From an uncultured Rickettsiales bacterium (lineage in GTDB: Bacteria > Pseudomonadota > Alphaproteobacteria > Rickettsiales > CAYLHV01), in assembly GCA_964383745.1 (NCBI GenBank), contig CAYLHV010000003.1, forward strand, positions 33,590-97,589: a stretch of 64,000 nt of DNA, read 5' to 3'. The position numbers and the translations under genes are program-made. The notes beneath the pieces were generated by a model, which worked only from the letters and a program-made list of their open reading frames with translations, ran no database searches and had not been told where the DNA came from. This document shows positions 1 to 64,000 of this stretch, in pieces (position 1 is the first letter of the stretch; each line of letters starts with the position of its first letter).

Positions 1-120
1 TGGAATGAATTTTTTCATAATCGTGACTGGCCAATGGCTTCTGCCATCACAATTTTCATCATTTTCACCATCATTTTGCCAATTTTAATCACTCAAAGAT
101 CTGACTCGAGGGAATCATAA
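1..120 (+). CDS. ABC transporter permease, C-terminal end only (PotB-like; gene starts upstream of window)
   Basis: Frame 1 is open from base 1 to TAA at 118-120 (WNEFFHNRDWPMASAITIFIIFTIILPILITQRSDSRES*). This looks like the last TM helix of a binding-protein-dependent permease. The next permease gene starts at 121 with no spacer. Confidence 0.5.
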   Translation, partial: WNEFFHNRDWPMASAITIFIIFTIILPILITQRSDSRES

Positions 121-936
121 ATGCATAAAGTTTTTTTCAAATTCATTGCCTATGTCGGTTTTGCTTTCCTTTACATCCCAATTCTGGTGTTGATTATTTT
201 CTCTTTCAATGACTCAAAATTAGTCACAATTTGGCAAGGCTTCTCATTCAGATGGTATAGAGAAATTGTGAAAGATGAGCAGCTTTTGAGCGCAATTATC
301 ACAAGCCTTAAAATTGCCTCCATTTCTGCCACTGGTGCTGTGATTTTAGGTCTACTTGCAGGTTTTGCACTTTCAAGAATAAAAAAATTCCCTGGCAGAA
401 TCTTTTTTTCAGTCATGATTTCTGCACCTTTCATTGTTCCAGAAGTGATCATTGGTTTTTCACTCTTACTTGCATTTTTCATTTTACAAAAAGCCACAGG
501 CTGGCCGGAAGAGCGAGGAATTTTAACCATCATCATTGCCCATATCACGCTTGGCATGTCCTATGTCACCGTCTTGATTCAATCAAGGCTCAGTAATTTT
601 GACAAATCTTTGGAAGAAACTGCATTAGATCTTGGTGCGCGTCCTTTGAAAATCTTTTTCTCAATCACCATTCCGCACATCATCCCTTCCATTATTGCTG
701 GCTGGTTTCTGTCTTTCTCACTTTCTCTTGATGACCTTGTCATTGCAAGCTTCAATTCAGGACCAAATTCGTCAACATTGCCAATGTATATTTATTCCAA
801 GCTGAAATTAGGTGTCAGCCCAAATATTAACGTTTTCGCCACCATTACCATTTTGTCCTTGGGTACAATAGGCTCTTTGATATATTACCTAACCCAACAT
901 AAATCAAGCAGTCAAAAATCTAAGGATGAGATATAG
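121..936 (+). CDS. potC: polyamine (spermidine/putrescine) ABC transporter permease, PotC/PotI-like
   Basis: 271-aa ORF with multiple hydrophobic TM stretches and an EAA-type loop (EETALDLGARPLKIFFSITIP) typical of PotC/PotI permeases. Confidence 0.8.
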   Translation: MHKVFFKFIAYVGFAFLYIPILVLIIFSFNDSKLVTIWQGFSFRWYREIVKDEQLLSAIITSLKIASISATGAVILGLLAGFALSRIKKFPGRIFFSVMISAPFIVPEVIIGFSLLLAFFILQKATGWPEERGILTIIIAHITLGMSYVTVLIQSRLSNFDKSLEETALDLGARPLKIFFSITIPHIIPSIIAGWFLSFSLSLDDLVIASFNSGPNSSTLPMYIYSKLKLGVSPNINVFATITILSLGTIGSLIYYLTQHKSSSQKSKDEI

Positions 937-1156
937 GCTGCATGAGAAGATCATGCTTCCTCTATTCGTGCAAGTAGTAGATTTTTTCTTAACTAATTGA
1001 TTAATCAGCTAGTTCATGCTTTGCCTGTGATGATGGAGTTGGGAGAGGTGTGGGTTAAGATATGGAGTATTTCAGGATAATATAAAAAATTGTGACTATA
1101 ATACAATCACTTATCTGAAAAATGAGAAAAATGTCTAAAAAATCAAAAAAACGATA

Positions 1157-1185
1157 TTGACATACGAAATAAACAGTGTTATAAT
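1157..1185 (+). promoter_or_regulatory. sigma70-type promoter, TTGACA (1157-1162) - 17 nt - TATAAT (1180-1185)
   Basis: Perfect consensus hexamers with 17-nt spacing, about 68 nt upstream of the ATG at 1254. An almost identical promoter occurs at 57927-57955 upstream of the paralogous ORF. Confidence 0.6.
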
Positions 1186-1253
1186 ATGTTTGTTCTCGAT
1201 AAATTGAACATAATTTATTTTTGAGATATAACTTTTTTTTATGGTAATTTAAA

Positions 1254-1754
1254 ATGACAAAAGAAACAACACAAGAAAACGAAAATACAGGAAGCAACAT
1301 GATTGAAAGCCTTGCTTCAAATTTGATTAAACAAGGGATTTCGAAATTTTTCTCAAATTTCTCACTTTCATCAGTGACAGGAATTTTTTCATCAATATTT
1401 AAAGCAGTACAAGATTTTGTAACAGAAATTGCGTCATTCTTCTCTGATTTAGTAAATAAATTGAGTTTAGGATTTTCGCTTTTTAAAGATAAATTATTTG
1501 GCACAAAGGAAAATTCTGAAGAGAAACCCCTGATGACTGAATTTGCAGATGCGGCAAAAGATCACGCATTAGGAATTGTTACAGATGCTGTAACAGGAAT
1601 GTTTTTCGCAAAACCAGACACTAAATCAACAGAAGCAAGGCCAAGTTGGCTTTGTAACACTCTGAAATCTTTTGGAAAAGCTGCGATAAGTTCTTTTACT
1701 GAAGCTTTTGAAGCAGAAAAAGCAGAAAATAAATCTGCCTCTAGAGGTGCATAA
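1254..1754 (+). CDS. hypothetical protein, paralog of 58026..58637
   Basis: 166-aa ORF behind a consensus promoter. It shares the N-terminal motif FSSIFKxxQxFVTxxASFxSxLxxKxxLGFS and the C-terminal ENKSAS with the 203-aa ORF at 58026. No domain recognised. Confidence 0.6.
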   Translation: MTKETTQENENTGSNMIESLASNLIKQGISKFFSNFSLSSVTGIFSSIFKAVQDFVTEIASFFSDLVNKLSLGFSLFKDKLFGTKENSEEKPLMTEFADAAKDHALGIVTDAVTGMFFAKPDTKSTEARPSWLCNTLKSFGKAAISSFTEAFEAEKAENKSASRGA

Positions 1755-1772
1755 AACACAGTAAAAATGCAG

Positions 1773-1807
1773 GGACGAAGTAATTTAGTAACAGAATTGC
1801 TTCGTCC
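1773..1807. terminator. hairpin between convergent genes (ggacgaagtaatt / aattgcttcgtcc, 9-nt loop), followed by ttcattttt
   Basis: 13-bp stem with one G-U pair, read directly from the sequence. It lies between the stop of 1254..1754 (+) and the stop of 1835..2449 (-). A sequence-related hairpin follows the paralog at 58668-58700. Confidence 0.55.
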
Positions 1808-1834
1808 TTCATTTTTAGAGATGTGAAATATTTC

Positions 1835-2449
1835 TTAGTAACAGTCGAATTGGAATATATAATCAGTATCAAGATATGTCGGATTTTCTGCGTTATCCAG
1901 TGCCTCTATTAATTCATATTTTATTACATTACACTCAGGATTATAATCTAAAATATCATCCCTTAATAGTTTGACCATATCATCAAAATTATTTCCTATA
2001 TTAGCTCCACTGTCTATCAACAAGTTCGCAGCTTCTCTGTGTAGACAAGAAACTGCAAATGTCAATGCGCTACTTCCGTCTGGAGTTTCGATATTAACAT
2101 CAGCTCTGTTTTTTATTAGGATTTCCATGGTTTCGACATCACCTTCAGAAGCAGCATACATTAATGCTGTCATTCCCATCTTCCCTGTGAATGATTCAAT
2201 ACTGCTTTTATGGTGTTTTCTAGCATTAACATCAGCTCCGCGTTTTATCAGAATTTCCACAATTTCTGGATTTTTTGCTAAACTTGCGATCATTAATGGT
2301 GTGTATCCATTGTTGTAGAAATTACTAAAACCCCATGATGATAGATTTTCTATGGATTCCACATGGCCTTTAGCAATGGCTTTAATTAAATCATTACTTG
2401 CGTTTATAGCAGCGGCGTTCACTTGGTTTTCGAACTCAGTCAAATTCAT
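1835..2449 (-). CDS. ankyrin repeat protein (204 aa)
   Basis: ANK consensus elements: GYTPLMIASLAKNPEIVEILIKRGADVNA, GMTALMYAASEGDVETMEILIKNRADVN and GSSALTFAV..LLIDSGANI. Confidence 0.85.
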   Translation of the reverse strand: MNLTEFENQVNAAAINASNDLIKAIAKGHVESIENLSSWGFSNFYNNGYTPLMIASLAKNPEIVEILIKRGADVNARKHHKSSIESFTGKMGMTALMYAASEGDVETMEILIKNRADVNIETPDGSSALTFAVSCLHREAANLLIDSGANIGNNFDDMVKLLRDDILDYNPECNVIKYELIEALDNAENPTYLDTDYIFQFDCY

Positions 2450-2651
2450 TTTTACACCTATTTGAAATAATTGTTTTTAAGGTATTTTTAAAGCACCTAA
2501 CCTTCACAATCATATACAAGAAATTCAATAGTGCAATAGTTTATTTAGCTCTATTTAATAACAACTGTAGATTCAGGGTTAATAAGCGAGAATGGGGGAG
2601 TTTTTAACAGAAAACCCCCTCCTGTTTTTCCAGTGAAATTGAATCAGATTC

Positions 2652-2966
2652 TTAGCTTTTCTGAATATCTGTGGATTTATTGGGAATGGCGTCAGAATTG
2701 TTATTTTGCTCAACAGAACCAGCTTCTTTGAAAGCATATTCCACTAATTCTGGCAAAGGAACTCCATTAGTTTCAGAAAGATTTTTTAAACTTGTTAAGC
2801 TTTCCATGACATCAGCTGGAACGGTTCCGCCTCTTTCTTTGGAAAGCCATTCTGCCTGAAAGTGAATTGGGTGGTTTTTTGGGTTAGGTTCCCCAACGTA
2901 AATTGTAAAAGGTGCATTTTGTCCGCCAAAATTGCAGATCACATTTAATTTATGGATTATGGCCAT
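2652..2966 (-). CDS. conserved hypothetical protein (resembles the DUF2610-type small proteins of Rickettsia/Legionella)
   Basis: ORF 2652..2981. The internal ATG at 2966 (MAIIHKLNV...) is preceded by AGGAG formed by the upstream ATG context (atgaggagatttaaaATG). The CNFGG..P...YVG.P...HP..FQA.WL..ERGG motif is recalled from a conserved family; this was not checked by search. Confidence 0.5.
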   Translation of the reverse strand: MAIIHKLNVICNFGGQNAPFTIYVGEPNPKNHPIHFQAEWLSKERGGTVPADVMESLTSLKNLSETNGVPLPELVEYAFKEAGSVEQNNNSDAIPNKSTDIQKS

Positions 2967-3069
2967 TTTAAATCTCCTCATTTAAAACTTGTTTATTTCT
3001 ATAATATCAAATATCATACATAATAAAATTATAAAATGAAAACATTAATTTTTAGTTAACTTTAGAAAA

Positions 3070-4029
3070 ATGAAAAATCGACAAATTTTAGAATTATTAA
3101 ATGCCACAGAATCGGCCGCCATTTCCTGCCATGGGTTTATTGGGAAAGGTGATGAAAAAGCAGCAGACCAAGCTGCGGTTGATGCCATGAGAAACTCATT
3201 GAATTCGCAGGAAATTTTTGCAGAAATTGTGATTGGGGAAGGGGAGAGGGACAAAGCTCCAATGCTGCATATTGGAGAAATTTTGGGAATTTTGAAAAAT
3301 GATCTTGAAATGCCTAAATTAGAGATTGCTCTTGACCCTCTTGAAGGAACAACAATTTGTGCTAATGCTGGTTTTGGTGCGCTTTCGGTGATGGCTGTGA
3401 GTGAAAAAAATGGTTTTCTTAATGCGCCAGATGTTTACATGGAAAAAATTGCAATTGCTAAAATTCAAGATTCGACAAAAGATCAAATCATTGATCTTGA
3501 CCATTCGGTTCAGGAAAATCTCAAGAATTTGTCGATTGTGAAAAAATGCGCAATTTCAGACTTAACAGTCACAATTCTTGACCGTCCAAGGCATGGGGAA
3601 TTAATTGCAAAAAGCAGAGAAGCGGGGGCTAAAGTGAAGCTGATTCAAGATGGGGACATTTCTGCGATCATTGCTTTGAATTTCAAAAATAGCCAGTCTG
3701 ACATGTATGTTGGCACAGGTGGAGCGCCGGAAGGTGTTCTTGCAGCAAGCGCTCTTCAAACAATGGGTGGTCAAATTATGGGGCGTCTTAAATTTCAAAA
3801 TGATGAAGAGAAAAATAGAGCTAAATATTGGGGAATTAGTGATTTCACAAAAAAATATGTCTTAAATGATTTAGTTTCAAAACCATCAATTTTTTTCGCA
3901 AGTGGAGTCACGAATGGAGAAATGCTTGAAGGGGTGAAAAAAATTGATGGCCATTTTCATGTTAATAGCATCATAATAAATAATCTTGAAAATTCAGTTA
4001 GATATCTCAATAGCGCAATCAAAATTTGA
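3070..4029 (+). CDS. glpX: class II fructose-1,6-bisphosphatase (GlpX)
   Basis: 319 aa. The N-terminus (LELLNATESAAISCHGFIGKGDEKAADQAAVDAMR) and overall length match the GlpX family. Confidence 0.9.
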   Translation: MKNRQILELLNATESAAISCHGFIGKGDEKAADQAAVDAMRNSLNSQEIFAEIVIGEGERDKAPMLHIGEILGILKNDLEMPKLEIALDPLEGTTICANAGFGALSVMAVSEKNGFLNAPDVYMEKIAIAKIQDSTKDQIIDLDHSVQENLKNLSIVKKCAISDLTVTILDRPRHGELIAKSREAGAKVKLIQDGDISAIIALNFKNSQSDMYVGTGGAPEGVLAASALQTMGGQIMGRLKFQNDEEKNRAKYWGISDFTKKYVLNDLVSKPSIFFASGVTNGEMLEGVKKIDGHFHVNSIIINNLENSVRYLNSAIKI

Positions 4030-4117
4030 TTTAGGGCACTTGAAATCATTGATTGTGATGACTATATTTATAGTATGTATGAATTGTAAATGTTAAACTT
4101 AAAAGGGAGTTTTTGAA

Positions 4118-6529
4118 ATGAGTAAAATTAACACTAATAAGCTATATCCTGTTTTACCATTGAGGGATATTGTGATTTTCCCAGGCATGGTTTCACCGCT
4201 TTTTGTGGGAAGGGAAAAATCAACAAATGCTCTTGATAAAGCAACGAAATTAGACAAAAAAATTGTCTTAGTGACGCAAAAAAATGCCTCTCAAGATAAT
4301 CCTGAATCAAAAGACATATATAGAGTGGGGGTCATGGCCCAAATTCTGCAACTTTTGAAATTGCCAGATGGAACAGTGAAAGTTCTTGTTGAGGTTCATC
4401 AAAGGATTGAAATTGAAGAGTTTTTTGAAAATGATGAAATTTTGGAAGCTGAAATCAGAGTGGCAGCAGAAGAAGCAAAGCCAGGAATTGAGCTTGATGT
4501 TTTGAAAAGATCTGTGATTAGTGAATTTGAGAAATATATTAAACTAAATAAGAAAATCAATCCTGACATTATTTTTTCACTAAATGAAATTGATAATCCA
4601 GGTATTTTATCGGACGTTATTTCTTCGCATTTGACCATAAAAATCAAAGATAAGCAAAAAATCTTGGAAATTTTTAATGTTAGTCAAAGGCTTGAGTTTC
4701 TTCTTGGTGTCATTGCAAATGAAATTCTCACTTTAAACACTGAGGAAAAAATTCATAATCGTGTCAAAAAACAAATGGAAAAGACACAAAGAGAATATTT
4801 TTTGAATGAGCAGTTAAAAGCTGTCCAAAAAGAACTTGGAGACACAGATGATGCTAAAAGTGAAGTTGTTGAACTTGAGAAAAAAATCAAGAAAACTAAG
4901 CTTTCTGCAGAAGCTAGAGAAAAAGCAAATTCTGAACTGAAAAAACTTAAAATGATGAGCCCAATTTCTGCTGAGGCAACCATCATTCGTAACTATCTTG
5001 ACTGGCTTCTTTCAGTTCCGTGGAAGAATCATAGTAAGAATGCTAATTCTTTGGTTCAATCTGAAGAGATTTTGAATTCTGACCATTATGGCCTTGAGAA
5101 AATTAAAGAAAGAATCATTGAATATGTTGCTGTCTCTAAAAGAGCTGACTCTTTCAAAGGCTCAATTCTTTGTTTAGTTGGTCCTCCAGGTGTGGGTAAA
5201 ACTTCACTTGCGAAATCTGTGGCGGCCGCAACTGGACGCAGCTTTGCCAGGATTTCTCTTGGTGGTGTGAAAGATGAATCGGAAATTAGGGGTCACAGAA
5301 GAACATATATTGGTGCTTTGCCAGGAAAAATTGTTCAATCAATGAAAAAAGCAAAAACCTCTAACCCTGTGATTTTGCTTGATGAAATTGACAAAATGAG
5401 TTCAGATTTTAGGGGTGACCCTTCTTCAGCTTTGCTTGAAGTGCTTGATCCTGAACAAAATTCAAAATTCATTGACCATTATTTGGAGGTTGAATATGAC
5501 CTTTCAAATGTGATGTTCATTGCAACTTCAAACTCTTATAACATTCCATTGCCGCTTCTTGACAGAATGGAAATCATCAGGCTGTCGGGCTATATTGAAG
5601 ATGAGAAAGTGGAAATTGCTAAGAGACATTTGGTTTCTAAGCAAAAAACACAACATGGCTTGAAAGAAGAAGAAATGTCAATTTCTGAAGAGGCAATCAG
5701 AGAAATTATTCAATTTTACACCAAAGAGGCTGGTGTCAGAAATTTAGAAAAAGAAATTGCTAAAATTTGTCGAAAAATTGTGACTAAAATTCAGAAAGAA
5801 GAATTAAGCAACGCAGATTTGCCTGTGAAAGTTGAAGCTTCTGATTTAAAGAAATTTTTGGGTGTTAGGAAATTTTCCTTTGGGGAAGTTGACAAAGATG
5901 ATCAAATTGGGGTCACAAATGGTTTGGCCTACACAGAAGTTGGTGGAGATATTCTTTCAATTGAGGCTGTTGCTTTGCCTGGGAAAGGTAACATTAAAAC
6001 CACCGGTAAGCTTGGAGAAGTCATGCAGGAGTCTGCGCAGGCGGCTTTTAGCTATTTTAAATCAAATTCTCTTGAGTTTGGCATCACACCTCCGCAATAT
6101 CAAAAACGAGACATACATTTGCATGTCCCTGAAGGTGCCACTCCAAAAGACGGTCCTTCAGCTGGTGTTGCCATGTTTACATCAATTGTCTCAGTCTTAA
6201 CAGGAGTTGCAGTCAAAAAAGATGTTGCCATGACAGGTGAAATCACTTTAAGAGGGAATGTTCTGCCAATTGGTGGTCTGAAAGAGAAGCTTCTCGGTGC
6301 TTTGCGTGGCGGCATTACAACAGTTCTGATTCCTAGGAAGAATTTGAAAGATCTTGAAGAAATTCCAACCACAATCACCTCAAAGCTAGTCATAGTGCCA
6401 ATTGAGCAGGCTAGGGAAGCTTTGAAGCATGCTTTAATATCAAAGCTTGAGCCAACAAGTTGGAAAGAAATTGAAAAAATTTCTAATATTTCCGATGAAA
6501 AAGATGCTAATGAGGTCATAACACATTGA
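4118..6529 (+). CDS. lon: ATP-dependent Lon protease
   Basis: 803 aa with Walker A GPPGVGKTS and the catalytic-serine motif PKDGPSAG, plus a Lon N-terminal domain. Confidence 0.97.
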   Translation: MSKINTNKLYPVLPLRDIVIFPGMVSPLFVGREKSTNALDKATKLDKKIVLVTQKNASQDNPESKDIYRVGVMAQILQLLKLPDGTVKVLVEVHQRIEIEEFFENDEILEAEIRVAAEEAKPGIELDVLKRSVISEFEKYIKLNKKINPDIIFSLNEIDNPGILSDVISSHLTIKIKDKQKILEIFNVSQRLEFLLGVIANEILTLNTEEKIHNRVKKQMEKTQREYFLNEQLKAVQKELGDTDDAKSEVVELEKKIKKTKLSAEAREKANSELKKLKMMSPISAEATIIRNYLDWLLSVPWKNHSKNANSLVQSEEILNSDHYGLEKIKERIIEYVAVSKRADSFKGSILCLVGPPGVGKTSLAKSVAAATGRSFARISLGGVKDESEIRGHRRTYIGALPGKIVQSMKKAKTSNPVILLDEIDKMSSDFRGDPSSALLEVLDPEQNSKFIDHYLEVEYDLSNVMFIATSNSYNIPLPLLDRMEIIRLSGYIEDEKVEIAKRHLVSKQKTQHGLKEEEMSISEEAIREIIQFYTKEAGVRNLEKEIAKICRKIVTKIQKEELSNADLPVKVEASDLKKFLGVRKFSFGEVDKDDQIGVTNGLAYTEVGGDILSIEAVALPGKGNIKTTGKLGEVMQESAQAAFSYFKSNSLEFGITPPQYQKRDIHLHVPEGATPKDGPSAGVAMFTSIVSVLTGVAVKKDVAMTGEITLRGNVLPIGGLKEKLLGALRGGITTVLIPRKNLKDLEEIPTTITSKLVIVPIEQAREALKHALISKLEPTSWKEIEKISNISDEKDANEVITH

Positions 6530-6678
6530 CAAAGAGCTTAAATTGATCAAAAATCAATATTGGCAGGCATTTGCAGGCACAAAAACCAGGGCTTAAATGT
6601 CCATGTGAATAATCATTGATGAGTCCGAAGGATCTTCAATCTTTTTTCGAAATTTAACTAAAATATAAGGTAGTCACA

Positions 6679-6954
6679 GTGAATAAACAGGAATTAATTG
6701 ATGAAATTGCAAAAATGACAGATTTAACAAAAACTGATTGTAACAAAGCAATTGATGCTTTAGTTGCAGCGGTGATTAAAACTGTTTCTAAAGGTAAGAA
6801 AGTTAGCCTAGTTGGTTTTGGAACTTTCGAATCAGTGAAAAGAAAAGCCAGAAAAGGCCGTAATCCACGTACTTTAGAAGAAATTAAAATCCCAGCTTCT
6901 AAATCACCAAAATTCAGAGCTGGTAAAGCCTTTAAAGAATCTGTTAATAAATAG
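6679..6954 (+). CDS. hup: HU family DNA-binding protein
   Basis: 91 aa with a GTG start (MNKQELIDEIA...GFGTFESVKRKARKGRNPRT). The lon-hup order is as in many proteobacteria. Confidence 0.95.
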   Translation: MNKQELIDEIAKMTDLTKTDCNKAIDALVAAVIKTVSKGKKVSLVGFGTFESVKRKARKGRNPRTLEEIKIPASKSPKFRAGKAFKESVNK

Positions 6955-7066
6955 TTTTCTTTAAAGAAAAAAAGGTGATGACTTTTTTTACTAAAAGATG
7001 AAAAAACTTCTTGCAAAGTGAATTTTTTCGGTGTAAAAATTGTTCATCACCTTTTTTTTCCAAAAT

Positions 7067-7141
7067 GGGCGATTAGCTCAGCGGTAGAGCGTCTCGTTTA
7101 CACCGAGGTGGTCGGGAGTTCAAATCTCTCATCGCCCACCA
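7067..7141 (+). tRNA. tRNA-Val (anticodon TAC), CCA encoded
   Basis: Hand-folded cloverleaf: acceptor gggcgat/atcgccc, anticodon arm tctcg-tttacac-cgagg, T-loop ttcaaat, 75 nt. Confidence 0.9.
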
Positions 7142-8505
7142 TTTTGGAATTCAATTTTCTCAATTAACTTCACCATCAAATCTTCCTGGATTTTTCTGAT
7201 CTGTTTGAATTCCAAAGCGAAATTATCAATCACATGGTAAAAAGCATGGGTTGGAACTCCTTGCTGCAGGACGTAGCCTGCTAGGGCAGAGGGGCCGTTT
7301 TCTAGATAGCCTGTTTTGGCAATGATTTCAACATTTTGAAGATTTTTGAAACTTTCCTTGAGAGTCCCAGTTTTGCCAGCATTTGGCATTGATTCTAGAA
7401 AAATCTTCATCATTTCAGGTGACTGGCTGATTTTAGTGAGAAGTTTAATCATTGAATCAGCATTGATCAAGTTTTTTCTTGAAATTCCAGAACCGTCAAA
7501 AATGGAGAAATCATTTTCTGATGCATCAAAAATCCCTTCATTCACAAAAAATTCTGTGAATGTTTGAATGCCAGAATTCCACTTTCCCATGACTGGAGGA
7601 GTTTGCGAGAGATGGTCTATTTTCTTGAAAAGCACATTTCCAATTAAGTTGTTGGAATGTAAGAGAAAATCTTTGATGATTTCCCTCAAGATTCTTGACT
7701 CCGCAAATGCAAGAATTGTTTGTTTTTCTGGAGATTTTTTGAAAATGATTTTGCTAAATTTGATTGAATGCTCTTTTAGAATGTGTTTAATGACATTTTC
7801 TATCATTTTTCTAGGATTTGCATGGGCAATTTTTAAATTAAGAGGTTCATCAGAATCTTGATGGTGGCATCCATGAATTTTAAATTGATTTTGATCATTT
7901 GATTCCAACTCTAAGGTACAATTACTGGGATTCTGAGTTAGTTGAATGTCATTTTTAATTAAAGGATCATGTTTATGGGTTCTGATGATTTTTGCCTTAT
8001 TTTGATGTTTCTCAATTTTTGCATGAAAGCAATTTCCATTAACTATGATTGGAGAGATTGGTGCGGCATAGCACATGTTGAGATTATCAATGGAGAAGCC
8101 AAAAGGATAATATTTTTGGTCAAATTCACTGTCATCTATGATGATTTTTCCTTGAATTTTCCTGATTCCAAGAGACAGAATCATTTTTTCAATTTCTTCG
8201 AATGTTAAATCAGGGTTGCCATCAAATTTGAGAATTAAATCACTTTCTAAAATGGCATTTTTTGGTTTTTTTGAAGATGAAATTATGGTTTTGAATTTAA
8301 ATTCTGGACCTAAGATTTTCAAAGCATGATAGGCGGTGAAATTCTTTAAAGTACTTGCTGGTTTGATGAGAGATTTTGAGTTTTTTTCTAAAATCACTTT
8401 TCCACTTGGAATTTCAATAAATTTATAATAATCAATGAGATGTTCTGGTGAAGCAAAGCTGGAGAAAGTGAAAAAGAAAAATGAGATTTTGAGAAATTTA
8501 TGCAC
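7129..8505 (-). CDS. dacB: D-alanyl-D-alanine carboxypeptidase/endopeptidase (PBP4, peptidase S13)
   Basis: 458 aa with a signal peptide and an SxxK motif in PASTLKNFTAYHALK. Length and C-terminal KTG-like GKTGTL are typical of DacB. Confidence 0.8.
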   Translation of the reverse strand: MHKFLKISFFFFTFSSFASPEHLIDYYKFIEIPSGKVILEKNSKSLIKPASTLKNFTAYHALKILGPEFKFKTIISSSKKPKNAILESDLILKFDGNPDLTFEEIEKMILSLGIRKIQGKIIIDDSEFDQKYYPFGFSIDNLNMCYAAPISPIIVNGNCFHAKIEKHQNKAKIIRTHKHDPLIKNDIQLTQNPSNCTLELESNDQNQFKIHGCHHQDSDEPLNLKIAHANPRKMIENVIKHILKEHSIKFSKIIFKKSPEKQTILAFAESRILREIIKDFLLHSNNLIGNVLFKKIDHLSQTPPVMGKWNSGIQTFTEFFVNEGIFDASENDFSIFDGSGISRKNLINADSMIKLLTKISQSPEMMKIFLESMPNAGKTGTLKESFKNLQNVEIIAKTGYLENGPSALAGYVLQQGVPTHAFYHVIDNFALEFKQIRKIQEDLMVKLIEKIEFQNGGR

Positions 8506-8544
8506 AAGATTTACCGGAAGATGATTAGTGAATTTAGTTAAATT

Positions 8545-9084
8545 CTAGTCTAACTTTCCCTGCTTGTCTATGAGGTTTTGGATTTTATTAGAGAGGTCTT
8601 GTTGGAGGATTTTTTCGTGCTTTTCTGGGGTGGAGTCGGCATTTTGCAGTGATTTGCGATATTTGGCATTCTCGATCATGTGAGATTCCACAACATAATT
8701 TTCTTTTGGCTTTGTTTGAGAGTTATTTAGCCAGAGGAAATAGACAATTACAATTCCAATCACTGAGCTTAACAAAGTGAGGAAATTTGGTCTGGCACTT
8801 TCTTTGAGTTTTCTAGTGGATTTGGAGTTTTTTTTGACAACTGAAAATTGCTCATTCTGCTCCTGTATCAAATTAGGGTTGACGCCAAGAAATTTGGAAT
8901 AGGATTTTAGATAGCCGTTTAAATATACAGAAGGTAGGTTTCCTTTTGTATATTGATCAATTCCTTCAATTTCCTCAATATAAACTGAGCGAATTTTTAG
9001 AATTTTTGAAACTTCGCTAACCGAAAGTCCCAGCTCTTCTCGTCTTTGATGTAAAATGTTGCCTAAATCTCTCATAATTGCCAA
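8545..9084 (-). CDS. helix-turn-helix (XRE-like) membrane protein, RodZ-like
   Basis: 179 aa with an N-terminal HTH (LHQRREELGLSVSEVSKILKIRSVYIEEIE) followed by one TM helix (LTLLSSVIGIVIVYFLWL). Confidence 0.6.
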   Translation of the reverse strand: MAIMRDLGNILHQRREELGLSVSEVSKILKIRSVYIEEIEGIDQYTKGNLPSVYLNGYLKSYSKFLGVNPNLIQEQNEQFSVVKKNSKSTRKLKESARPNFLTLLSSVIGIVIVYFLWLNNSQTKPKENYVVESHMIENAKYRKSLQNADSTPEKHEKILQQDLSNKIQNLIDKQGKLD

Positions 9085-9245
9085 AAAAACATTTCAAATT
9101 ATCATTTAATAATATATCATAAAAAAAATCATAGGTCATATATAATTAGATCAACCCACACATATTTAATAATAATTGATAAAGGTAAATTTTGTGTTAA
9201 CAAAATAATGATTAACGTAAAATACCAAAAAGATGGAGAATTTCA

Positions 9246-17331: not shown

Positions 17332-18150
17332 CTATGTGGTTGAAATGTCTGGTGCGTCATAGGCTTTCATTCCGACAACATGGTAGCCTGAGTCGACATG
17401 CAAGATTTCTCCTGTGGTGCCTTTTGAAAGGTCGCTCACTAGATAGACGCACGAGTCTCCAACATCAGTGATTGTGGTGTTTCTCTTGAGGGGTGAGTTA
17501 TATTCGTTCCATTTTAGAATATATTTGAAATCACCAATTCCGGAAGAAGCGAGAGTTTTGATTGGACCGGCGGAAATTGCATTAACTCGGATGTTTTGTT
17601 TGCCGAGGTCCATTGCCATATATTGGACACTGGTTTCTAAAGCGGCTTTAGCAACTCCCATGACATTATAGTTTGGCATGACTTTTTCTGCGCCATAATA
17701 GCTCATTGTGACCATGCTGCCACCGTTTTTCATGAGTTTTTCTGCTCTTCTTGCGACTGCTGTGAAAGAATAGCAGGAAATGTTCATGGTCATTAGGAAA
17801 TTCTCAAGAGAAGTGTCGACATAGCGGCCTTTTAGTTCGTTTTTGTCTGAAAATGCAATTGAATGAACCAAAAAGTCAATTTCTCCAAATTCTTTTGCAA
17901 GTTCGTCAAAAGCTTTATCAATGCTTTCTGAATCACTCACATCGCAATCAATGATGACTTTTGAGCCAATTGAGTCTGCGAGAGGTTTAACTCTTTTTTT
18001 GAATGGTTCGCCTTGATAGGTGAATGCGAGTTCTGCGCCATGTTGATTTAATTGTTGCGCAATGCCCCAACCAATTGAAAGCTCATTAGCAACACCCATG
18101 ATTAGGCCTTTTTTGCCTTTTAAGAGATTGGATTTTCCTTCTGAAGACAT
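17332..18150 (-). CDS. fabI: enoyl-[acyl-carrier-protein] reductase (NADH) FabI
   Basis: 272 aa. N-terminus LKGKKGLIMGVANELSIGWGIA and the Y-x6-K motif (YNVMGVAK) are typical of FabI. Confidence 0.95.
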   Translation of the reverse strand: MSSEGKSNLLKGKKGLIMGVANELSIGWGIAQQLNQHGAELAFTYQGEPFKKRVKPLADSIGSKVIIDCDVSDSESIDKAFDELAKEFGEIDFLVHSIAFSDKNELKGRYVDTSLENFLMTMNISCYSFTAVARRAEKLMKNGGSMVTMSYYGAEKVMPNYNVMGVAKAALETSVQYMAMDLGKQNIRVNAISAGPIKTLASSGIGDFKYILKWNEYNSPLKRNTTITDVGDSCVYLVSDLSKGTTGEILHVDSGYHVVGMKAYDAPDISTT

Positions 18151-18174
18151 TTATTTTCCCCTTCTTTTGTGTGA

Positions 18175-18639
18175 TTAAGAAACGATTCTCCATGAGCCGT
18201 CAACTTCGCGGCAAGCTTTACCATAGGCTTTTTCGGTTTTTCCGCCAATGGTGACAGTTTGGTTATATTCTCGGCAATATTGGTCATTATTCTGGAAGGT
18301 TCTTATTGGTGTGAAAGTGCCAGAATGGCCATTATCTGGATTTTTCCATTGACTGGTTCTGCCTGTTGGGGCGCTTTCAAGTGCATTTTGTGAGTTTCTT
18401 TCAGCATAGGCTCTGTCTGCCTTGTCCATGGAAGCTCCGATTTGATTTCCAATTAGTGAACCTGCGATTGCGCCAATTGCAATTCCAGCCATCTGGCCAG
18501 AACCTTTGCCGACTGTTGACCCGAGAAGCGCTCCGCCAATGCCTCCAAGCACTGTTCCGGCTCCTTGTTTATTGACTCCATTTTCAGCACATGAAGAGAG
18601 AATGGTGACGATTGCTAGTAAAGAAATTAATTTTTTCAT
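18175..18639 (-). CDS. 17-kDa surface antigen family lipoprotein (glycine-zipper domain)
   Basis: Lipobox ILSSC, glycine-zipper GGIGGALLGSTVGKGSGQMAGIAIGAIAGSLIG and a C-terminal YCREY...CRE cysteine pair, as in the rickettsial 17-kDa antigen. Confidence 0.85.
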   Translation of the reverse strand: MKKLISLLAIVTILSSCAENGVNKQGAGTVLGGIGGALLGSTVGKGSGQMAGIAIGAIAGSLIGNQIGASMDKADRAYAERNSQNALESAPTGRTSQWKNPDNGHSGTFTPIRTFQNNDQYCREYNQTVTIGGKTEKAYGKACREVDGSWRIVS

Positions 18640-18759
18640 TTTTTGCTCCTTAGTTTAATGTTGGTTGATGTCAATTATATAGGGTTTTTCCATGATTGCA
18701 ATATAAATCTTTAGATTGGGTAATTCAAGATGCTGGATTTATTAAAGATAAAAAAACTA

Positions 18760-18788
18760 TAGACAATTCATTATTTTTGTAATATGAT
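18760..18788 (+). promoter_or_regulatory. candidate sigma70 promoter TAGACA-17-TATGAT for the first GT2 gene
   Basis: Hexamers read directly. The -35 region is conserved upstream of the second GT2 gene (19942-19947). Confidence 0.4.
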
Positions 18789-18839
18789 GTGTGGTTTGAG
18801 TTTTGTTTTATGTTAAAACTATTATAGTGAGTGTATTGT

Positions 18840-19853
18840 ATGAAGGTTTTTAATAATAAAAGATATATATTATTAATTGCGGTGGTTGTTATTGCAATTC
18901 TTTCGGTGAATAAAAGCTTTAAGAAAAGATTATCTTATTATTGGGGTTCTTATGTTGAAATTGAGCCTTTTAAGATTGAAGATGAGAAGATTAGATTCTG
19001 TATTGTTAGTCCGACATATAATTCTAAGAAAATGACTGTGGAGAGCATTAAATCTGTTTTAAGGCAGAAATATAGTAATTGGCGTTTATATATTACCGAT
19101 GATAAGTCGCCAGATGGGACATATGAATATGTGAGTGATTTTATTAGGAAAGAGAATATTGGTGATAAAGTTAGCATTGTGAAAAATGATGTGAATGTTG
19201 GTTCGATGAGGAATATATATAATAGTATACATAAAAATTGCGCTGATGATGACGTTGTGGTGCAGTTAGACGGTGATGATATGTTATTTGGTAAATATGT
19301 TTTTCATAGATTGTTTAAAGAATATAATGATAATGACATTTGGCTTAGTTTTGGTAGGTATGTTAGTTTGGCGAGTAAATCGATATATGGTGGTGCATTT
19401 CATACAGCGGAAGTTATTAAGAATAATGAATATAGAGCTAATCATATTAGGAGCACTCCAATCAGAGCATTCAGAGCTTGGTTGTTCAAGAAAATTAAAT
19501 TAAAAGATTTTATGGATGATGATGGCGATTTTTATAAATTAACCCAAGATGTAGTGATGTATTCACCTATGTCTGAAATGACTCCGATTGAGAAAATTAA
19601 AATGATTCCGAAAGTTATGTATGTTTATAATGATGTGAGACCGGATAATGATTTTAAAGTTCATAGTTTGACGCAACTTGCAACGCATAGAAAGTTAGTT
19701 TTTAAACCGAGATATTCGAAAATTAAAGATCGGAATGATCCGATTGTTTATATGCCTCCTGTTAAGTTGGTTGCATATGATTTGGCTTGTTATTTGCTAA
19801 TTGATCCTGAATATGTGGATCCGTCTACTAAGGACGCTGCTAAATGTAAATAG
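18840..19853 (+). CDS. family 2 glycosyltransferase, N-terminal membrane anchor (copy a)
   Basis: FCIVSPTYNSKKMTVESIKSVLRQKYSNW.L.ITDDKSPDGT plus a DxD motif (QLDGDDML). The ATG at 18840 (MKVFNNK) is preferred over the GTG at 18831. Confidence 0.8.
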   Translation: MKVFNNKRYILLIAVVVIAILSVNKSFKKRLSYYWGSYVEIEPFKIEDEKIRFCIVSPTYNSKKMTVESIKSVLRQKYSNWRLYITDDKSPDGTYEYVSDFIRKENIGDKVSIVKNDVNVGSMRNIYNSIHKNCADDDVVVQLDGDDMLFGKYVFHRLFKEYNDNDIWLSFGRYVSLASKSIYGGAFHTAEVIKNNEYRANHIRSTPIRAFRAWLFKKIKLKDFMDDDGDFYKLTQDVVMYSPMSEMTPIEKIKMIPKVMYVYNDVRPDNDFKVHSLTQLATHRKLVFKPRYSKIKDRNDPIVYMPPVKLVAYDLACYLLIDPEYVDPSTKDAAKCK

Positions 19854-20020
19854 AGATAAATGCGGATATTGAGTTAGTTTGAGGATTGCTTTATCTATAT
19901 TTTCGTTATAGAAAATTTTATATTAGTAAGAAAAAAACTAGTAGACAATTAATTTATTCTGCGATAAAGTTCTATAAGTTTTTTCCTTTAATTTACGAAC
20001 ACGTATTAGGAGTTGTAAAT

Positions 20021-21076
20021 ATGAATACCATAGCTCGCTGTATAGGCGCATTAAGAAGTAATATAAAAAAATCCATATTACTGGTTATTTTGGCGATCAC
20101 TGTTGTTTTTTTGGTAGAAAATCAGAGCGTTAGAAGAAATTTATCCTATTATTGGGCTCTTTATAAGGAAACTGAGCCTTTTAAGATTGAAGATGAGAAG
20201 ATTAGATTTTGCATTGTTAGTCCGACATATAATTCCAAGAAAATGACTGTGGAGAGCATTAAATCTGTGTTAAGGCAGAAATATAGTAATTGGCATTTAC
20301 ATGTTACCGATGATAAATCACCAGATGGTACATATGAATATGTTAGTGATTTTATTAGGAAAGAGAATATTGGCGATAAAGTTAGCATTGTAAAAAATGA
20401 AGTGAATGTTGGTGCAATGGCGAATATTTATAATAGCATACATAAAAATTGTGCGGATGATGACGTGGTGGTTATGTTAGATGGCGATGATATGTTATTT
20501 GGTAAATATGTTTTTCATAAATTATTTAAAGCATATAATGATAATGATATTTGGCTTAGTTTTGGTAGGTATGTTAATTTATCTCATAAAGGGAAGTCAG
20601 ATGGTTCATTTTATAAACCAGAAGTTATTAGGAAAAATGAGTTTAGAGCAATTCACCATAAGTTTAGTCATCTAAGATCATTTAGAGCATGGTTGTTTAA
20701 AAAGATTAAATTAGAAGATTTAAAAGATCGTGGTGAGTTCTATCGCTTAAGTCACGATATAATAATTTACTCACTTATGTCTGAAATGACGCCAATTGAA
20801 AAAATTAAAATGCTTCCAGCAGTTATGTATGTTTATAATGATGTGAGACCGGATAATGATTTTAAAATTTACAGCTTGACACAACTTACAACACATAGAA
20901 AATTAATTTTCAAACCACGCTATTCGAAGATTAAAGATCGGAATGATCCGGTGGTTTATATGCCTCCTGTTAAGTTGGTTGCATATGATCTTGCTTGTTA
21001 TTTACTTATTGATCCTGAATATGTGGATCCGTCTACTAAAGGTGCATGTATTAGCGCAAGTAGGTGTGGATATTAA
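20021..21076 (+). CDS. family 2 glycosyltransferase, N-terminal membrane anchor (copy b)
   Basis: Paralog of 18840..19853 with the same GT-A motifs (MLDGDDML). The ATG at 20021 is preceded by AGGAG (20008-20012). The ORF-track start at 19886 is an upstream extension. Confidence 0.8.
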   Translation: MNTIARCIGALRSNIKKSILLVILAITVVFLVENQSVRRNLSYYWALYKETEPFKIEDEKIRFCIVSPTYNSKKMTVESIKSVLRQKYSNWHLHVTDDKSPDGTYEYVSDFIRKENIGDKVSIVKNEVNVGAMANIYNSIHKNCADDDVVVMLDGDDMLFGKYVFHKLFKAYNDNDIWLSFGRYVNLSHKGKSDGSFYKPEVIRKNEFRAIHHKFSHLRSFRAWLFKKIKLEDLKDRGEFYRLSHDIIIYSLMSEMTPIEKIKMLPAVMYVYNDVRPDNDFKIYSLTQLTTHRKLIFKPRYSKIKDRNDPVVYMPPVKLVAYDLACYLLIDPEYVDPSTKGACISASRCGY

Positions 21077-21194
21077 GTTAGTTTGAGGCTTTCTGTCTAT
21101 AATAATTGGTTATCAAAAAATTTTGATTCACAGGGCCGTTAAGTTCTAGAGAATAAGAATTTAATTGCCTAGCTTTTTATCTAAAAAAAACCGA

Positions 21195-21223
21195 TTGATT
21201 TTTAGTGGGAATCTTTTTATCAT
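21195..21223 (+). promoter_or_regulatory. candidate sigma70 promoter TTGATT-17-TATCAT for GT10 copy a
   Basis: Read directly. The homologous TTGATT-16-TATCAT is at 22533-22560 upstream of copy b. Confidence 0.4.
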
Positions 21224-21261
21224 ATGAATATGTTTTTTAGTTTATCATACGGGGGTTCGTT

Positions 21262-22362
21262 GTGAGAAAGAGGGGATTAGTTATAGTGTTTTTGCTAATT
21301 GGATTAGTTGGGCTTTCATTATATGGTGCGAATTTGAAAAATTTGACTTCTGATCAAACAAAGAAAACACTAAGGCTTCATGCGATTGGGTTCTGGGATA
21401 ATGAGTATGTGAAATATTTGTTCTATGTAAAAGAATTAGAAAAAAAATATGATATAATATGGTCTTCTTCTAACCCGGATATTGTTTTGACAAGCCAAAA
21501 TTTAGAGGAGGGGAAAGTGAATAGCTACCCGAATGCAATAAAGATTCACTATTCTGGGGAGGTTTTTCGTGGGAATTCTGCTGACCATATTGCCAGCCAT
21601 GATCTTGTGATGGCAACTGAAGATTTTAAATATGATAATTATATAAGATTGCCATATTACCAAGTCCATTATAGCGACAGAATTAATCATAAGAATGATT
21701 CTAGAGGAAAGTGTAATCCAAATAAGAAATATTTTGCATGTTTTTTGGTGAGTAATGGTGGGTGGCATGAGATTTTTGATAATTTAGGCACAGATAAAAA
21801 TTGGGAAAATGTGATTAGGAAATATGAGAAGGAACCTGATGAAGTCATCAGAGTATTTAAAGATTATGAAAAAAGGAATATTGATATTAAAGAGATTTTT
21901 CAGGGGGCGCGAGATAGGAATGATTTGTTTCATGCTCTTTCTTTATATAAATTTGTTGCAAGTGGTGGAAAATATTTGAGGAATATGAAAGAGAGTCCAA
22001 CAGATGCAGAAAAATGGCTTTCTGATTGTAAATTTGTGATTGCATATGAGAATCAATATTATCCGCATTATATTACTGAAAAACCTTTTCAGGCCTGGTT
22101 TTCGGGGGCTGTGCCAATTTATAATGCGCATGGAACAACATTAAGTGACTTCAACAAAAAAGCAACAATTTTTGCAGGGGATTTTGAGTCGCGTGAAAAA
22201 ATGATTGATTATATTAAGCAAGTGGATCAAGATGATCAAAAATATTGTGAGATTTGGAATGAATCAATTTTTACAAAAGATGCAGGGAAAGATTTTGTGG
22301 TGATTGAAAAGAAAGTGAATGATAGAATTGCGGAAATCATTAAAAATAAATTGGGAAAATAA
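21262..22362 (+). CDS. GT10-like glycosyltransferase (alpha-1,3/4-fucosyltransferase family), copy a
   Basis: CFLVSN..., RNDLFHALSLYKFVASGGKYLRN and CKFVIAYENQYYPHYITEKPFQAWFSGAVPIY align with the conserved FucT motifs (CFVVSN, V.GGG..RN, KF.LCFEN..GYVTEK......IPIY). GTG start and an N-terminal TM anchor. Confidence 0.75.
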   Translation: MRKRGLVIVFLLIGLVGLSLYGANLKNLTSDQTKKTLRLHAIGFWDNEYVKYLFYVKELEKKYDIIWSSSNPDIVLTSQNLEEGKVNSYPNAIKIHYSGEVFRGNSADHIASHDLVMATEDFKYDNYIRLPYYQVHYSDRINHKNDSRGKCNPNKKYFACFLVSNGGWHEIFDNLGTDKNWENVIRKYEKEPDEVIRVFKDYEKRNIDIKEIFQGARDRNDLFHALSLYKFVASGGKYLRNMKESPTDAEKWLSDCKFVIAYENQYYPHYITEKPFQAWFSGAVPIYNAHGTTLSDFNKKATIFAGDFESREKMIDYIKQVDQDDQKYCEIWNESIFTKDAGKDFVVIEKKVNDRIAEIIKNKLGK

Positions 22363-22485
22363 ATGGGAATATTCAAATAACTGTGTAAATCTAAAATCAT
22401 TCCATAGGAAAATGGATATCTAATTGAGGAAGAATGATGAGCCAATTTTATATTGGCATATTCCATTTTTTTAAATTAACTAAAG

Positions 22486-22519
22486 CGGTATCAACTTATA
22501 TTGGGTGATGCCGTTTTTT
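22486..22519 (+). terminator. rho-independent terminator after GT10 copy a (cggtatca-N12-tgatgccg + TTTTTT)
   Basis: 8-bp stem with one G-U pair, followed by a T6 run. Confidence 0.5.
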
Positions 22520-22532
22520 ATCTGAAAACTAA

Positions 22533-22560
22533 TTGATTTTTAACTAAAATCTTTTATCAT
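22533..22560 (+). promoter_or_regulatory. candidate sigma70 promoter TTGATT-16-TATCAT for GT10 copy b
   Basis: Homologous to 21195-21223. Confidence 0.4.
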
Positions 22561-22600
22561 ACATGCTGGTGTTTTTGTTTTTCGGTTTATTTTTATTAAT

Positions 22601-23704
22601 ATGAGGAGTTTTGTGAGGAAGAGAGGGTTAGTTATTGCGTTTTTGCTGGTTGGGTTGGTTAGTCTGTCACTGTATAGTTCAAATTTTGTTTCTGATCAGA
22701 AAAAGAAAACGTTGAGGGTTCATGCGACTGGGTTTTGGGACAATGAGCATGCAAAACATTTTTTCTATGTGAAAGAGTTGGAGAGAAAATATGATATTAT
22801 GTGGTCTGCTTTTAATCCAGATATTGTTTTCACAAGCCAACGCTTATTAAAAGGAAGAGAGAAGCTTTACCCGAATGCAATAAAGATTTACTATTCTGGG
22901 GAGATTTTTCGTGGGAATTCTGCTGATCATATTGCCAGTCATGATCTTGTGCTGGCGACTGAGGATTTTAAATATGATAATTATATAAGATTGCCATATT
23001 ATCAAATCCATTATGGTGATAGAATTAATCATAAGAATGATTCTAGAGGAAAGTGTGACCCGAATAAGAAATATTTTGCATGTTTTTTGGTGAGTAATGG
23101 GGGGTGGCATGAGATTTTTGATAATTTGGGCGCAGATAAGAATTGGGAAAATGTGGTTAAGAAATATTCAAAAGAATCTAAGGCAGTTATCAGAATTTTG
23201 AAAGATTATGAAAAAAGGAATATTGACATTAGAGAGGTTTTTCAAGGGGCGCGAGATAGGAATGATTTGTTTCACGCTCTTTCTTTATATAAATTTGTTG
23301 CAAGTGGTGGAAAATATTTGAGGAATATGAAAGAGAGTCCAACAGATGCAGAAAAATGGCTTTCTGATTGTAAATTTGTGATTGCATATGAGAATCAATA
23401 TTATCCGCATTATATTACTGAAAAACCTTTTCAGGCCTGGTTTTCGGGGGCTGTGCCAATTTATAATGCGCATGGAACAACATTAAGTGACTTCAACAAA
23501 AAAGCAACAATTTTTGCAGGGGATTTTGAGTCGCGTGAAAAAATGATTGATTATATTAAGCAAGTGGATCAAGATGATCAAAAATATTGTGAGATTTGGA
23601 ATGAATCAATTTTTACAAAAGATGCAGGGAAAGATTTTGTGGTGATTGAAAAGAAAGTGAATGATAGAATTGCGGAAATCATTAAAAATAAATTGGGAAA
23701 ATAG
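22601..23704 (+). CDS. GT10-like glycosyltransferase (fucosyltransferase family), copy b
   Basis: Paralog of 21262..22362. The C-terminal 142 aa are identical. Confidence 0.75.
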   Translation: MRSFVRKRGLVIAFLLVGLVSLSLYSSNFVSDQKKKTLRVHATGFWDNEHAKHFFYVKELERKYDIMWSAFNPDIVFTSQRLLKGREKLYPNAIKIYYSGEIFRGNSADHIASHDLVLATEDFKYDNYIRLPYYQIHYGDRINHKNDSRGKCDPNKKYFACFLVSNGGWHEIFDNLGADKNWENVVKKYSKESKAVIRILKDYEKRNIDIREVFQGARDRNDLFHALSLYKFVASGGKYLRNMKESPTDAEKWLSDCKFVIAYENQYYPHYITEKPFQAWFSGAVPIYNAHGTTLSDFNKKATIFAGDFESREKMIDYIKQVDQDDQKYCEIWNESIFTKDAGKDFVVIEKKVNDRIAEIIKNKLGK

Positions 23705-23782
23705 ATTTTTATCTTGTGTTTGATTTTGACATTTGAGATGCTGATGGGGTGGAGAATTTAAATTATTGGTGGATTTCTGGAA

Positions 23783-24682
23783 ATGGAAAAAAATGATCTG
23801 ATTAAATTTACAACCTATTTTGCTGTGATCATTTCCTTGGTGATTTTGGGTTTAAAAATTTATGGCTATTTTCAGACTAATTCTTCCAGTATTCTTGCGT
23901 CTCTTTCTGATTCTTTGGCTGATTTTTTAATGTCTTTTGCTAATTTCATTGCAGCGATTTATGCAATGAAACCGCCTGATCATGAACATCGGTTTGGGCA
24001 TGGTAAAGCTGAAGATTTGGCTTCTTTCATGCAATCAATTCTTCTATTGATTGTCAGCATTTTCATTATTTTTAACGCAATTTCAAATATTTACATGAAA
24101 AAAGAAGTTCATGATCATGAAATTGGCGTCTATATTATGCTGATTTCATCAGCTTTGGTGATTTTACTGATTTCAGTGCAGAATTATGCCATTCGTCACA
24201 CAGATTCGAAAATAATTGAACTTGACAAAATGCACTATTTAACAGATTTATCTATGAATTTTTCTGTGATTCTGGCTCTTTTGGGAGGGGGATTTGTTGA
24301 TTTGCCTTTTGCTAAATATCTCGATTCTTTTCTTGCGATTATGATTGGAATATATATTATTTTCTCGGTTAGTAAAATTTTGTTGAATGCTTTTAATAAT
24401 TTGATGGATCGCGAATTTAGTGAAAAAGAGAGGGAGAAAATTGTGGAATTGCTTCGGAATAATGAACATTTAAGAGGATTTCATGATTTGAAAACTAGAG
24501 TTTCTGGAAGAAATTCTTTCGTGCAAGTTCATGTGGTGCTAGATGGAAACATGGTTCTGAAAGATTGTCACATCATCACTGAGCAAATTGAAAAACAAAT
24601 TAGCGCGATTTTTAAAAATTGTGAAGTCTTGATTCATCAAGATCCGGAAAATGCTAATGAAAAAATACAATTCTCAGAATAG
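23783..24682 (+). CDS. cation diffusion facilitator family transporter (FieF/CzcD-like)
   Basis: 299 aa with 6 TM helices, the motif SDSLADF...HEHRFGHGKAEDL and a C-terminal cytoplasmic domain. Confidence 0.9.
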   Translation: MEKNDLIKFTTYFAVIISLVILGLKIYGYFQTNSSSILASLSDSLADFLMSFANFIAAIYAMKPPDHEHRFGHGKAEDLASFMQSILLLIVSIFIIFNAISNIYMKKEVHDHEIGVYIMLISSALVILLISVQNYAIRHTDSKIIELDKMHYLTDLSMNFSVILALLGGGFVDLPFAKYLDSFLAIMIGIYIIFSVSKILLNAFNNLMDREFSEKEREKIVELLRNNEHLRGFHDLKTRVSGRNSFVQVHVVLDGNMVLKDCHIITEQIEKQISAIFKNCEVLIHQDPENANEKIQFSE

Positions 24683-24687
24683 TCCGT

Positions 24688-25365
24688 TCAAGAGAATCTT
24701 TTTCTGATTTTGCTAAGCACTTCTTCGGCAATTTCTGAAATGGGGTTAAAATCTGCTTCCTCAAGGCCAGGCCAAATGGTTTTGCCAATTTCACTATAAA
24801 CCTTCTTCAATCTTAAAAATTCAACATGAAGTGAGCTGTCTTTTGACTCTTGTGCGTAGATTTCTGCGAGAGCTTCCAGAGCGGCTTTGGAGACAGCATA
24901 GGCTCCGTAGAAAGCTGGGCTTGGGAAAACTTCTTCACAAGATGCAAAAATTGCTAAAGATTTTTCTGATTTTTTTAAAAGCAAATCAAAGCTTCTGATG
25001 AGTCTCCAATTTGCAGTTAAATTCACATCCATGATTTTTTGCCAAACTTTAGGAGTGAGATGTGTTAAAGGAGTTAGATTTGTGACAATGGCCGCCATGC
25101 TGATGAAAATGTCAATTTTGCCGAATCTCTCAAAAATTTGGTAACCTAAATTATCAATTTGCTCGAAATTTACTAAATCAACGCAGGCAATTGTGATTTT
25201 TGAGCCATTTTCTCTGGCAAAATCATCAAGCTGTTCTAAATTTTTCTGGTTTTTATCTAAAGCAATTAATTGCACATTTTCAAGAATTAATTTTTTTGAG
25301 AGCTCAAGACCAATGCCTGACGCTGCTCCTGTTAACAAAACCACTTTATTCTCAAGACTTCTCAC
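24688..25365 (-). CDS. SDR family oxidoreductase
   Basis: TGAASGIG cofactor motif and YAVSKAAL (YxxxK). The GTG at 25365 is preferred because the ORF-track start (25413) would overlap the upstream gene by 31 nt. Confidence 0.75.
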   Translation of the reverse strand: MRSLENKVVLLTGAASGIGLELSKKLILENVQLIALDKNQKNLEQLDDFARENGSKITIACVDLVNFEQIDNLGYQIFERFGKIDIFISMAAIVTNLTPLTHLTPKVWQKIMDVNLTANWRLIRSFDLLLKKSEKSLAIFASCEEVFPSPAFYGAYAVSKAALEALAEIYAQESKDSSLHVEFLRLKKVYSEIGKTIWPGLEEADFNPISEIAEEVLSKIRKRFS

Positions 25366-25382
25366 TTTACACCCCACTAAAA

Positions 25383-25901
25383 TTAAATGAATTCGGAGAC
25401 ATAGACGCCCCAAATTTTTGATTTCTCAATCCATCCTTCAATTTTTTTTGACCCAGTTTCTTCCGATGCATCAATTTTAATTAGGCACCAATTTTTTTTA
25501 CATGTTTTTAAAGAACCTCTGACTTCTGACTCAACTTTTGCAACCACGTTACTCGCTGCATGAGGCTTAGTGTAGATTTTTTGGAATTCCTGGCCTTTGA
25601 TTGATTTGACCACAATTCTGCGCTGACCTGAGAGCATGGTTTTATGCATCCAACCTTCATCACCATTATGATCTCTGGTCTTTCGCCATTGTTCAAATTC
25701 AGCAATGATTTCAACTGGCTCCATTGATTTGACATAGACCCAAATGATGGGATATCTGACGCTTGGGCCAGTTCTTAAATTTGCTTCAGATGACCTGATT
25801 GAAGCGAAACGTGGCAGGCTTAATTGCTCTGTTGCAAACAAATTGCAAGATATTATGGATAAAAATAGAAATTTCAGAAGGAATCTAAGCAATTTAGTCA
25901 T
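25383..25901 (-). CDS. SH3-like domain protein (DUF1058-type), secreted
   Basis: Signal peptide MTKLLRFLLKFLFLSIISCNLFA, then LPRFASIRSSEANLRTGPSVRYPIIWVY...GDEGWMH typical of bacterial SH3b proteins. The ATG at 25901 overlaps the kefB stop (ATGACTAA). Confidence 0.7.
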   Translation of the reverse strand: MTKLLRFLLKFLFLSIISCNLFATEQLSLPRFASIRSSEANLRTGPSVRYPIIWVYVKSMEPVEIIAEFEQWRKTRDHNGDEGWMHKTMLSGQRRIVVKSIKGQEFQKIYTKPHAASNVVAKVESEVRGSLKTCKKNWCLIKIDASEETGSKKIEGWIEKSKIWGVYVSEFI

Positions 25902-27726
25902 CTCTCCTTTCTTTATTTTCAGAGAGAGAAATTTCAATGATGTCAACGGGTTTATTAGATGACACAGGATCAGGTTTTTTTGCGTCTTCTTCTTCGTCTT
26001 CTTCTGGCTCTTCTTCTAGGTCATCCTTCGCAAGAATATAGTTGCCAGCGCGGAACTTATTTTTTAACCTACTGACCTCAAATTCGCTGATGCCAATGCT
26101 TTTGAGAACGGCGCCGCCAATTTGCAGCCCTGTTTCATAGGTTTCTGGAACAATTACATCAACTCCTGCTTCTTTGAAAAGCTCAAGGTCACTCAAATCT
26201 TCTGACCTGCTGACAATTGGAATTGACAAATCAGGGTAGAATTTTCTGATGGCTCTTGCAACTTTTTTTGAAGTTACTTCATTTTTCATTGCTAAAATCA
26301 CAGCCTTGCATCTGTCAATGCCGACTGCTCTGAGAGTAACTTGTGTGCTTGCGTCACCAGCATAGATTGGGAAGCCGCTTTTGTGAAGTTCAAATGCTGT
26401 TTCTGGGTTAATGTCAACTGCAACATAGTGAATTTTTTCTGCAGAAAGCAGTCTTGACACCATGATGCCAACCCTGCCAAATCCAACAATGATCACATGA
26501 TTTTCAAGGTCGGCAATGTCTTCATAGATTTTGTCTTGAATTGATTTTCCTTTTTTCTTTCTTTCCTCAATCATATCAGAAATTTTCTTTCCAATTGTTG
26601 CAAGAAGTGGTGTCAGGGCCATTGTCACTGTGATCACTAAAAGCAAAATTTGTCTTGTTCCTTCTTTGAGCAAGCCACTTTGGAAAGCTGAGTCAAAAAT
26701 GATGAAAGCAAGCTCACCACCTTGTGAAAGCAACAAACTTGTTTGAATTGCAGTTCCAAGGCTGAAACGGAAAATGAGGCATAGAATGAAAAGGATTAAA
26801 GCTTTGACAAAAATTAGAGACAAGGTCAAAATGGTCACTATGCCAATTTTCTGCACAATCAAATCAAGCTCAATTGACATTCCAACAGACATGAAAAATA
26901 AACCTAAAAAAAGGCCTTTAAATGGATTAATGCTTTCTTCAGCCTGCACATGAAACTCTGTTTCGGCAACTAAAATTCCTGCCACAAATGCCCCTAAAGC
27001 AAGTGAAAGACCCATATGTTCTGTGATCCATGCGGAACCTAGGGCAATCAAAAGCGTCGCTGCGACGAAAATCTCATTACTTTTAGCGGAATTTGAGGAA
27101 ATGATCATTTTAAAGACAGGTCTAAGAAAAATTCGTCCTGCAATGAAAATTCCAACTAAAGCCACAACAGCATTTAGAACTGCTTTGCCAATTGCTTCCG
27201 TCACATTCACATCACCAGCTAAAATGGGAACCAGAATGATTAATGGGACAATGGCGAAATCTTGCATTAGAAGGGCTGACAAAGAAACTCTGCCAGTTTG
27301 TGTTGATTGCTGTCTTTTTTCAGCGATAACTTGCAAAACAATTGCTGTTGAAGACAAAGCGAGGCTGCTGCCGATGATTATTGATGCGTTTTTTGAAAGA
27401 CCGAAAGATAAACAAATCATTGAGATGACAAAAGCAGTGATCACAACTTGCAAACTGCCAAAGCCAAAAACATGGCTTCTCATTGACTTTAAACGGTCAA
27501 AACTGAGCTCAAGGCCAATTGCAAAAAGCAAGAAAACCACGCCATATTCCCCGATGAGCATTGTGTCGTGAACAGACATGATTTCAAGCCCTCTTGAAGT
27601 GATGAGAGCGCCAGCAACAAAATAGCCCAAAACTGGACTTAAGTTAAGCTTTTTGAAAATTGCCACCACAAAGACAGCTGTCAAAAGCAGAATTAAAACA
27701 TCAGAAAGTATTCCGGTAGTTTCCAT
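25894..27726 (-). CDS. kefB: CPA2 family monovalent cation:proton antiporter with TrkA-N domain (KefB/KefC-like)
   Basis: 610 aa with about 12 TM helices followed by the Rossmann motif IIVGFGRVG. Acidic C-terminus. Confidence 0.9.
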   Translation of the reverse strand: METTGILSDVLILLLTAVFVVAIFKKLNLSPVLGYFVAGALITSRGLEIMSVHDTMLIGEYGVVFLLFAIGLELSFDRLKSMRSHVFGFGSLQVVITAFVISMICLSFGLSKNASIIIGSSLALSSTAIVLQVIAEKRQQSTQTGRVSLSALLMQDFAIVPLIILVPILAGDVNVTEAIGKAVLNAVVALVGIFIAGRIFLRPVFKMIISSNSAKSNEIFVAATLLIALGSAWITEHMGLSLALGAFVAGILVAETEFHVQAEESINPFKGLFLGLFFMSVGMSIELDLIVQKIGIVTILTLSLIFVKALILFILCLIFRFSLGTAIQTSLLLSQGGELAFIIFDSAFQSGLLKEGTRQILLLVITVTMALTPLLATIGKKISDMIEERKKKGKSIQDKIYEDIADLENHVIIVGFGRVGIMVSRLLSAEKIHYVAVDINPETAFELHKSGFPIYAGDASTQVTLRAVGIDRCKAVILAMKNEVTSKKVARAIRKFYPDLSIPIVSRSEDLSDLELFKEAGVDVIVPETYETGLQIGGAVLKSIGISEFEVSRLKNKFRAGNYILAKDDLEEEPEEDEEEDAKKPDPVSSNKPVDIIEISLSENKERRDD

Positions 27727-27861
27727 TGACCTTCATTTAATTGAGATTGACATAAAATATAATTTCGCTACTATAACTTAAATATAGAGCTTTCAACTCA
27801 AAAATTCAAGATAAACTTATAAATTTTCTCTAATTTATTTAACGTAGATGCAGAAATTTCA

Positions 27862-28596
27862 ATGAATGTAGAAAAAAGAATTTTTATCACTGCAGCAAAT
27901 TCAAACTTTGGTGTTTTTTTGTCAGAATATTTTGCCAAGCAAGGGTTTCAGTTGGCTCTTCATTTTCGTGAATCTTCTTCAGAAATCAGGCGTTTGAAAG
28001 AGAAATTTCCGCAAAAGATTGTTTTTTTTCAAAGTGATTTTAATGAAATTTCTGAAGTTGAAAAAATGTGCCATTTGGTGAAAAAAGAATTTGTGGAAAT
28101 TGATGTTTTGATTAATAATGCCGCTTCATTTTGTAATGATTTTCCTGATGGTTTTTCTGAAGAATCTTTTAACTCTAATTTTAACTTGAATTTGAAAGCG
28201 CCAATGTTTGTTTCTTCGTTTTTTCAGAAAAATCTTGCGGCGAGAAATGCAAATATTGTTAATATTCTTGATTATTGTATTTTTAAAATGCCTCAGAAAT
28301 TTACGTCTTATTCACTAAGCAAAATGGCTTTGGCGAATTTTACAAAAATGTCTGCAGTGAATTTTGCACCAAATGTAAGGGTTAATGGCGTCTCTTTCTC
28401 TAATCTTTTGAAAAACGCCCAAGAGAATCATGAGAGATTTGAGAAAAATGCGAGTAATAATCTGCTTGGTCAACAAACTTCTGTGGAAGAAATTCTGGCA
28501 ATCATTCAGCTGATTCTCAACTCACCAACAATGACAGGGCAAATCATTAATGTTGATGGGGGCAAATCTCTCTCTGATTTTCCCTATTATGAGTGA
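27862..28596 (+). CDS. SDR family oxidoreductase with degenerate glycine motif
   Basis: YSLSK (YxxxK) and NNAA motifs are present. The usual TGxxxGIG is replaced by TAANSNFG. Confidence 0.7.
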   Translation: MNVEKRIFITAANSNFGVFLSEYFAKQGFQLALHFRESSSEIRRLKEKFPQKIVFFQSDFNEISEVEKMCHLVKKEFVEIDVLINNAASFCNDFPDGFSEESFNSNFNLNLKAPMFVSSFFQKNLAARNANIVNILDYCIFKMPQKFTSYSLSKMALANFTKMSAVNFAPNVRVNGVSFSNLLKNAQENHERFEKNASNNLLGQQTSVEEILAIIQLILNSPTMTGQIINVDGGKSLSDFPYYE

Positions 28597-28600
28597 GATG

Positions 28601-30133
28601 TTATTCTTCTTTAAATGACAATCTCATTGTGTTCAAAATTGGGTCGAGGAGATATTTCATGAAAGTTCTGCTTCCAACCACAATCAACACACTGGCCGGC
28701 ATGCCGGGATATAGATCTATGTTTTTCAATTTTGGGTTTTCTTCAAATTGGTCTTTGTCAATTTCAATTTTTGCCTTATAAAATGATTTATCTTCCGGAT
28801 TTGCAGCATTTGGGTCAGAAATGATGTCAGCTGAAACATGCACCACCACACCTTTAACAGGAGGCACAAATCTTGATCTATATGCGTTTAAATTTGCAAA
28901 AGCCTCAAGTCCAGGATGAACTAAATCAATGTCTTCTGGTTTAATTCTGGCTTCAATCACGAGCTTGTCATCGGTCGGAATGATTTCCATGATTGCTCCA
29001 TTTGGGGGCACAACACCGCCAATTGTGTGAAAATTCATGTTATTAACAATGCCGCTGATTGGGGATTTAATCTCTGTTCTTTCAAGCAAATCTGATGCTT
29101 CATTCATTTTCTCAGTTGTTTCACTCAAATGGAGCTGTGTTTCTTTTAATTCTTGCTCAACCTTGTCAAGCATCTCATTTCTTAAATGAATCATTTCAAC
29201 TTCAGCTGACGCAATCCTCTGATTCGCTTCAGCAATTTTGGCAACAAAGTCACCAATTCTTCCTTGAAGCTCTGCTTGCGAGCTTTCAAGTTGAAGCAAT
29301 CTTGTTCTTTCAGTGTTGCCGCTTGCAAGTAATTTTCTCATCACTCCAACTTGCTCGGTGATTTTATTTAGCTGAACTCCTGCTGAAAATTTTTGCGCAT
29401 TAATCCCTTCAATCTGTTTGTTAAATTGAATGATTTTACGAGCTGTTATGTCTTTTTTTGCCTGGCTCAGTGCGAGTCTTGCATTAAAAATTCTTCTTTG
29501 TCCTTCAAAAATCTTCTCAATTTCAGGTAAAGTTTTTGCAGCTTCGATGAGCTTTTCTCTGAAAATCAGCTCTGTTGCTTCGTCTCTTTCTGCAATTAAC
29601 CTGTCTTCATTAGCCATTAAAGTGTTGATTCTGGAAAAAAGAATCTCTCTATTTACGCTGGCAGAAGTGTCATTTAATCTCATGACCACTTGTCCTGCAG
29701 CGACTTCGGCTCCTTCTTTCACAAGAATTTCTTTAATGACGCCACCTTCTTTATGTTGAATTGTTTTCTTGTTAGAATCAACCACAATTGTGCCGCCTGC
29801 AATGGAGGCTTGATTTAAAGGAGCAACTGCTCCCCAGATTCCAAAAAAACCGAAACAGATGATCAAGACCCAATTTCCAAACACAATTGGTGCACGTGCT
29901 GTGCTGACAACTTCATCAACAGCTTTGTCTGTTTTTCTGTTTGCCATGAAATTAATGAAGCTGTCAAGCTGGGCAAGGGAAGAATTTGCAAAATTCACAA
30001 TTTTGTTGAACCATTTCTTTTGCGCCAGTTTATTTGTTTTCGGCATGGCTTGCATTTCTTTTTTTTGCATCATGCTTCTTCTAACTTTTTCTACCAATTC
30101 TTCGTTATTCAATTCTGGTTTTTTTTCTGACAT
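28601..30133 (-). CDS. HlyD family type I secretion membrane fusion protein (AprE-like)
   Basis: 510 aa with one N-terminal TM helix, a long coiled-coil and a C-terminal barrel with the PGMPA motif. Immediately downstream of the T1SS ABC gene. Confidence 0.9.
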   Translation of the reverse strand: MSEKKPELNNEELVEKVRRSMMQKKEMQAMPKTNKLAQKKWFNKIVNFANSSLAQLDSFINFMANRKTDKAVDEVVSTARAPIVFGNWVLIICFGFFGIWGAVAPLNQASIAGGTIVVDSNKKTIQHKEGGVIKEILVKEGAEVAAGQVVMRLNDTSASVNREILFSRINTLMANEDRLIAERDEATELIFREKLIEAAKTLPEIEKIFEGQRRIFNARLALSQAKKDITARKIIQFNKQIEGINAQKFSAGVQLNKITEQVGVMRKLLASGNTERTRLLQLESSQAELQGRIGDFVAKIAEANQRIASAEVEMIHLRNEMLDKVEQELKETQLHLSETTEKMNEASDLLERTEIKSPISGIVNNMNFHTIGGVVPPNGAIMEIIPTDDKLVIEARIKPEDIDLVHPGLEAFANLNAYRSRFVPPVKGVVVHVSADIISDPNAANPEDKSFYKAKIEIDKDQFEENPKLKNIDLYPGMPASVLIVVGSRTFMKYLLDPILNTMRLSFKEE

Positions 30134-30145
30134 GTTAACGCTCTT

Positions 30146-31867
30146 CTATTGATTTGTTCCTGATATTCTAGCTATGATTTCTTCGCGACTTCCAAAAGCT
30201 GCAATTGAGCCATCTTGCAAAACTAAGATTTTGTCAACGCTTGACAAAATTGAAGTTCGATGAGAAATGATTACTGTTGTGATTTTCTTTTCTTTAGCTT
30301 TCAAAATTGCTTGCACTAAAGCAGCTTCACCAGTTTCGTCTAAATTCGCATTTGGCTCATCAAGAACAACAAATCTTGGATTTCCAAAAAATGCCCTTGC
30401 AAGGCCAATTCTTTGTTTTTGTCCACCAGAAAGAGAGGCGCCTGCCACGCCAATGTCTGTGTCATAGCCATTTGGTAGGCGCAGAATCATGTCATGCGCT
30501 CCTGCAATTTGGGCTGCTTCAACAATGTCTTCCGATGAAGCATCTTGGTTAAGTCTTGCTATATTTTCTTTAATTGTGCCGCTGAAAAGTTCAATTGCTT
30601 GTGGCAGATAGCCAACATATTGGCCAAAATTTTCTCTATTCCAGGAATAAATCTCGGCACCATCAAGCCTTATGCTTCCTGCAGATGGCTTCCAAACGCC
30701 CATCATCAGTTTTGCCATGGAAGATTTTCCTGCTGCGCTTGGTCCAATGATGGCTAGCACATCACCTGCTTCCAGTCCAAAACTCACGCCTTTCACAACA
30801 TGTTTAGGGTTTGTTTGTTCTGCTTGTGTTCTTGGTGGGTGAGCAAAAAACACATTTTCAAAGGTTAAAATTCCTTGAGGAACTGGTAATTTCATGTCTT
30901 GGCTTCTGACAGGTGTGTGGTCAAAGCTTTTTTTCAATCTTTCAAAAGCCACTTTGGAGTCTGTCACGCTTTTCCAAACAGCAATTGCTTGGTCAAAAGG
31001 AGCCAAAGCTCTGCCAACGATGATTGAGCTGGCAATCATGCCCCCGACGGTCATTTCGTTTTTTAAAGTTAGATAGGCCCCAATGCCGGTGACAGCCATT
31101 TGCAAACTCACACGAATGAATTTAGAAATGTTGGAAATCACGCCATTGCGATAGCTTGCGTGGGACTGAAGTTTCATGGATTGTTCGCTGGCTTTATACC
31201 AGTTTTTAACTAAATGTTTCATCATTCCCATTGCTTCAATTGCTTCTGCGTTTCTGTTGGCAATCTCTGCTTGATTCATGCTTTTAATGTTTGACTCAGT
31301 TGCTTTTGACAGTTGATTATTTGTTGAATAGGCATTAAAAACTGCAAAACAAAAAATGATGATTCCACCAAAAATTGTGAGCCAGCCTAAATATGGGTGA
31401 ATCAGGAAAACGACCAGCACATAGATGATTGACCAGGGTGCGTCAAACAGGGTGTTGATTCCAGAGCTTGTTAGAAAGCTTTTAACAGTTGCAAGGTCTC
31501 TGAGTGATTGGCTTCCACCAATTGAAGGTCTCACTGCGGCATTTGCAACTGAATTTGCAAAAAGAATTGGTGTCATTCTTGAATGTAGCCATTCTCCAAT
31601 TTTAATTAGAACAAAGGCCCTCACCACTTGCAGTAAATGCAGGACGATGTAGACGGCAATCATGACTAAGGAAAGCATTAGCAAAGTTTCCAAGCTTCGG
31701 CTTGACAAAACCCTGTCAAGAACTTGGAGGGAGTAGAGGGGTGTGATTAAATTAAGCACATTAACTGCAAAAGCAAACATAAAAGTGATGATGAATGCTT
31801 GTTTACATTTATTCAATGCCTCTGTCAGAGGGTCTATTTTCTTTTTAACTTCTTCTAAATCTTTCAT
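30146..31867 (-). CDS. type I secretion system permease/ATPase (PrtD/AprD family, no C39 domain)
   Basis: 573 aa with an N-terminal 6-TM domain, Walker A GPSAAGKSS, signature LSGGQKQR and Walker B VVLDEP. Confidence 0.9.
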   Translation of the reverse strand: MKDLEEVKKKIDPLTEALNKCKQAFIITFMFAFAVNVLNLITPLYSLQVLDRVLSSRSLETLLMLSLVMIAVYIVLHLLQVVRAFVLIKIGEWLHSRMTPILFANSVANAAVRPSIGGSQSLRDLATVKSFLTSSGINTLFDAPWSIIYVLVVFLIHPYLGWLTIFGGIIIFCFAVFNAYSTNNQLSKATESNIKSMNQAEIANRNAEAIEAMGMMKHLVKNWYKASEQSMKLQSHASYRNGVISNISKFIRVSLQMAVTGIGAYLTLKNEMTVGGMIASSIIVGRALAPFDQAIAVWKSVTDSKVAFERLKKSFDHTPVRSQDMKLPVPQGILTFENVFFAHPPRTQAEQTNPKHVVKGVSFGLEAGDVLAIIGPSAAGKSSMAKLMMGVWKPSAGSIRLDGAEIYSWNRENFGQYVGYLPQAIELFSGTIKENIARLNQDASSEDIVEAAQIAGAHDMILRLPNGYDTDIGVAGASLSGGQKQRIGLARAFFGNPRFVVLDEPNANLDETGEAALVQAILKAKEKKITTVIISHRTSILSSVDKILVLQDGSIAAFGSREEIIARISGTNQ

Positions 31868-32095
31868 CCTTTTTAAACCTTTTAATAAACAAGTCTGCTT
31901 TGAGATTTTTATAGCTTATGATGCGCAATCCAATTAATTATTTTAATAATAATATATCTTTAAGGGCGTTTTATAGTGTGAATATTGCTAAAAGTGGTAA
32001 AATTGACACAGTCTTTTGATTTAACTTGATTCTAGCCCCATTTGATCAATCTAATATAAAATGGTTCAATTTTCAAGAGGTTTTTTCTCGAAGGC

Positions 32096-32551
32096 TTAAT
32101 CTGATTTTAAATTTTTAATTGAGCTTATGACGATTGGAGCTAGTTGAAAAACATTCCATGGGCTCACAATGAAGCTTGCGAGTCGCTGTTTTTGCTCTTC
32201 AAAAAAAGAAAAGATGCTGTTTGTCGGATTGTTTTTTTGTCTTGCAGAGTCTTTGGAATATATTGCTGCAAAAAATAAATCATAATTTTTTTCTTCTAGA
32301 GAAGCTGACCTTTGAGTTCTTTCGATGAATTCTGGATCATTGGTGAAAGATTCGTATAAATTATTTGCATAAAACTCTTCATGATTTTGATTTTCATGCA
32401 TTTTTTCAAAATGAGCTAACATTGCGGCAAGTGCAGAAATTTTATCTTTTTTGATAAATGATCCACATTTTTTCTGAAGTTCTTCGCCTATTAAGAAGGA
32501 CTTGTGTTCAAGCTGATTTTCGTCTAAAAAGTCTAAAGTCATAAAGGTCAC
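32096..32551 (-). CDS. hypothetical protein (151 aa), upstream of the T1SS genes on the same strand
   Basis: ORF only. No motif recognised. Confidence 0.4.
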   Translation of the reverse strand: MTFMTLDFLDENQLEHKSFLIGEELQKKCGSFIKKDKISALAAMLAHFEKMHENQNHEEFYANNLYESFTNDPEFIERTQRSASLEEKNYDLFFAAIYSKDSARQKNNPTNSIFSFFEEQKQRLASFIVSPWNVFQLAPIVISSIKNLKSD

Positions 32552-32798
32552 CTTTCTACTCTTAGTTAATGCCTTATTTAATATATTACTAGGAAAAAGT
32601 TACTAAATTATTAATGAAGCTGCAATTTGTGATATATTTTTTAGACTATCGAATCTTGGAAATTCGAGAGTTTGAAAAAATAATTTGAAAATTCTACTAG
32701 TATTTTACATTTTTTTATTATATAAATAAATCTAACTTAAATTAGATTATGCTAAGTGTGTGTTTTTTAATAATATTTATTTAGGTCGGGTAAAAATA

Positions 32799-34025
32799 AT
32801 GAAATTATGGAAAAAAGTTGGAATTGGTCTAGTTTCAGGCATAGTCCTTGGTCTAATTATCAAAGAACAAGCGAATCACATTAAATTCATTGGTGACATT
32901 TTCATACATCTGCTTAAAATGATTGTTGTTCCTCTCGTGTTTTTTTCACTTGTCTCGGGAATCACGAATGTCAGCGACTCAAGCACGCTTGGGCGAATTG
33001 GCGTTAAATCATGCATAGCATTCATCAGCACCACAGCTTTTGCCATCATCATTGGCATCACAACTGCCACCATTTTGGAGCCAGGTAAGGGTGTTGTCAT
33101 TAATTTTAGTAATAACGCAAATTCTTCATCAGTGAAAACAATCGACTTCATGGAGTTAATCACTGATATTGTTCCTGGAAACGCAATTGCAGCAATGGCT
33201 AATGGAAACATGCTTCAAGTTGTTTTCTTTGCAATTTTTACTGGCCTCACTCTGAATTCCATGGGTAATGAAGGAAAGAAAATTGTTGGCTACGTGAATC
33301 TTTTCACTAAAATGGTTTTCAAAATGATTGGAATCATCGTTTCTTTCTCTCCATATGGTGCTTTTGCCCTTGCAGCTTGGGTGGTTGGGACGCAAGGAAT
33401 TGAAGTTCTGCAATCTCTTGCAAAATTGTTAGTGTCAGTGGCTGTTGCAATGTCTGCTCAATATATCATTTTTGGTTTGTTTATTTTAGTTGTCGCAAGA
33501 GTCAGCCCAATTCCGTTTTATAAGAAAAGTTTTGAATATCAACTGCTTGCATTCTCAACAAGCAGCTCAAAAGCTACACTTGCAACAACAATGAGAATTT
33601 GTAAAGAGAAACTTGGCGTTTCTGAAAGTAGCACATCTTTCATTCTTCCTCTTGGTGCGTCCATTAACATGGACGGAATGGCCATATATCTTGGAATGTG
33701 TGCAATTTTCTTTGCTCAAGTGACGGGAACGGTTTTGCAGCCACATGAATATGCCGTTATCATTTTTACAGCAACAATTGGCTCAATTGGCGCAGCTGGT
33801 GTTCCAAGTGGCTCAATTGTGATGCTTCCTGTCATTCTTTCCTCAGTTGGTTTGCCGATTGAAGGTGTGGCATTAATTGCTGGAATTGACAGAATACTTG
33901 ACATGTTGAGAACAACAATTAACATCACTGGTGATGCCACTGTGACATTATTGATTGACAGCACTGAAGGTACATTTGATAAAAAAATATATTATTCTGA
34001 CAATGATAATAATTCAGATCTCTAA
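32799..34025 (+). CDS. dicarboxylate/amino acid:cation symporter (DAACS, GltP/DctA family)
   Basis: About 408 aa, multi-TM, with family-typical segments (SSSKATLATTM, ASINMDGMAIY, GVPSGSIVML, DRILDMLRTTINITGD). The ATG at 32799 (MKLWKKVG) is preferred over the GTG at 32760. Confidence 0.9.
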   Translation: MKLWKKVGIGLVSGIVLGLIIKEQANHIKFIGDIFIHLLKMIVVPLVFFSLVSGITNVSDSSTLGRIGVKSCIAFISTTAFAIIIGITTATILEPGKGVVINFSNNANSSSVKTIDFMELITDIVPGNAIAAMANGNMLQVVFFAIFTGLTLNSMGNEGKKIVGYVNLFTKMVFKMIGIIVSFSPYGAFALAAWVVGTQGIEVLQSLAKLLVSVAVAMSAQYIIFGLFILVVARVSPIPFYKKSFEYQLLAFSTSSSKATLATTMRICKEKLGVSESSTSFILPLGASINMDGMAIYLGMCAIFFAQVTGTVLQPHEYAVIIFTATIGSIGAAGVPSGSIVMLPVILSSVGLPIEGVALIAGIDRILDMLRTTINITGDATVTLLIDSTEGTFDKKIYYSDNDNNSDL

Positions 34026-34044
34026 AACATTTAAGAGCAAAATT

Positions 34045-35013
34045 ATGCATATTTTACAAAATAGAATTTTAAAAGCCGCATTTTTTCTTATCCTTGCAAA
34101 CCCGTTTTATGTTTCTCATGCGGAGGAATTTATTTCAGTTGGTACGGGCAATATCACTGGAATATATTATCCTGCTGGAAGTAATATTTGTCGCTTCTTG
34201 AATAAAAACCGAAAAGATCACGGTATTAGATGTTCTGTGGCGGCTACTTCTGGCAGCATTCATAATTTGGATAGTTTGGCAAAAGGAAGCCTTGATTTTG
34301 TTATTGTTCAATCTGATTTGCAATTTAAAAACTATAGAGGGGAAGATATTTATGAAGATAATGCGAACCCGGAGCTGCGTTCAGTATTTTCTCTTCATGA
34401 TGATGCATTCACGATTGTTTCAAGAAAAGACGCTCAAATTAGAAATTTTAGTGACTTAAAAAACAAAAAAATATATTTAGGAAACGAGGGTTCTGGAAGT
34501 CGCCTCACAATGCAAATTTTGATGAAATTCAAAGGTTGGGATGCAAGCGACATCATTGACACTGTTAATTTTAAATCGAGAAACTATTCCGATGCTCTTT
34601 GTTCAGGTGAAATTGATGCAATTGTCTATAGTTCTGGTAATCCAAATGGTCTCATTCAGGAAACTGCAACATCTTGTGACACATTCATTGTGCCAGTTGA
34701 AGGGAAAGAAATTGATGAGTTAATAGAGCATTTTTCTTATTATTCGAAAACAGAAATTCCTGGTGGTCTCTATGCTGGCAATCCTTATGACATTAAAACA
34801 TTCGGCTTTAAAGCAACATTAGTCACAAAAAGTAGCACTGATGAGAAAATTGTCTATAATCTTGTTAAATCTGTTTTTGATAATTTTGATGCTTTCAAAA
34901 AAACCTTGCCGGTTTTCAGAGATCTTGATATGAAAAAAATGATTTCAACAGGTAACACAGCGCCTTTGCATGAAGGTGCCGTGAGATTCTATAAAGAAAA
35001 GGGGTTGCTTTAA
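34045..35013 (+). CDS. TAXI family TRAP-type solute-binding protein
   Basis: Signal peptide, then ISVGTGNITGIYYPAGSNICRFLN...VQSDL...GSGSRLT...PLHEGAVRFYKEKGLL, matching TAXI hallmarks. The ATG at 34045 is 19 nt after the DAACS stop. Confidence 0.85.
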   Translation: MHILQNRILKAAFFLILANPFYVSHAEEFISVGTGNITGIYYPAGSNICRFLNKNRKDHGIRCSVAATSGSIHNLDSLAKGSLDFVIVQSDLQFKNYRGEDIYEDNANPELRSVFSLHDDAFTIVSRKDAQIRNFSDLKNKKIYLGNEGSGSRLTMQILMKFKGWDASDIIDTVNFKSRNYSDALCSGEIDAIVYSSGNPNGLIQETATSCDTFIVPVEGKEIDELIEHFSYYSKTEIPGGLYAGNPYDIKTFGFKATLVTKSSTDEKIVYNLVKSVFDNFDAFKKTLPVFRDLDMKKMISTGNTAPLHEGAVRFYKEKGLL

Positions 35014-35038
35014 ATAATTTTTTTACAAAGGTTCTAAA

Positions 35039-35473
35039 ATGTATAATCACATAATTTTTCCAGTTGATGTTGAAGATAAATATTCCACAAAAGAAGCATT
35101 TCCTTCCGTCATAAAAATTGCAAAAGCATTTAACGCAAAACTCACAATCATGACTGTCATTCCGGATTATGGCACCTCAATGATGAGGGAATATTTTCCT
35201 AAAGGTTGGATGAAAGATTTAACAAGTAAGGCGAAAATTGAATTAAACAAAACGGTTGCGAAATATGTGCCTGCAGATTTGGTTGTTGATCAAATTGTTC
35301 AAACAGGAGCAATTTATGAATCTATCATTCAAACCTCAACGGAAGTTAATGCTGATTTGATCATCATGCCAGCAAATAGAACAGAATTGAGGGAATATTT
35401 GTTGGGACCAAACACGGCGAAAGTGGCTCGTCATGCTCAAATCTCTGTGTTAATTTTAAGAGAATATGAATAA
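35039..35473 (+). CDS. universal stress protein family
   Basis: 144 aa with a Usp fold pattern (IIFPVD...DLIIMPA......LLGPNTAKVARHAQISVLIL). Confidence 0.8.
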   Translation: MYNHIIFPVDVEDKYSTKEAFPSVIKIAKAFNAKLTIMTVIPDYGTSMMREYFPKGWMKDLTSKAKIELNKTVAKYVPADLVVDQIVQTGAIYESIIQTSTEVNADLIIMPANRTELREYLLGPNTAKVARHAQISVLILREYE

Positions 35474-36332
35474 TCTATCAAAAGAACTGAAAGTTATTTC
35501 TCAGGAAACTTATAAATTGATTGATGAGCTTCTTTCTTTTGAAGATAAATTAAAAGAAAGAAGGCTCTTTGAAGCGATGAGATATTCTTGTTTGTCTGAA
35601 GGAAAAATGCTTCGCCCTTTCCTTACGGTCACTTGCTCTAATCTTTTCAAAGTTGATTCAAAATTTTCCTTGAGAGTTGCTGCTGCCATTGAATTAATTC
35701 ATGTTTTCTCATTAATTCATGATGATTTGCCTGCACTTGATAATGATGATTTCCGAAGAGGTAAGCCAAGTTGCCATAAGAAATTCGATGAGGCCACGGC
35801 AATTCTTGCAGGAGATGCTCTTCTTGCGATGGCATTTGAAATTGTCTCAAGTCCCAAAACACACCCGAATGCAGAAGTGAGATGTAGGATTCTTGAACTT
35901 TTGTCAAAAGCAGTTGGGCCTTCAGGCATGGTTGGGGGGCAAATGATGGATATGTGTTTTGATGGGCCTTTGAATAAGCCAGACATTGTCAAATTGCAAA
36001 AAATGAAAACAGGCGCTCTTTTTTGTTTTTCTTGTGAAGTTGGTGCTGTTCTCGGTGGTGCAAGTGCCATGGAGCAAAAATGTTTGAGAACATATGCAGA
36101 AAATTTCGGTCTAGCTTTTCAAATTATTGATGATTTGAAAGATTTTAAAGAAGATGAGCAGCAAGATCAAGATAAGCCAACTTTCATCAATTTAATGGGG
36201 GTTGAAGAATCAAAAATTGAAGCGGAGAAATTAATGAATGAGTCGATTTACGTGCTAAAAGATCTTGCTCCAAAAAATGTGACATCTCTGAAATCTCTAT
36301 CGGAACAACTTTTATTAGAAATTAGAAAATGA
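35466..36332 (+). CDS. ispA: polyprenyl (farnesyl) diphosphate synthase
   Basis: First and second aspartate-rich motifs are present: LIHDDLPALDNDDFRRG and QIIDDLKD. Confidence 0.9.
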   Translation: MNNLSKELKVISQETYKLIDELLSFEDKLKERRLFEAMRYSCLSEGKMLRPFLTVTCSNLFKVDSKFSLRVAAAIELIHVFSLIHDDLPALDNDDFRRGKPSCHKKFDEATAILAGDALLAMAFEIVSSPKTHPNAEVRCRILELLSKAVGPSGMVGGQMMDMCFDGPLNKPDIVKLQKMKTGALFCFSCEVGAVLGGASAMEQKCLRTYAENFGLAFQIIDDLKDFKEDEQQDQDKPTFINLMGVEESKIEAEKLMNESIYVLKDLAPKNVTSLKSLSEQLLLEIRK

Positions 36333-36333
36333 A

Positions 36334-37128
36334 ATGCTGAAAATTGCCACATGGAATGTGAATTCAATCAGATCGAGGCTTGTGCATGTGCAAGATTTTT
36401 TAAAAGAAAATCGCATAGATATTTTGCTCCTGCAGGAACTGAAATGTGAAAATCACCAATTTCCACAGGAAATTTTTGAAGAAATGGGCTATAACATGGC
36501 GATTCATGGTCAGAAGTCTTATAATTCTGTTGCAATTTTGTCCAGATTTTCCTTAGAAGACATTAAAACAAATTTTCCATCATGCCCAGATCCAAGCCAA
36601 GCGCGATATGTTGAGGCTGTCATCTCTCTGCCAAATAATGACGCAATGAAACTAATTTCGGTTTATGTGCCTAATGGAATGGAAGTTGGTTCAGAAAAAT
36701 TTTTATATAAACTAGATTTTCTAGAAAATTTCACTAAACATCTCAAAAATGAACTTTCATTAGACATGAAAATTGTGGTAGGTGGTGATTTTAACATTGC
36801 CCCAACTGATTCTGACATCTACAAAGCTTCTGGGTTTGAATCTGGTCTTTGTGTTTCGCCACAAGAAAGGGCTCATTTTCAAAAAATGTTAAATTTGGGA
36901 TATAGTGATGCATATAGATCAAAAAACCCTAATAAAATTGAATTCACATGGTGGGACTATAGAGAATCTTCATGGCAGCAAAATAAAGGTTTGAGAATTG
37001 ATCATTTTCTCCTGTCTCCAGAAGCTCAAGATCAACTATTGTCATGCCACATTGACATGGAATTTAGGTCTCGTGAAAAACCATCTGACCATGCTCCTGT
37101 CATCATTGAATTAGGTGTAAAAGAATGA
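36334..37128 (+). CDS. xth: exodeoxyribonuclease III
   Basis: 264 aa. [11 protein letters not shown]...LLQELK...GDFNIAP...DH.P is typical of the Xth/EEP family. Confidence 0.9.
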
Positions 37129-37613
37129 CAGAAATTCCAGAAGTGGTAATATATACTGATGGTGCATGTGCTGGAAATCCGGGTGCTGGTGGTTGGGGAG
37201 CTATTCTTGAATTTCGGGATAAAAATAATAAATTAATCCGTAAAGAAATTTCTGGCTGCGCACATGACACCACAAATAATCAAATGGAATTACAGGCGGC
37301 AATTGAAGCTTTGTCTTGCTTAAAGAAAAGATCTATAGTAAAATTATACACTGACAGCATATATGTCAAAAATGGCATTACTGAGTGGATTTTATCTTGG
37401 AAGATTAATAATTGGCGAACTTCTTCTAAAAAACCAGTTAAAAATCTTGATTTATGGATGAAGCTTGATGAACTTGCAAGTCAGCATCAAATTCAGTGGA
37501 ATTGGGTCAAAGGTCATTCTGGACACATTGGAAATGAAAAAGCTGATAAACTTGCTTGTGAGGCAAGAGACCAGGCCATTAATTCGAAATTAGTAAAGGG
37601 AACAAATGTTTAA
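37125..37613 (+). CDS. rnhA: ribonuclease HI
   Basis: [22 protein letters not shown]...[14 protein letters not shown]...W.KV.GH.G...NE.AD. Confidence 0.92.
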
Positions 37614-37971
37614 ATTTAGTCTTTCAACTTTTCTTACTACAATGTTTTTTGCTCAACATGTTGGCACTGACGAATTTGGTAATAAATATTATATCTCAAA
37701 ATGTAAAAACCATAAAGGGCAGAATAAAAGATCGGTGATTTATAAAGGCATTGCTGAGCCTTCAAAAATTCCACCAATGTGGCATGCCTGGATTCACTAC
37801 ATGACAAATGAAATCCCTGAACAAAATGCCAAGAAATATAAATGGATTCGTTCTCATAAGCCAAATTTGACTGGCACTGAACAGGCCTATTATCCACCTG
37901 GTCACCCTCTTGGTGGTGGGAAGAGAAAAAAAGCCGTTGGGGACTATCAATCTTGGAATCCGCATAATTAA
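37606..37971 (+). CDS. NADH:ubiquinone oxidoreductase subunit NDUFA12-like protein
   Basis: 121 aa. [10 protein letters not shown]...PPMWHAWIH is typical of alphaproteobacterial NDUFA12 homologs. Followed by mlaD and DUF2155, as in other alphaproteobacteria. Confidence 0.8.
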
Positions 37972-37994
37972 TTTAAGTCATTAGAGGTTTTTAG

Positions 37995-38444
37995 GTGAAT
38001 AGAAATATCGTTGAAACAATAACAGGTGCTGTGGTCATTTTGGTGGCGTTGCTTTTTTTGCTTTTTGCCCGCGACAGCGTGACAATGGTTCATGATTCCA
38101 AAGATTCCTATAAAATTGAGGCGAAATTTGACAATGCTGATGGCATCATTGTTGGAAGTGACATTCGAATTGGGGGCATCAAAGTTGGTTTTGTCAGCAA
38201 ACAATGGCTTGAAGATGAAACTTATTTGGCAGCTTTAGAATTTTCAGTTCATTCAAATGTCAAATTGCCAGTCGACTCATCTGCGCAAATTGTCAGTAGT
38301 GGCCTTCTGGGTAATAAATATATTGCCATTGTTCCTGGTACAGAAAATGACATGCTCACTGATAAAAGCACCATAAAATTTACCCAATCTTCAGTTAATT
38401 TGGAGAATTTGATTGGTAAATTCATGTTTAATGGAGAAAAATGA
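37995..38444 (+). CDS. mlaD: outer membrane lipid asymmetry maintenance protein MlaD (MCE domain)
   Basis: 149 aa, GTG start with AGAGG upstream, an N-terminal TM helix and an MCE core (GSDIRIGGIKVG.V). Confidence 0.8.
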   Translation: MNRNIVETITGAVVILVALLFLLFARDSVTMVHDSKDSYKIEAKFDNADGIIVGSDIRIGGIKVGFVSKQWLEDETYLAALEFSVHSNVKLPVDSSAQIVSSGLLGNKYIAIVPGTENDMLTDKSTIKFTQSSVNLENLIGKFMFNGEK

Positions 38445-38451
38445 TTTGAAT

Positions 38452-38880
38452 ATGCGTCAGTTTATTTTTCTTTTGCTGTTTTTAATCATCAATCCCTGCT
38501 TTGCTGAAGAAATTGTTCATGAGCAAATTTTTGAGGTTCCTGGAGAGGAGACTTTTGATGATATTAAAAGAAATTTTCAGCCATATGTCATCTTGAGAGG
38601 TTCTAATAAAACCACGGCTAGAAGCACGAAAATTTCTGCTGCTGTTAATGAGAAAATTTCTTTTGGTAATTTGGAAATATATGCAAGAGCTTGTTGGAAA
38701 GCGCCTGTTGATTCAAAACCTGAAAATAAAGTTTTGCTTGAGATTTTTGAGAAAAAACCCCATGAGGAGACCAAAAGAATTTTCTTTGGTTGGATGTTCT
38801 CAAGCAGCCCTTCGGTTTCCACTCTTGAACATGCGCTCTATGACATTAATTTACTTGAGTGTGCTTATCAAAAACCATAA
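38452..38880 (+). CDS. DUF2155-like secreted protein
   Basis: Signal peptide MRQFIFLLLFLIINPCFA. Position directly after mlaD, as for DUF2155 in alphaproteobacteria. The assignment is by synteny and recall. Confidence 0.55.
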   Translation: MRQFIFLLLFLIINPCFAEEIVHEQIFEVPGEETFDDIKRNFQPYVILRGSNKTTARSTKISAAVNEKISFGNLEIYARACWKAPVDSKPENKVLLEIFEKKPHEETKRIFFGWMFSSSPSVSTLEHALYDINLLECAYQKP

Positions 38881-38895
38881 TTTACAAGGTGCCAC

Positions 38896-39456
38896 ATGAA
38901 AATACGCTGTTTTGGAAATAAGCCAGGTCAGGAATTTTATGCTAAATATCATGACGAAGAATGGGGCGTGCCTGTTCATGATGATGTTAAATTGTTTGAA
39001 ATGCTCATTTTAGAGGGAGCGCAGGCTGGTTTGTCTTGGGAAACCATTTTAAAGAAAAGAGCAGCCTATCATGCAGCTTTTCATGATTTTTGCCCAAAAA
39101 AATGCGCAATGATGACTGATGATGAGCTGAATGACTTGCTCTCAAATTCCCAAATTGTTCGAAATAGGCTCAAAGTTTATTCTGTGCGCAGAAATGCAAA
39201 AATCTTTTTGGAAATCCAAAAAGAATTTGGGTCTTTCGATTTTTATGTCTGGAGGTTTGTTTCAGGAAAAACTCAGGTAAATCAGTGGCATGATTTTAAA
39301 GAAGTGCCATCCTCTGATGCGGTCAGCGAAAATCTTTCAAAAGATTTGAAAAAAAGAGGGATGAATTTTGTTGGCCCAACAATAATTTATGCTTTCATGC
39401 AAGCAGTGGGAATGGTTAACGACCATTTAACCAGCTGTCCAAAATTTGGGCAATAG
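38896..39456 (+). CDS. tag: DNA-3-methyladenine glycosylase I
   Basis: YHDEEWGVPVHDDVKLFEMLILEGAQAGLSWETILKKR and a C-terminal DH...CP are typical of Tag. Confidence 0.9.
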   Translation: MKIRCFGNKPGQEFYAKYHDEEWGVPVHDDVKLFEMLILEGAQAGLSWETILKKRAAYHAAFHDFCPKKCAMMTDDELNDLLSNSQIVRNRLKVYSVRRNAKIFLEIQKEFGSFDFYVWRFVSGKTQVNQWHDFKEVPSSDAVSENLSKDLKKRGMNFVGPTIIYAFMQAVGMVNDHLTSCPKFGQ

Positions 39457-39502
39457 AATTTTACCTTATTTTTGTGATATTTAACTGAAGCCACTGTTTT
39501 TT

Positions 39503-39518
39503 TGGCACGTCATATGCA
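39503..39518 (+). promoter_or_regulatory. sigma54 (-24/-12) promoter TGGCAC-gtcat-ATGCA upstream of fliK-flgD-flgE
   Basis: GG at 39504-39505 and GC at 39516-39517 with the canonical spacing. One mismatch to TGGCAC-N5-TTGCA. 50 nt upstream of the fliK ATG. Confidence 0.6.
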
Positions 39519-39568
39519 TTTACAATTAAGATGATTTTTATTTTAACTTAATTGGTGAATCTATCATT

Positions 39569-41044
39569 ATGAATAATGCATTAATGAATGCGATTGCAAA
39601 TTTTAATTTGTCAGGAAAAATTCCTGGAATGCAGGTCAAAAATCTAACGGCTCAAAATGATGTGAATCTTTTGTCTTCAGAGAATTTTGGCTTATTATTC
39701 GGGAAATTTATTGGCTCAGAAAATGTGCAAAATGTGCAAAATGAGATCTCTGAGCTTAACCCAATTCCCACAAGCACAAGCCATTTTGACTATTTGACTG
39801 TGCCTACATTAAATTTTGAGTCTTTGGCAGCAATTTCAGAATTTAGTCAGAATTTTGATGGTCAGGTGATGAATGTTCAGCAAGTGCCGCATCTTAATGA
39901 TATTATGCAAAAAATTGCTTCTTATGAGAAAGCTAATTCTTTTTTTCAAACTTTAAATCAAAATGTACAAGTTAGTGATTCAGATTTAGTGGAGATGACG
40001 CATGAACCTTTAGCGAATGTGCAGAATTTAGAAGAGTCATTTACTGAGCCTGTAATTGTTGCGCAAAATGGGGTGGTTGAGGTGAATGTTGTTCATGAGG
40101 CTGTAATTCAGAATGAATTAAGCCAAGAGCCAAAGCCACAAGAAGTGAAATTGGTGCATTTGAGCGAGCAATCTGTGGAGAGTCAGGAAAATTCTAATGA
40201 GATTATTCCAAATGATGAGATGAATTTTGATGTTTTTTCTGAATTAGGGGAAGGGGAGATGGGCCAAGAGCAGAAAATGGTTGAGCAAATTTTAGCTCCG
40301 GAAGAAATTTCTGTGGTTGAAAAAAATGTTGCGGAAAATCCTTTGCAACAAAAGTTTGTGCCACAAAATCTTGTTTCAGAAGAAATGGTTGATGACTTTA
40401 AATCAGATGATTTTAAACCAAATGATCAAGAATTAGAGATTCAAGATACTCGCGGCTCAAACGAAAAAATCATGTCTGAGAATGCTAGCAAGAATTTTGG
40501 CAAAGAGGGAAATGCTGAAAATTCTGAGCGATATGAGATTTTGGAGGTTGAAGAAAATTCTTCTATAAAATCTGAGAATGGTAAGAATTTTGTGAAAGAA
40601 ATGAGTAAGATTGATGGGAAAGTCAAAATTTCTTCTGCAGAAAATGTAGCTCTTAAAGAAAACATACAAGAACAAATTAATGTTAATGTGGCAAAAGCGT
40701 TGAAAAATGGTGATGAGAAAATCACAATTCAATTAAAGCCTGTTGAGCTTGGCAAAATTCACATCACAATTGAGAAAAATGCAGGCACACAAGTGATCAC
40801 CATTAATTCTGAGAAGCCTGAGACAATGGAGCTTTTGCAAAAAGATGCGAATAGTTTGGAAAAAATTCTTGTGTCGAAATCTGAATTTACGAATTTGAGT
40901 TTTGGATTAATGAATCAGGAAAATAAGCATAGTCCTGAAAAAGCAATCTTTCAATTTGATGAAGATGTGAAAATTGAAGAAGAAATTATAACAGAAAATC
41001 TAATCGCAAGCATTGAAAATGATCGCTTAGATTTGGTGGTGTGA
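39569..41044 (+). CDS. fliK: flagellar hook-length control protein FliK
   Basis: 491 aa with a low-complexity acidic/Gln-rich N-terminal part and a C-terminal hook-length-control domain (ITIQLKPVELGKIHITIEKNAGTQVITINSEKPETMELLQKDANSLEKIL). Immediately upstream of flgD. Confidence 0.75.
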   Translation: MNNALMNAIANFNLSGKIPGMQVKNLTAQNDVNLLSSENFGLLFGKFIGSENVQNVQNEISELNPIPTSTSHFDYLTVPTLNFESLAAISEFSQNFDGQVMNVQQVPHLNDIMQKIASYEKANSFFQTLNQNVQVSDSDLVEMTHEPLANVQNLEESFTEPVIVAQNGVVEVNVVHEAVIQNELSQEPKPQEVKLVHLSEQSVESQENSNEIIPNDEMNFDVFSELGEGEMGQEQKMVEQILAPEEISVVEKNVAENPLQQKFVPQNLVSEEMVDDFKSDDFKPNDQELEIQDTRGSNEKIMSENASKNFGKEGNAENSERYEILEVEENSSIKSENGKNFVKEMSKIDGKVKISSAENVALKENIQEQINVNVAKALKNGDEKITIQLKPVELGKIHITIEKNAGTQVITINSEKPETMELLQKDANSLEKILVSKSEFTNLSFGLMNQENKHSPEKAIFQFDEDVKIEEEIITENLIASIENDRLDLVV

Positions 41045-41069
41045 AATTTAGTTTATAAATGAGAAAAAA

Positions 41070-41984
41070 ATGTTAGAAGATGTTGGTAATTATTATAAAA
41101 CAACTACAAATCCAGACAGATTTAAGTTTGATGAAACAAAAACTGAAGTTGCGAAGAAGAGAATTGGGAAGGAATTTAATAATTTTATTACAATTCTAAC
41201 CACAAATTTGAAATTCCAAGACCCCACAGATCCAATGAAAACTGAGGATTTCACACAGCAAATTGTTTCTTTTGCCAGTGTTGAGCAATCTTTAAACACT
41301 AACTTATTGCTTGAGCAGCTCATTGAAGATAATAAACGCTCCAAACTTGATGAAGCTTCTTCCTATATTGGAACTGAAGTTGGGATTGATACGCAGAATG
41401 ATACATTTAGAGGGGTGATGGCGAAATTTAAATATAATTTACATGAAATTGCTAAAGAAGTGAAAATATATGTTAGGGATAAGAATGGAGTTATTTTGCA
41501 TGAAGAGCAGCTGGAAGCAAGCATGACAAAAGCATATTATAATAAAAAAACAAATCAATTGGTGAGCCAAGAAGATTTGAAAAAATCGCAAAATCCTGAT
41601 GTTGATTTTGATGTGGAATTTGTTAAAGCTTTTCCAGCTGGATTGCATGAATATGTCTGGGATGGAATTTATAAGGATAGATATGGAAATTTCCAAAAAG
41701 TTGAAGATGGGGAGGAGCTTTCAATTTCTGTGATTGGTAAAAGTGCTGGTGGGAAAATAATATATGATGAAGAGGAAGCTGCGAGAATGCAGAGCTCTGG
41801 TTCCCCAATAGATGTTAAGCCACTGGTGGATTATGGTGTGCGTGGCGTTGTGCAGGAAGTGAAGATGCAAGATAATGGTAAAAATTTACTTGTAATTAAA
41901 GATGAGCATGGAAGAATGAGAAATTATCCTCTTTCACAGGTTCATAGTGTTTATAGTTCTAGAAGAAATAACTCAGGAAATTGA
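41070..41984 (+). CDS. flgD: flagellar hook capping protein FlgD
   Basis: FITILTTNLKFQDPTDPMKTEDFTQQIVSFASVEQ matches the conserved FlgD N-terminal motif. Confidence 0.85.
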   Translation: MLEDVGNYYKTTTNPDRFKFDETKTEVAKKRIGKEFNNFITILTTNLKFQDPTDPMKTEDFTQQIVSFASVEQSLNTNLLLEQLIEDNKRSKLDEASSYIGTEVGIDTQNDTFRGVMAKFKYNLHEIAKEVKIYVRDKNGVILHEEQLEASMTKAYYNKKTNQLVSQEDLKKSQNPDVDFDVEFVKAFPAGLHEYVWDGIYKDRYGNFQKVEDGEELSISVIGKSAGGKIIYDEEEAARMQSSGSPIDVKPLVDYGVRGVVQEVKMQDNGKNLLVIKDEHGRMRNYPLSQVHSVYSSRRNNSGN

Positions 41985-42011
41985 TAATTTTTTTAATATT
42001 GGAGGAAAAAA

Positions 42012-44126
42012 ATGAGTTTATATGGTTCAATGTTTTCAGGCGTTTCAGGAATGAGCGCGCAAGGTTCAGCAATCGCGATGAGTTCTGATAATATAGCAAA
42101 TCTGAATACGGTTGGTTATAAGAAAAATTCAGCGCATTTTTCAACTTTTGTCACAGGTTCTGGTGCAAAAACCGGCTATTCAAGCGGTGGTGCCACTGTT
42201 GCTAATCATCAATTGATTGACAAACAAGGTACAATGCAGACAACTTCAATTGAAACAGATTTAGCTGTTGCAGGAAGCGGTATGTTTGTTGTTAATAGTG
42301 AAGCTGACGGTACTGGGGAATATGCATATACCAGAGCTGGCTCATTTTCTCCAGATAAAAAGGGAAATTTTGTTAATAAAGCTGGTTTCTATCTTCAAGG
42401 TTGGCAGCTTGACAGCGAAGGTAGGCTTCCTGGAGAAGTTGGGAATTTAGACACAACTTCAAGTTCTTTGCTTGAAAGTCTTTCATCTGTGAGCACTAGA
42501 ACAATCAGTGGAACAGCTTCTGCAACCACAAAATTGCAACTTGGTGTTAATTTGGATAGTACTCGGCCTATTTATCAAGGCGCTGGAGAGACGGTTAAAT
42601 TCCCTGTAACTTCCATAAATTATAATATTGGAAGTAAAGATGTGATAATTCCTGATGCAACAGCGGGGGTCACTTTAGTGCAAGGAGACATTCTTTCCAT
42701 GACTCCTCAAGTGCCAGGCACTCAATATGATTTTACTTATGGAGGGGTGGAAATTAGTAATGATATTTCAGGGGGTATTTTAGGGGCGACATCAACTACT
42801 ACGCCTTTCACGGCTGCTGCGGTTGATGATACTTTTACAATTTCAACTCCAACAATCGGCACCAAGAGTTTTGTATATAGATCTTCTGCACCAAATCCAC
42901 AAAACTCTTTTCAAACTCTCGAAGGCCTCGAAAAGAAAATCAATGAAGTTGCTGGTCTATCTGCAAGAATTCAAGGAAATTTTTTATATATCACACCATT
43001 AAATGCTGAAGAAGGCCTCACTTTTACAGATGTCACTGGCACTTTTGCCGCCTCTTTAGGTTTAGCGAACACTCTTCCTGCAACAAATCGATTCTCAACT
43101 TTAGAGGGTTTAGAAAAATTAATAAACTTAGACATGCATGCAAGTGTTGGTGCTAAAATAAATAATCCAATTACTGGTGCTTCTTTAGAATTTTTTAACA
43201 CAGATCCTCTTGGTAGCATTATCAGTAGTGCAACTGCCCTTTCTGGCGTGCCAGCAGATCATTTGCAAGTGAGAGCTCAATTTGGACTTGATGATTCAGC
43301 GCAAGCAGTGACTTTTGATGCGGTTTATGATGCTGCAGATGATACTAAAAATATGGCAAGCGGAAATATTCAACCTGAGTCGACTTTTAATACAAGAATA
43401 TATGATGCTCTTGGAACTGGGCATGATTTCTTAGTCAGCTTCATTAAAATTGCTAATAATAAATGGGCAACGGAAGTTTATTCAACAAAACCCGAGGAGT
43501 TGAATAATGTTGGAATTTCCGGTCAAGTTGCTGCAGGTATCATTGAGTTTAATGGAGATGGGACATTGAATGATGTTAGTAACGTTTTAACACAGCCAAT
43601 TACTATTGCCTGGGATAATGATGCTTCAGTCAGCAACATCCAAATTAATTGGGGAACGGCTGGTAGTGAGGCTGGAACAGTGGGGGCGGTGACGATTGGT
43701 AAAAACGATGGTTTAGGGCAGCTTGCATCACCTTTCAATCTCAATTATATTGAAAATAATGGTATTTCACCAGGTTTGTTAAATGGTGTGCAGGTTGATG
43801 ATGAGGGGAATGTAATTGCGAATTTCAGTAATGGCTTTTCTAGAAAAGTTTTCAAATTACCACTTGCACAATTTGCAAATGTTAATGGTCTGGCTCCTAA
43901 AACTGGCAACGTCTTCACAGAAACACATTCGTCAGGAACATTCAATTTGAAAGAAGCAAAACAAGCCGGAATGGGCAGCATTCAATCTGGTCAGCTTGAG
44001 CAAGCAAATGTGGAGCTTGCTGACGAATTGACAAAAGTGATCATTGCACAAAGGGGCTATCAAGCAAACTCGAAAATCATTAAAACTGTGAATGATTTGC
44101 TAGAAGAGCTGAACCGTATTCTTTAA
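42012..44126 (+). CDS. flgE: flagellar hook protein FlgE (704 aa, large central insertion)
   Basis: N-terminus MSLYGSMFSGVSGMSAQGSAIAMSSDNIANLNTVGYKK and C-terminus LEQANVELADELTKVIIAQRGYQANSKIIKTVNDLLEELNRIL are canonical rod/hook motifs. Confidence 0.9.
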   Translation: MSLYGSMFSGVSGMSAQGSAIAMSSDNIANLNTVGYKKNSAHFSTFVTGSGAKTGYSSGGATVANHQLIDKQGTMQTTSIETDLAVAGSGMFVVNSEADGTGEYAYTRAGSFSPDKKGNFVNKAGFYLQGWQLDSEGRLPGEVGNLDTTSSSLLESLSSVSTRTISGTASATTKLQLGVNLDSTRPIYQGAGETVKFPVTSINYNIGSKDVIIPDATAGVTLVQGDILSMTPQVPGTQYDFTYGGVEISNDISGGILGATSTTTPFTAAAVDDTFTISTPTIGTKSFVYRSSAPNPQNSFQTLEGLEKKINEVAGLSARIQGNFLYITPLNAEEGLTFTDVTGTFAASLGLANTLPATNRFSTLEGLEKLINLDMHASVGAKINNPITGASLEFFNTDPLGSIISSATALSGVPADHLQVRAQFGLDDSAQAVTFDAVYDAADDTKNMASGNIQPESTFNTRIYDALGTGHDFLVSFIKIANNKWATEVYSTKPEELNNVGISGQVAAGIIEFNGDGTLNDVSNVLTQPITIAWDNDASVSNIQINWGTAGSEAGTVGAVTIGKNDGLGQLASPFNLNYIENNGISPGLLNGVQVDDEGNVIANFSNGFSRKVFKLPLAQFANVNGLAPKTGNVFTETHSSGTFNLKEAKQAGMGSIQSGQLEQANVELADELTKVIIAQRGYQANSKIIKTVNDLLEELNRIL

Positions 44127-44148
44127 TTCTTGACTCCTTAAATGATGG

Positions 44149-44185
44149 AACAAGCCTCGCTTTTATGAGATGAGGCTTGTTTTTT
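44149..44185 (+). terminator. rho-independent terminator of the fliK-flgD-flgE operon
   Basis: 10-bp stem aacaagcctc / gaggcttgtt with a 13-nt loop, followed by TTTT(T), 23 nt after the flgE stop. Confidence 0.8.
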
Positions 44186-44346
44186 AGTTTTAATGGCCCG
44201 GAAACATTCAATTTTCTCTCTGCATAGGGGACTATTCTAGTCCCCCCCTGAAAAACCCCGAAGATCATTGGAAACAGTTGACGATGAGGTATAAATTTTC
44301 CTCCCGATTTTGATTTTTCAGGTTCGAGCGTATAATCAACATAAAA

Positions 44347-46143
44347 TCATGTCCCTAGTCCTAGAGAAGATGATGCAGCGGAAGAAATTTGCTCAGTATG
44401 TGTTGCCGCTGGTGCTGAGATTCTGCGTCTTTTAGTATCTTGCAGAATTTCTTCTATTTCCTGCATTCTCTGCTTTCCCTGCATTCCCCAGGTCCTTGCC
44501 ATGTCTAATGCGGTGTCACCCCAGTTATTTTGAGCATGAATGTTGGCACCTCTCGCTACTAACAACTCCACAACGTCTTTATGACCACAAATAGTGGCGG
44601 ACATTAACAGAGTATGTCCTTCTTGAGATGACTCATTAACATCTGCCCCTTTGTCTAGTAATAATTCCACAATTTTTGTGTGACCGGCACAAACAGCTAT
44701 CCTCAAAGCAGTTTTTCCATCATCATTCCGAAAATTAATGTCAATTTCTCCTCGCGCAAGCAACATCCCAAAAATTTTTGCGTTACCTTTATGAGCAGCC
44801 TTTGTCAAAGCATTGTCTTTATAATACTTAGTCTGAATACTAAGATCAATTCTCTCGTGTGCCAGCAACATCTCTACAATTTCTTCGTCACCCCTATTAA
44901 TAGCAATCATTAAAGCATTGTTTACACCCTCATTCTGAACATTTGGGTCAATTTCCTTGTGTGACAGAAACATCTTCACAATCTTTGCTTGACGTCTCTC
45001 AACAGCCATCATCAAAGCGGTTTCTCCCCACCTCTGATAATTTGGATCAATTCTCTCATGTGCCAGCAACATCTCCAGCATTTTTTCGTTACCCCTAAGA
45101 ACAGCAGTCTCCAAAGGAGATGGTCTACCACAAGCATTTGGATCAATTCCTTCTTGTGCTAGCAACATCTTTACAATCTTTTTGTTACCTTTATTAATAG
45201 CAATCGTCAAAGCGGTTTCGCTTCTTTCATTCTCAGCATTCAAGTCAATTCCTTTTTGTGCCAGCAACATCTCTACTATTTCTTCTTTACCATCAGCAAC
45301 AGCAGCCATCAATGCAGAATATCCATGCCGATTCTGATTATTAACACCTCCCATATTTTCCAGCCAAACTTGAACCTTTGTTACATCACCTTCACGAATC
45401 GCAGCAAATAATTGTGCAAATCTTATAGTAAAAAATTTTTCACGTTCCAACATCTCCACAATTTCTGTGTGACCTTTCTGAAGAGCAATCTGCAATGCAG
45501 TATTTCCATGTCGATCTACAGCATGAAAATTAAACTCCCAATACCCTCTATGTTCTAGTAAAGCTCTAACCGTCGCCACATTACTTTTACTACTCGCAAT
45601 AGATAATTTTTCAAGTGCCAACATATCCGCAATTTTTCCGTGACCGCTAGAAGCAGCAATAGAAAATGCAGTTTGACCATGCCAATTCTTCGCATCAATG
45701 TAAATTCCTTCTTGCGCTAGCAATAACTTTACAATTTCTTCCTTACCATTATAGGCAGCAGCAATCAATGTAGTACGCCCATATTGATCTGCAGCATTAA
45801 CATCTCCTCCATTTTCTAACCAAGCTCTAACCTTCGTCTCATCACCTTCACGAATCGCAGGAAATAATTCTTCAAGTTTCAATATATCCGCAATTTCTTT
45901 GTGACCTTCAATTTCAGCAATCTGCAACGCAGTTTCTCCATGCTGATTCTCCGCTTTAATGTCAATTCCTGTTTGAGCCAGCAGCATATTCACAATTTCT
46001 TTGTTACCAACATGGGCAGCAGCCATCAATGCAGTATTTCCATCCTGATCTACAGCATTAACATCCCCACTATCATTTAACCAAGCCCTAACCTTCACCA
46101 CATAACCTTTACGAATCGCAGAAAATAATTTTTCCTTTGTCAT
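44347..46143 (-). CDS. ankyrin repeat protein (598 aa)
   Basis: About 15 ANK repeats with a recurring LLAQ.GID... linker. Ser/Ala-rich C-terminal tail. Confidence 0.9.
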   Translation of the reverse strand: MTKEKLFSAIRKGYVVKVRAWLNDSGDVNAVDQDGNTALMAAAHVGNKEIVNMLLAQTGIDIKAENQHGETALQIAEIEGHKEIADILKLEELFPAIREGDETKVRAWLENGGDVNAADQYGRTTLIAAAYNGKEEIVKLLLAQEGIYIDAKNWHGQTAFSIAASSGHGKIADMLALEKLSIASSKSNVATVRALLEHRGYWEFNFHAVDRHGNTALQIALQKGHTEIVEMLEREKFFTIRFAQLFAAIREGDVTKVQVWLENMGGVNNQNRHGYSALMAAVADGKEEIVEMLLAQKGIDLNAENERSETALTIAINKGNKKIVKMLLAQEGIDPNACGRPSPLETAVLRGNEKMLEMLLAHERIDPNYQRWGETALMMAVERRQAKIVKMFLSHKEIDPNVQNEGVNNALMIAINRGDEEIVEMLLAHERIDLSIQTKYYKDNALTKAAHKGNAKIFGMLLARGEIDINFRNDDGKTALRIAVCAGHTKIVELLLDKGADVNESSQEGHTLLMSATICGHKDVVELLVARGANIHAQNNWGDTALDMARTWGMQGKQRMQEIEEILQDTKRRRISAPAATHTEQISSAASSSLGLGT

Positions 46144-46423
46144 TTTTTAACTCCGTTCAATAGTTCAACAAAACCCTCTGTTAACATAGTAACATGAGTA
46201 AGCGGCAAGAGTCAAGTTAAATAATTAAAAAAACATTTTGTTGCTTTGCAGTCTCCTTGTAAATCAAGGAGATAGCCAAAATTCAAGAACGAAGTGCAAC
46301 AAAGGTTAAAGTTTCTGGAGAATTTAACAATCCTGCCTCAACTCAGGTAATTCTTGCTTGCAAATGGGTCAAAAAAAGGCTAAAATTCCATCATCGAAAA
46401 ATTTAAATTAAAGGAAGTGCAAA

Positions 46424-48946
46424 ATGTCTGAGCTTGACAAAAAATATGACTATGCAAAAATAGAAAAAAAATTCAAAGAAAAATGGGCGGAATCTGGGGT
46501 TTATTCTTGGGATGAAACTAAAGAGCGTTCGGAAAATTTTGTGATTGACACGCCGCCGCCAACAGTTTCTGGTCTTTTGCATATGGGACATGTTTTTAGC
46601 TATGTTCAGGCGGATTATGTTGCGCGTTTTTTCCGCATGAAAGGGAAAAATATTTTCTATCCCATGGGTTTTGATGATAATGGGCTTCCAACAGAAAGGC
46701 TTGTTGAGAAAGTGAAGAAAATCAAGGCTAGTCAAATGGAGCGTAAAGAATTCGTCGCCATTTGCAAAGAGGTTGTTCAGGAATCGGAAGAAGAATTTCG
46801 AGATTTGTTCAAAACCATTGCCTTAAGTGTTGATTGGTCGCAAGAATATCAAACCATCAGTGATCATTCTAAAAGAATTTCTCAAAGTTCTTTTTTGGAT
46901 TTATTGCAGAAAAATTCAATATATCGCAAAATGCAACCAACTCTTTGGGACCCTGTAGACGCCACAGCCCTTGCACAAGCTGACATTGTTGACCAAGAAT
47001 TTAAAGGTGTCATGCATGAAATTGAATTTGGCGTTAAAGGTGAGCTTGAGAAAATTGTCATTGCCACCACAAGGCCAGAGTTGATTCCTGCTTGTGTGGC
47101 GGTTTTTTGTCATCCGGAAGATGAAAGATATCAATCGCTGATTGGAAAAACTGCTATTACACCAATTTTTGGCGTTCATTTGCCAATCATTGCCGATGAA
47201 GCGGTGGACATTGAAAAAGGCACTGGTCTTGTCATGTGTGCCACTTTCGGTGACATCATGGACATTGAATGGTGGAAAAAACATTCGCTTCCATTAAGAG
47301 TGATTTTGAATAAATTTGGCAAAATTGAAATTCAAGATTTTGAAAATTGGCCAATTGAGAATGTTGAGAAATTTAAAAATGCTGCTGCTAAATTCCAAAA
47401 TCTCAAAGTTAAAGATGCTCGTGATTTGATGAAAATTGAGCTTGGTGCTCATTTGCTCAAAGAAACAGAAGTGACGCAAATGGTCAAATGTGCGGAAAGG
47501 TCTGGTGCCCCTCTTGAAATTCTTGTCACTCCACAATGGTTTGTTAAAATTCTTGATCAGAAAGAAGCTTTGCTTGAAAAAGTAAATCAATGTAATTGGA
47601 ATCCGCCTTTCATGAAACATAGGTTGGAGATTTGGATTAATGGTCTGAATTGGGATTGGTGCATCAGCCGTCAGCGTTTTTTTGGCGTTCCTTTTCCAGT
47701 GTGGTATTCTAAGCGTCAAGGTGAGGAGGGTAAAATCATTCTTCCATCAAAAGAAGATTTGCCAATTGACCCAACCACGGATTTGCCAAAGGGCTATCAA
47801 GCTTTTGAAGTTGAGCCTGATTTTGATGTGATGGACACATGGGCGACAAGTTCTGTGACTCCTCAATTAAATAGTCACTCAATTTCAGAGGAATTTGCCT
47901 TTGACAGAGAGCGTCATGCTAAAATTTTCCCCGCAGATTTGCGCCCACAGGCTCATGAAATTATTCGTAGTTGGGCATTTTACACAATTGTTAAAGCTCA
48001 TTTACATGAAAATACCATACCATGGAAAAATTTGATGATTAGTGGTTGGTGTCTTGCAAAAGATAAAACCAAAATGTCGAAATCTAAAGGAAATGTTGTG
48101 ACTCCGATTGCGTTAATTAATGAGCAAGGAACCGATGTGGTGCGCTATTGGGCATCTACATCAAAACTTGGCGCCGACACGGCTTACAGTGAAGATGTGA
48201 TGAAAATTGGCCAGAAGCTTGTTAATAAAATCTGGAATGCTTCAAAATTTGTGTCTCTGCAAATTGGAAATGCAGATTTTTCAAAATTCACCACGCCAAA
48301 ATTAGACATTGAGTCTGGAATGATCTCAAGGCCAGTTGATCTATGGATCATTGAAAAGCTTGCAGAAAAAATTGAAAAATGTACGAAAGAGTTTGAGAAA
48401 TTTGAATATTCCAATGCGCGTGCAGAAATTGAGGAATTTTTCTGGAAAGATTTTTGTGATAATTATTTAGAAATTGTAAAGAATCGGGCTTATGATGAAG
48501 CAAAGTCTGATTTGCAAGGTCAAATTAGTGCGCAAGCCACTTTATTTCATATTTTGAAAAATGTTTTGAAACTTTTTGCACCTTTCCTGCCTTTCATCAC
48601 AGATGAACTATATGAGCAAATTTTTGGAGCTGATCATTCCATTCACATGTGCGGTAATTGGCCAAAATTAGAGGAATTTCCGAATTCAAAATTTCATTTT
48701 CCAGAAGGTGACATGCTTGTTTCATTGCTTGATTTGGTCAGGAAATATAAATCTGAACATAACCTCTCTCCAAAATCAACTTTGCAGAAAATTGAAATCA
48801 TGAATTTGAAAGGGAATGCGGCAATTTTGTCAAATCACAGCATTAATGATTTTAAGAATGTCACGAATGCGCTTGAAATTGAATTTAGACATTTAGAATC
48901 ATCTGACATTCAGGGTGAAGATTTTGCTTTAAAAATTCCACATTAA
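46424..48946 (+). CDS. valS: valine--tRNA ligase (short, Rickettsia-like form)
   Basis: 840 aa with class I motifs HMGH (PPPTVSGLLHMGH) and KMSKS. Lacks the long C-terminal coiled coil of typical bacterial ValRS. Confidence 0.95.
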   Translation: MSELDKKYDYAKIEKKFKEKWAESGVYSWDETKERSENFVIDTPPPTVSGLLHMGHVFSYVQADYVARFFRMKGKNIFYPMGFDDNGLPTERLVEKVKKIKASQMERKEFVAICKEVVQESEEEFRDLFKTIALSVDWSQEYQTISDHSKRISQSSFLDLLQKNSIYRKMQPTLWDPVDATALAQADIVDQEFKGVMHEIEFGVKGELEKIVIATTRPELIPACVAVFCHPEDERYQSLIGKTAITPIFGVHLPIIADEAVDIEKGTGLVMCATFGDIMDIEWWKKHSLPLRVILNKFGKIEIQDFENWPIENVEKFKNAAAKFQNLKVKDARDLMKIELGAHLLKETEVTQMVKCAERSGAPLEILVTPQWFVKILDQKEALLEKVNQCNWNPPFMKHRLEIWINGLNWDWCISRQRFFGVPFPVWYSKRQGEEGKIILPSKEDLPIDPTTDLPKGYQAFEVEPDFDVMDTWATSSVTPQLNSHSISEEFAFDRERHAKIFPADLRPQAHEIIRSWAFYTIVKAHLHENTIPWKNLMISGWCLAKDKTKMSKSKGNVVTPIALINEQGTDVVRYWASTSKLGADTAYSEDVMKIGQKLVNKIWNASKFVSLQIGNADFSKFTTPKLDIESGMISRPVDLWIIEKLAEKIEKCTKEFEKFEYSNARAEIEEFFWKDFCDNYLEIVKNRAYDEAKSDLQGQISAQATLFHILKNVLKLFAPFLPFITDELYEQIFGADHSIHMCGNWPKLEEFPNSKFHFPEGDMLVSLLDLVRKYKSEHNLSPKSTLQKIEIMNLKGNAAILSNHSINDFKNVTNALEIEFRHLESSDIQGEDFALKIPH

Positions 48947-49662
48947 GAAACGGAAATCATTTTCAAGAAAGAATCTTCCAGGGTTTTTCCACCAGATTGT
49001 TTGGTGGCTTCTCCAGGGGTGCCTTTGAAAATGATTTCCCCTTCATGAATGATGGCGATTTTGTCGCAAATTTCTTCAATGTCTGAAAGCACATGCGAAC
49101 TGAAAAAGACGGATTTCCCTTTTTCTTTATGTTCTTTAAGCAGAATTTTTAACATGATTCTGGCTTTTGGGTCAAGTCCGCTCATTGGTTCATCTAAAAT
49201 TAAAAGAGGTGCTTGTGACATGAAAACCGAGATTAGTCCTAATTTTTGTCCCATGCCTTTTGAGAATTTGCTGATGCTTTGATCAAAACTTTCTTTTTGC
49301 AATGCAATTTTTTCACAAAAATCAAACACTAATTCTGGTGAGAAAGGGGCGTGATGGTGGTCTGTTGAGAGTTTTAGAAATTCTCTTCCTTTCAGAAAAG
49401 CGGAAGGTTGGAATTTTTCTGGTAAATAGCAAATTTTTTTTCTGGAATTTTCATTTCTGGATTGGACGCCAAAGAAACTCACATTGCCAGAATCAGCTTC
49501 AAGCAAATCTAACATGATTTTGATGATGGTTGTTTTTCCAGCGCCGTTTAGACCAATTAATCCAAAAATTTCATTTTCTTTAACTTCGAAAGAAATGTTT
49601 TTTAAAACCTGTTTTTCAAAGAAATTCTTATTCAAATTTTCAACTTTTAATGGAAGGTTCAT
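48943..49662 (-). CDS. ABC transporter ATP-binding protein (ABC-2/CcmA-like), no adjacent permease
   Basis: Walker A GLNGAGKTT, Walker B LILDEP and a degenerate signature FSKGMGQK. Its stop overlaps the valS stop (TTAA). Confidence 0.85.
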   Translation of the reverse strand: MNLPLKVENLNKNFFEKQVLKNISFEVKENEIFGLIGLNGAGKTTIIKIMLDLLEADSGNVSFFGVQSRNENSRKKICYLPEKFQPSAFLKGREFLKLSTDHHHAPFSPELVFDFCEKIALQKESFDQSISKFSKGMGQKLGLISVFMSQAPLLILDEPMSGLDPKARIMLKILLKEHKEKGKSVFFSSHVLSDIEEICDKIAIIHEGEIIFKGTPGEATKQSGGKTLEDSFLKMISVS

Positions 49663-49672
49663 TATTCATACT

Positions 49673-50866
49673 CTAAATATTTTCCAGAACTTCAGAAGGG
49701 AAATTCATCAAAGAGCTAATTTCACTTTCATAATTCCAACCAAAGTCATTAATGATGTTAATTGCAAATATATGATTCGGAGAATGATCAAGTAACCTTG
49801 AAAGAATGGAGATTGTTTGAAAAAAATCTTGCGGAATTGTTTTTTCACCAAAATGCTGCAAAGTTGCAAACAGGGCCAATTTCAAACAAGCAAATTTCAC
49901 AATTAACAAATTAGCAATGTCAGAAATTTTTCCATTTAGATCAACAAATGGAAAAGCGTGATTCAGAATTTGTAAAGAGCAGAATTTTTTCATAATTTCA
50001 TCAATTTGTGCGAAAGCAGAAAATTTCTCTAATTCTCTGATTTTCATTTTTAAATCAAGATTTGCATCTAACATGATAATGGCACAATTTTCAAAATCAA
50101 CTCTAACTTTAAGAAAATTGCAAATATGACCAATTAGTAGTTTAAGTTGTGTTGGAATTTTCTGTCCCGTTGATTTTGAAATGAGCAAAATGAATTGTAA
50201 AAGCTGGAAAATATTTGCAGAATTTTCAGCAAATTCTTCTTGGATTTCTAAAGAAGGTAAAATCAAATTCACTAATTCCAGCCAATCATTTTTTGGTAAT
50301 TGATCAAAGCTGCGAGCAATGAAAGCGAGTTTTCTGATGGCAATGCCATGGTCTTGTGAAAAGAGATTGATGATTTGTGCATTAATCTGGAAAGCCTCAT
50401 CAAAACTAATTTCTTGCCCATCAAGCAAATTTTTAATCTGCGCCTGAATTCTTTTAGGCTTCGCAAAACTCTGCCTAAAATTTAATTTTTCACTGGAGAA
50501 AATGATTCGCACAGTCTCAATGCAAGAAAGAGAAAGAGAGGTGAGGTAATTATCATGGAATTTTTTAATGATTCTTGGGTAAATGTGACAAGCATCGCTC
50601 AGAAAATCTTCCCCATGGGTTTTATGTAGTGCGCATAGGCCATTTTCTAAATTGACGCAAGAATTTTGCTCATTTTTCTTTAAAGCATAATTCTCTCCAA
50701 TTTGGTCCAAAGAATTAAGTAAACAAGGAGCTTTTTCCTTATATTTTTCTACAATATCCTTTCCAACAGGCACTGTCCAGGAAGCAGAGCAACAATTATT
50801 CGGGCATTTATCTGCCAGACATTTAAATTGTTGAACTGCAAAAAGCTCTATATTTTTCTCAATCAT
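49673..50866 (-). CDS. fliB: flagellin lysine-N-methylase FliB-like protein
   Basis: N-terminal cysteine cluster FKCLADKCPNNCCSASWTVPV, then C..L..GLC...K.G...LSDACHIYPR and SLSLSC.E, matching the FliB pattern as I recall it. Embedded in a flagellar operon. Confidence 0.6.
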   Translation of the reverse strand: MIEKNIELFAVQQFKCLADKCPNNCCSASWTVPVGKDIVEKYKEKAPCLLNSLDQIGENYALKKNEQNSCVNLENGLCALHKTHGEDFLSDACHIYPRIIKKFHDNYLTSLSLSCIETVRIIFSSEKLNFRQSFAKPKRIQAQIKNLLDGQEISFDEAFQINAQIINLFSQDHGIAIRKLAFIARSFDQLPKNDWLELVNLILPSLEIQEEFAENSANIFQLLQFILLISKSTGQKIPTQLKLLIGHICNFLKVRVDFENCAIIMLDANLDLKMKIRELEKFSAFAQIDEIMKKFCSLQILNHAFPFVDLNGKISDIANLLIVKFACLKLALFATLQHFGEKTIPQDFFQTISILSRLLDHSPNHIFAINIINDFGWNYESEISSLMNFPSEVLENI

Positions 50867-50869
50867 TTT

Positions 50870-51349
50870 TTAAGCCACAAAATGTCTAACTATATATTTC
50901 TGATTAGTGAAAACATGCTGGAAACCAATAGCATTTTTGACATCAATCACCAAAGGCGCCCTTAAATTCACAGATAATTTTGACGCATTAGCTTCAGAAT
51001 CATTATGAATGGTGACAATGAGCATCATGAGAAGGTCCTTCTGTGCAATGTCAAAAGTTTTTGCAGCTTTTAAAATGTCTTCTTTCTCTATGAGGTCATG
51101 AATTGTGATGTCTTCATCTCCGCTGTAGATTGGCAGAACCATGAAAGAAAGTTCATCATTTTCTAAAGATTGTAAAATTTTGAAATGTTCATTTTGTGGG
51201 AAATTAGCTAAACAGAAATTTCTAAATGGAATGCCAAGAAGACCGTCATTAAAAGCGATTTTCTTTTCAGGTGCAATTGAAATTTCTCCGAATCTCGTAT
51301 TAACTTGAGTTAATTTAGAATCTTCAATGGTTTTATATTTTAAAGACAT
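50870..51349 (-). CDS. fliW: flagellar assembly factor FliW
   Basis: 159 aa. FGEISIAPEKKIAFNDGLLGIPF...F.IL......F.V. is typical of FliW. Confidence 0.75.
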   Translation of the reverse strand: MSLKYKTIEDSKLTQVNTRFGEISIAPEKKIAFNDGLLGIPFRNFCLANFPQNEHFKILQSLENDELSFMVLPIYSGDEDITIHDLIEKEDILKAAKTFDIAQKDLLMMLIVTIHNDSEANASKLSVNLRAPLVIDVKNAIGFQHVFTNQKYIVRHFVA

Positions 51350-51370
51350 AATAATCCTCCTAAGATTTTA

Positions 51371-52297
51371 TTATTTTAAATAGTTAACAAGTGATAAATC
51401 TTGTGTGCTTGCATAAGATTTAAAAGATGCTTGCAAAGCAACGATATTATTATTCAAATCTATGCTTGTTTGAAGTGGGTCAGCATTAACAATTTTAGCT
51501 AAAGAATTTGTGGCATATTCATTCAAGCTCTGATATTGTTCTGTTACGGATTCAATAGTTCTCATATTATTTCCAAGCTTGGCTTGCAGTTCTGTTAATC
51601 CTGAAATTGCAGCATTGATTTTCTCAAAAGCAGCATTTATCAGGCTTAAATCTCTCTTATCACGTGCTTCAATTGCTATGTGATGTGCTGAAATTAAATT
51701 GATGAAAGCTGGGTCATTTGCGGTAATGCCATATTCAATCTGTAAATTGACATTCACATTTGCAACCGCAACCACATTGTCGCCTGAGTAATAATTAGCA
51801 GTATGTTGTCCTTGCAGAATATTTGTCTGTGTGTCAATTTTTCCAACTGGTGGAGATTTAATGCGACTGCCAGCAAATAAATATCTTCCTGCATAAGATG
51901 AGTTTAGATTATCTCGAATTGTGGCTAGATTATTTCTTGATAATGAGTTTAATTCCATCTTCTCAAAATTAGGGAGTGATTGAGCAGAAGCCAAAGAAGC
52001 TCGAAATGCACCAGCAACCTCAATAATTTGACGCAAAGAAATGTAAATTGCGCTCATTCTGTCAATTACAGCATTATTACTCTCTATGGAAGATTGTAAT
52101 TCTGTCCTTTTGGATTCAAGAGCCATCATATATTGCAATGTTCCTTCCTTTCCTAAATCGGTAAATTTTTCTGTTTTCTTCCCGCTATGAATTTGCTTTT
52201 CATTAGTTGCGACATTATCTCTCACCCTTTTCATATGATGCTGATATTCCATGTGCATTGAAAGCGTACTTCCTAAAACTGAACCATCTTTTGGCAT
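51371..52297 (-). CDS. flgL: flagellar hook-associated protein 3 FlgL
   Basis: 308 aa with flagellin-like N- and C-terminal helices (C-terminus DPLQTSIDLNNNIVALQASFKSYASTQDLSLVNYLK). Follows flgK. Confidence 0.75.
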   Translation of the reverse strand: MPKDGSVLGSTLSMHMEYQHHMKRVRDNVATNEKQIHSGKKTEKFTDLGKEGTLQYMMALESKRTELQSSIESNNAVIDRMSAIYISLRQIIEVAGAFRASLASAQSLPNFEKMELNSLSRNNLATIRDNLNSSYAGRYLFAGSRIKSPPVGKIDTQTNILQGQHTANYYSGDNVVAVANVNVNLQIEYGITANDPAFINLISAHHIAIEARDKRDLSLINAAFEKINAAISGLTELQAKLGNNMRTIESVTEQYQSLNEYATNSLAKIVNADPLQTSIDLNNNIVALQASFKSYASTQDLSLVNYLK

Positions 52298-52320
52298 TTG
52301 ATTTTACCTGTTAAAAAAAG

Positions 52321-55113
52321 TTAAAAAATCTTCAATAATTCATCAAATAGCTCTTGGACTGCAACCACAACTTTTGCAGCAGCGCGATAGGCAGCTTGAT
52401 ATTTTGTTAAATTAACCATTTCTTCATCCATTTTCACACCAGATGCAGTTTGGATCTTTTGTTCAAAATTCTTCAGAAATCCTTCATTCTTGCCTATTTC
52501 AGACTCATAGGAAATTTTCACGCTTGACGAAAATGAGATGATATCAGCAATATATCCGGTGAAACTATTCGAAGAAGTTGGTAGTCCACCTGCTGAATTA
52601 AAGTTAAAACTTTTGCTACTCAGTGTGATTAGCTCAATGATGATTTCATTTGCTCCTTCACCAACTTGAAAAGTGTTGGGCTCAATTGGCACTGACCTGA
52701 TGCCGTCATTTCCTCCAAATAGCTGCCCTGAAGGGGTGGTGCTGAGAATTTCGTTATTCACAGAGACCCCAATTGTTGCAAAATTCCCGGAAATTGTGAA
52801 TGAATTTCCAGAACTTCCCGGCTCATCATAGCGCACATCAAGTCCTTCGCTTGCAAATACGTTATATGTTGCTCTTTCAACATTTCCTGCAGTAGTCGGG
52901 TTTGTGGCATTTAATTTGGCTGCCAGATTTGCTAAAGTTGCAACGCGTGATGCGCCAATTGTCACTTCATTGTCAGTAGCAGCGGCTGCAACGAAAGTGA
53001 AAGTGACGCCATTAATTGTTAAAGTGTCATTAATTGAAGGATTTCCATCAAACATGATTCGTCCTTCAGCTTGAGAAATTCCAACAGTTTTTTGCACATA
53101 TTCTGTTGGAGATGCTCTTAATAATCCGCGTGAAATCAAGTTTGAGTTAAGTTGAATGTCATCACGAACCGTGAATTTTTGAGCGCTGCCTCTGAGTGTT
53201 TCATTTTCCACAAAGAAATTATTTAAATTGAAAAAATGTGAAAAATGTCGATTTGTTGGCTCAATAATGCCTGGTAGGCCGAGTTCTCGACTGTCAAGTT
53301 CGTCAAAGAAAATGCCATAATTTGGATCTAAGCTTCTGATGCGTAAAAATCCTTCTTGCCCATCTTCAACAACTTCGCCTTTTTCGTCAACAATTTCAGC
53401 AATTGCAAATGATTTGTTGGAATTGCTAGGAATAATTTCTCCATCTCCTGTGGCACTCATTGCCACATATCTGTCGTTTCTGACATTTAAATCGGTTGGA
53501 TTGTCATTGATTTTATATCTCAGTACGCTGGTTGAAATGATGCCATTTTCATCAGTGACTTTAACATCAACCTCAATGAAATAGGGCCCGCCACCGCCGC
53601 CTGCGAAATCCACTGTGTTGACACTTCCAGTTCTGATTCTGCTTCCTTTAGTGACAGTGAAGGCTGAAGGAAGAGCTGTGGTTAAGCCAGCTGCGCCTCC
53701 ATCAGTGACTGTGATTCCTTGCACCTCAAAAGTCGCATGCGTCTGCCCGTCATTATCCAACTCAAAATCGAAATTGAAAGTTCCATTTGGTGCTGTTGCA
53801 AAATCGGAAGTTGCAACAATTTTTAAATCTCGCAATGGTCCAAGGGAGACTGAGGTTTCGGTTGGAGCAAAATGAAAATATTCATTAATCTCGTCGATGA
53901 TTGTTTGCACAGAAGGTCTGCCAACTCCATTTCCGTCATCTAAACTTCCCAAATCTAATGTTAATGGGTTAAGTTTTTGCCCATTTGCTCGTGTCACTGG
54001 TTCTCCATTTGTCTGCAAAACAGCCATTCTGAATGAGCCGTCAAAATCTCGCAAATCTGTGTTTTTAATTTTTTTAGCTCCAGTCAGTGATTCAGCTGGC
54101 GGCACGCCTCCACCTTTATTATGTATGGCATTAAAAGTTTCAGCGAATCTGCTTGAAAAATTATCAAGCTGGGCTAGGATTCTTGGAATTTCCACATCTC
54201 GAATTTCGAGCAATCCTTTGAGTTTTCCTGAAGAGAGGGTGGTTTCAACAGTTTCTTCAAGTCCTTTTGAAGCAAGTTCAACCGCAATTCCGTCATATTG
54301 TTTCGTAGTGTCACTATATCTTTGAACAAGAATTTCATGAGATGGCACATCTTGCAGGAAAGAGTCAATTGAGAGTGCTGGTTGATATGTCAGTTCATAT
54401 CTGTCAATGTCAAGCAGAGAAATGCCATGTCCTGTGCTGAGTCTCACAGTTTGGTCGTCAGCAAATCTTACTTTTACATTAATTTCTTTTGTCAAAGATT
54501 GTAAAATATCGTCTCTTTTTTGGAGAATTGAAGGAAGAACAGAACCTCCTTTTGTATATCTCAAAATCACCCCATTAGTCTCATGCAAATCTTTGATGAG
54601 GCCATTAATTCTCACGGTTGAGGATTCAATCTCTAAATCCGTATTATATCTCATTTTTTGTAGATCATATGCCATTGAGGAGATGTGATCTGCGAGTGAT
54701 TTTGCTGAATCTACAGCAATTTTTCTGGCTGCAATATTTTCTGGGTTAAGTGATAATCCGTTTAATTTTGCAAAAAACTGGTCAATTTTCACATTTAAGC
54801 TTGCATATGAATCTGGTGAGCCGAGGAGGACTTGAACTTCTGCGAGAATGTCGTTAATTGCCTCGCTTCTGGAGAAAATTGATTGTTGATCTCTGAGTCC
54901 TGCCATGAGGAAGCTGTCGACTTTTCTTTCGATTGATTTAACATATGACCCTGACCCCACGCCATCAACAACCAAAGGCTGTTGATTAATTTCCTGTCTA
55001 ATGAATCCAGGAGTCATTGCATTTTGGACATTATGTGACGTCACAGAAAGTCCTTCTTGTGCAGTTTTGAGTCCAGCAAGCGCTGAGAATAAAGAAGATT
55101 CTAATCCACTCAT
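52321..55113 (-). CDS. flgK: flagellar hook-associated protein 1 FlgK (930 aa, very large)
   Basis: N-terminus MSGLESSLFSALAGLKTAQEGLSVTSHNVQNAMTPGFIRQE and C-terminus VKMDEEMVNLTKYQAAYRAAAKVVVAVQELFDELLKIF are canonical. GGAGG lies upstream of the ATG. Confidence 0.85.
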   Translation of the reverse strand: MSGLESSLFSALAGLKTAQEGLSVTSHNVQNAMTPGFIRQEINQQPLVVDGVGSGSYVKSIERKVDSFLMAGLRDQQSIFSRSEAINDILAEVQVLLGSPDSYASLNVKIDQFFAKLNGLSLNPENIAARKIAVDSAKSLADHISSMAYDLQKMRYNTDLEIESSTVRINGLIKDLHETNGVILRYTKGGSVLPSILQKRDDILQSLTKEINVKVRFADDQTVRLSTGHGISLLDIDRYELTYQPALSIDSFLQDVPSHEILVQRYSDTTKQYDGIAVELASKGLEETVETTLSSGKLKGLLEIRDVEIPRILAQLDNFSSRFAETFNAIHNKGGGVPPAESLTGAKKIKNTDLRDFDGSFRMAVLQTNGEPVTRANGQKLNPLTLDLGSLDDGNGVGRPSVQTIIDEINEYFHFAPTETSVSLGPLRDLKIVATSDFATAPNGTFNFDFELDNDGQTHATFEVQGITVTDGGAAGLTTALPSAFTVTKGSRIRTGSVNTVDFAGGGGGPYFIEVDVKVTDENGIISTSVLRYKINDNPTDLNVRNDRYVAMSATGDGEIIPSNSNKSFAIAEIVDEKGEVVEDGQEGFLRIRSLDPNYGIFFDELDSRELGLPGIIEPTNRHFSHFFNLNNFFVENETLRGSAQKFTVRDDIQLNSNLISRGLLRASPTEYVQKTVGISQAEGRIMFDGNPSINDTLTINGVTFTFVAAAATDNEVTIGASRVATLANLAAKLNATNPTTAGNVERATYNVFASEGLDVRYDEPGSSGNSFTISGNFATIGVSVNNEILSTTPSGQLFGGNDGIRSVPIEPNTFQVGEGANEIIIELITLSSKSFNFNSAGGLPTSSNSFTGYIADIISFSSSVKISYESEIGKNEGFLKNFEQKIQTASGVKMDEEMVNLTKYQAAYRAAAKVVVAVQELFDELLKIF

Positions 55114-55129
55114 TGTAATTACCTCCCCA

Positions 55130-55552
55130 TCAAACAGAGCTTTTCACAGAAATTGCTGGAGCTTTTTTTTGTTTTTTCACTTTTCCATCTTCTCCATAGA
55201 TTCTATTTTTGCTTGAAATCACTGCATCTTCAATTGCCTGCAGGATCAGTGCGTTAAATTCATTAGCAATGATCAATTTATCAATATTTTCTTTCATGGT
55301 TTTTTCCAATTCCAGAGAAAGAAGTGTCAAATCTTTTCTTTCTTCTTCATTCATGGAAGTGACAATTTCTGGATATTGTTTGAGAAGCACTTTTTGTGCT
55401 TCAAGCTCAACAACTAAGTCGGTTTTTTCTTGAGTTAAATCAGAAATTTTGTCTATGTCCATCTTATTCAGAAATTCATTTTCTTGTTTCAATAAATTCA
55501 AAATTTTTTCAGAAACATTTTTTATGTCAGTGATGATTTCTTTATGATCCAT
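55130..55552 (-). CDS. FlgN-like flagellar chaperone (tentative)
   Basis: 140-aa all-helical acidic protein directly upstream of flgK. Assigned by position and composition only. Confidence 0.45.
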   Translation of the reverse strand: MDHKEIITDIKNVSEKILNLLKQENEFLNKMDIDKISDLTQEKTDLVVELEAQKVLLKQYPEIVTSMNEEERKDLTLLSLELEKTMKENIDKLIIANEFNALILQAIEDAVISSKNRIYGEDGKVKKQKKAPAISVKSSV

Positions 55553-55555
55553 TTT

Positions 55556-55864
55556 CTATTCCCCCACATTTTGTAAAGATAAAATATTTGCAGTCACATG
55601 TGCTTTCAGGCCAGAAATGTCCTGGCTTGCCAGCAATTTTGCTTGTTCTGGAATGAGCAGAGATTTGAAAGTTTCCTCAGCCTTTCCTCCGCCAAATCGT
55701 GGATTTGATTTTGTGTTTTCTGGAAAAGTCTTTAAAAATTCTTGCCAAAAACCAGTCACAATTTCTAATGATAATTTTTCTGCATCTTGATTTTTTGCTT
55801 TCAAATTGCGCTCTTTTAAAGCAACATTTTGATCGAAAATTGTGGGATTTAGGTCAATATTCAT
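55556..55864 (-). CDS. flagellar rod-binding protein (FlgJ N-terminal domain type)
   Basis: EIVTGFWQEFLKTFPEN...FGGGKAEETFKSLLIPEQAKLLA resembles the Rod_binding domain. The ATG at 55864 is preceded by GAGGA, which overlaps the flgI stop. Confidence 0.6.
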   Translation of the reverse strand: MNIDLNPTIFDQNVALKERNLKAKNQDAEKLSLEIVTGFWQEFLKTFPENTKSNPRFGGGKAEETFKSLLIPEQAKLLASQDISGLKAHVTANILSLQNVGE

Positions 55865-55871
55865 AATTTCC

Positions 55872-57035
55872 TCATTTTGCAATAATTTCTGCATGGAGTG
55901 CTCCTGCAGATTTGATGTTTTCTAAAATACTAATCATGTCTCTCGGTCCAACTCCAAGTTCATTCAAGGCTTGCACTAAATCTCTTAAGGTCACACCACT
56001 ATCTACCATGGTTAGTTGTCTCTCTTCATTTTCATCAACTTGAATGTCTGTTTTTGGTGTAACAATTGTGCTGAGTCCTCCTGCAACCACCACACCTTCT
56101 TTATTTTCGACTGCTCCCCCAAGTTGGGTTTGGTCAATTGCGAATGGGTCTGGTTGGCTCACGTCAAAAGTTTCAGAGATTTTAATTGACAAATTACCTT
56201 GAGCAATTGCCACAGGGCTGATTCTCACATTGTCGGTGATCACCACAGTGCCAGAAGATTCTTCGATGATGATTTTAGCTTTTTGGTCCGTGTCCACTCT
56301 CATTTGCTCGATTTCTGCAAGCATTGTGAGCATTGATCCGGAGTAATCTTTTGGGAATTGCACTTCCACAGTTCCTGGGTCAAGTGCACGTGCAATTTGT
56401 TTTTTCATTCTTGAATTGATCACATTCGCCAAGTTGAAAGATGTTGAAATGTCAGGGTTGTTGAGTGAAAGTTTAATTGAAGACATGTCATTTAGTGTGA
56501 AATCAATTTCTTTTTCAATATTTGCTCCGTTTGAAATGAAAGCTGTGGTAGAAATGCCTTTATTAATGGTGGTGGATTTTCCTTTTGCTTCAAACCCTGC
56601 CACTGAAAGTGAGCCTTGTGCAACGGCGTAAACTTCTCCGTCAGCGCCAAGAAGTGGTGTGGCAAGCAATGTTCCGCCTTGCAGGCTTCTTGCATCACCT
56701 AAAGCACTGATTTTCACGTCAATTTTGCTACCGAGTCTTGAAAATGGGGGCAAAACTGCTGTGACTGTCACGGCTGCGACATTTTTTGTTTTTAGACTTC
56801 CGCCTTTAGTGCTCATTCCAAGTTTTGTCAGAAAATCTTCCAAGCCTTTTTTGGTAAATTCGTTATTTTTCAAAGTGTCACCAGTGCCATTAAGACCCAC
56901 CACAAGCCCATAGCCAATTAAAATATTGTCCCTAATTCCTTCAAATTTCACAATATCCTTAATTCTCACCTTCTGCAAAGCATGAGCATTTGCACTGGCT
57001 AGGATTAAGAATGAGAGCAAAATTTTTCTAAACAT
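55872..57035 (-). CDS. flgI: flagellar P-ring protein FlgI
   Basis: 387 aa with a signal peptide. VRIKDIVKFEGIRDNILIGYGLVVGLNGTGD and the C-terminus LNELGVGPRDMISILENIKSAGALHAEI are canonical. Confidence 0.95.
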   Translation of the reverse strand: MFRKILLSFLILASANAHALQKVRIKDIVKFEGIRDNILIGYGLVVGLNGTGDTLKNNEFTKKGLEDFLTKLGMSTKGGSLKTKNVAAVTVTAVLPPFSRLGSKIDVKISALGDARSLQGGTLLATPLLGADGEVYAVAQGSLSVAGFEAKGKSTTINKGISTTAFISNGANIEKEIDFTLNDMSSIKLSLNNPDISTSFNLANVINSRMKKQIARALDPGTVEVQFPKDYSGSMLTMLAEIEQMRVDTDQKAKIIIEESSGTVVITDNVRISPVAIAQGNLSIKISETFDVSQPDPFAIDQTQLGGAVENKEGVVVAGGLSTIVTPKTDIQVDENEERQLTMVDSGVTLRDLVQALNELGVGPRDMISILENIKSAGALHAEIIAK

Positions 57036-57073
57036 GATGTAATTCCTGAATTAAATTCTTCTTGAACTTAACT

Positions 57074-57089
57074 TGCAATTTCTGTGCCA
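57074..57089 (-). promoter_or_regulatory. consensus sigma54 promoter TGGCAC-agaaa-TTGCA upstream of flgI
   Basis: The reverse complement of 57074-57089 reads TGGCACAGAAATTGCA, a perfect match to TGGCAC-N5-TTGCA. 38 nt upstream of the flgI ATG, with AGGAA in between. Confidence 0.7.
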
Positions 57090-57212
57090 AAATCATTTTT
57101 TTAAAAAACTTTCATTTTTTTGAAATTAGTGCTTTACAGAGATTCTTTTTCTTGCTATATATTAAATTCGTATATTGTTTGTGAAAATGATGTACGAATC
57201 TCTCCTTAAATT

Positions 57213-57289
57213 GGGGGTGTAGCTCAGTTGGTTAGAGCGTCGGCCTGTCACGCCGAAGGCCGCGGGTTCGAGTCCCGTCACTCCCGCCA
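57213..57289 (+). tRNA. tRNA-Asp (anticodon GTC), CCA encoded
   Basis: Hand-folded: acceptor gggggtg/cactccc (one G-U pair), anticodon arm tcggc-ctgtcac-gccga, T-loop ttcgagt, 77 nt. Confidence 0.9.
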
Positions 57290-57322
57290 CTTTTTGCAAA
57301 ATAGCACATGGGGCATTAAGTC

Positions 57323-57790
57323 ATGACAGATCTTTTGACACAAGAAAAAATTGCAGTCTCAATCCAAAAACTTCCAAATTTCAAAGAGTTAGATCTTCCG
57401 TGTTATGCCACTGATTTAAGTGCAGGGGTTGATTTAGTCGCTGCACTTGAGGAAGATGTGATTTTGGAAGCTGGAAATTCAATTCTCGTCAAAACAGGTC
57501 TTGCCATTGCATTGCCAGCGGGTTATGAAGCCCAAATCAGACCTCGTTCAGGTCTTGCTCTTAAAAATGGCATCACTGTTTTAAACACGCCAGGCACCAT
57601 TGACGCTGACTATCGGGGCGAGATAGGTGTGATTTTGATCAACCACTCAAAACAAAATTTCAAAATTGAAAGAGGCATGAGAATTGCCCAAATGGTGATT
57701 GCAAAATTTGTGAAAGCCGAATTCCTGGAAAAATCATCCCTAGAATCCACCCAAAGAGGAACCGGCGGTTTTGGCTCAACTGGAGTTTGA
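57323..57790 (+). CDS. dut: dUTP diphosphatase
   Basis: 155 aa with [22 protein letters not shown] and a C-terminal [10 protein letters not shown]. Confidence 0.95.
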
Positions 57791-57926
57791 TGATCGAATT
57801 AACTTATGTTGTTGAGTTACAACATTTATTATATTTCAAAATATAAAAATCTCATGTTTTTTACAAGAGGTTATTAACAAAACCTTGAATATTTGCCATG
57901 GATATCTAAAAAATCAAAAAACGATA

Positions 57927-57955
57927 TTGACACAAGAAATAAACAGTGTTATAAT
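57927..57955 (+). promoter_or_regulatory. sigma70-type promoter TTGACA-17-TATAAT (paralog of 1157-1185)
   Basis: Perfect hexamers. The surrounding ~125 nt are about 88% identical by hand alignment to 1135-1259. Confidence 0.6.
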
Positions 57956-58025
57956 ATACCCGTTCTTAATAAACTGAACATTATTTATTTTTTTAAGATA
58001 TAACTTTTTTTAATGGTAATTTAAA

Positions 58026-58637
58026 ATGACTGAAATACAAACAACAAAAGAAAACGAATCTTCAGAAAGCAACATAATGGACGACGGCATTACTCCAGAA
58101 TTGATTGAACAAGCGTTTTTGAGCTTTTCCTCACTATTCTCGAATGTCTCACTTCCATCAGTAAAGGAATTCACGGGAATGTTTTCATCAATATTCAAAG
58201 AGATACAAGGATTTGTAACGGGAGTTGCATCATTTCTCTCTAATTTAATGGATAAAGTGCGTTTAGGATTTTCGATTTGTCAAGAGGAATCATTTGGAAC
58301 AGGCAATTCTGAAGTTGACAAAGATCATCTATTCAAAATTTTTATAGATGAGATGGTAATTGGTGTAATGAATTTTATTTTAGGAGAACAAAAAACTAAA
58401 GTTAAACATAAGGGCATTTTTATGAAGTCTGTAGGCGGTAATTCATACAACGACATGATTGTGGATAATATAGATAAGGCAATATTACTTTCTGCAGGAG
58501 AGGCTATAGCAAAATGTATTTTAGAAGAACGAGAAACTAAAGCAGCAGAAGTGAGTGCCCATGAAAGAATTTTTGAGGAAACTTTGATTCAATCTCGTAA
58601 CCAAGAAAAAACAGAAAATAAATCTGCCTCTCTCTAG
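58026..58637 (+). CDS. hypothetical protein, paralog of 1254..1754
   Basis: 203-aa ORF with a shared N-terminal ~75 aa and a C-terminal ENKSAS. No domain recognised. Confidence 0.6.
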   Translation: MTEIQTTKENESSESNIMDDGITPELIEQAFLSFSSLFSNVSLPSVKEFTGMFSSIFKEIQGFVTGVASFLSNLMDKVRLGFSICQEESFGTGNSEVDKDHLFKIFIDEMVIGVMNFILGEQKTKVKHKGIFMKSVGGNSYNDMIVDNIDKAILLSAGEAIAKCILEERETKAAEVSAHERIFEETLIQSRNQEKTENKSASL

Positions 58638-58667
58638 ATGTATGAATTATTAAAATTGGTGCATGAT

Positions 58668-58700
58668 GGGACGAAGCGATCAAAAGAATTGCTTCGTTCC
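58668..58700 (+). terminator. hairpin acgaagc-N13-gcttcgt, sequence-related to 1773-1807
   Basis: gggacgaagcgatcaaaagaattgcttcgttcc followed by tgtttatt. The T-run is weak. Confidence 0.4.
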
Positions 58701-58904
58701 TGTTTATTCCCGAATATAATATTCCAAGATTTAATATTAAAGCTCCCCCTAAATTTATAAAATGACCCTCACATTTTTCTTGCGTGAGCCTCTTGAAAAA
58801 GAGCAAGACGAGCCTTATTTAGACTGCGTTGCTTGTTCGCTGTTTGGTGAAATTAGTGAGAAAGAGTTTGTTTATATAATTAATCAGGAAATTAGAGGAA
58901 AAAA

Positions 58905-59810
58905 ATGCCCATTAGTGATCAAGAGAAATATGCTATTTTCGAGGCGATTGAGGCTGGGAATGTGGAATATATCAGAAGTTTGAAATATTCAGCGCAAGAG
59001 ATTAATGCTCTTAGAGATGATGAGAATCTTTCGCCATTATTTATCGCGATATATCATGCTGCACCAGATGATGAAAATTTTGAGATTGTGAAAATATTGT
59101 CAGATATATTGAATATTGAAGCAAATATAGCTGGTGAATCTGGAGAAAATCATTCCTATACTGCGCTGACGGCCGCATGTAGACATGGTAAAATTCATAT
59201 TGCGAGGTATTTTTTAGATGAGGGGGCTAATATGTATAGCCCTACAGAAGAGGGTTTTACTCCTTTTTCTAAAGCGCTGCAATCAAAGAGTCTTGAGATG
59301 TGCAAATTATTGATTAAGCGTGGGTTTAATGTGTTAGATAATCATACTTACTATAAAGGCAAAAAAGTTGCAGGAGATCGAACCTATTTACATGATGCGG
59401 TGGAATTTGAATTTCCGAAGGGTGTTGAAATGCTGCTGGAACTTGGTATATCTGCATTAAGTACATTGGCGGCGAATGACAGCAATGCTTTGCACATGGC
59501 AGTGATTAGTGGAAATACAGATATTTGCGAGATGTTGATAAATCATGTGAAGAAGATGGGAGTTTCTGAGAGAGCTTTTGTAAAGATCAAAAATTCTCGT
59601 GGCATGACGGCTTTACATTATGCCTCTCATTCTGGTTCGGTGGAATGTGCTAAAATTTTGATCAAGAATGGTGCTGACATTAATGCTGTTAGCAAATATG
59701 GCACTGTGCTGGAAGATGCGAGAAATGTGCAAAGGGAAGAGAATAGAGATTTAACTGACCTCATAACATATTTCGAACAAGTCGAGAAAGATTTGGCGGA
59801 TGGGAAATGA
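58905..59810 (+). CDS. ankyrin repeat protein (301 aa)
   Basis: ANK elements YTALTAACRHGKIHIARYFLDEGANM, GFTPFSKALQSKSLEMCKLLIKRGFNV and GMTALHYASHSGSVECAKILIKNGADINA. Confidence 0.85.
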   Translation: MPISDQEKYAIFEAIEAGNVEYIRSLKYSAQEINALRDDENLSPLFIAIYHAAPDDENFEIVKILSDILNIEANIAGESGENHSYTALTAACRHGKIHIARYFLDEGANMYSPTEEGFTPFSKALQSKSLEMCKLLIKRGFNVLDNHTYYKGKKVAGDRTYLHDAVEFEFPKGVEMLLELGISALSTLAANDSNALHMAVISGNTDICEMLINHVKKMGVSERAFVKIKNSRGMTALHYASHSGSVECAKILIKNGADINAVSKYGTVLEDARNVQREENRDLTDLITYFEQVEKDLADGK

Positions 59811-60262
59811 GATTTTGCAAGAATTTTTGCCATCTGAGGCTACGTTAACGAACAAAATATTACGCCCTTCTGTGCCCCTGACTCGTTCTCATAGTCTAAA
59901 TCGAGGTTTTGCTTCGGCACCTCGTCCAACACCAATAGCTCAACTCCTGCTGTCGCCAACTTCTGCGAGGGTGAGTAACAGCCCTGGTCGGGTGCGGGGT
60001 TTGTGAAAATGAGATCTCTCGAGATAATGGATGGAGCTCTTGATGAGGTGTGTGGTTTGCTCAACCTAAAGTTGAGATTATTTGGAGAATTTAACGATTT
60101 CCTGCATTTTTCTTTGCGGCATTATGTGAAAATGTATGTTTTTTCAGTTGGTTATTCCAAAATCTAACAATTCCTAAAATTTCTTAATATTTTCCTTGAC
60201 CTTTGATTTGTATTAAGTTAATATTTCATGTAGAATTTAATTTATAGAAGTATATTAAAATT

Positions 60263-62350
60263 ATGATTAATGAGTTGTTATTAGAAGCAGTTAGAAATAA
60301 GAATTTAGAATCTGTGGAATATTTTCTTGAAGAACAAGGGGCGGAAATTGAATTCAAGGATGCAGATGAAAAGACTGGTTTGATGATTGCTGCCGAGATG
60401 AATAGCAAGGAAATTGTGCAGTTTTTGACTGCAAAAGGGGCGGATGTTCGTGCTAAAGACAAAAATAACAAAACCGCATATGACCTTGCAACTGATGCAG
60501 ATGTGAAGAAGATTTTGGAAGTTGCGGAACTGAACAGGATCTTGCTGGATGCGGCTCAGAAAAATAAGATAAGAACCGTCGAATTGTTAATCAAAAAAGG
60601 GGCGAATGTTCATGCTAGAGATAAAAACGGGAACAGCGCATATGATCTTGCAACTGATGCAGAGGTGAAAAACATGCTAAGCGCTGCTGCACAAGGAAAT
60701 GCAGTCAATGCTGTGTCTCAAGTTCCTGCAGCGGTGTCACATGTCCCTTCGCAAGATTTATCAGCTCCTCAGAAAAATTTGGATGCATTATTATTTAAGG
60801 CGATTACAGGCCGTGACATAAGCGCTGTAGAATCTTTGCTCAAACTTGGAGTAAGTGCTAATGCTAAAGAATCTGAAGCATCGGGATGGACTGCGTTACT
60901 TAAGGCTACTATGTATGGTCAAGAAAAGATTGTGGAATTGTTGTTGAAAAATAGTGCGAATATTGATTATCAAGGTAAATATTTATGTAGTGCGTTAGCA
61001 CTTGCTAGTCAATATGGCCACGAAAGAGTGGTGAGGATATTGCTAAAACACAAACCTAATGTTGATCTTCAAGAAGAAAGTGGATGGACTGCGTTAATGC
61101 ATGCTGCGCATGGTCGCCGCACAGAAATTGTGAGAATGTTGCTTGATGCGGGGGCGGATGTTAATCTGAAAACCTTAAAAGGAAAAACCGCATATGATCT
61201 TGCGGCTAATGACGACATCAGAAGCATGCTAAGTGCTGCTGCACGAGAGAATGCTAGGTCTGCTGCATCTCAAGCGGTCCAAGCGGTTGAGCAGCCTAGG
61301 CCCATGCCATTGCTTGTGCGGATTCCGGTTGGAGCGATTCAAAGGAATGTGCGCCCTGAATTTAATAAAGATTTTCTAGATGCGGTTGAAGAAGGTGAGG
61401 TAGAATCTGTAAAATCTTGTCTTGCAAAAGGAGCTGATGTTAATGCTAGAGCTGCGAAGCAAAGGACTGCTTTGATGATTGCTAGCTATGAGGACCAGCT
61501 TGGTATTGTAAGAATATTAATCGATGCTGGTGCAGATCTTGATGCTATAGATAGTTACAAAAAAACTGCGTTAATGATTGCTAGCTCTCATGGCTATGTA
61601 GATATTGTGAAAGCGCTGGTTAAGGGTGGGGCGGATGTTAATCTTAAAGACAAATTTGGGCATACTGCGAAAGATCTTGCGTCTAACAAAGAGATAAAAG
61701 ATATTTTAGAGAATGCGCATAAATATAAATCATCTTCGGAAAAAAATGCCAAGCTTTCTGGTTCGAAAAGGGCAGAAAATGCGTTTTCTCAAGCAGATGA
61801 AGCCAGGGCTAAAAGATCTCATGTTGCTAGAGTTTCTGGTGCGAAAAGAGGGAATGATGAAATTGCTCAAACATCGGAAGATCAAGAATTGAACAAGTCA
61901 CTATTAGATGCGGTTACAAATAATCAGGAAAAAACCGCAAGACATTTGCTCTCACGTGGGGCGGATGTTGATTTTGCAAATGAAGAAGGCCTCACTTGTT
62001 TAATGCTTGCGATTATTTTGCATGATGATGGGAAAATTGCGCAAATGTTAATTGCAGAAGGGGCGGATGTTAATTTGGCAGATCATCAGAGTAAAAATAC
62101 TGCATTAATGAGTGCTGCTCAGAATGGTAAAGCAGAACTCGTAAAGCTATTATTGGGAAAAAATGCGGATGTTACTGCTAAAAATAAAGATGAAAAAACT
62201 GCACTGGATTTGGCATCTGATGCAGAAGTGAGACAGATTTTGGAAAAAGCTTCTGAGACTCAAAAGCTTGATCAAAATGATGTGGAAGTTGCGGGCTTTT
62301 TGGCGAGATTAAGCAATTCATCGTCACCTTCTTCTCAGGGAAAGGGTTGA
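60263..62350 (+). CDS. ankyrin repeat protein (695 aa), five ANK blocks separated by linkers
   Basis: Many ANK repeats. Each block ends with a recurring KTAYDLATDA[D/E]VKxxL-type motif. Confidence 0.9.
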   Translation: MINELLLEAVRNKNLESVEYFLEEQGAEIEFKDADEKTGLMIAAEMNSKEIVQFLTAKGADVRAKDKNNKTAYDLATDADVKKILEVAELNRILLDAAQKNKIRTVELLIKKGANVHARDKNGNSAYDLATDAEVKNMLSAAAQGNAVNAVSQVPAAVSHVPSQDLSAPQKNLDALLFKAITGRDISAVESLLKLGVSANAKESEASGWTALLKATMYGQEKIVELLLKNSANIDYQGKYLCSALALASQYGHERVVRILLKHKPNVDLQEESGWTALMHAAHGRRTEIVRMLLDAGADVNLKTLKGKTAYDLAANDDIRSMLSAAARENARSAASQAVQAVEQPRPMPLLVRIPVGAIQRNVRPEFNKDFLDAVEEGEVESVKSCLAKGADVNARAAKQRTALMIASYEDQLGIVRILIDAGADLDAIDSYKKTALMIASSHGYVDIVKALVKGGADVNLKDKFGHTAKDLASNKEIKDILENAHKYKSSSEKNAKLSGSKRAENAFSQADEARAKRSHVARVSGAKRGNDEIAQTSEDQELNKSLLDAVTNNQEKTARHLLSRGADVDFANEEGLTCLMLAIILHDDGKIAQMLIAEGADVNLADHQSKNTALMSAAQNGKAELVKLLLGKNADVTAKNKDEKTALDLASDAEVRQILEKASETQKLDQNDVEVAGFLARLSNSSSPSSQGKG

Positions 62351-62391
62351 TTCTGAGATAAGTCACCTGTGGGACCCACCAAAAAAAATTT

Positions 62392-62422
62392 GTCACCCGC
62401 GAGCCGAAGGCGTGGCAAACCA
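62392..62422 (-). repeat. GC-rich dispersed repeat unit, inverted orientation
   Basis: The reverse complement ctggtttgccacgccttcggctcgcgggtgac matches the 10581-10614 and 62452-62484 units. Confidence 0.6.
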
Positions 62423-62447
62423 GAAGTGATGTTAGCTTCGTGAAAAA

Positions 62448-62488
62448 ATAACACTGGTTTGCCGCGCTGGCGCTCGCAATGACAGAAG
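62448..62488 (+). repeat. GC-rich dispersed repeat unit, direct orientation; partial units follow at 62493-62507 and 62523-62534
   Basis: ataacactggtttgccgcgc (20 nt) and gctcgcaatgac are identical to the unit at 10577-10617. Confidence 0.65.
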
Positions 62489-62578
62489 TGGAGGGCTCGC
62501 ATGTGACGGATGGAAATTGGGGGGGCTCGCAGATAGCTGGGGGGCATATTGGGGTGAAGGAATGGATTGGTAGTAGTT

Positions 62579-62610
62579 AAAGAGCCTTATGTTAAAATAT
62601 AAGGCTCTTT
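62579..62610. terminator. 12-bp perfect hairpin aaagagccttat-N8-ataaggctcttt, 24 nt beyond the nrdB stop
   Basis: Read directly. It lies between convergent nrdB (-) and the ankyrin gene (+). The U-tract is partly inside the stem. Confidence 0.5.
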
Positions 62611-62633
62611 TGGAAAAAATTAATCCTAGGATG

Positions 62634-63596
62634 TTAATCCTCAAATGCTTCTTCCCAATTTCCTTTTGTTGCAGCTTTGCTATATTCTGTGACGCGGTTT
62701 TCGAAGAAATTAGTATGTTCAACTCCGTTAAGAATTTCGTCAAGCCAGGGAAGGGGGTTGTTGTCGACCAAATAAATTTCTTTCATGCCAAGTTGCTTTA
62801 ATCTGCGGTCAGCAATATATCTGATATATTGTCTCACTTCGCGAGCTGTTAAACCTTCAATGTCGCCAACTTCAAATGCAAGCTCGATGAAAGCATCTTC
62901 AAAATGTACAATTGTGGCGCAAGCTTCGTAGATTTCACTTCTTAGGCCTTCAGTCCAAACTTCTGGATTTTCAGCAAGAAATGTTCTGAAAAGTTTGATG
63001 ATGGAATTTGTGTGCAAAGTCTCATCACGAACTGACCAAGTGACAATTTGCCCCATTCCTTTCATTTTATTAAATCTTTGGAAGTTGAGCAAAATTGCAA
63101 AAGAAGCAAAAAGCTGCAAACCTTCGGTGAAAGCTCCAAAAACCGCAAGAGTTAGCGCAATATTTTGCTTTGTGCTGACGCCAAATTTTTGCATATAGTC
63201 ATATTTATCTTTCATTTCTTTATATTTCATGAAAGCCTGATATTCAGTTTCTGGCATGCCAATTGTGTCGAGCAAATGAGAATAAGCGGCAATATGAACT
63301 GTTTCCATGTTAGAAAAAGCAGCCAGCATCATCTGCACTTCAGTTGGTTTGAACACTTGAGAATAATGTTTCATATAGCAATTATTAACTTCAATGTCTG
63401 CTTGAGTGAAAAAGCGGAAAATTTGGGTCAGAAGATGTTTTTCGCCTGTGGTCAAATTATATTTCCAATCTTTCACATCATCTGCAAGAGGAACCTCTTC
63501 TGGCAGCCAATGAATTTTTTGCTGAATTTCCCATGCTTCAAAAGCCCAAGGATATGAGAAAGGTTTGTAAATTGGTTTTGCATCTAATAAAGACAT
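62634..63596 (-). CDS. nrdB: class Ia ribonucleotide reductase beta subunit
   Basis: 320 aa with a ferritin-like di-iron protein pattern and the N-terminus KPIYKPFSYPWAFEAWE.QQKIHWLPEEV. Confidence 0.95.
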   Translation of the reverse strand: MSLLDAKPIYKPFSYPWAFEAWEIQQKIHWLPEEVPLADDVKDWKYNLTTGEKHLLTQIFRFFTQADIEVNNCYMKHYSQVFKPTEVQMMLAAFSNMETVHIAAYSHLLDTIGMPETEYQAFMKYKEMKDKYDYMQKFGVSTKQNIALTLAVFGAFTEGLQLFASFAILLNFQRFNKMKGMGQIVTWSVRDETLHTNSIIKLFRTFLAENPEVWTEGLRSEIYEACATIVHFEDAFIELAFEVGDIEGLTAREVRQYIRYIADRRLKQLGMKEIYLVDNNPLPWLDEILNGVEHTNFFENRVTEYSKAATKGNWEEAFED

Positions 63597-63622
63597 TTTT
63601 TTCTCCTAGTTATTTTTACAAT

Positions 63623-64000
63623 TCATTGACAAGACAAGCATTCTTCGCCATTTTTGCTATCAATCAGTTTCTGAATGTCAAATTCTCCTTCCACATGAGA
63701 GACTTTATCTGCTCTCTGAAGAGAAATTGAGCGATTATAATAAAGACTTTTCACGCCTTTCTTCCAGGCAAGAAAATGAAGTTGATGCAACAGTTTTTTG
63801 TTGATGTTGCTTGGCAAGAAAATGTTTAATGATTGTCCTTGGCAGATCATTTCTGACCTGTCTCCTGCAAGCTCAATCAACCATTGCTGATTAATTTCTG
63901 GAGCGGTTTTATAAACCAATTTTTCATGTTCTGTGAGGAAATCTAAATGTTGCACAGAGCCTTCATTTGTTGAAATTGATGACCAAGTCGCTTCTGTGTC
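63623..64000 (-). CDS. nrdA: class Ia ribonucleotide reductase alpha subunit, C-terminal 125 aa (gene continues beyond window)
   Basis: The frame stays open to base 64000. Contains FKTAPEINQQWLIELAGDRSEMICQGQSLNIFLP and a C-terminal CLSCQ cysteine pair. Confidence 0.9.
   Translation of the reverse strand, partial: DTEATWSSISTNEGSVQHLDFLTEHEKLVYKTAPEINQQWLIELAGDRSEMICQGQSLNIFLPSNINKKLLHQLHFLAWKKGVKSLYYNRSISLQRADKVSHVEGEFDIQKLIDSKNGEECLSCQ

What the first reader, a model, noticed from the sequence alone, without database searches (positions are those of the whole stretch)
1135..1807. Paralogous cassette with conserved promoter, leader and terminator but a divergent coding middle (copy 1 of 2)
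Hand alignment of 1135-1259 with 57906-58031 gives about 88% identity (about 12 mismatches and 3 gap positions over ~125 nt). The aligned stretch covers a consensus TTGACA-17-TATAAT promoter, a ~60-nt AT-rich leader with no obvious Shine-Dalgarno sequence, and the ATG. The encoded proteins (166 and 203 aa) share only the N-terminal ~75 aa (FSSIFKxxQxFVTxxASFxSxLxxKxxLGFS) and differ in sequence and length in the middle. They re-converge in the last 21 nt of the CDS (cagaaaataaatctgcctct, ENKSAS) and in the following hairpin (gggacgaag...attgcttcgt). Non-coding ends that are better conserved than the coding middle are the opposite of neutral decay of a duplicate. This points to selection on the regulatory ends with protein diversification, or to repeated end-directed gene conversion. 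I recognise no domain. Both copies sit next to ankyrin-repeat genes.
Basis: seen in the sequence. Interest (0 to 1): 0.65.

Follow-up and report, generated by a model that had tools for sequence, protein, structure and literature searches.

The report
Orphan gene pair sharing a perfect promoter
Two copies of a small gene found in no other sequenced organism have kept a near-identical, textbook-strength promoter, start region, last six codons and terminator while their protein sequences drifted almost freely; this is a real but fairly ordinary pattern, and the proteins' function is still unknown.

Summary
Two stand-alone transcription units (1135-1810 and 57906-58700) share a promoter-leader with 12 mismatches and 3 gap positions in 126 nt. 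They also share an N-terminal module (43% aa identity over 118 aa), a 20-nt identical block at the 3' end of the CDS, and a terminator hairpin.

I refine it in three ways.
- The excess conservation lies in the promoter: 2 mismatches in 52 nt (p=0.002 against synonymous sites). It also lies in 18 nt around the ATG and in the 3' block. The leader body (15% divergent) is not significantly better kept than synonymous sites (26%).
- The "divergent middle" is not foreign. Patches keep 77% nt identity, and copy 2 carries an in-frame 141-nt internal duplication.
- The coding sequence evolves almost neutrally (dN/dS about 0.7-0.9), yet both frames are clearly kept open.

The two promoters are the only 12/12 TTGACA-17-TGnTATAAT sites in the 64 kb. 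The proteins are acidic, Ser/Phe-rich and predicted all-helical. They have no homologue among about 15 billion proteins and match no Pfam, NCBIfam or PDB entry.

Best reading: an old duplicate pair of a lineage-specific, strongly expressed gene, with purifying selection on its expression signals. A secreted, host-facing role is conjecture.

The parts
1135..1156 (+). Copy 1: A-rich tract upstream of the -35 (UP-element-like), identical in copy 2 apart from a 1-nt change in run length
   Evidence: 0 mismatches in 21 aligned nt, 1 gap. Similarity ends abruptly upstream of 1135.
1157..1185 (+). Copy 1: sigma-70-type promoter TTGACA (1157-1162), 17 nt, TG, TATAAT (1180-1185)
   Evidence: 12/12 consensus with TG before the -10. 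One of only two such sites in the window. 2 mismatches in 29 nt against copy 2.
1186..1253 (+). Copy 1: inferred AU-rich, unstructured leader of about 60 nt. It contains GTTC-N10-GAAC at about +1 and a 3-codon mini-ORF (1241-1252).
   Evidence: Fold z=0.18 and no Rfam match. 10/66 mismatches plus a 2-nt indel. 18 nt around the ATG are identical. The transcription start is inferred, not measured.
1254..1754 (+). Copy 1 CDS: 166 aa, acidic (pI 5.3), Ser/Phe-rich, predicted all-helical. The N-terminal module is about aa 1-84 (nt 1254-1505).
   Evidence: ORF listed. Chance of staying open is 1e-6. No family hit. Amphipathic helix at aa 43-72, muH 0.45-0.58. AF2 gives helices only, pLDDT 44.
1723..1742 (+). 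Copy 1: 20-nt block identical in both copies, encoding ..ENKSAS. It is also a small inverted repeat, CAGA-N7-TCTG.
   Evidence: Two matches in the window against 0.02 expected. 1/28 mismatches, p=0.014 against the CDS.
1771..1809 (+). Copy 1: intrinsic terminator hairpin followed by a T-run, facing the convergent ankyrin gene (1835-2449, minus strand)
   Evidence: 16-pair stem. Fold -35.7 kcal/mol, z=-6.3.
57906..57955 (+). Copy 2: A-rich tract plus promoter TTGACA (57927-57932), 17 nt, TG, TATAAT (57950-57955)
   Evidence: 12/12 consensus with TG. Alignment.
57956..58025 (+). Copy 2: inferred leader
   Evidence: Fold z=0.19. No Rfam match.
58026..58637 (+). Copy 2 CDS: 203 aa, pI 4.75. The N-terminal module is about aa 1-92 (nt 58026-58301).
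   Evidence: ORF listed. Chance of staying open is 3e-8. AF2 gives helices only, pLDDT 45.
58376..58401 (+). Copy 2: first copy of the internally duplicated segment
   Evidence: 23/26 nt identical to 58517-58542 at an offset of 141 nt (47 codons), z=7.3. The protein-level repeat is weak, p=0.03.
58517..58542 (+). Copy 2: second copy of the internally duplicated segment. It lies inside the stretch (58499-58551) that matches copy 1 1583-1635 at 77%.
   Evidence: z=9.7 for the match between the two gene copies.
58612..58631 (+). Copy 2: the identical 20-nt 3' block (..ENKSAS). A CT-repeat indel just after it changes the last residues and the stop.
58668..58700 (+). Copy 2: intrinsic terminator hairpin
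   Evidence: 13-pair stem. Fold z=-3.8. The stem differs from copy 1 only by G-C/G-U type changes, seen directly in the sequence.

Best explanation
These are two paralogous, monocistronic genes of a protein family seen so far only in this uncultured Rickettsiales-like alphaproteobacterium. Each unit runs: A-tract, perfect sigma-70 promoter with an extended -10, an unstructured AU-rich leader of about 60 nt, an ORF, and an intrinsic terminator. The pair descends from one duplicated transcription unit. Since then the coding sequence has changed almost as fast at replacement sites as at silent sites. It has gained in-frame indels, and in copy 2 a 47-codon internal duplication. Purifying selection has held the promoter, the 18 nt around the start codon, the C-terminal ..EKxENKSAS codons and the terminator stem. 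The proteins are small, acidic, Ser/Phe-rich helical proteins whose best-kept part is a Phe-faced amphipathic helix. Shown: the anatomy, the non-uniform divergence, maintenance of both reading frames, the orphan status, and a family size of two. Inferred: that the promoters fire strongly, that selection rather than conversion keeps the ends alike, and that the proteins are abundant. Conjecture (about 30%): they are exported or host- or membrane-facing factors, like the neighbouring ankyrin genes.
For: Anatomy. Unique 12/12 promoters. Segment divergence: promoter 2/52, leader 10/66, CDS N-module 58/252 (synonymous about 14/54), 3' block 1/28, with Fisher p=0.002 for promoter against synonymous sites and p=0.014 for the 3' block against the CDS. 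Identity falls from an identical 18-mer to about 77% within a few bases after the ATG. That places the break at a functional boundary. Coding is real: the ORFs have a 1e-6 and 3e-8 chance of being open, other frames carry 1-21 stops, and all six indels in the N-terminal half are multiples of 3 while the leader indels are 1 and 2 nt. dN/dS is 0.72-0.91 with dS about 0.3. The middle is homologous and carries a duplication. Orphan status: only self-hits in 5.8e9 clusters. An exhaustive HMMER search of 1.84e9 representatives found only the two members plus two weak hits to repetitive proteins. Metagenome scans found nothing. No hit in Pfam, NCBIfam or PADLOC and only a weak, one-copy hit in PHROGs; the only PDB hit is a non-significant one, 4bja, E 0.32. 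No third copy at 80% or more in the source metagenome. Protein features.
Against: With two sequences, selection and gene conversion cannot be formally separated. 52 nt with only 2 changes, including spacer bases that a promoter does not need, is more constraint than RNA polymerase contacts alone explain. That needs either extra bound regulators or a recent short conversion tract. No transcript data exist, so promoter use, the 5' end and expression level are untested. dN/dS near 1 could mean the proteins matter little. The true start could be Met16/Met18: copy 1 has AGGAAG 6 nt upstream of that ATG (sequence).
Confidence: 0.6

Rival explanations
1. Concerted evolution. The ends are alike because short gene-conversion events between the two copies (56.8 kb apart, direct orientation) have re-homogenised the promoter and the 3' end. 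The indel-rich middle can no longer pair, so it escapes.
For: Promoter spacer and upstream A-tract bases with no known polymerase contact are also nearly identical, 2/52. Apparent dS is uneven along the gene: about 0.3 in the N-module, about 1 in the middle as aligned, 0 in the last 9 codons.
Against: The identity break coincides with the start codon rather than an arbitrary point. The leader between the promoter and the start region is 15% diverged, so one tract cannot cover both. The tracts would be only about 20-50 nt, near or below the usual minimum for homologous recombination (established knowledge, not tested). The high 'dS' of the middle is largely an alignment artefact, because local patches there are 77% identical like the N-module.
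Confidence: 0.22
2. Cassette exchange or terminal reassortment. A constant promoter, N-terminal module and 3' end act as a portable frame into which unrelated coding middles are recombined, as in type III effector reassortment or Anaplasma msp2/p44 expression sites.
For: At first sight the ends match and the middle does not. The organism is rich in accessory ankyrin genes.
Against: The middles are homologous: 41/53 and 24/31 nt in-frame matches, z up to 9.7. The extra length of copy 2 is largely explained by an internal 141-nt duplication. There are only two copies, both complete with their own promoter and terminator. No promoterless donor fragments appear in the window, in the source metagenome at 80% or more, or in the protein databases.
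Confidence: 0.05
3. The conserved parts are an RNA-level device. For example, the leader could pair with the conserved 3' block, or there could be a 3'-UTR-derived small RNA or a riboregulator, with the ORF of secondary importance.
For: The 3' block is a small hairpin or inverted repeat (CAGA-N7-TCTG) followed by a strong terminator. dN/dS is near 1.
Against: The leader has no structure above shuffles, z about 0.2. There is no Rfam match. The leader to 3'-block duplex is no better than shuffles, with fractions 0.90 and 0.31. The ORFs and their indel phase are under clear selection.
Confidence: 0.08

Closest known systems
Borrelia burgdorferi Erp (OspE/OspF-related) genes with the 'upstream homology box' (UHB)
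   Same: Paralogous genes share similar promoter sequences (the UHB) while their coding sequences differ (PMC7002432). That the UHB also carries operator sites for regulators is from my own knowledge, not from a paper read here. This is the best functional analogy for 'same switch, different proteins'.
   Different: Erp genes are many, lie on cp32 prophage plasmids and encode lipoproteins with a conserved signal peptide. Here there are two chromosomal copies. There is no signal peptide or lipobox, since the N-terminal 80 residues hold no Cys. No prophage context is seen, and the only PHROG match is a weak hit to one copy.
Terminal reassortment of type III secreted effectors (Stavrinides et al. 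2006, as cited in PMC7406222)
   Same: A promoter and an N-terminal 50-100 residues are shared between proteins that differ further on.
   Different: In reassortment the C-terminal parts are unrelated. Here they are diverged homologues. No injectisome is known for this organism. Only flagellar genes are seen in the window (earlier notes).
Anaplasma msp2/p44 expression sites with donor pseudogenes (Rickettsiales), recalled from established knowledge
   Same: Conserved 5' and 3' ends flank a variable centre in a Rickettsiales-type intracellular bacterium.
   Different: That system has one promoter-bearing expression site and many truncated donors, flanks of hundreds of nt, and outer-membrane proteins with signal peptides. 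None of these features is present here.
Type 1 secretion substrates of Rickettsiales (Ehrlichia TRPs/Ank200, Orientia Anks; PMC3417381, PMC4315096)
   Same: The proteins are acidic, Ser/Glu-rich, lineage-specific and fast-evolving. A PrtD/HlyD type I pair lies at 28601-31867 in the same window. A conserved extreme C-terminus could be part of an uncleaved signal.
   Different: There are no tandem repeats (beyond one internal duplication) and no RTX motifs. LDAVTSIF content of the last 50 aa (58% and 52%) is not above that of the whole proteins (62% and 56%), and KHPMWC is not low (20% and 12%). The only available sequence criterion therefore says nothing.

Membership tests
Any curated protein family (Pfam, NCBIfam, PHROGs, PADLOC, PDB sequences) | Profile match at or above the curated threshold | tested here: not met
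   No Pfam hit below E=0.09. No NCBIfam hit. The best PHROG hit is a tape-measure family at E=8e-4 for copy 1 only, which I regard as a periodic-helix and composition effect. The best PDB hit has E=0.32.
Phasin / PHA-granule proteins (small, abundant amphipathic helical proteins) | Match to the Pfam phasin models, and PHA synthase in the genome | tested here: not met
   No phasin model among Pfam hits at E<=1.
Borrelia UHB/Erp-type family | Conserved upstream promoter region shared by paralogues with divergent CDS | tested here: met
   Promoter 2/52 mismatches against CDS 58/252. This is an analogy of layout only.
Borrelia UHB/Erp-type family | Lipoprotein signal peptide with lipobox; location on a cp32-like prophage | tested here: not met
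   The N-terminus is polar with no hydrophobic h-region or Cys. The chromosomal neighbours are potI, glpX, lon, dut and nrdB.
msp2/p44-type segmental gene-conversion system | One expression site plus multiple promoterless donor copies with conserved flanks | tested here: not met
   Exactly two copies, each with its own promoter, start, stop and terminator.
Terminal reassortment chimeras (T3SS effectors) | Shared N-terminus joined to unrelated C-terminal domains | tested here: not met
   The C-terminal halves retain in-frame 77% nt identity patches and a weak protein match, z about 3.
Type 1 secretion substrates | C-terminal uncleaved signal (LDAVTSIF-rich, KHPMWC-poor), often with RTX repeats; cognate ABC and MFP components present | tested here: inconclusive
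   The T1SS pair is present. The composition criterion is uninformative. No GGxGxD repeats are seen in the sequences. Secretion itself is not testable here.
Sigma-70 promoter with extended -10 and UP-like element | TTGACA, 17 nt, TGnTATAAT, with an A/T tract upstream | tested here: met
   12/12 plus TG in both copies. Promoter activity is not testable with these tools.

The most novel reading that the evidence does not exclude
The perfect promoter, the conserved polar N-terminus with its Phe-faced amphipathic helix, and the invariant C-terminal ..EKxENKSAS together mark a new, lineage-invented class of very abundant exported proteins. These would leave through the nearby type I system or the flagellar export gate and act on host membranes. 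Their near-neutral or positive rate of amino-acid change and the repeat gain in copy 2 would then reflect an arms race with the host.
Probability: 0.12. Interest if true: 0.55.

Novelty: new member of a known kind. Interest (0 to 1): 0.3.

Why it matters
If the promoters are as strong as their sequence suggests, these two orphan proteins may be among the most abundant products of a little-known intracellular alphaproteobacterium. That would make them natural first targets for proteomics, localisation and host-interaction work. The pair is also a clean small example of expression signals under tighter constraint than the protein they drive. Beyond that it is a two-member family of unknown function in a metagenome-assembled genome, and the pattern has well-known precedents.

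Tried and rejected
In their place I used the source metagenome's contigs and the protein databases.
- Promoter pattern in genome contigs: 0 hits.
- Family profile in metagenome contigs: 0 relatives.
- 22-mer of the promoter in metagenome contigs: one hit (L081) in unrelated, higher-GC sequence with a different layout. I treat it as a chance match.
- Synteny with relatives through Lon: the best relative is only 62% identical, so there is no close genome to compare, and tblastn of the family in all 80 loci found nothing.
- Exact-sequence look-up of copy 1: not on record.
- Structure prediction: pLDDT 44-45 for both copies. I therefore did not run a fold search, which would be meaningless on such models.
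- Rfam: only noise.
- Leader structure and leader to 3'-block pairing: no better than shuffles.
- Weak database hits: P0003, P0004 and the PHROG tape-measure family are repetitive helical proteins. I regard these as compositional matches.
- T1SS composition rule: uninformative.
- RNA runs: none listed.
- Adjacent ankyrin genes as part of the duplicated unit: rejected. They have different orientation and only generic ANK similarity.

Full report
**What is there**

Copy 1 spans 1135-1810 and copy 2 spans 57906-58700, both on the + strand and 56.8 kb apart. Each is a complete, stand-alone transcription unit with these parts in order:
- an A-rich tract;
- TTGACA, 17 nt, TG-n-TATAAT;
- about 60 nt of AU-rich leader;
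- an ATG-initiated ORF of 166 aa (1254-1754) or 203 aa (58026-58637);
- a G+C-rich hairpin followed by a T-run.

The hairpins fold far better than shuffled sequence, with z=-6.3 and -3.8. Copy 1 lies between potI and a convergent 204-aa ankyrin gene, followed by a DUF2610 gene, glpX and lon. Copy 2 lies after tRNA-Asp and dut, and before two co-directional ankyrin genes and nrdB.

**Check of the observation**

The copy-1 contig laid on copy 2 gives these figures:

| Stretch of copy 2 | Mismatches / length |
|---|---|
| 57905-58030 | 12 mismatches and 3 gaps in 126 nt |
| 58176-58301 | 26 in 126 nt |
| 58604-58631 | 1 in 28 nt |

The conserved motifs occur exactly twice in the window, against 0.00-0.02 expected. 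The proteins align over 118 residues at 43% identity, E=1e-21.

Both units sit on different contigs with unique flanks in the source metagenome, at about 10.5x and 11.6x. Pieces recur unchanged in other runs, so the repeat is not an assembly artefact. No third copy with 80% or more identity exists in that sample.

**Where the excess conservation really lies**

I split the 5' region into segments:

| Segment | Coordinates | Mismatches / aligned nt |
|---|---|---|
| A-tract | 1135-1156 | 0/21 (1-nt indel) |
| -35 to -10 | 1157-1185 | 2/29 |
| Whole promoter block | 1135-1187 | 2/52 |
| Leader | 1188-1253 | 10/66 (plus a 2-nt indel) |

An 18-nt block around the start codon (ATGGTAATTTAAAATGAC) is identical. 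The N-terminal module of the CDS differs at 58 of 252 nt, with synonymous changes at about 14 of 54 sites.

By Fisher tests, the promoter is better kept than synonymous sites (p=0.002). The 3' block is better kept than the CDS (p=0.014). The leader is not better kept than synonymous sites (p=0.17). So the "conserved leader" is really a conserved promoter plus a conserved translation-initiation region.

The leader has no structure above shuffles (z about 0.2), no Rfam match, and no better-than-random pairing with the 3' block. Absence of a Shine-Dalgarno sequence is unremarkable, since only 23 of 53 long ORFs in the window show one.

The two promoters are the only 12/12 consensus sites on either strand of the 64 kb; shuffles give 0.17.

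**The coding sequence**

The ORFs are real:
- Given their 34% G+C, the chance of 166 and 203 open codons is 1e-6 and 3e-8. The other five frames carry 1-21 stops.
- All six indels in the N-terminal half are multiples of three, whereas the leader indels are 1 and 2 nt.

Yet dN/dS is 0.72-0.91 in the N-terminal module, with dS about 0.3.

The middle is not a foreign insert:
- 1583-1635 matches 58499-58551 at 77%, in frame (z=9.7).
- 1557-1587 matches 58320-58350 at 77%.
- Within copy 2, 58376-58401 matches 58517-58542 at 23/26 nt, at an offset of exactly 141 nt (47 codons; z=7.3).

Copy 2 therefore carries an in-frame internal duplication (or copy 1 lost one unit). This, together with other indels, wrecks global alignments. 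In the 17 codons of the best middle patch that I compared by eye, all 16 nucleotide differences change the amino acid, mostly conservatively (read from the alignment).

After the shared ..ENKSAS codons, a CT-repeat indel shifts copy 2 into an immediate stop.

**The proteins**

Both are acidic (pI 5.3 and 4.75), rich in Ser and Phe, and have no signal peptide, lipobox or clear membrane span. The best-kept stretch (copy 1 aa 43-72) is an amphipathic helix with a Phe-rich face, muH 0.45-0.58.

AlphaFold2 with the two-sequence alignment predicts only helices, at pLDDT 44-45. That is too low for a fold search.

There is no match in Pfam, NCBIfam or PADLOC. The only PDB sequence hit is non-significant (4bja, E 0.32). 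One PHROG tape-measure hit (E=8e-4, copy 1 only) and two weak hits to giant repetitive proteins are best read as periodic-helix composition.

The family has exactly two members in the 5.8-billion-cluster word search and in an exhaustive HMMER pass over 1.84 billion representatives. JGI metagenome contigs add none.

No close relative's genome is available. The best Lon match is 62% identical, among Rickettsiales and other alphaproteobacterial MAGs.

**Interpretation**

I think this is an old duplication of one complete transcription unit of a lineage-specific gene.
- Strong purifying selection holds the promoter, possibly with regulator sites in and around it. A GTTC-N10-GAAC inverted repeat sits at the inferred +1 in both copies.
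- Selection also holds the start region, the C-terminal motif and the terminator stem.
- The protein is only loosely constrained, beyond being translated and keeping helical periodicity.

The identity break falls at the start codon, and a moderately diverged leader lies between two near-identical blocks. Both points argue for selection rather than a single conversion tract. With two sequences, however, short conversion events cannot be excluded, and the near-identity of promoter spacer bases is more than polymerase contacts require.

The cassette-swap idea is rejected by the residual homology of the middle.

A host-facing or exported role is suggested only by indirect points:
- the accessory-island context;
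- the ankyrin neighbours (5 of about 53 ORFs in the window are ankyrin genes, so adjacency is weak evidence);
- a verified PrtD/HlyD type I secretion pair at 28601-31867;
- the fast evolution.

The one published sequence heuristic for T1SS signals is uninformative here.

**Comparison with known systems**

The layout is closest in spirit to the Borrelia Erp "upstream homology box" families (PMC7002432). It is less close to terminal reassortment of type III effectors (cited in PMC7406222) and to Anaplasma msp2/p44 expression sites. It fails the defining features of each: lipoprotein and prophage context, unrelated C-termini, and donor pseudogenes.

**Limits**

No RNA run holds the locus. Transcription start, expression level, start codon and function are all inferred.

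**Verdict**

This is a real, correctly described and statistically supported pattern. The family has only two members, the proteins are orphans, and the phenomenon has clear precedents, so interest is modest.

Noticed in passing
window 1299-1301 and 58077-58079: Both copies have a second in-frame Met (M16 / M18) at nearly but not exactly the same aligned position. Copy 1 has AGGAAG 6 nt upstream of it. The true start might be there, which would lengthen the leader to about 105 nt. The first 15-17 codons show almost only non-synonymous differences (11-12 of 13, depending on the alignment).
   Followed up: partly
window 1192-1209 and 57962-57979: The inverted repeat GTTC-N10-GAAC(A) lies at the inferred transcription start in both copies. 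The half-sites are intact while 3 of the 10 inner bases differ. It is a candidate operator, but the pattern is not statistically significant on its own.
   Followed up: partly
window 1241-1252 and 58013-58024: A three-codon mini-ORF (ATG GTA ATT TAA) ends 1 nt before the main ATG and is identical in both copies.
   Followed up: no
window 58629-58637: A CT-dinucleotide run (CTCTCTCT) right after the conserved ENKSAS codons differs in length from copy 1. It puts copy 2 into an immediate TAG, so slippage there would alter the C-terminal tail.
   Followed up: partly
window 2652-2981 (-): A 109-aa DUF2610 protein (Pfam PF11020, E=8e-32) lies between the ankyrin gene and glpX.
   Followed up: partly
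window 28601-31867 (-): The PrtD-type ABC exporter (TIGR01842, 752 bits) and the HlyD-type adaptor (TIGR01843, 369 bits) are both above their cutoffs, and no RTX substrate gene is adjacent. The upstream 148-aa ORF (32096-32542) matches no NCBIfam model.
   Followed up: partly
window 1055-1504 (-): A long antisense ORF (149 aa) lies opposite copy 1. Copy 2 has only a 62-aa counterpart, so it is probably a by-product of codon composition and not a gene.
   Followed up: partly
window 58762-58983 (+): A 73-aa ORF overlaps the annotated start of the 301-aa ankyrin gene in another frame. The start of that ankyrin gene was not checked.
   Followed up: no
protein P0004 (2429 aa, database hit): A giant protein with many tandem units of about 37 aa (..VDRVRSGFAWFVEQV..) weakly resembles the family's ..DKV(R/S)LGFS.. 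helix (E=5e-4). I judged this compositional.
   Followed up: partly

Follow-up and report, generated by a model that had tools for sequence, protein, structure and literature searches.

The locus is a four-gene glycosyltransferase island that sits between housekeeping genes in a 64-kb window, by which we mean the whole stretch of DNA analysed. Its gene order is GT2, GT2, GT10, GT10, with all genes, like the promoter-like elements, spacer, helix, insertion and tract segments mapped below, on the + strand, and its GC content of 31-33% is the lowest in the window. The host is a low-GC, flagellated, ankyrin-rich, uncultured Rickettsiales-like bacterium, and its genome is a low-coverage metagenome assembly (~11x). 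Two metagenome runs, X1 and X2, hold this genome, and read-derived evidence was taken from their Logan unitigs rather than from raw reads.

The GT2 genes form the second tandem pair of the island. Copy 1 (18831..19853; Pfam PF00535, 4.7e-16) encodes an N-terminal hydrophobic helix, and copy 2 (19886..21076; PF00535, 8.4e-18) probably has its true start at an ATG near 20021 (MNTIARC...). Identity between the two is mosaic, ranging from 65-97% with a longest identical run of 46 nt, and the direct repeats D1/D2 that they share are 85-91% identical. In X2, variants at 20209, 20212 and 20236 in GT2 copy 2 carry the letters of GT2 copy 1. These may be a live conversion patch, but they occur at 4x depth and a unitig path switch or a popped bubble fits equally.

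The two GT10 genes are both intact open reading frames. Copy 1 (21262..22362) encodes 366 aa between a GTG start and a TAA stop, and copy 2 (22601..23704) encodes 367 aa and ends in TAG. An alternative start for copy 2, a GTG at 22613 preceded by AGGAG, is homologous to the start of copy 1. A sequence-only reading of this DNA had proposed that both genes encode GT10 fucosyltransferases on the strength of short motifs; these motifs are present in both translations, and the family assignment was borne out. Pfam PF00852 matches both copies at 58.2 bits (cutoff 23.9, E = 1.1e-15). The bacterial FucT N-terminal domain PF18025 matches copy 2 above its cutoff of 27.2 (30.5 bits) and copy 1 just under it (25.8 bits), while NCBIfam returned no match for either copy. 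The best PDB sequence match found by phmmer was the Helicobacter pylori alpha-1,3-FucT 2nzw (3.5e-15, residues 34-344 aligned). An AlphaFold model of copy 2 (pLDDT 91.3, pTM 0.84) is predicted to adopt a GT-B fold with two Rossmann domains, and the solved structures closest to it are GT10 enzymes. The top 18 Foldseek matches in the PDB were all GT10, with H. pylori FucT first (2nzx, 6.5e-20, TM 0.64-0.67), followed by human FUT9, mango FucT13 and Arabidopsis FUT11.

R220, N265, E274 and K275 do not vary across 69 sequences, in which E101 and Y271 are at least 90% conserved. In the alignment to 2nzw, YSGE falls on YTGE, DRN on IRN and YENQYYPHYITEK on FENTQGYGYVTEK, placing E101, R220, N265, Y271, E274 and K275 at the H. 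pylori YTGE, R and ENxxxxxYxTEK positions. We take the general base and GDP-fucose-binding residues of H. pylori FucT to be Glu95, Arg195, Asn240, Tyr246, Glu249 and Lys250. By alignment, both copies retain this general-base Glu and the GDP-fucose-binding Arg, Asn, Tyr and Glu-Lys.

Both proteins are predicted to begin with a membrane anchor. In copy 2 this is a hydrophobic helix at residues 4-28 (22610..22684; DSSP helix 4-28 in the model) with a Kyte-Doolittle maximum of 2.06. An N-terminal hydrophobic segment occurs in 61 of the 83 proteins scanned; both of its flanks are positively charged in most homologues, and the N flank is the more positive in 34 of the 61, so that flanking charge favours neither orientation. 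One homologue, P0003, carries a lipobox-like LIAC. The two genes are best described as encoding predicted membrane-anchored, bacterial-type GT-B fucosyltransferases, with donor, acceptor, linkage and location likewise predicted. Most likely they use GDP-fucose to fucosylate a glycan of the cell surface, the probable acceptor being LPS or some other polysaccharide.

A lineage-specific insertion of ~35 aa lies at residues ~173-207 of copy 2 (23117..23221; copy 1 equivalent ~21775-21879), in columns filled in 0-6% of 67 aligned homologues. It is modelled as helical at a pLDDT of 63-83 and differences between the copies are concentrated there (omega 0.32). Across the 5' 221 codons as a whole, omega between the copies is 0.18, pointing to purifying selection on both genes. 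The copies form a sister pair in trees of the N-terminal, middle and C-terminal parts, without an orthologous pair in the sampling. A eukaryotic origin was considered and rejected: the sole eukaryotic match in a word-indexed search had E = 6.7e-4, and the nearest structures are bacterial. A scan of genome contigs with the GT10 protein yielded no confirmed relative.

Sliding identity divides the spacer between the GT10 copies (22363..22600) into two parts. Its first ~140 nt lack homology to the sequence after copy 2 (identity 0.30-0.37 past the stop codons), and its final ~100 nt correspond to the upstream region of copy 2 in diverged form, with 21159-21260 and 22500-22600 showing identity of 0.58-0.65. 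Within these upstream regions, repeat D12 (21187-21217 versus 22525-22555) is 77% identical. A putative promoter 5' of copy 1, TTGATT-N17-TATCAT (21195..21223), is kept 5' of copy 2 as TTGATT-N16-TATCAT (22533..22560), both identified as consensus matches only.

As assembled, the 3' parts of the two GT10 genes are identical. Positions 21934-22361 equal 23276-23703 letter for letter over 428 nt, exactly as the sequence-only reading had claimed, and the bordering bases differ on the left (21933/23275) and on the right (22362/23704). The tract had been said to end at the last base before the stop codon; it in fact takes in the first two stop-codon bases, the first mismatch being the third, which yields the differing stops, TAA and TAG, that had been pointed out. 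The 5' coding part is diverged, as that reading also held, although at 85% identity rather than the suggested 80% or so (99 differences over 663 aligned nt; 62-95% in 60-nt windows). With 99 differences scattered across 1089 sites, an unbroken match of 426 nt or more would arise with P <= 2e-16, which excludes chance for the 428-nt tract.

Synonymous divergence between the copies changes in steps along the gene. From 5' to 3', dS by segment is 1.00, 0.26, 0.52, 0.29 and 0, with omega between 0.05 and 0.32, and the assembled tract holds 0 changes over 80 synonymous sites against a local pS of 0.24 (P = 2e-10). A dS of 0 in the tract against 0.26-1.0 elsewhere argues for gene conversion between the tandem paralogs, and this earlier interpretation, drawn from the mosaic pattern, stands. 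Recombination that makes the 3' parts of duplicated sugar-transferase genes alike is ordinary.

Two other explanations for the identical 3' end would dispense with conversion. The first is selection on the nucleotides themselves, through an antisense gene or an embedded RNA or regulatory element. Both tracts do contain short antisense ORFs (62 aa), but AT-rich DNA is expected to produce ORFs of this kind by chance, and Rfam gave no match in the tracts. Moreover, a second haplotype described below alters nine tract bases at high frequency, and the coincidence of the boundary with the end of homology would be left unexplained. We accord this explanation almost no credence. The second is that the whole gene was recently duplicated in tandem and one copy then had its 5' two-thirds exchanged for DNA imported from a related strain or species. 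A sharp mosaic is expected under either scenario, and a GC content as low as that of the island is common for exchangeable glycan loci. Import would nonetheless need several events to produce the layering of the 5' part, and the upstream promoter regions, at 77% identity, have diverged too. Nothing among 5.8 billion proteins is closer than 44-48% identical to either copy, and the N-terminal domains are mutually nearest, sharing 80% identity compared to at most 38% with all else. The 3'-identical pattern is also repeated in a second GT10 pair, L083, discussed below. We consider import very improbable, and conversion remains our reading of the mosaic.

The unitigs bear first on whether there are two genes at all. 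In X1, single-copy flanks have a depth of ~11x and truly shared segments 17-23x. The unitigs upstream of the two copies are separate (9.5x, 15.5x), as are those downstream (11x, 11.1x), and a 662-nt unitig (22332-22993) leads from the end of copy 1 across the spacer and on into the diverged 5' portion of copy 2. With copy-specific flanks at ~1x and shared segments at ~2x, the tandem duplication is genuine, as the sequence-only reading had supposed. That reading had also named an assembly artefact among the findings that would overturn it, and a low-coverage metagenome assembly (in which one error within the tract is likely) gives some reason to ask whether one gene was written twice or the alleles of two strains were joined. 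However, in an independent de Bruijn assembly of X1 the 662-nt unitig links the copies and all four copy-specific flanks stand at ~1x, and tandem GT10 pairs also occur on related contigs from other studies. An artefactual duplication is effectively refuted, and we hold it to be extremely unlikely.

The tract itself fared less well in the same check. Both runs contain a bubble at 22131-22328, within the tract, whose two haplotypes differ over the 138-nt stretch 22161..22298; in the window this stretch is identical to 23503-23640 on the copy 2 side of the tract (23276..23703), a probable assembly collapse. In X1, branch A, which matches the window, has 12.6x and branch B 8.6x, summing to 21.2x or approximately twice the single-copy depth. 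The branches in X2 have 2.59x (A) and 5.8x (B), and the A:B ratios of 1.47 in X1 and 0.45 in X2 are both within sampling noise at such depths. Haplotype B differs from A at 22161, 22191, 22218, 22227, 22230, 22254, 22278, 22287 and 22298; eight of these nine are third codon positions, and the amino-acid changes are K339N and V346A. The dS of 0.34 between the branches matches the neighbouring older segments. X1 shows no other variants in 18500-24500, and neither X1 nor X2 has a single variant across the neighbouring 20 kb of single-copy sequence (24000-43999).

Metagenome assemblers are known to merge bubbles. Since each branch stands at ~1x at nine sites while the adjacent 20 kb is free of variants, the copies most likely differ at 22161-22298. 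Very likely one copy carries haplotype B and the assembler threaded A twice, and a shortcut taken during assembly probably accounts for about a third of the 428-nt identity. The shared segments on either side interrupt the unitigs, so haplotype B is not tied to either copy, and the protein cluster contains only the two assembled forms.

The description of the tract as perfectly identical holds in the assembly and is not secure in the unitigs, which support two identical runs. The longer, 227 nt at 21934..22160 (= 23276-23502), is a single shared unitig at 17x in X1 and encodes SLYKFVASGGKYLRN...YENQYYPHYITEK, the donor-binding core. The shorter, 63 nt at 22299..22361 (= 23641-23703), is a shared unitig at 22.9x in X1 and stops at the second base of the stop codon. 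The 227-nt run shows 0 changes at 44 synonymous sites against a local pS of 0.24 (P = 5e-6), and a clean run of this length has P <= 5e-9. In X2, variants occur inside it at 21999, 22000 and 22104, at a depth (3-4x) too low for them to be judged.

The bubble could instead mean that the window is right as assembled, with A in both copies, a true 428-nt tract, and B carried by other cells of the population, in which conversion either has yet to occur or ran in the opposite direction. The depths fit such a mixture equally (in X1, A at 12.6x and B at 8.6x against 11x; in X2, B exceeds A), and mixes of A/A genomes with A/B or B/B genomes match them. Communities of H. pylori within one host vary at fut genes and not at single-copy genes (PMC2583950), and the L083 pair shows that an identical tract of >448 nt is possible in GT10 genes. 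Nonetheless, a polymorphism restricted to this locus needs subpopulations that share at least 26 kb of flanking sequence without a difference in both samples, yet are distinct at nine sites in one or both copies, while A and B in one genome need no additional assumption. We find locus-restricted polymorphism unlikely, though worth weighing.

The account that we think probably correct is that of intact GT10 paralogs undergoing repeated conversion, with a recent tract shorter than 428 nt that assembly collapse has lengthened. The copies would be old paralogs, as suggested by a dS of ~1 at the 5' end, that have repeatedly patched one another by intragenomic homologous recombination, leaving layers of differing age. 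The latest layer would be the 3' donor-binding part, where dS is 0, while the N-terminal half and the lineage-specific insertion remain different between the copies. The outcome would be a pair of enzymes that have a donor module in common and probably favour different acceptors. The latest tract is probably shorter than 428 nt, with identity secure over 227 nt and 63 nt.

What the pair does for the cell is a matter for greater caution. The sequence-only reading had suggested host-glycan mimicry or variable surface fucosylation, for which we found no support: there are no phase-variable repeats, no gmd or fcl within the 64-kb window, and no known acceptor. A bolder proposal is that domain-restricted concerted evolution is a recurrent, selected trait of tandem GT10 pairs in environmental protist-associated Rickettsiales, which would thereby hold two surface-glycan fucosyltransferases, possibly drawing on GDP-fucose from the host cytosol, as gmd and fcl were not seen near any of these loci. 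We rate this as improbable. If it were true, recombination would preserve a GDP-fucose donor module common to both copies and leave the N-terminal acceptor module and the insertion to diversify, and two membrane-anchored fucosyltransferases would build or vary a fucosylated surface glycan facing a eukaryotic host. Should the enzymes fucosylate the cell surface, their products would be candidate glycans for host interaction, in bacteria with a barely characterised surface chemistry. The locus is a clean example of mosaic, recombining glycosyltransferase paralogs, and the pattern is replicated independently in a distantly related bacterium. A caution comes with it, as "perfectly identical" paralog tracts in low-coverage MAGs can be partly made by the assembler; conversion tracts should therefore be checked against the read graph before their boundaries or ages are inferred.

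GT10 genes were not new to this order, and the earlier suggestion that nothing of the kind had been described for such organisms was too strong. A Rickettsia alpha-(1,3)-fucosyltransferase orthologous group, RiOG_866, was annotated in 2008 (Gillespie et al., 2008; PMC2635572), as a single gene that has kept its full length in R. bellii only and is in decay in the other species. Its likeness to the window genes, as a GT10-annotated gene in an obligate intracellular member of Rickettsiales, is one of annotation. Our literature search found GT10 pairs linked to Rickettsiales nowhere beyond that 2008 phylogenomics note; an O-fucosyltransferase-like effector in a Midichloria preprint belongs to a different family and was set aside. 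Several uncultured Rickettsiales-like genomes do contain bacterial-type GT10 genes: homologues lie on several MAG contigs, in some cases as tandem pairs, often adjoining GT2 and on one contig GT11.

A close parallel, in a distant relative, is the tandem GT10 pair P0013/P0006 of a Rickettsiales-like MAG (GCA_040384245.1, contig JAWVHA010004241.1), which we call L083. Its genes belong to the same subfamily, with C-terminal domains 54% identical to those of the window GT10s; like the window pair they are co-oriented and adjoin GT2 genes, and each of the two proteins carries a hydrophobic helix at its N terminus. As called, the second gene overlaps the first at its end. The 5' parts of the L083 pair are far more diverged than those of the window pair (~55% nucleotide identity), yet an identical 3' tract spans 448 nt as assembled. 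In run X5 this tract is one 481-nt unitig at 12.1x against flanks of 5.4-6.3x, with no bubble, confirming at read level that it is truly identical. The neighbours differ, comprising UDP-GlcNAc 2-epimerase-like and Methyltransf_21 genes, and the L083 GT2 genes are not orthologues of the window GT2 genes, which they match at 24-32% over short stretches. A conserved GT2-GT10-GT10 cassette was rejected on this ground: the same families adjoin in L083, L084 and L088, but the GT2s are not orthologous.

Mucosal pathogens also have neighbouring glycosyltransferase paralogs whose mosaic identity stems from recombination between the copies, for example at the Neisseria lgt loci. Those genes belong to other GT families and carry phase-variable homopolymer tracts, which this locus lacks. 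H. pylori FutA/FutB (PDB 2NZW/2NZX/2NZY, 5ZOI) share the CAZy family and GT-B fold of the window GT10s, are their best sequence and structure match, and have in common with them the general-base Glu and the donor-binding R and N..Y..EK, at an identity of only ~20%. Whereas futA and futB lie at separate loci, the window genes are adjacent, and they differ further in their 35-aa lineage-specific insertion. The mode of anchoring differs as well, with an N-terminal hydrophobic helix in the window proteins as opposed to C-terminal heptad repeats and amphipathic helices in H. pylori; the modelled window protein is predicted to end after one C-terminal helix (346-365). TRF found no 21-nt heptad repeats, only 6-nt and 13-nt micro-repeats, and there is no C run of 6 or more in 18700-23900, where the longest homopolymers are A8 (21183, 21440) and G6. 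Lacking heptad repeats and a poly-C tract, the pair gives no sign of slipped-strand phase variation. The H. pylori precedent that the sequence-only reading had invoked is supported: the paralogs futA and futB, which share a genome, trade sequence through homologous recombination (PMC2583950), and the mosaic dS and identical 3' tract of the window pair suggest that its copies do the same.

Both GT10 fucosyltransferase-like genes are intact open reading frames on the + strand. Copy 1 (21262-22362) runs from a GTG start to a TAA stop and encodes 366 amino acids, and copy 2 (22601-23704) encodes 367 amino acids and ends in TAG. The sequence-only reading had reported a 428-nt stretch of identity between them, and this is exact in the window sequence: 21934-22361 equals 23276-23703, with mismatched bases at both ends. 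The right edge of the tract is the third base of the stop codon, the first two stop-codon bases lying inside it, and the sequences downstream of the two stops are unrelated (30-37% identity). The probability that a clean run this long arose by chance is at most 2e-16. The 5' coding parts are 85% identical (99 differences in 663 aligned nt), with identity spanning 62% to 95% in 60-nt windows. Upstream regions have diverged, each gene keeping its own, and a promoter-like TTGATT...TATCAT element is conserved in both. Just after the ATG of copy 2 (22601) comes AGGAG and, 4 nt further, a GTG (22613) whose homologue in copy 1 is the GTG start codon, so the true start of copy 2 may be 22613 instead of 22601.

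Several lines of evidence place both proteins in the GT10 family. Both match the Pfam Glyco_transf_10 profile (58.2 bits, cutoff 23.9) and carry the bacterial FucT_N domain, for which copy 1 scores just under the cutoff. Their top solved sequence relatives are the H. pylori alpha-1,3-fucosyltransferase entries 2nzw and 5zoi (3.5e-15, residues 34-344 aligned), followed by human FUT9. For copy 2, an alignment of 69 sequences gave an AlphaFold model with a pLDDT of 91.3; in a Foldseek search of the PDB with this model, GT10 enzymes fill ranks 1-18, with H. pylori FucT in first place (E 6.5e-20, TM 0.64-0.67). Across the family alignment E101, R220, N265, Y271, E274 and K275 (copy 2 numbering) are fully or almost fully conserved, and they align with the general base and GDP-fucose contacts of H. 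pylori FucT. Given these profile, structural and residue matches, GT10 membership is as firm as sequence analysis allows; donor, linkage and acceptor are inferred.

Three features set the proteins apart from the H. pylori enzymes: an N-terminal hydrophobic helix, the lack of heptad repeats and poly-C tracts, and an insertion. The helix covers residues 4-28, and a comparable segment occurs in 61 of the 83 proteins scanned. In P0003, a close GT10 homologue, this segment closes with a lipobox-like LIAC (residues 13-16), a feature that bears on the membrane side at which catalytic domains of this subfamily may lie. No heptad repeats or poly-C tracts were found in the window GT10 genes. Both copies have a helical insertion of ~35 amino acids (21775-21879 and 23117-23221), placed after the first C-terminal-domain strand and ahead of the donor-binding Arg. 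The insertion is absent from 67 aligned homologues (columns occupied in 0-6%), and it is the least conserved stretch between the copies (omega 0.32).

Nei-Gojobori estimates along the codon alignment of the two copies show that synonymous divergence changes in steps. dS is 1.00 over codons 1-88, 0.26 in 21535-21774, 0.52 in the insertion (21775-21864), 0.29 in 21865-21933 and, as assembled, 0 in the identical 3' tract, while omega is about 0.12-0.32 in all segments. Both genes are therefore under purifying selection and the duplication is old, with similarity between the copies layered by age. Such layering is what repeated gene conversion leaves behind; fast divergence of the 5' ends after a recent duplication would not produce it.

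The sequence-only reading had itself named an assembly artefact as what would overturn it. We examined this at read level using Logan unitigs, which are contigs and not reads, of X1 and X2, the metagenome runs that hold the window genome, and the tandem structure was reproduced in both. On the upstream side each copy has a unitig of its own (9.5x and 15.5x in X1), and next come the unitigs common to both copies, one covering 21934-22160 (17x in X1) and one covering 22299-22361 (22.9x in X1). Two downstream unitigs follow at 11x each, one of which links the end of copy 1 to the diverged 5' region of copy 2. Since separate upstream and downstream unitigs surround the shared segments, the tandem duplication is real.

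The two shared unitigs are separated by a bubble. Branch A, the window sequence, has 12.6x in X1 and 2.59x in X2; branch B, which differs at 9 sites, has 8.6x and 5.8x, respectively. Eight of these 9 sites are third codon positions, the amino-acid changes are K339N and V346A, and dS between the branches is 0.34, equal to that of the neighbouring older segments. Read support for the claimed perfect 428-nt identity thus extends to 227 nt and 63 nt, and the 138 nt between them exist as two haplotypes. The summed depth of A and B is about twice the single-copy depth, and no variants were found in the adjacent 20 kb in X1 or X2, or elsewhere in 18500-24500 in X1. Most simply, A belongs to one gene copy and B to the other, the better-covered branch having been run through both by the assembler; identical runs of 227 nt and 63 nt, split by 138 nt at 93.5% identity, are then the likely state of the genes. 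A polymorphism restricted to this locus, with A/A cells mixed with A/B or B/B cells, is less likely but matches the branch depths equally well. Gene conversion between the paralogs, as first proposed, survives under collapse and polymorphism alike, because none of the 44 synonymous sites in the 227-nt run has changed, against a local pS of 0.24 (P = 5e-6). In practical terms, the likely collapse within the tract is what the locus mainly teaches.

Directly upstream of the GT10 pair lies a tandem pair of GT2 glycosyltransferase genes (18831-19853 and 19886-21076), each encoding an N-terminal hydrophobic helix. Their nucleotide identity is a mosaic of 65-97%, with a longest identical run of just 46 nt. 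X2 variants in the second GT2 gene (20209, 20212 and 20236) carry the letters of the first; at the 4x depth there, a patch of conversion and a switch of unitig path would each account for them. The four-gene island (19000-24000) is the GC minimum of the window (31-33% versus 34-42% elsewhere), and its GC skew is positive and unusually strong (+0.32 to +0.34). It is bordered on the left by fabI and a glycine-zipper lipoprotein gene, and on the right by a CDF cation-efflux gene. Within the 64-kb window we found no gmd or fcl.

The remaining window genes include valS and lon, at least five ankyrin-repeat ORFs (1835-2449, 13179-14315, 44347-46143, 58905-59810 and 60263-62350) and a Fic-domain protein gene (11734-12903). 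The ankyrin and Fic content is typical for host-associated bacteria with secreted effectors. This Rickettsiales-like genome also carries a type I secretion pair of the PrtD/HlyD type (28601-31867) and flagellar genes (fliK-like, flgD, flgE, fliW, flgK and flgI; 39569-44126 and 50870-57035). At 25985-26017, X1 and X2 unitigs with loose ends gather on a short GAA/TCT-rich stretch encoding the acidic tail of a KefB/KefC-like protein, which looks like a low-complexity repeat common to other genomes in these samples. Window DNA turns up in metagenome runs only. Identity of ValS to entries of the species-representative genome set does not exceed 59%, and uncultured Rickettsiales MAGs match it best, ahead of Rickettsiaceae and Wolbachia. 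The proposed intracellular alphaproteobacterium is thus a reasonable description of an uncultured Rickettsiales-like organism.

Beyond the window, the nearest GT10 proteins are just 41-48% identical and come from metagenomes and MAGs; an exhaustive protein search returned 36 clusters at E <= 1e-30 and 2,960 at E <= 1e-3. Several relatives sit on Rickettsiales-like contigs (L001, L083, L084 and L087). L001 has two adjacent GT10 genes beside virB8-11/virD4 and ankyrin genes, and L084 has the order GT2-GT10-GT10. On L087 (positions 1-20969 of a 75-kb metagenome contig), GT10 lies beside rvh-like type IV secretion genes (virB3, virB4 and two virB6/TrbL) and is followed by a DUF268 gene, a gene of the alpha-1,2-fucosyltransferase family GT11, a GT2 gene and then four TcdA/TcdB-like Gly_transf_sug genes in two divergent pairs. 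The locus of L083, an independent Rickettsiales-like MAG, comprises valS, an epimerase gene, GT2 and a GT10-GT10 pair (10001-12149) whose 5' parts have ~55% nucleotide identity and whose 3' parts are identical over 448 nt. This 3' identity is genuine, because metagenome run X5 holds it as a single unitig of 481 nt without a bubble, at 12.1x against flanks of 5.4-6.3x. No identical 3' tract was found in the pairs of L084 (63% identical) or L001 (53% identical). The window, L083 and L084 pairs are each sisters in N-terminal, middle and C-terminal trees, as expected if the gene was duplicated separately in each lineage and equally if concerted evolution has gone on for a long time.

Established at the window locus are two intact GT10 paralogs in tandem, with layered divergence and a 3' tract free of synonymous change. 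RecA-type recombination between the copies would have homogenised the gene part coding for the donor-binding Rossmann domain, its right limit presumably set where homology ends at the stop codon. In GT-B enzymes, acceptor contacts are usually carried by the N-terminal half; here that half and the ~35-aa insertion stay different between the copies. The two enzymes probably use a common donor with a different acceptor or regiospecificity, and may fucosylate a surface glycan jointly with the neighbouring GT2 enzymes.

GT10 genes in Rickettsiales-type genomes are already known: a GT10-annotated Rickettsia gene has been on record since 2008 (PMC2635572), and alpha-1,3-fucosyltransferase is already NCBI's name for some of the MAG homologues. 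That an identical tract confined to the 3' end recurs in the window and in L083, two distant lineages, is of minor interest. Among described systems H. pylori FutA/FutB comes closest, and sequence exchange between its fut paralogs has been reported (PMC2583950). The two systems have in common the GT10 family, the catalytic residues and exchange between paralogs, but the window pair differs in anchoring, phase-variation devices and gene arrangement, and sequence identity between them is ~20%.
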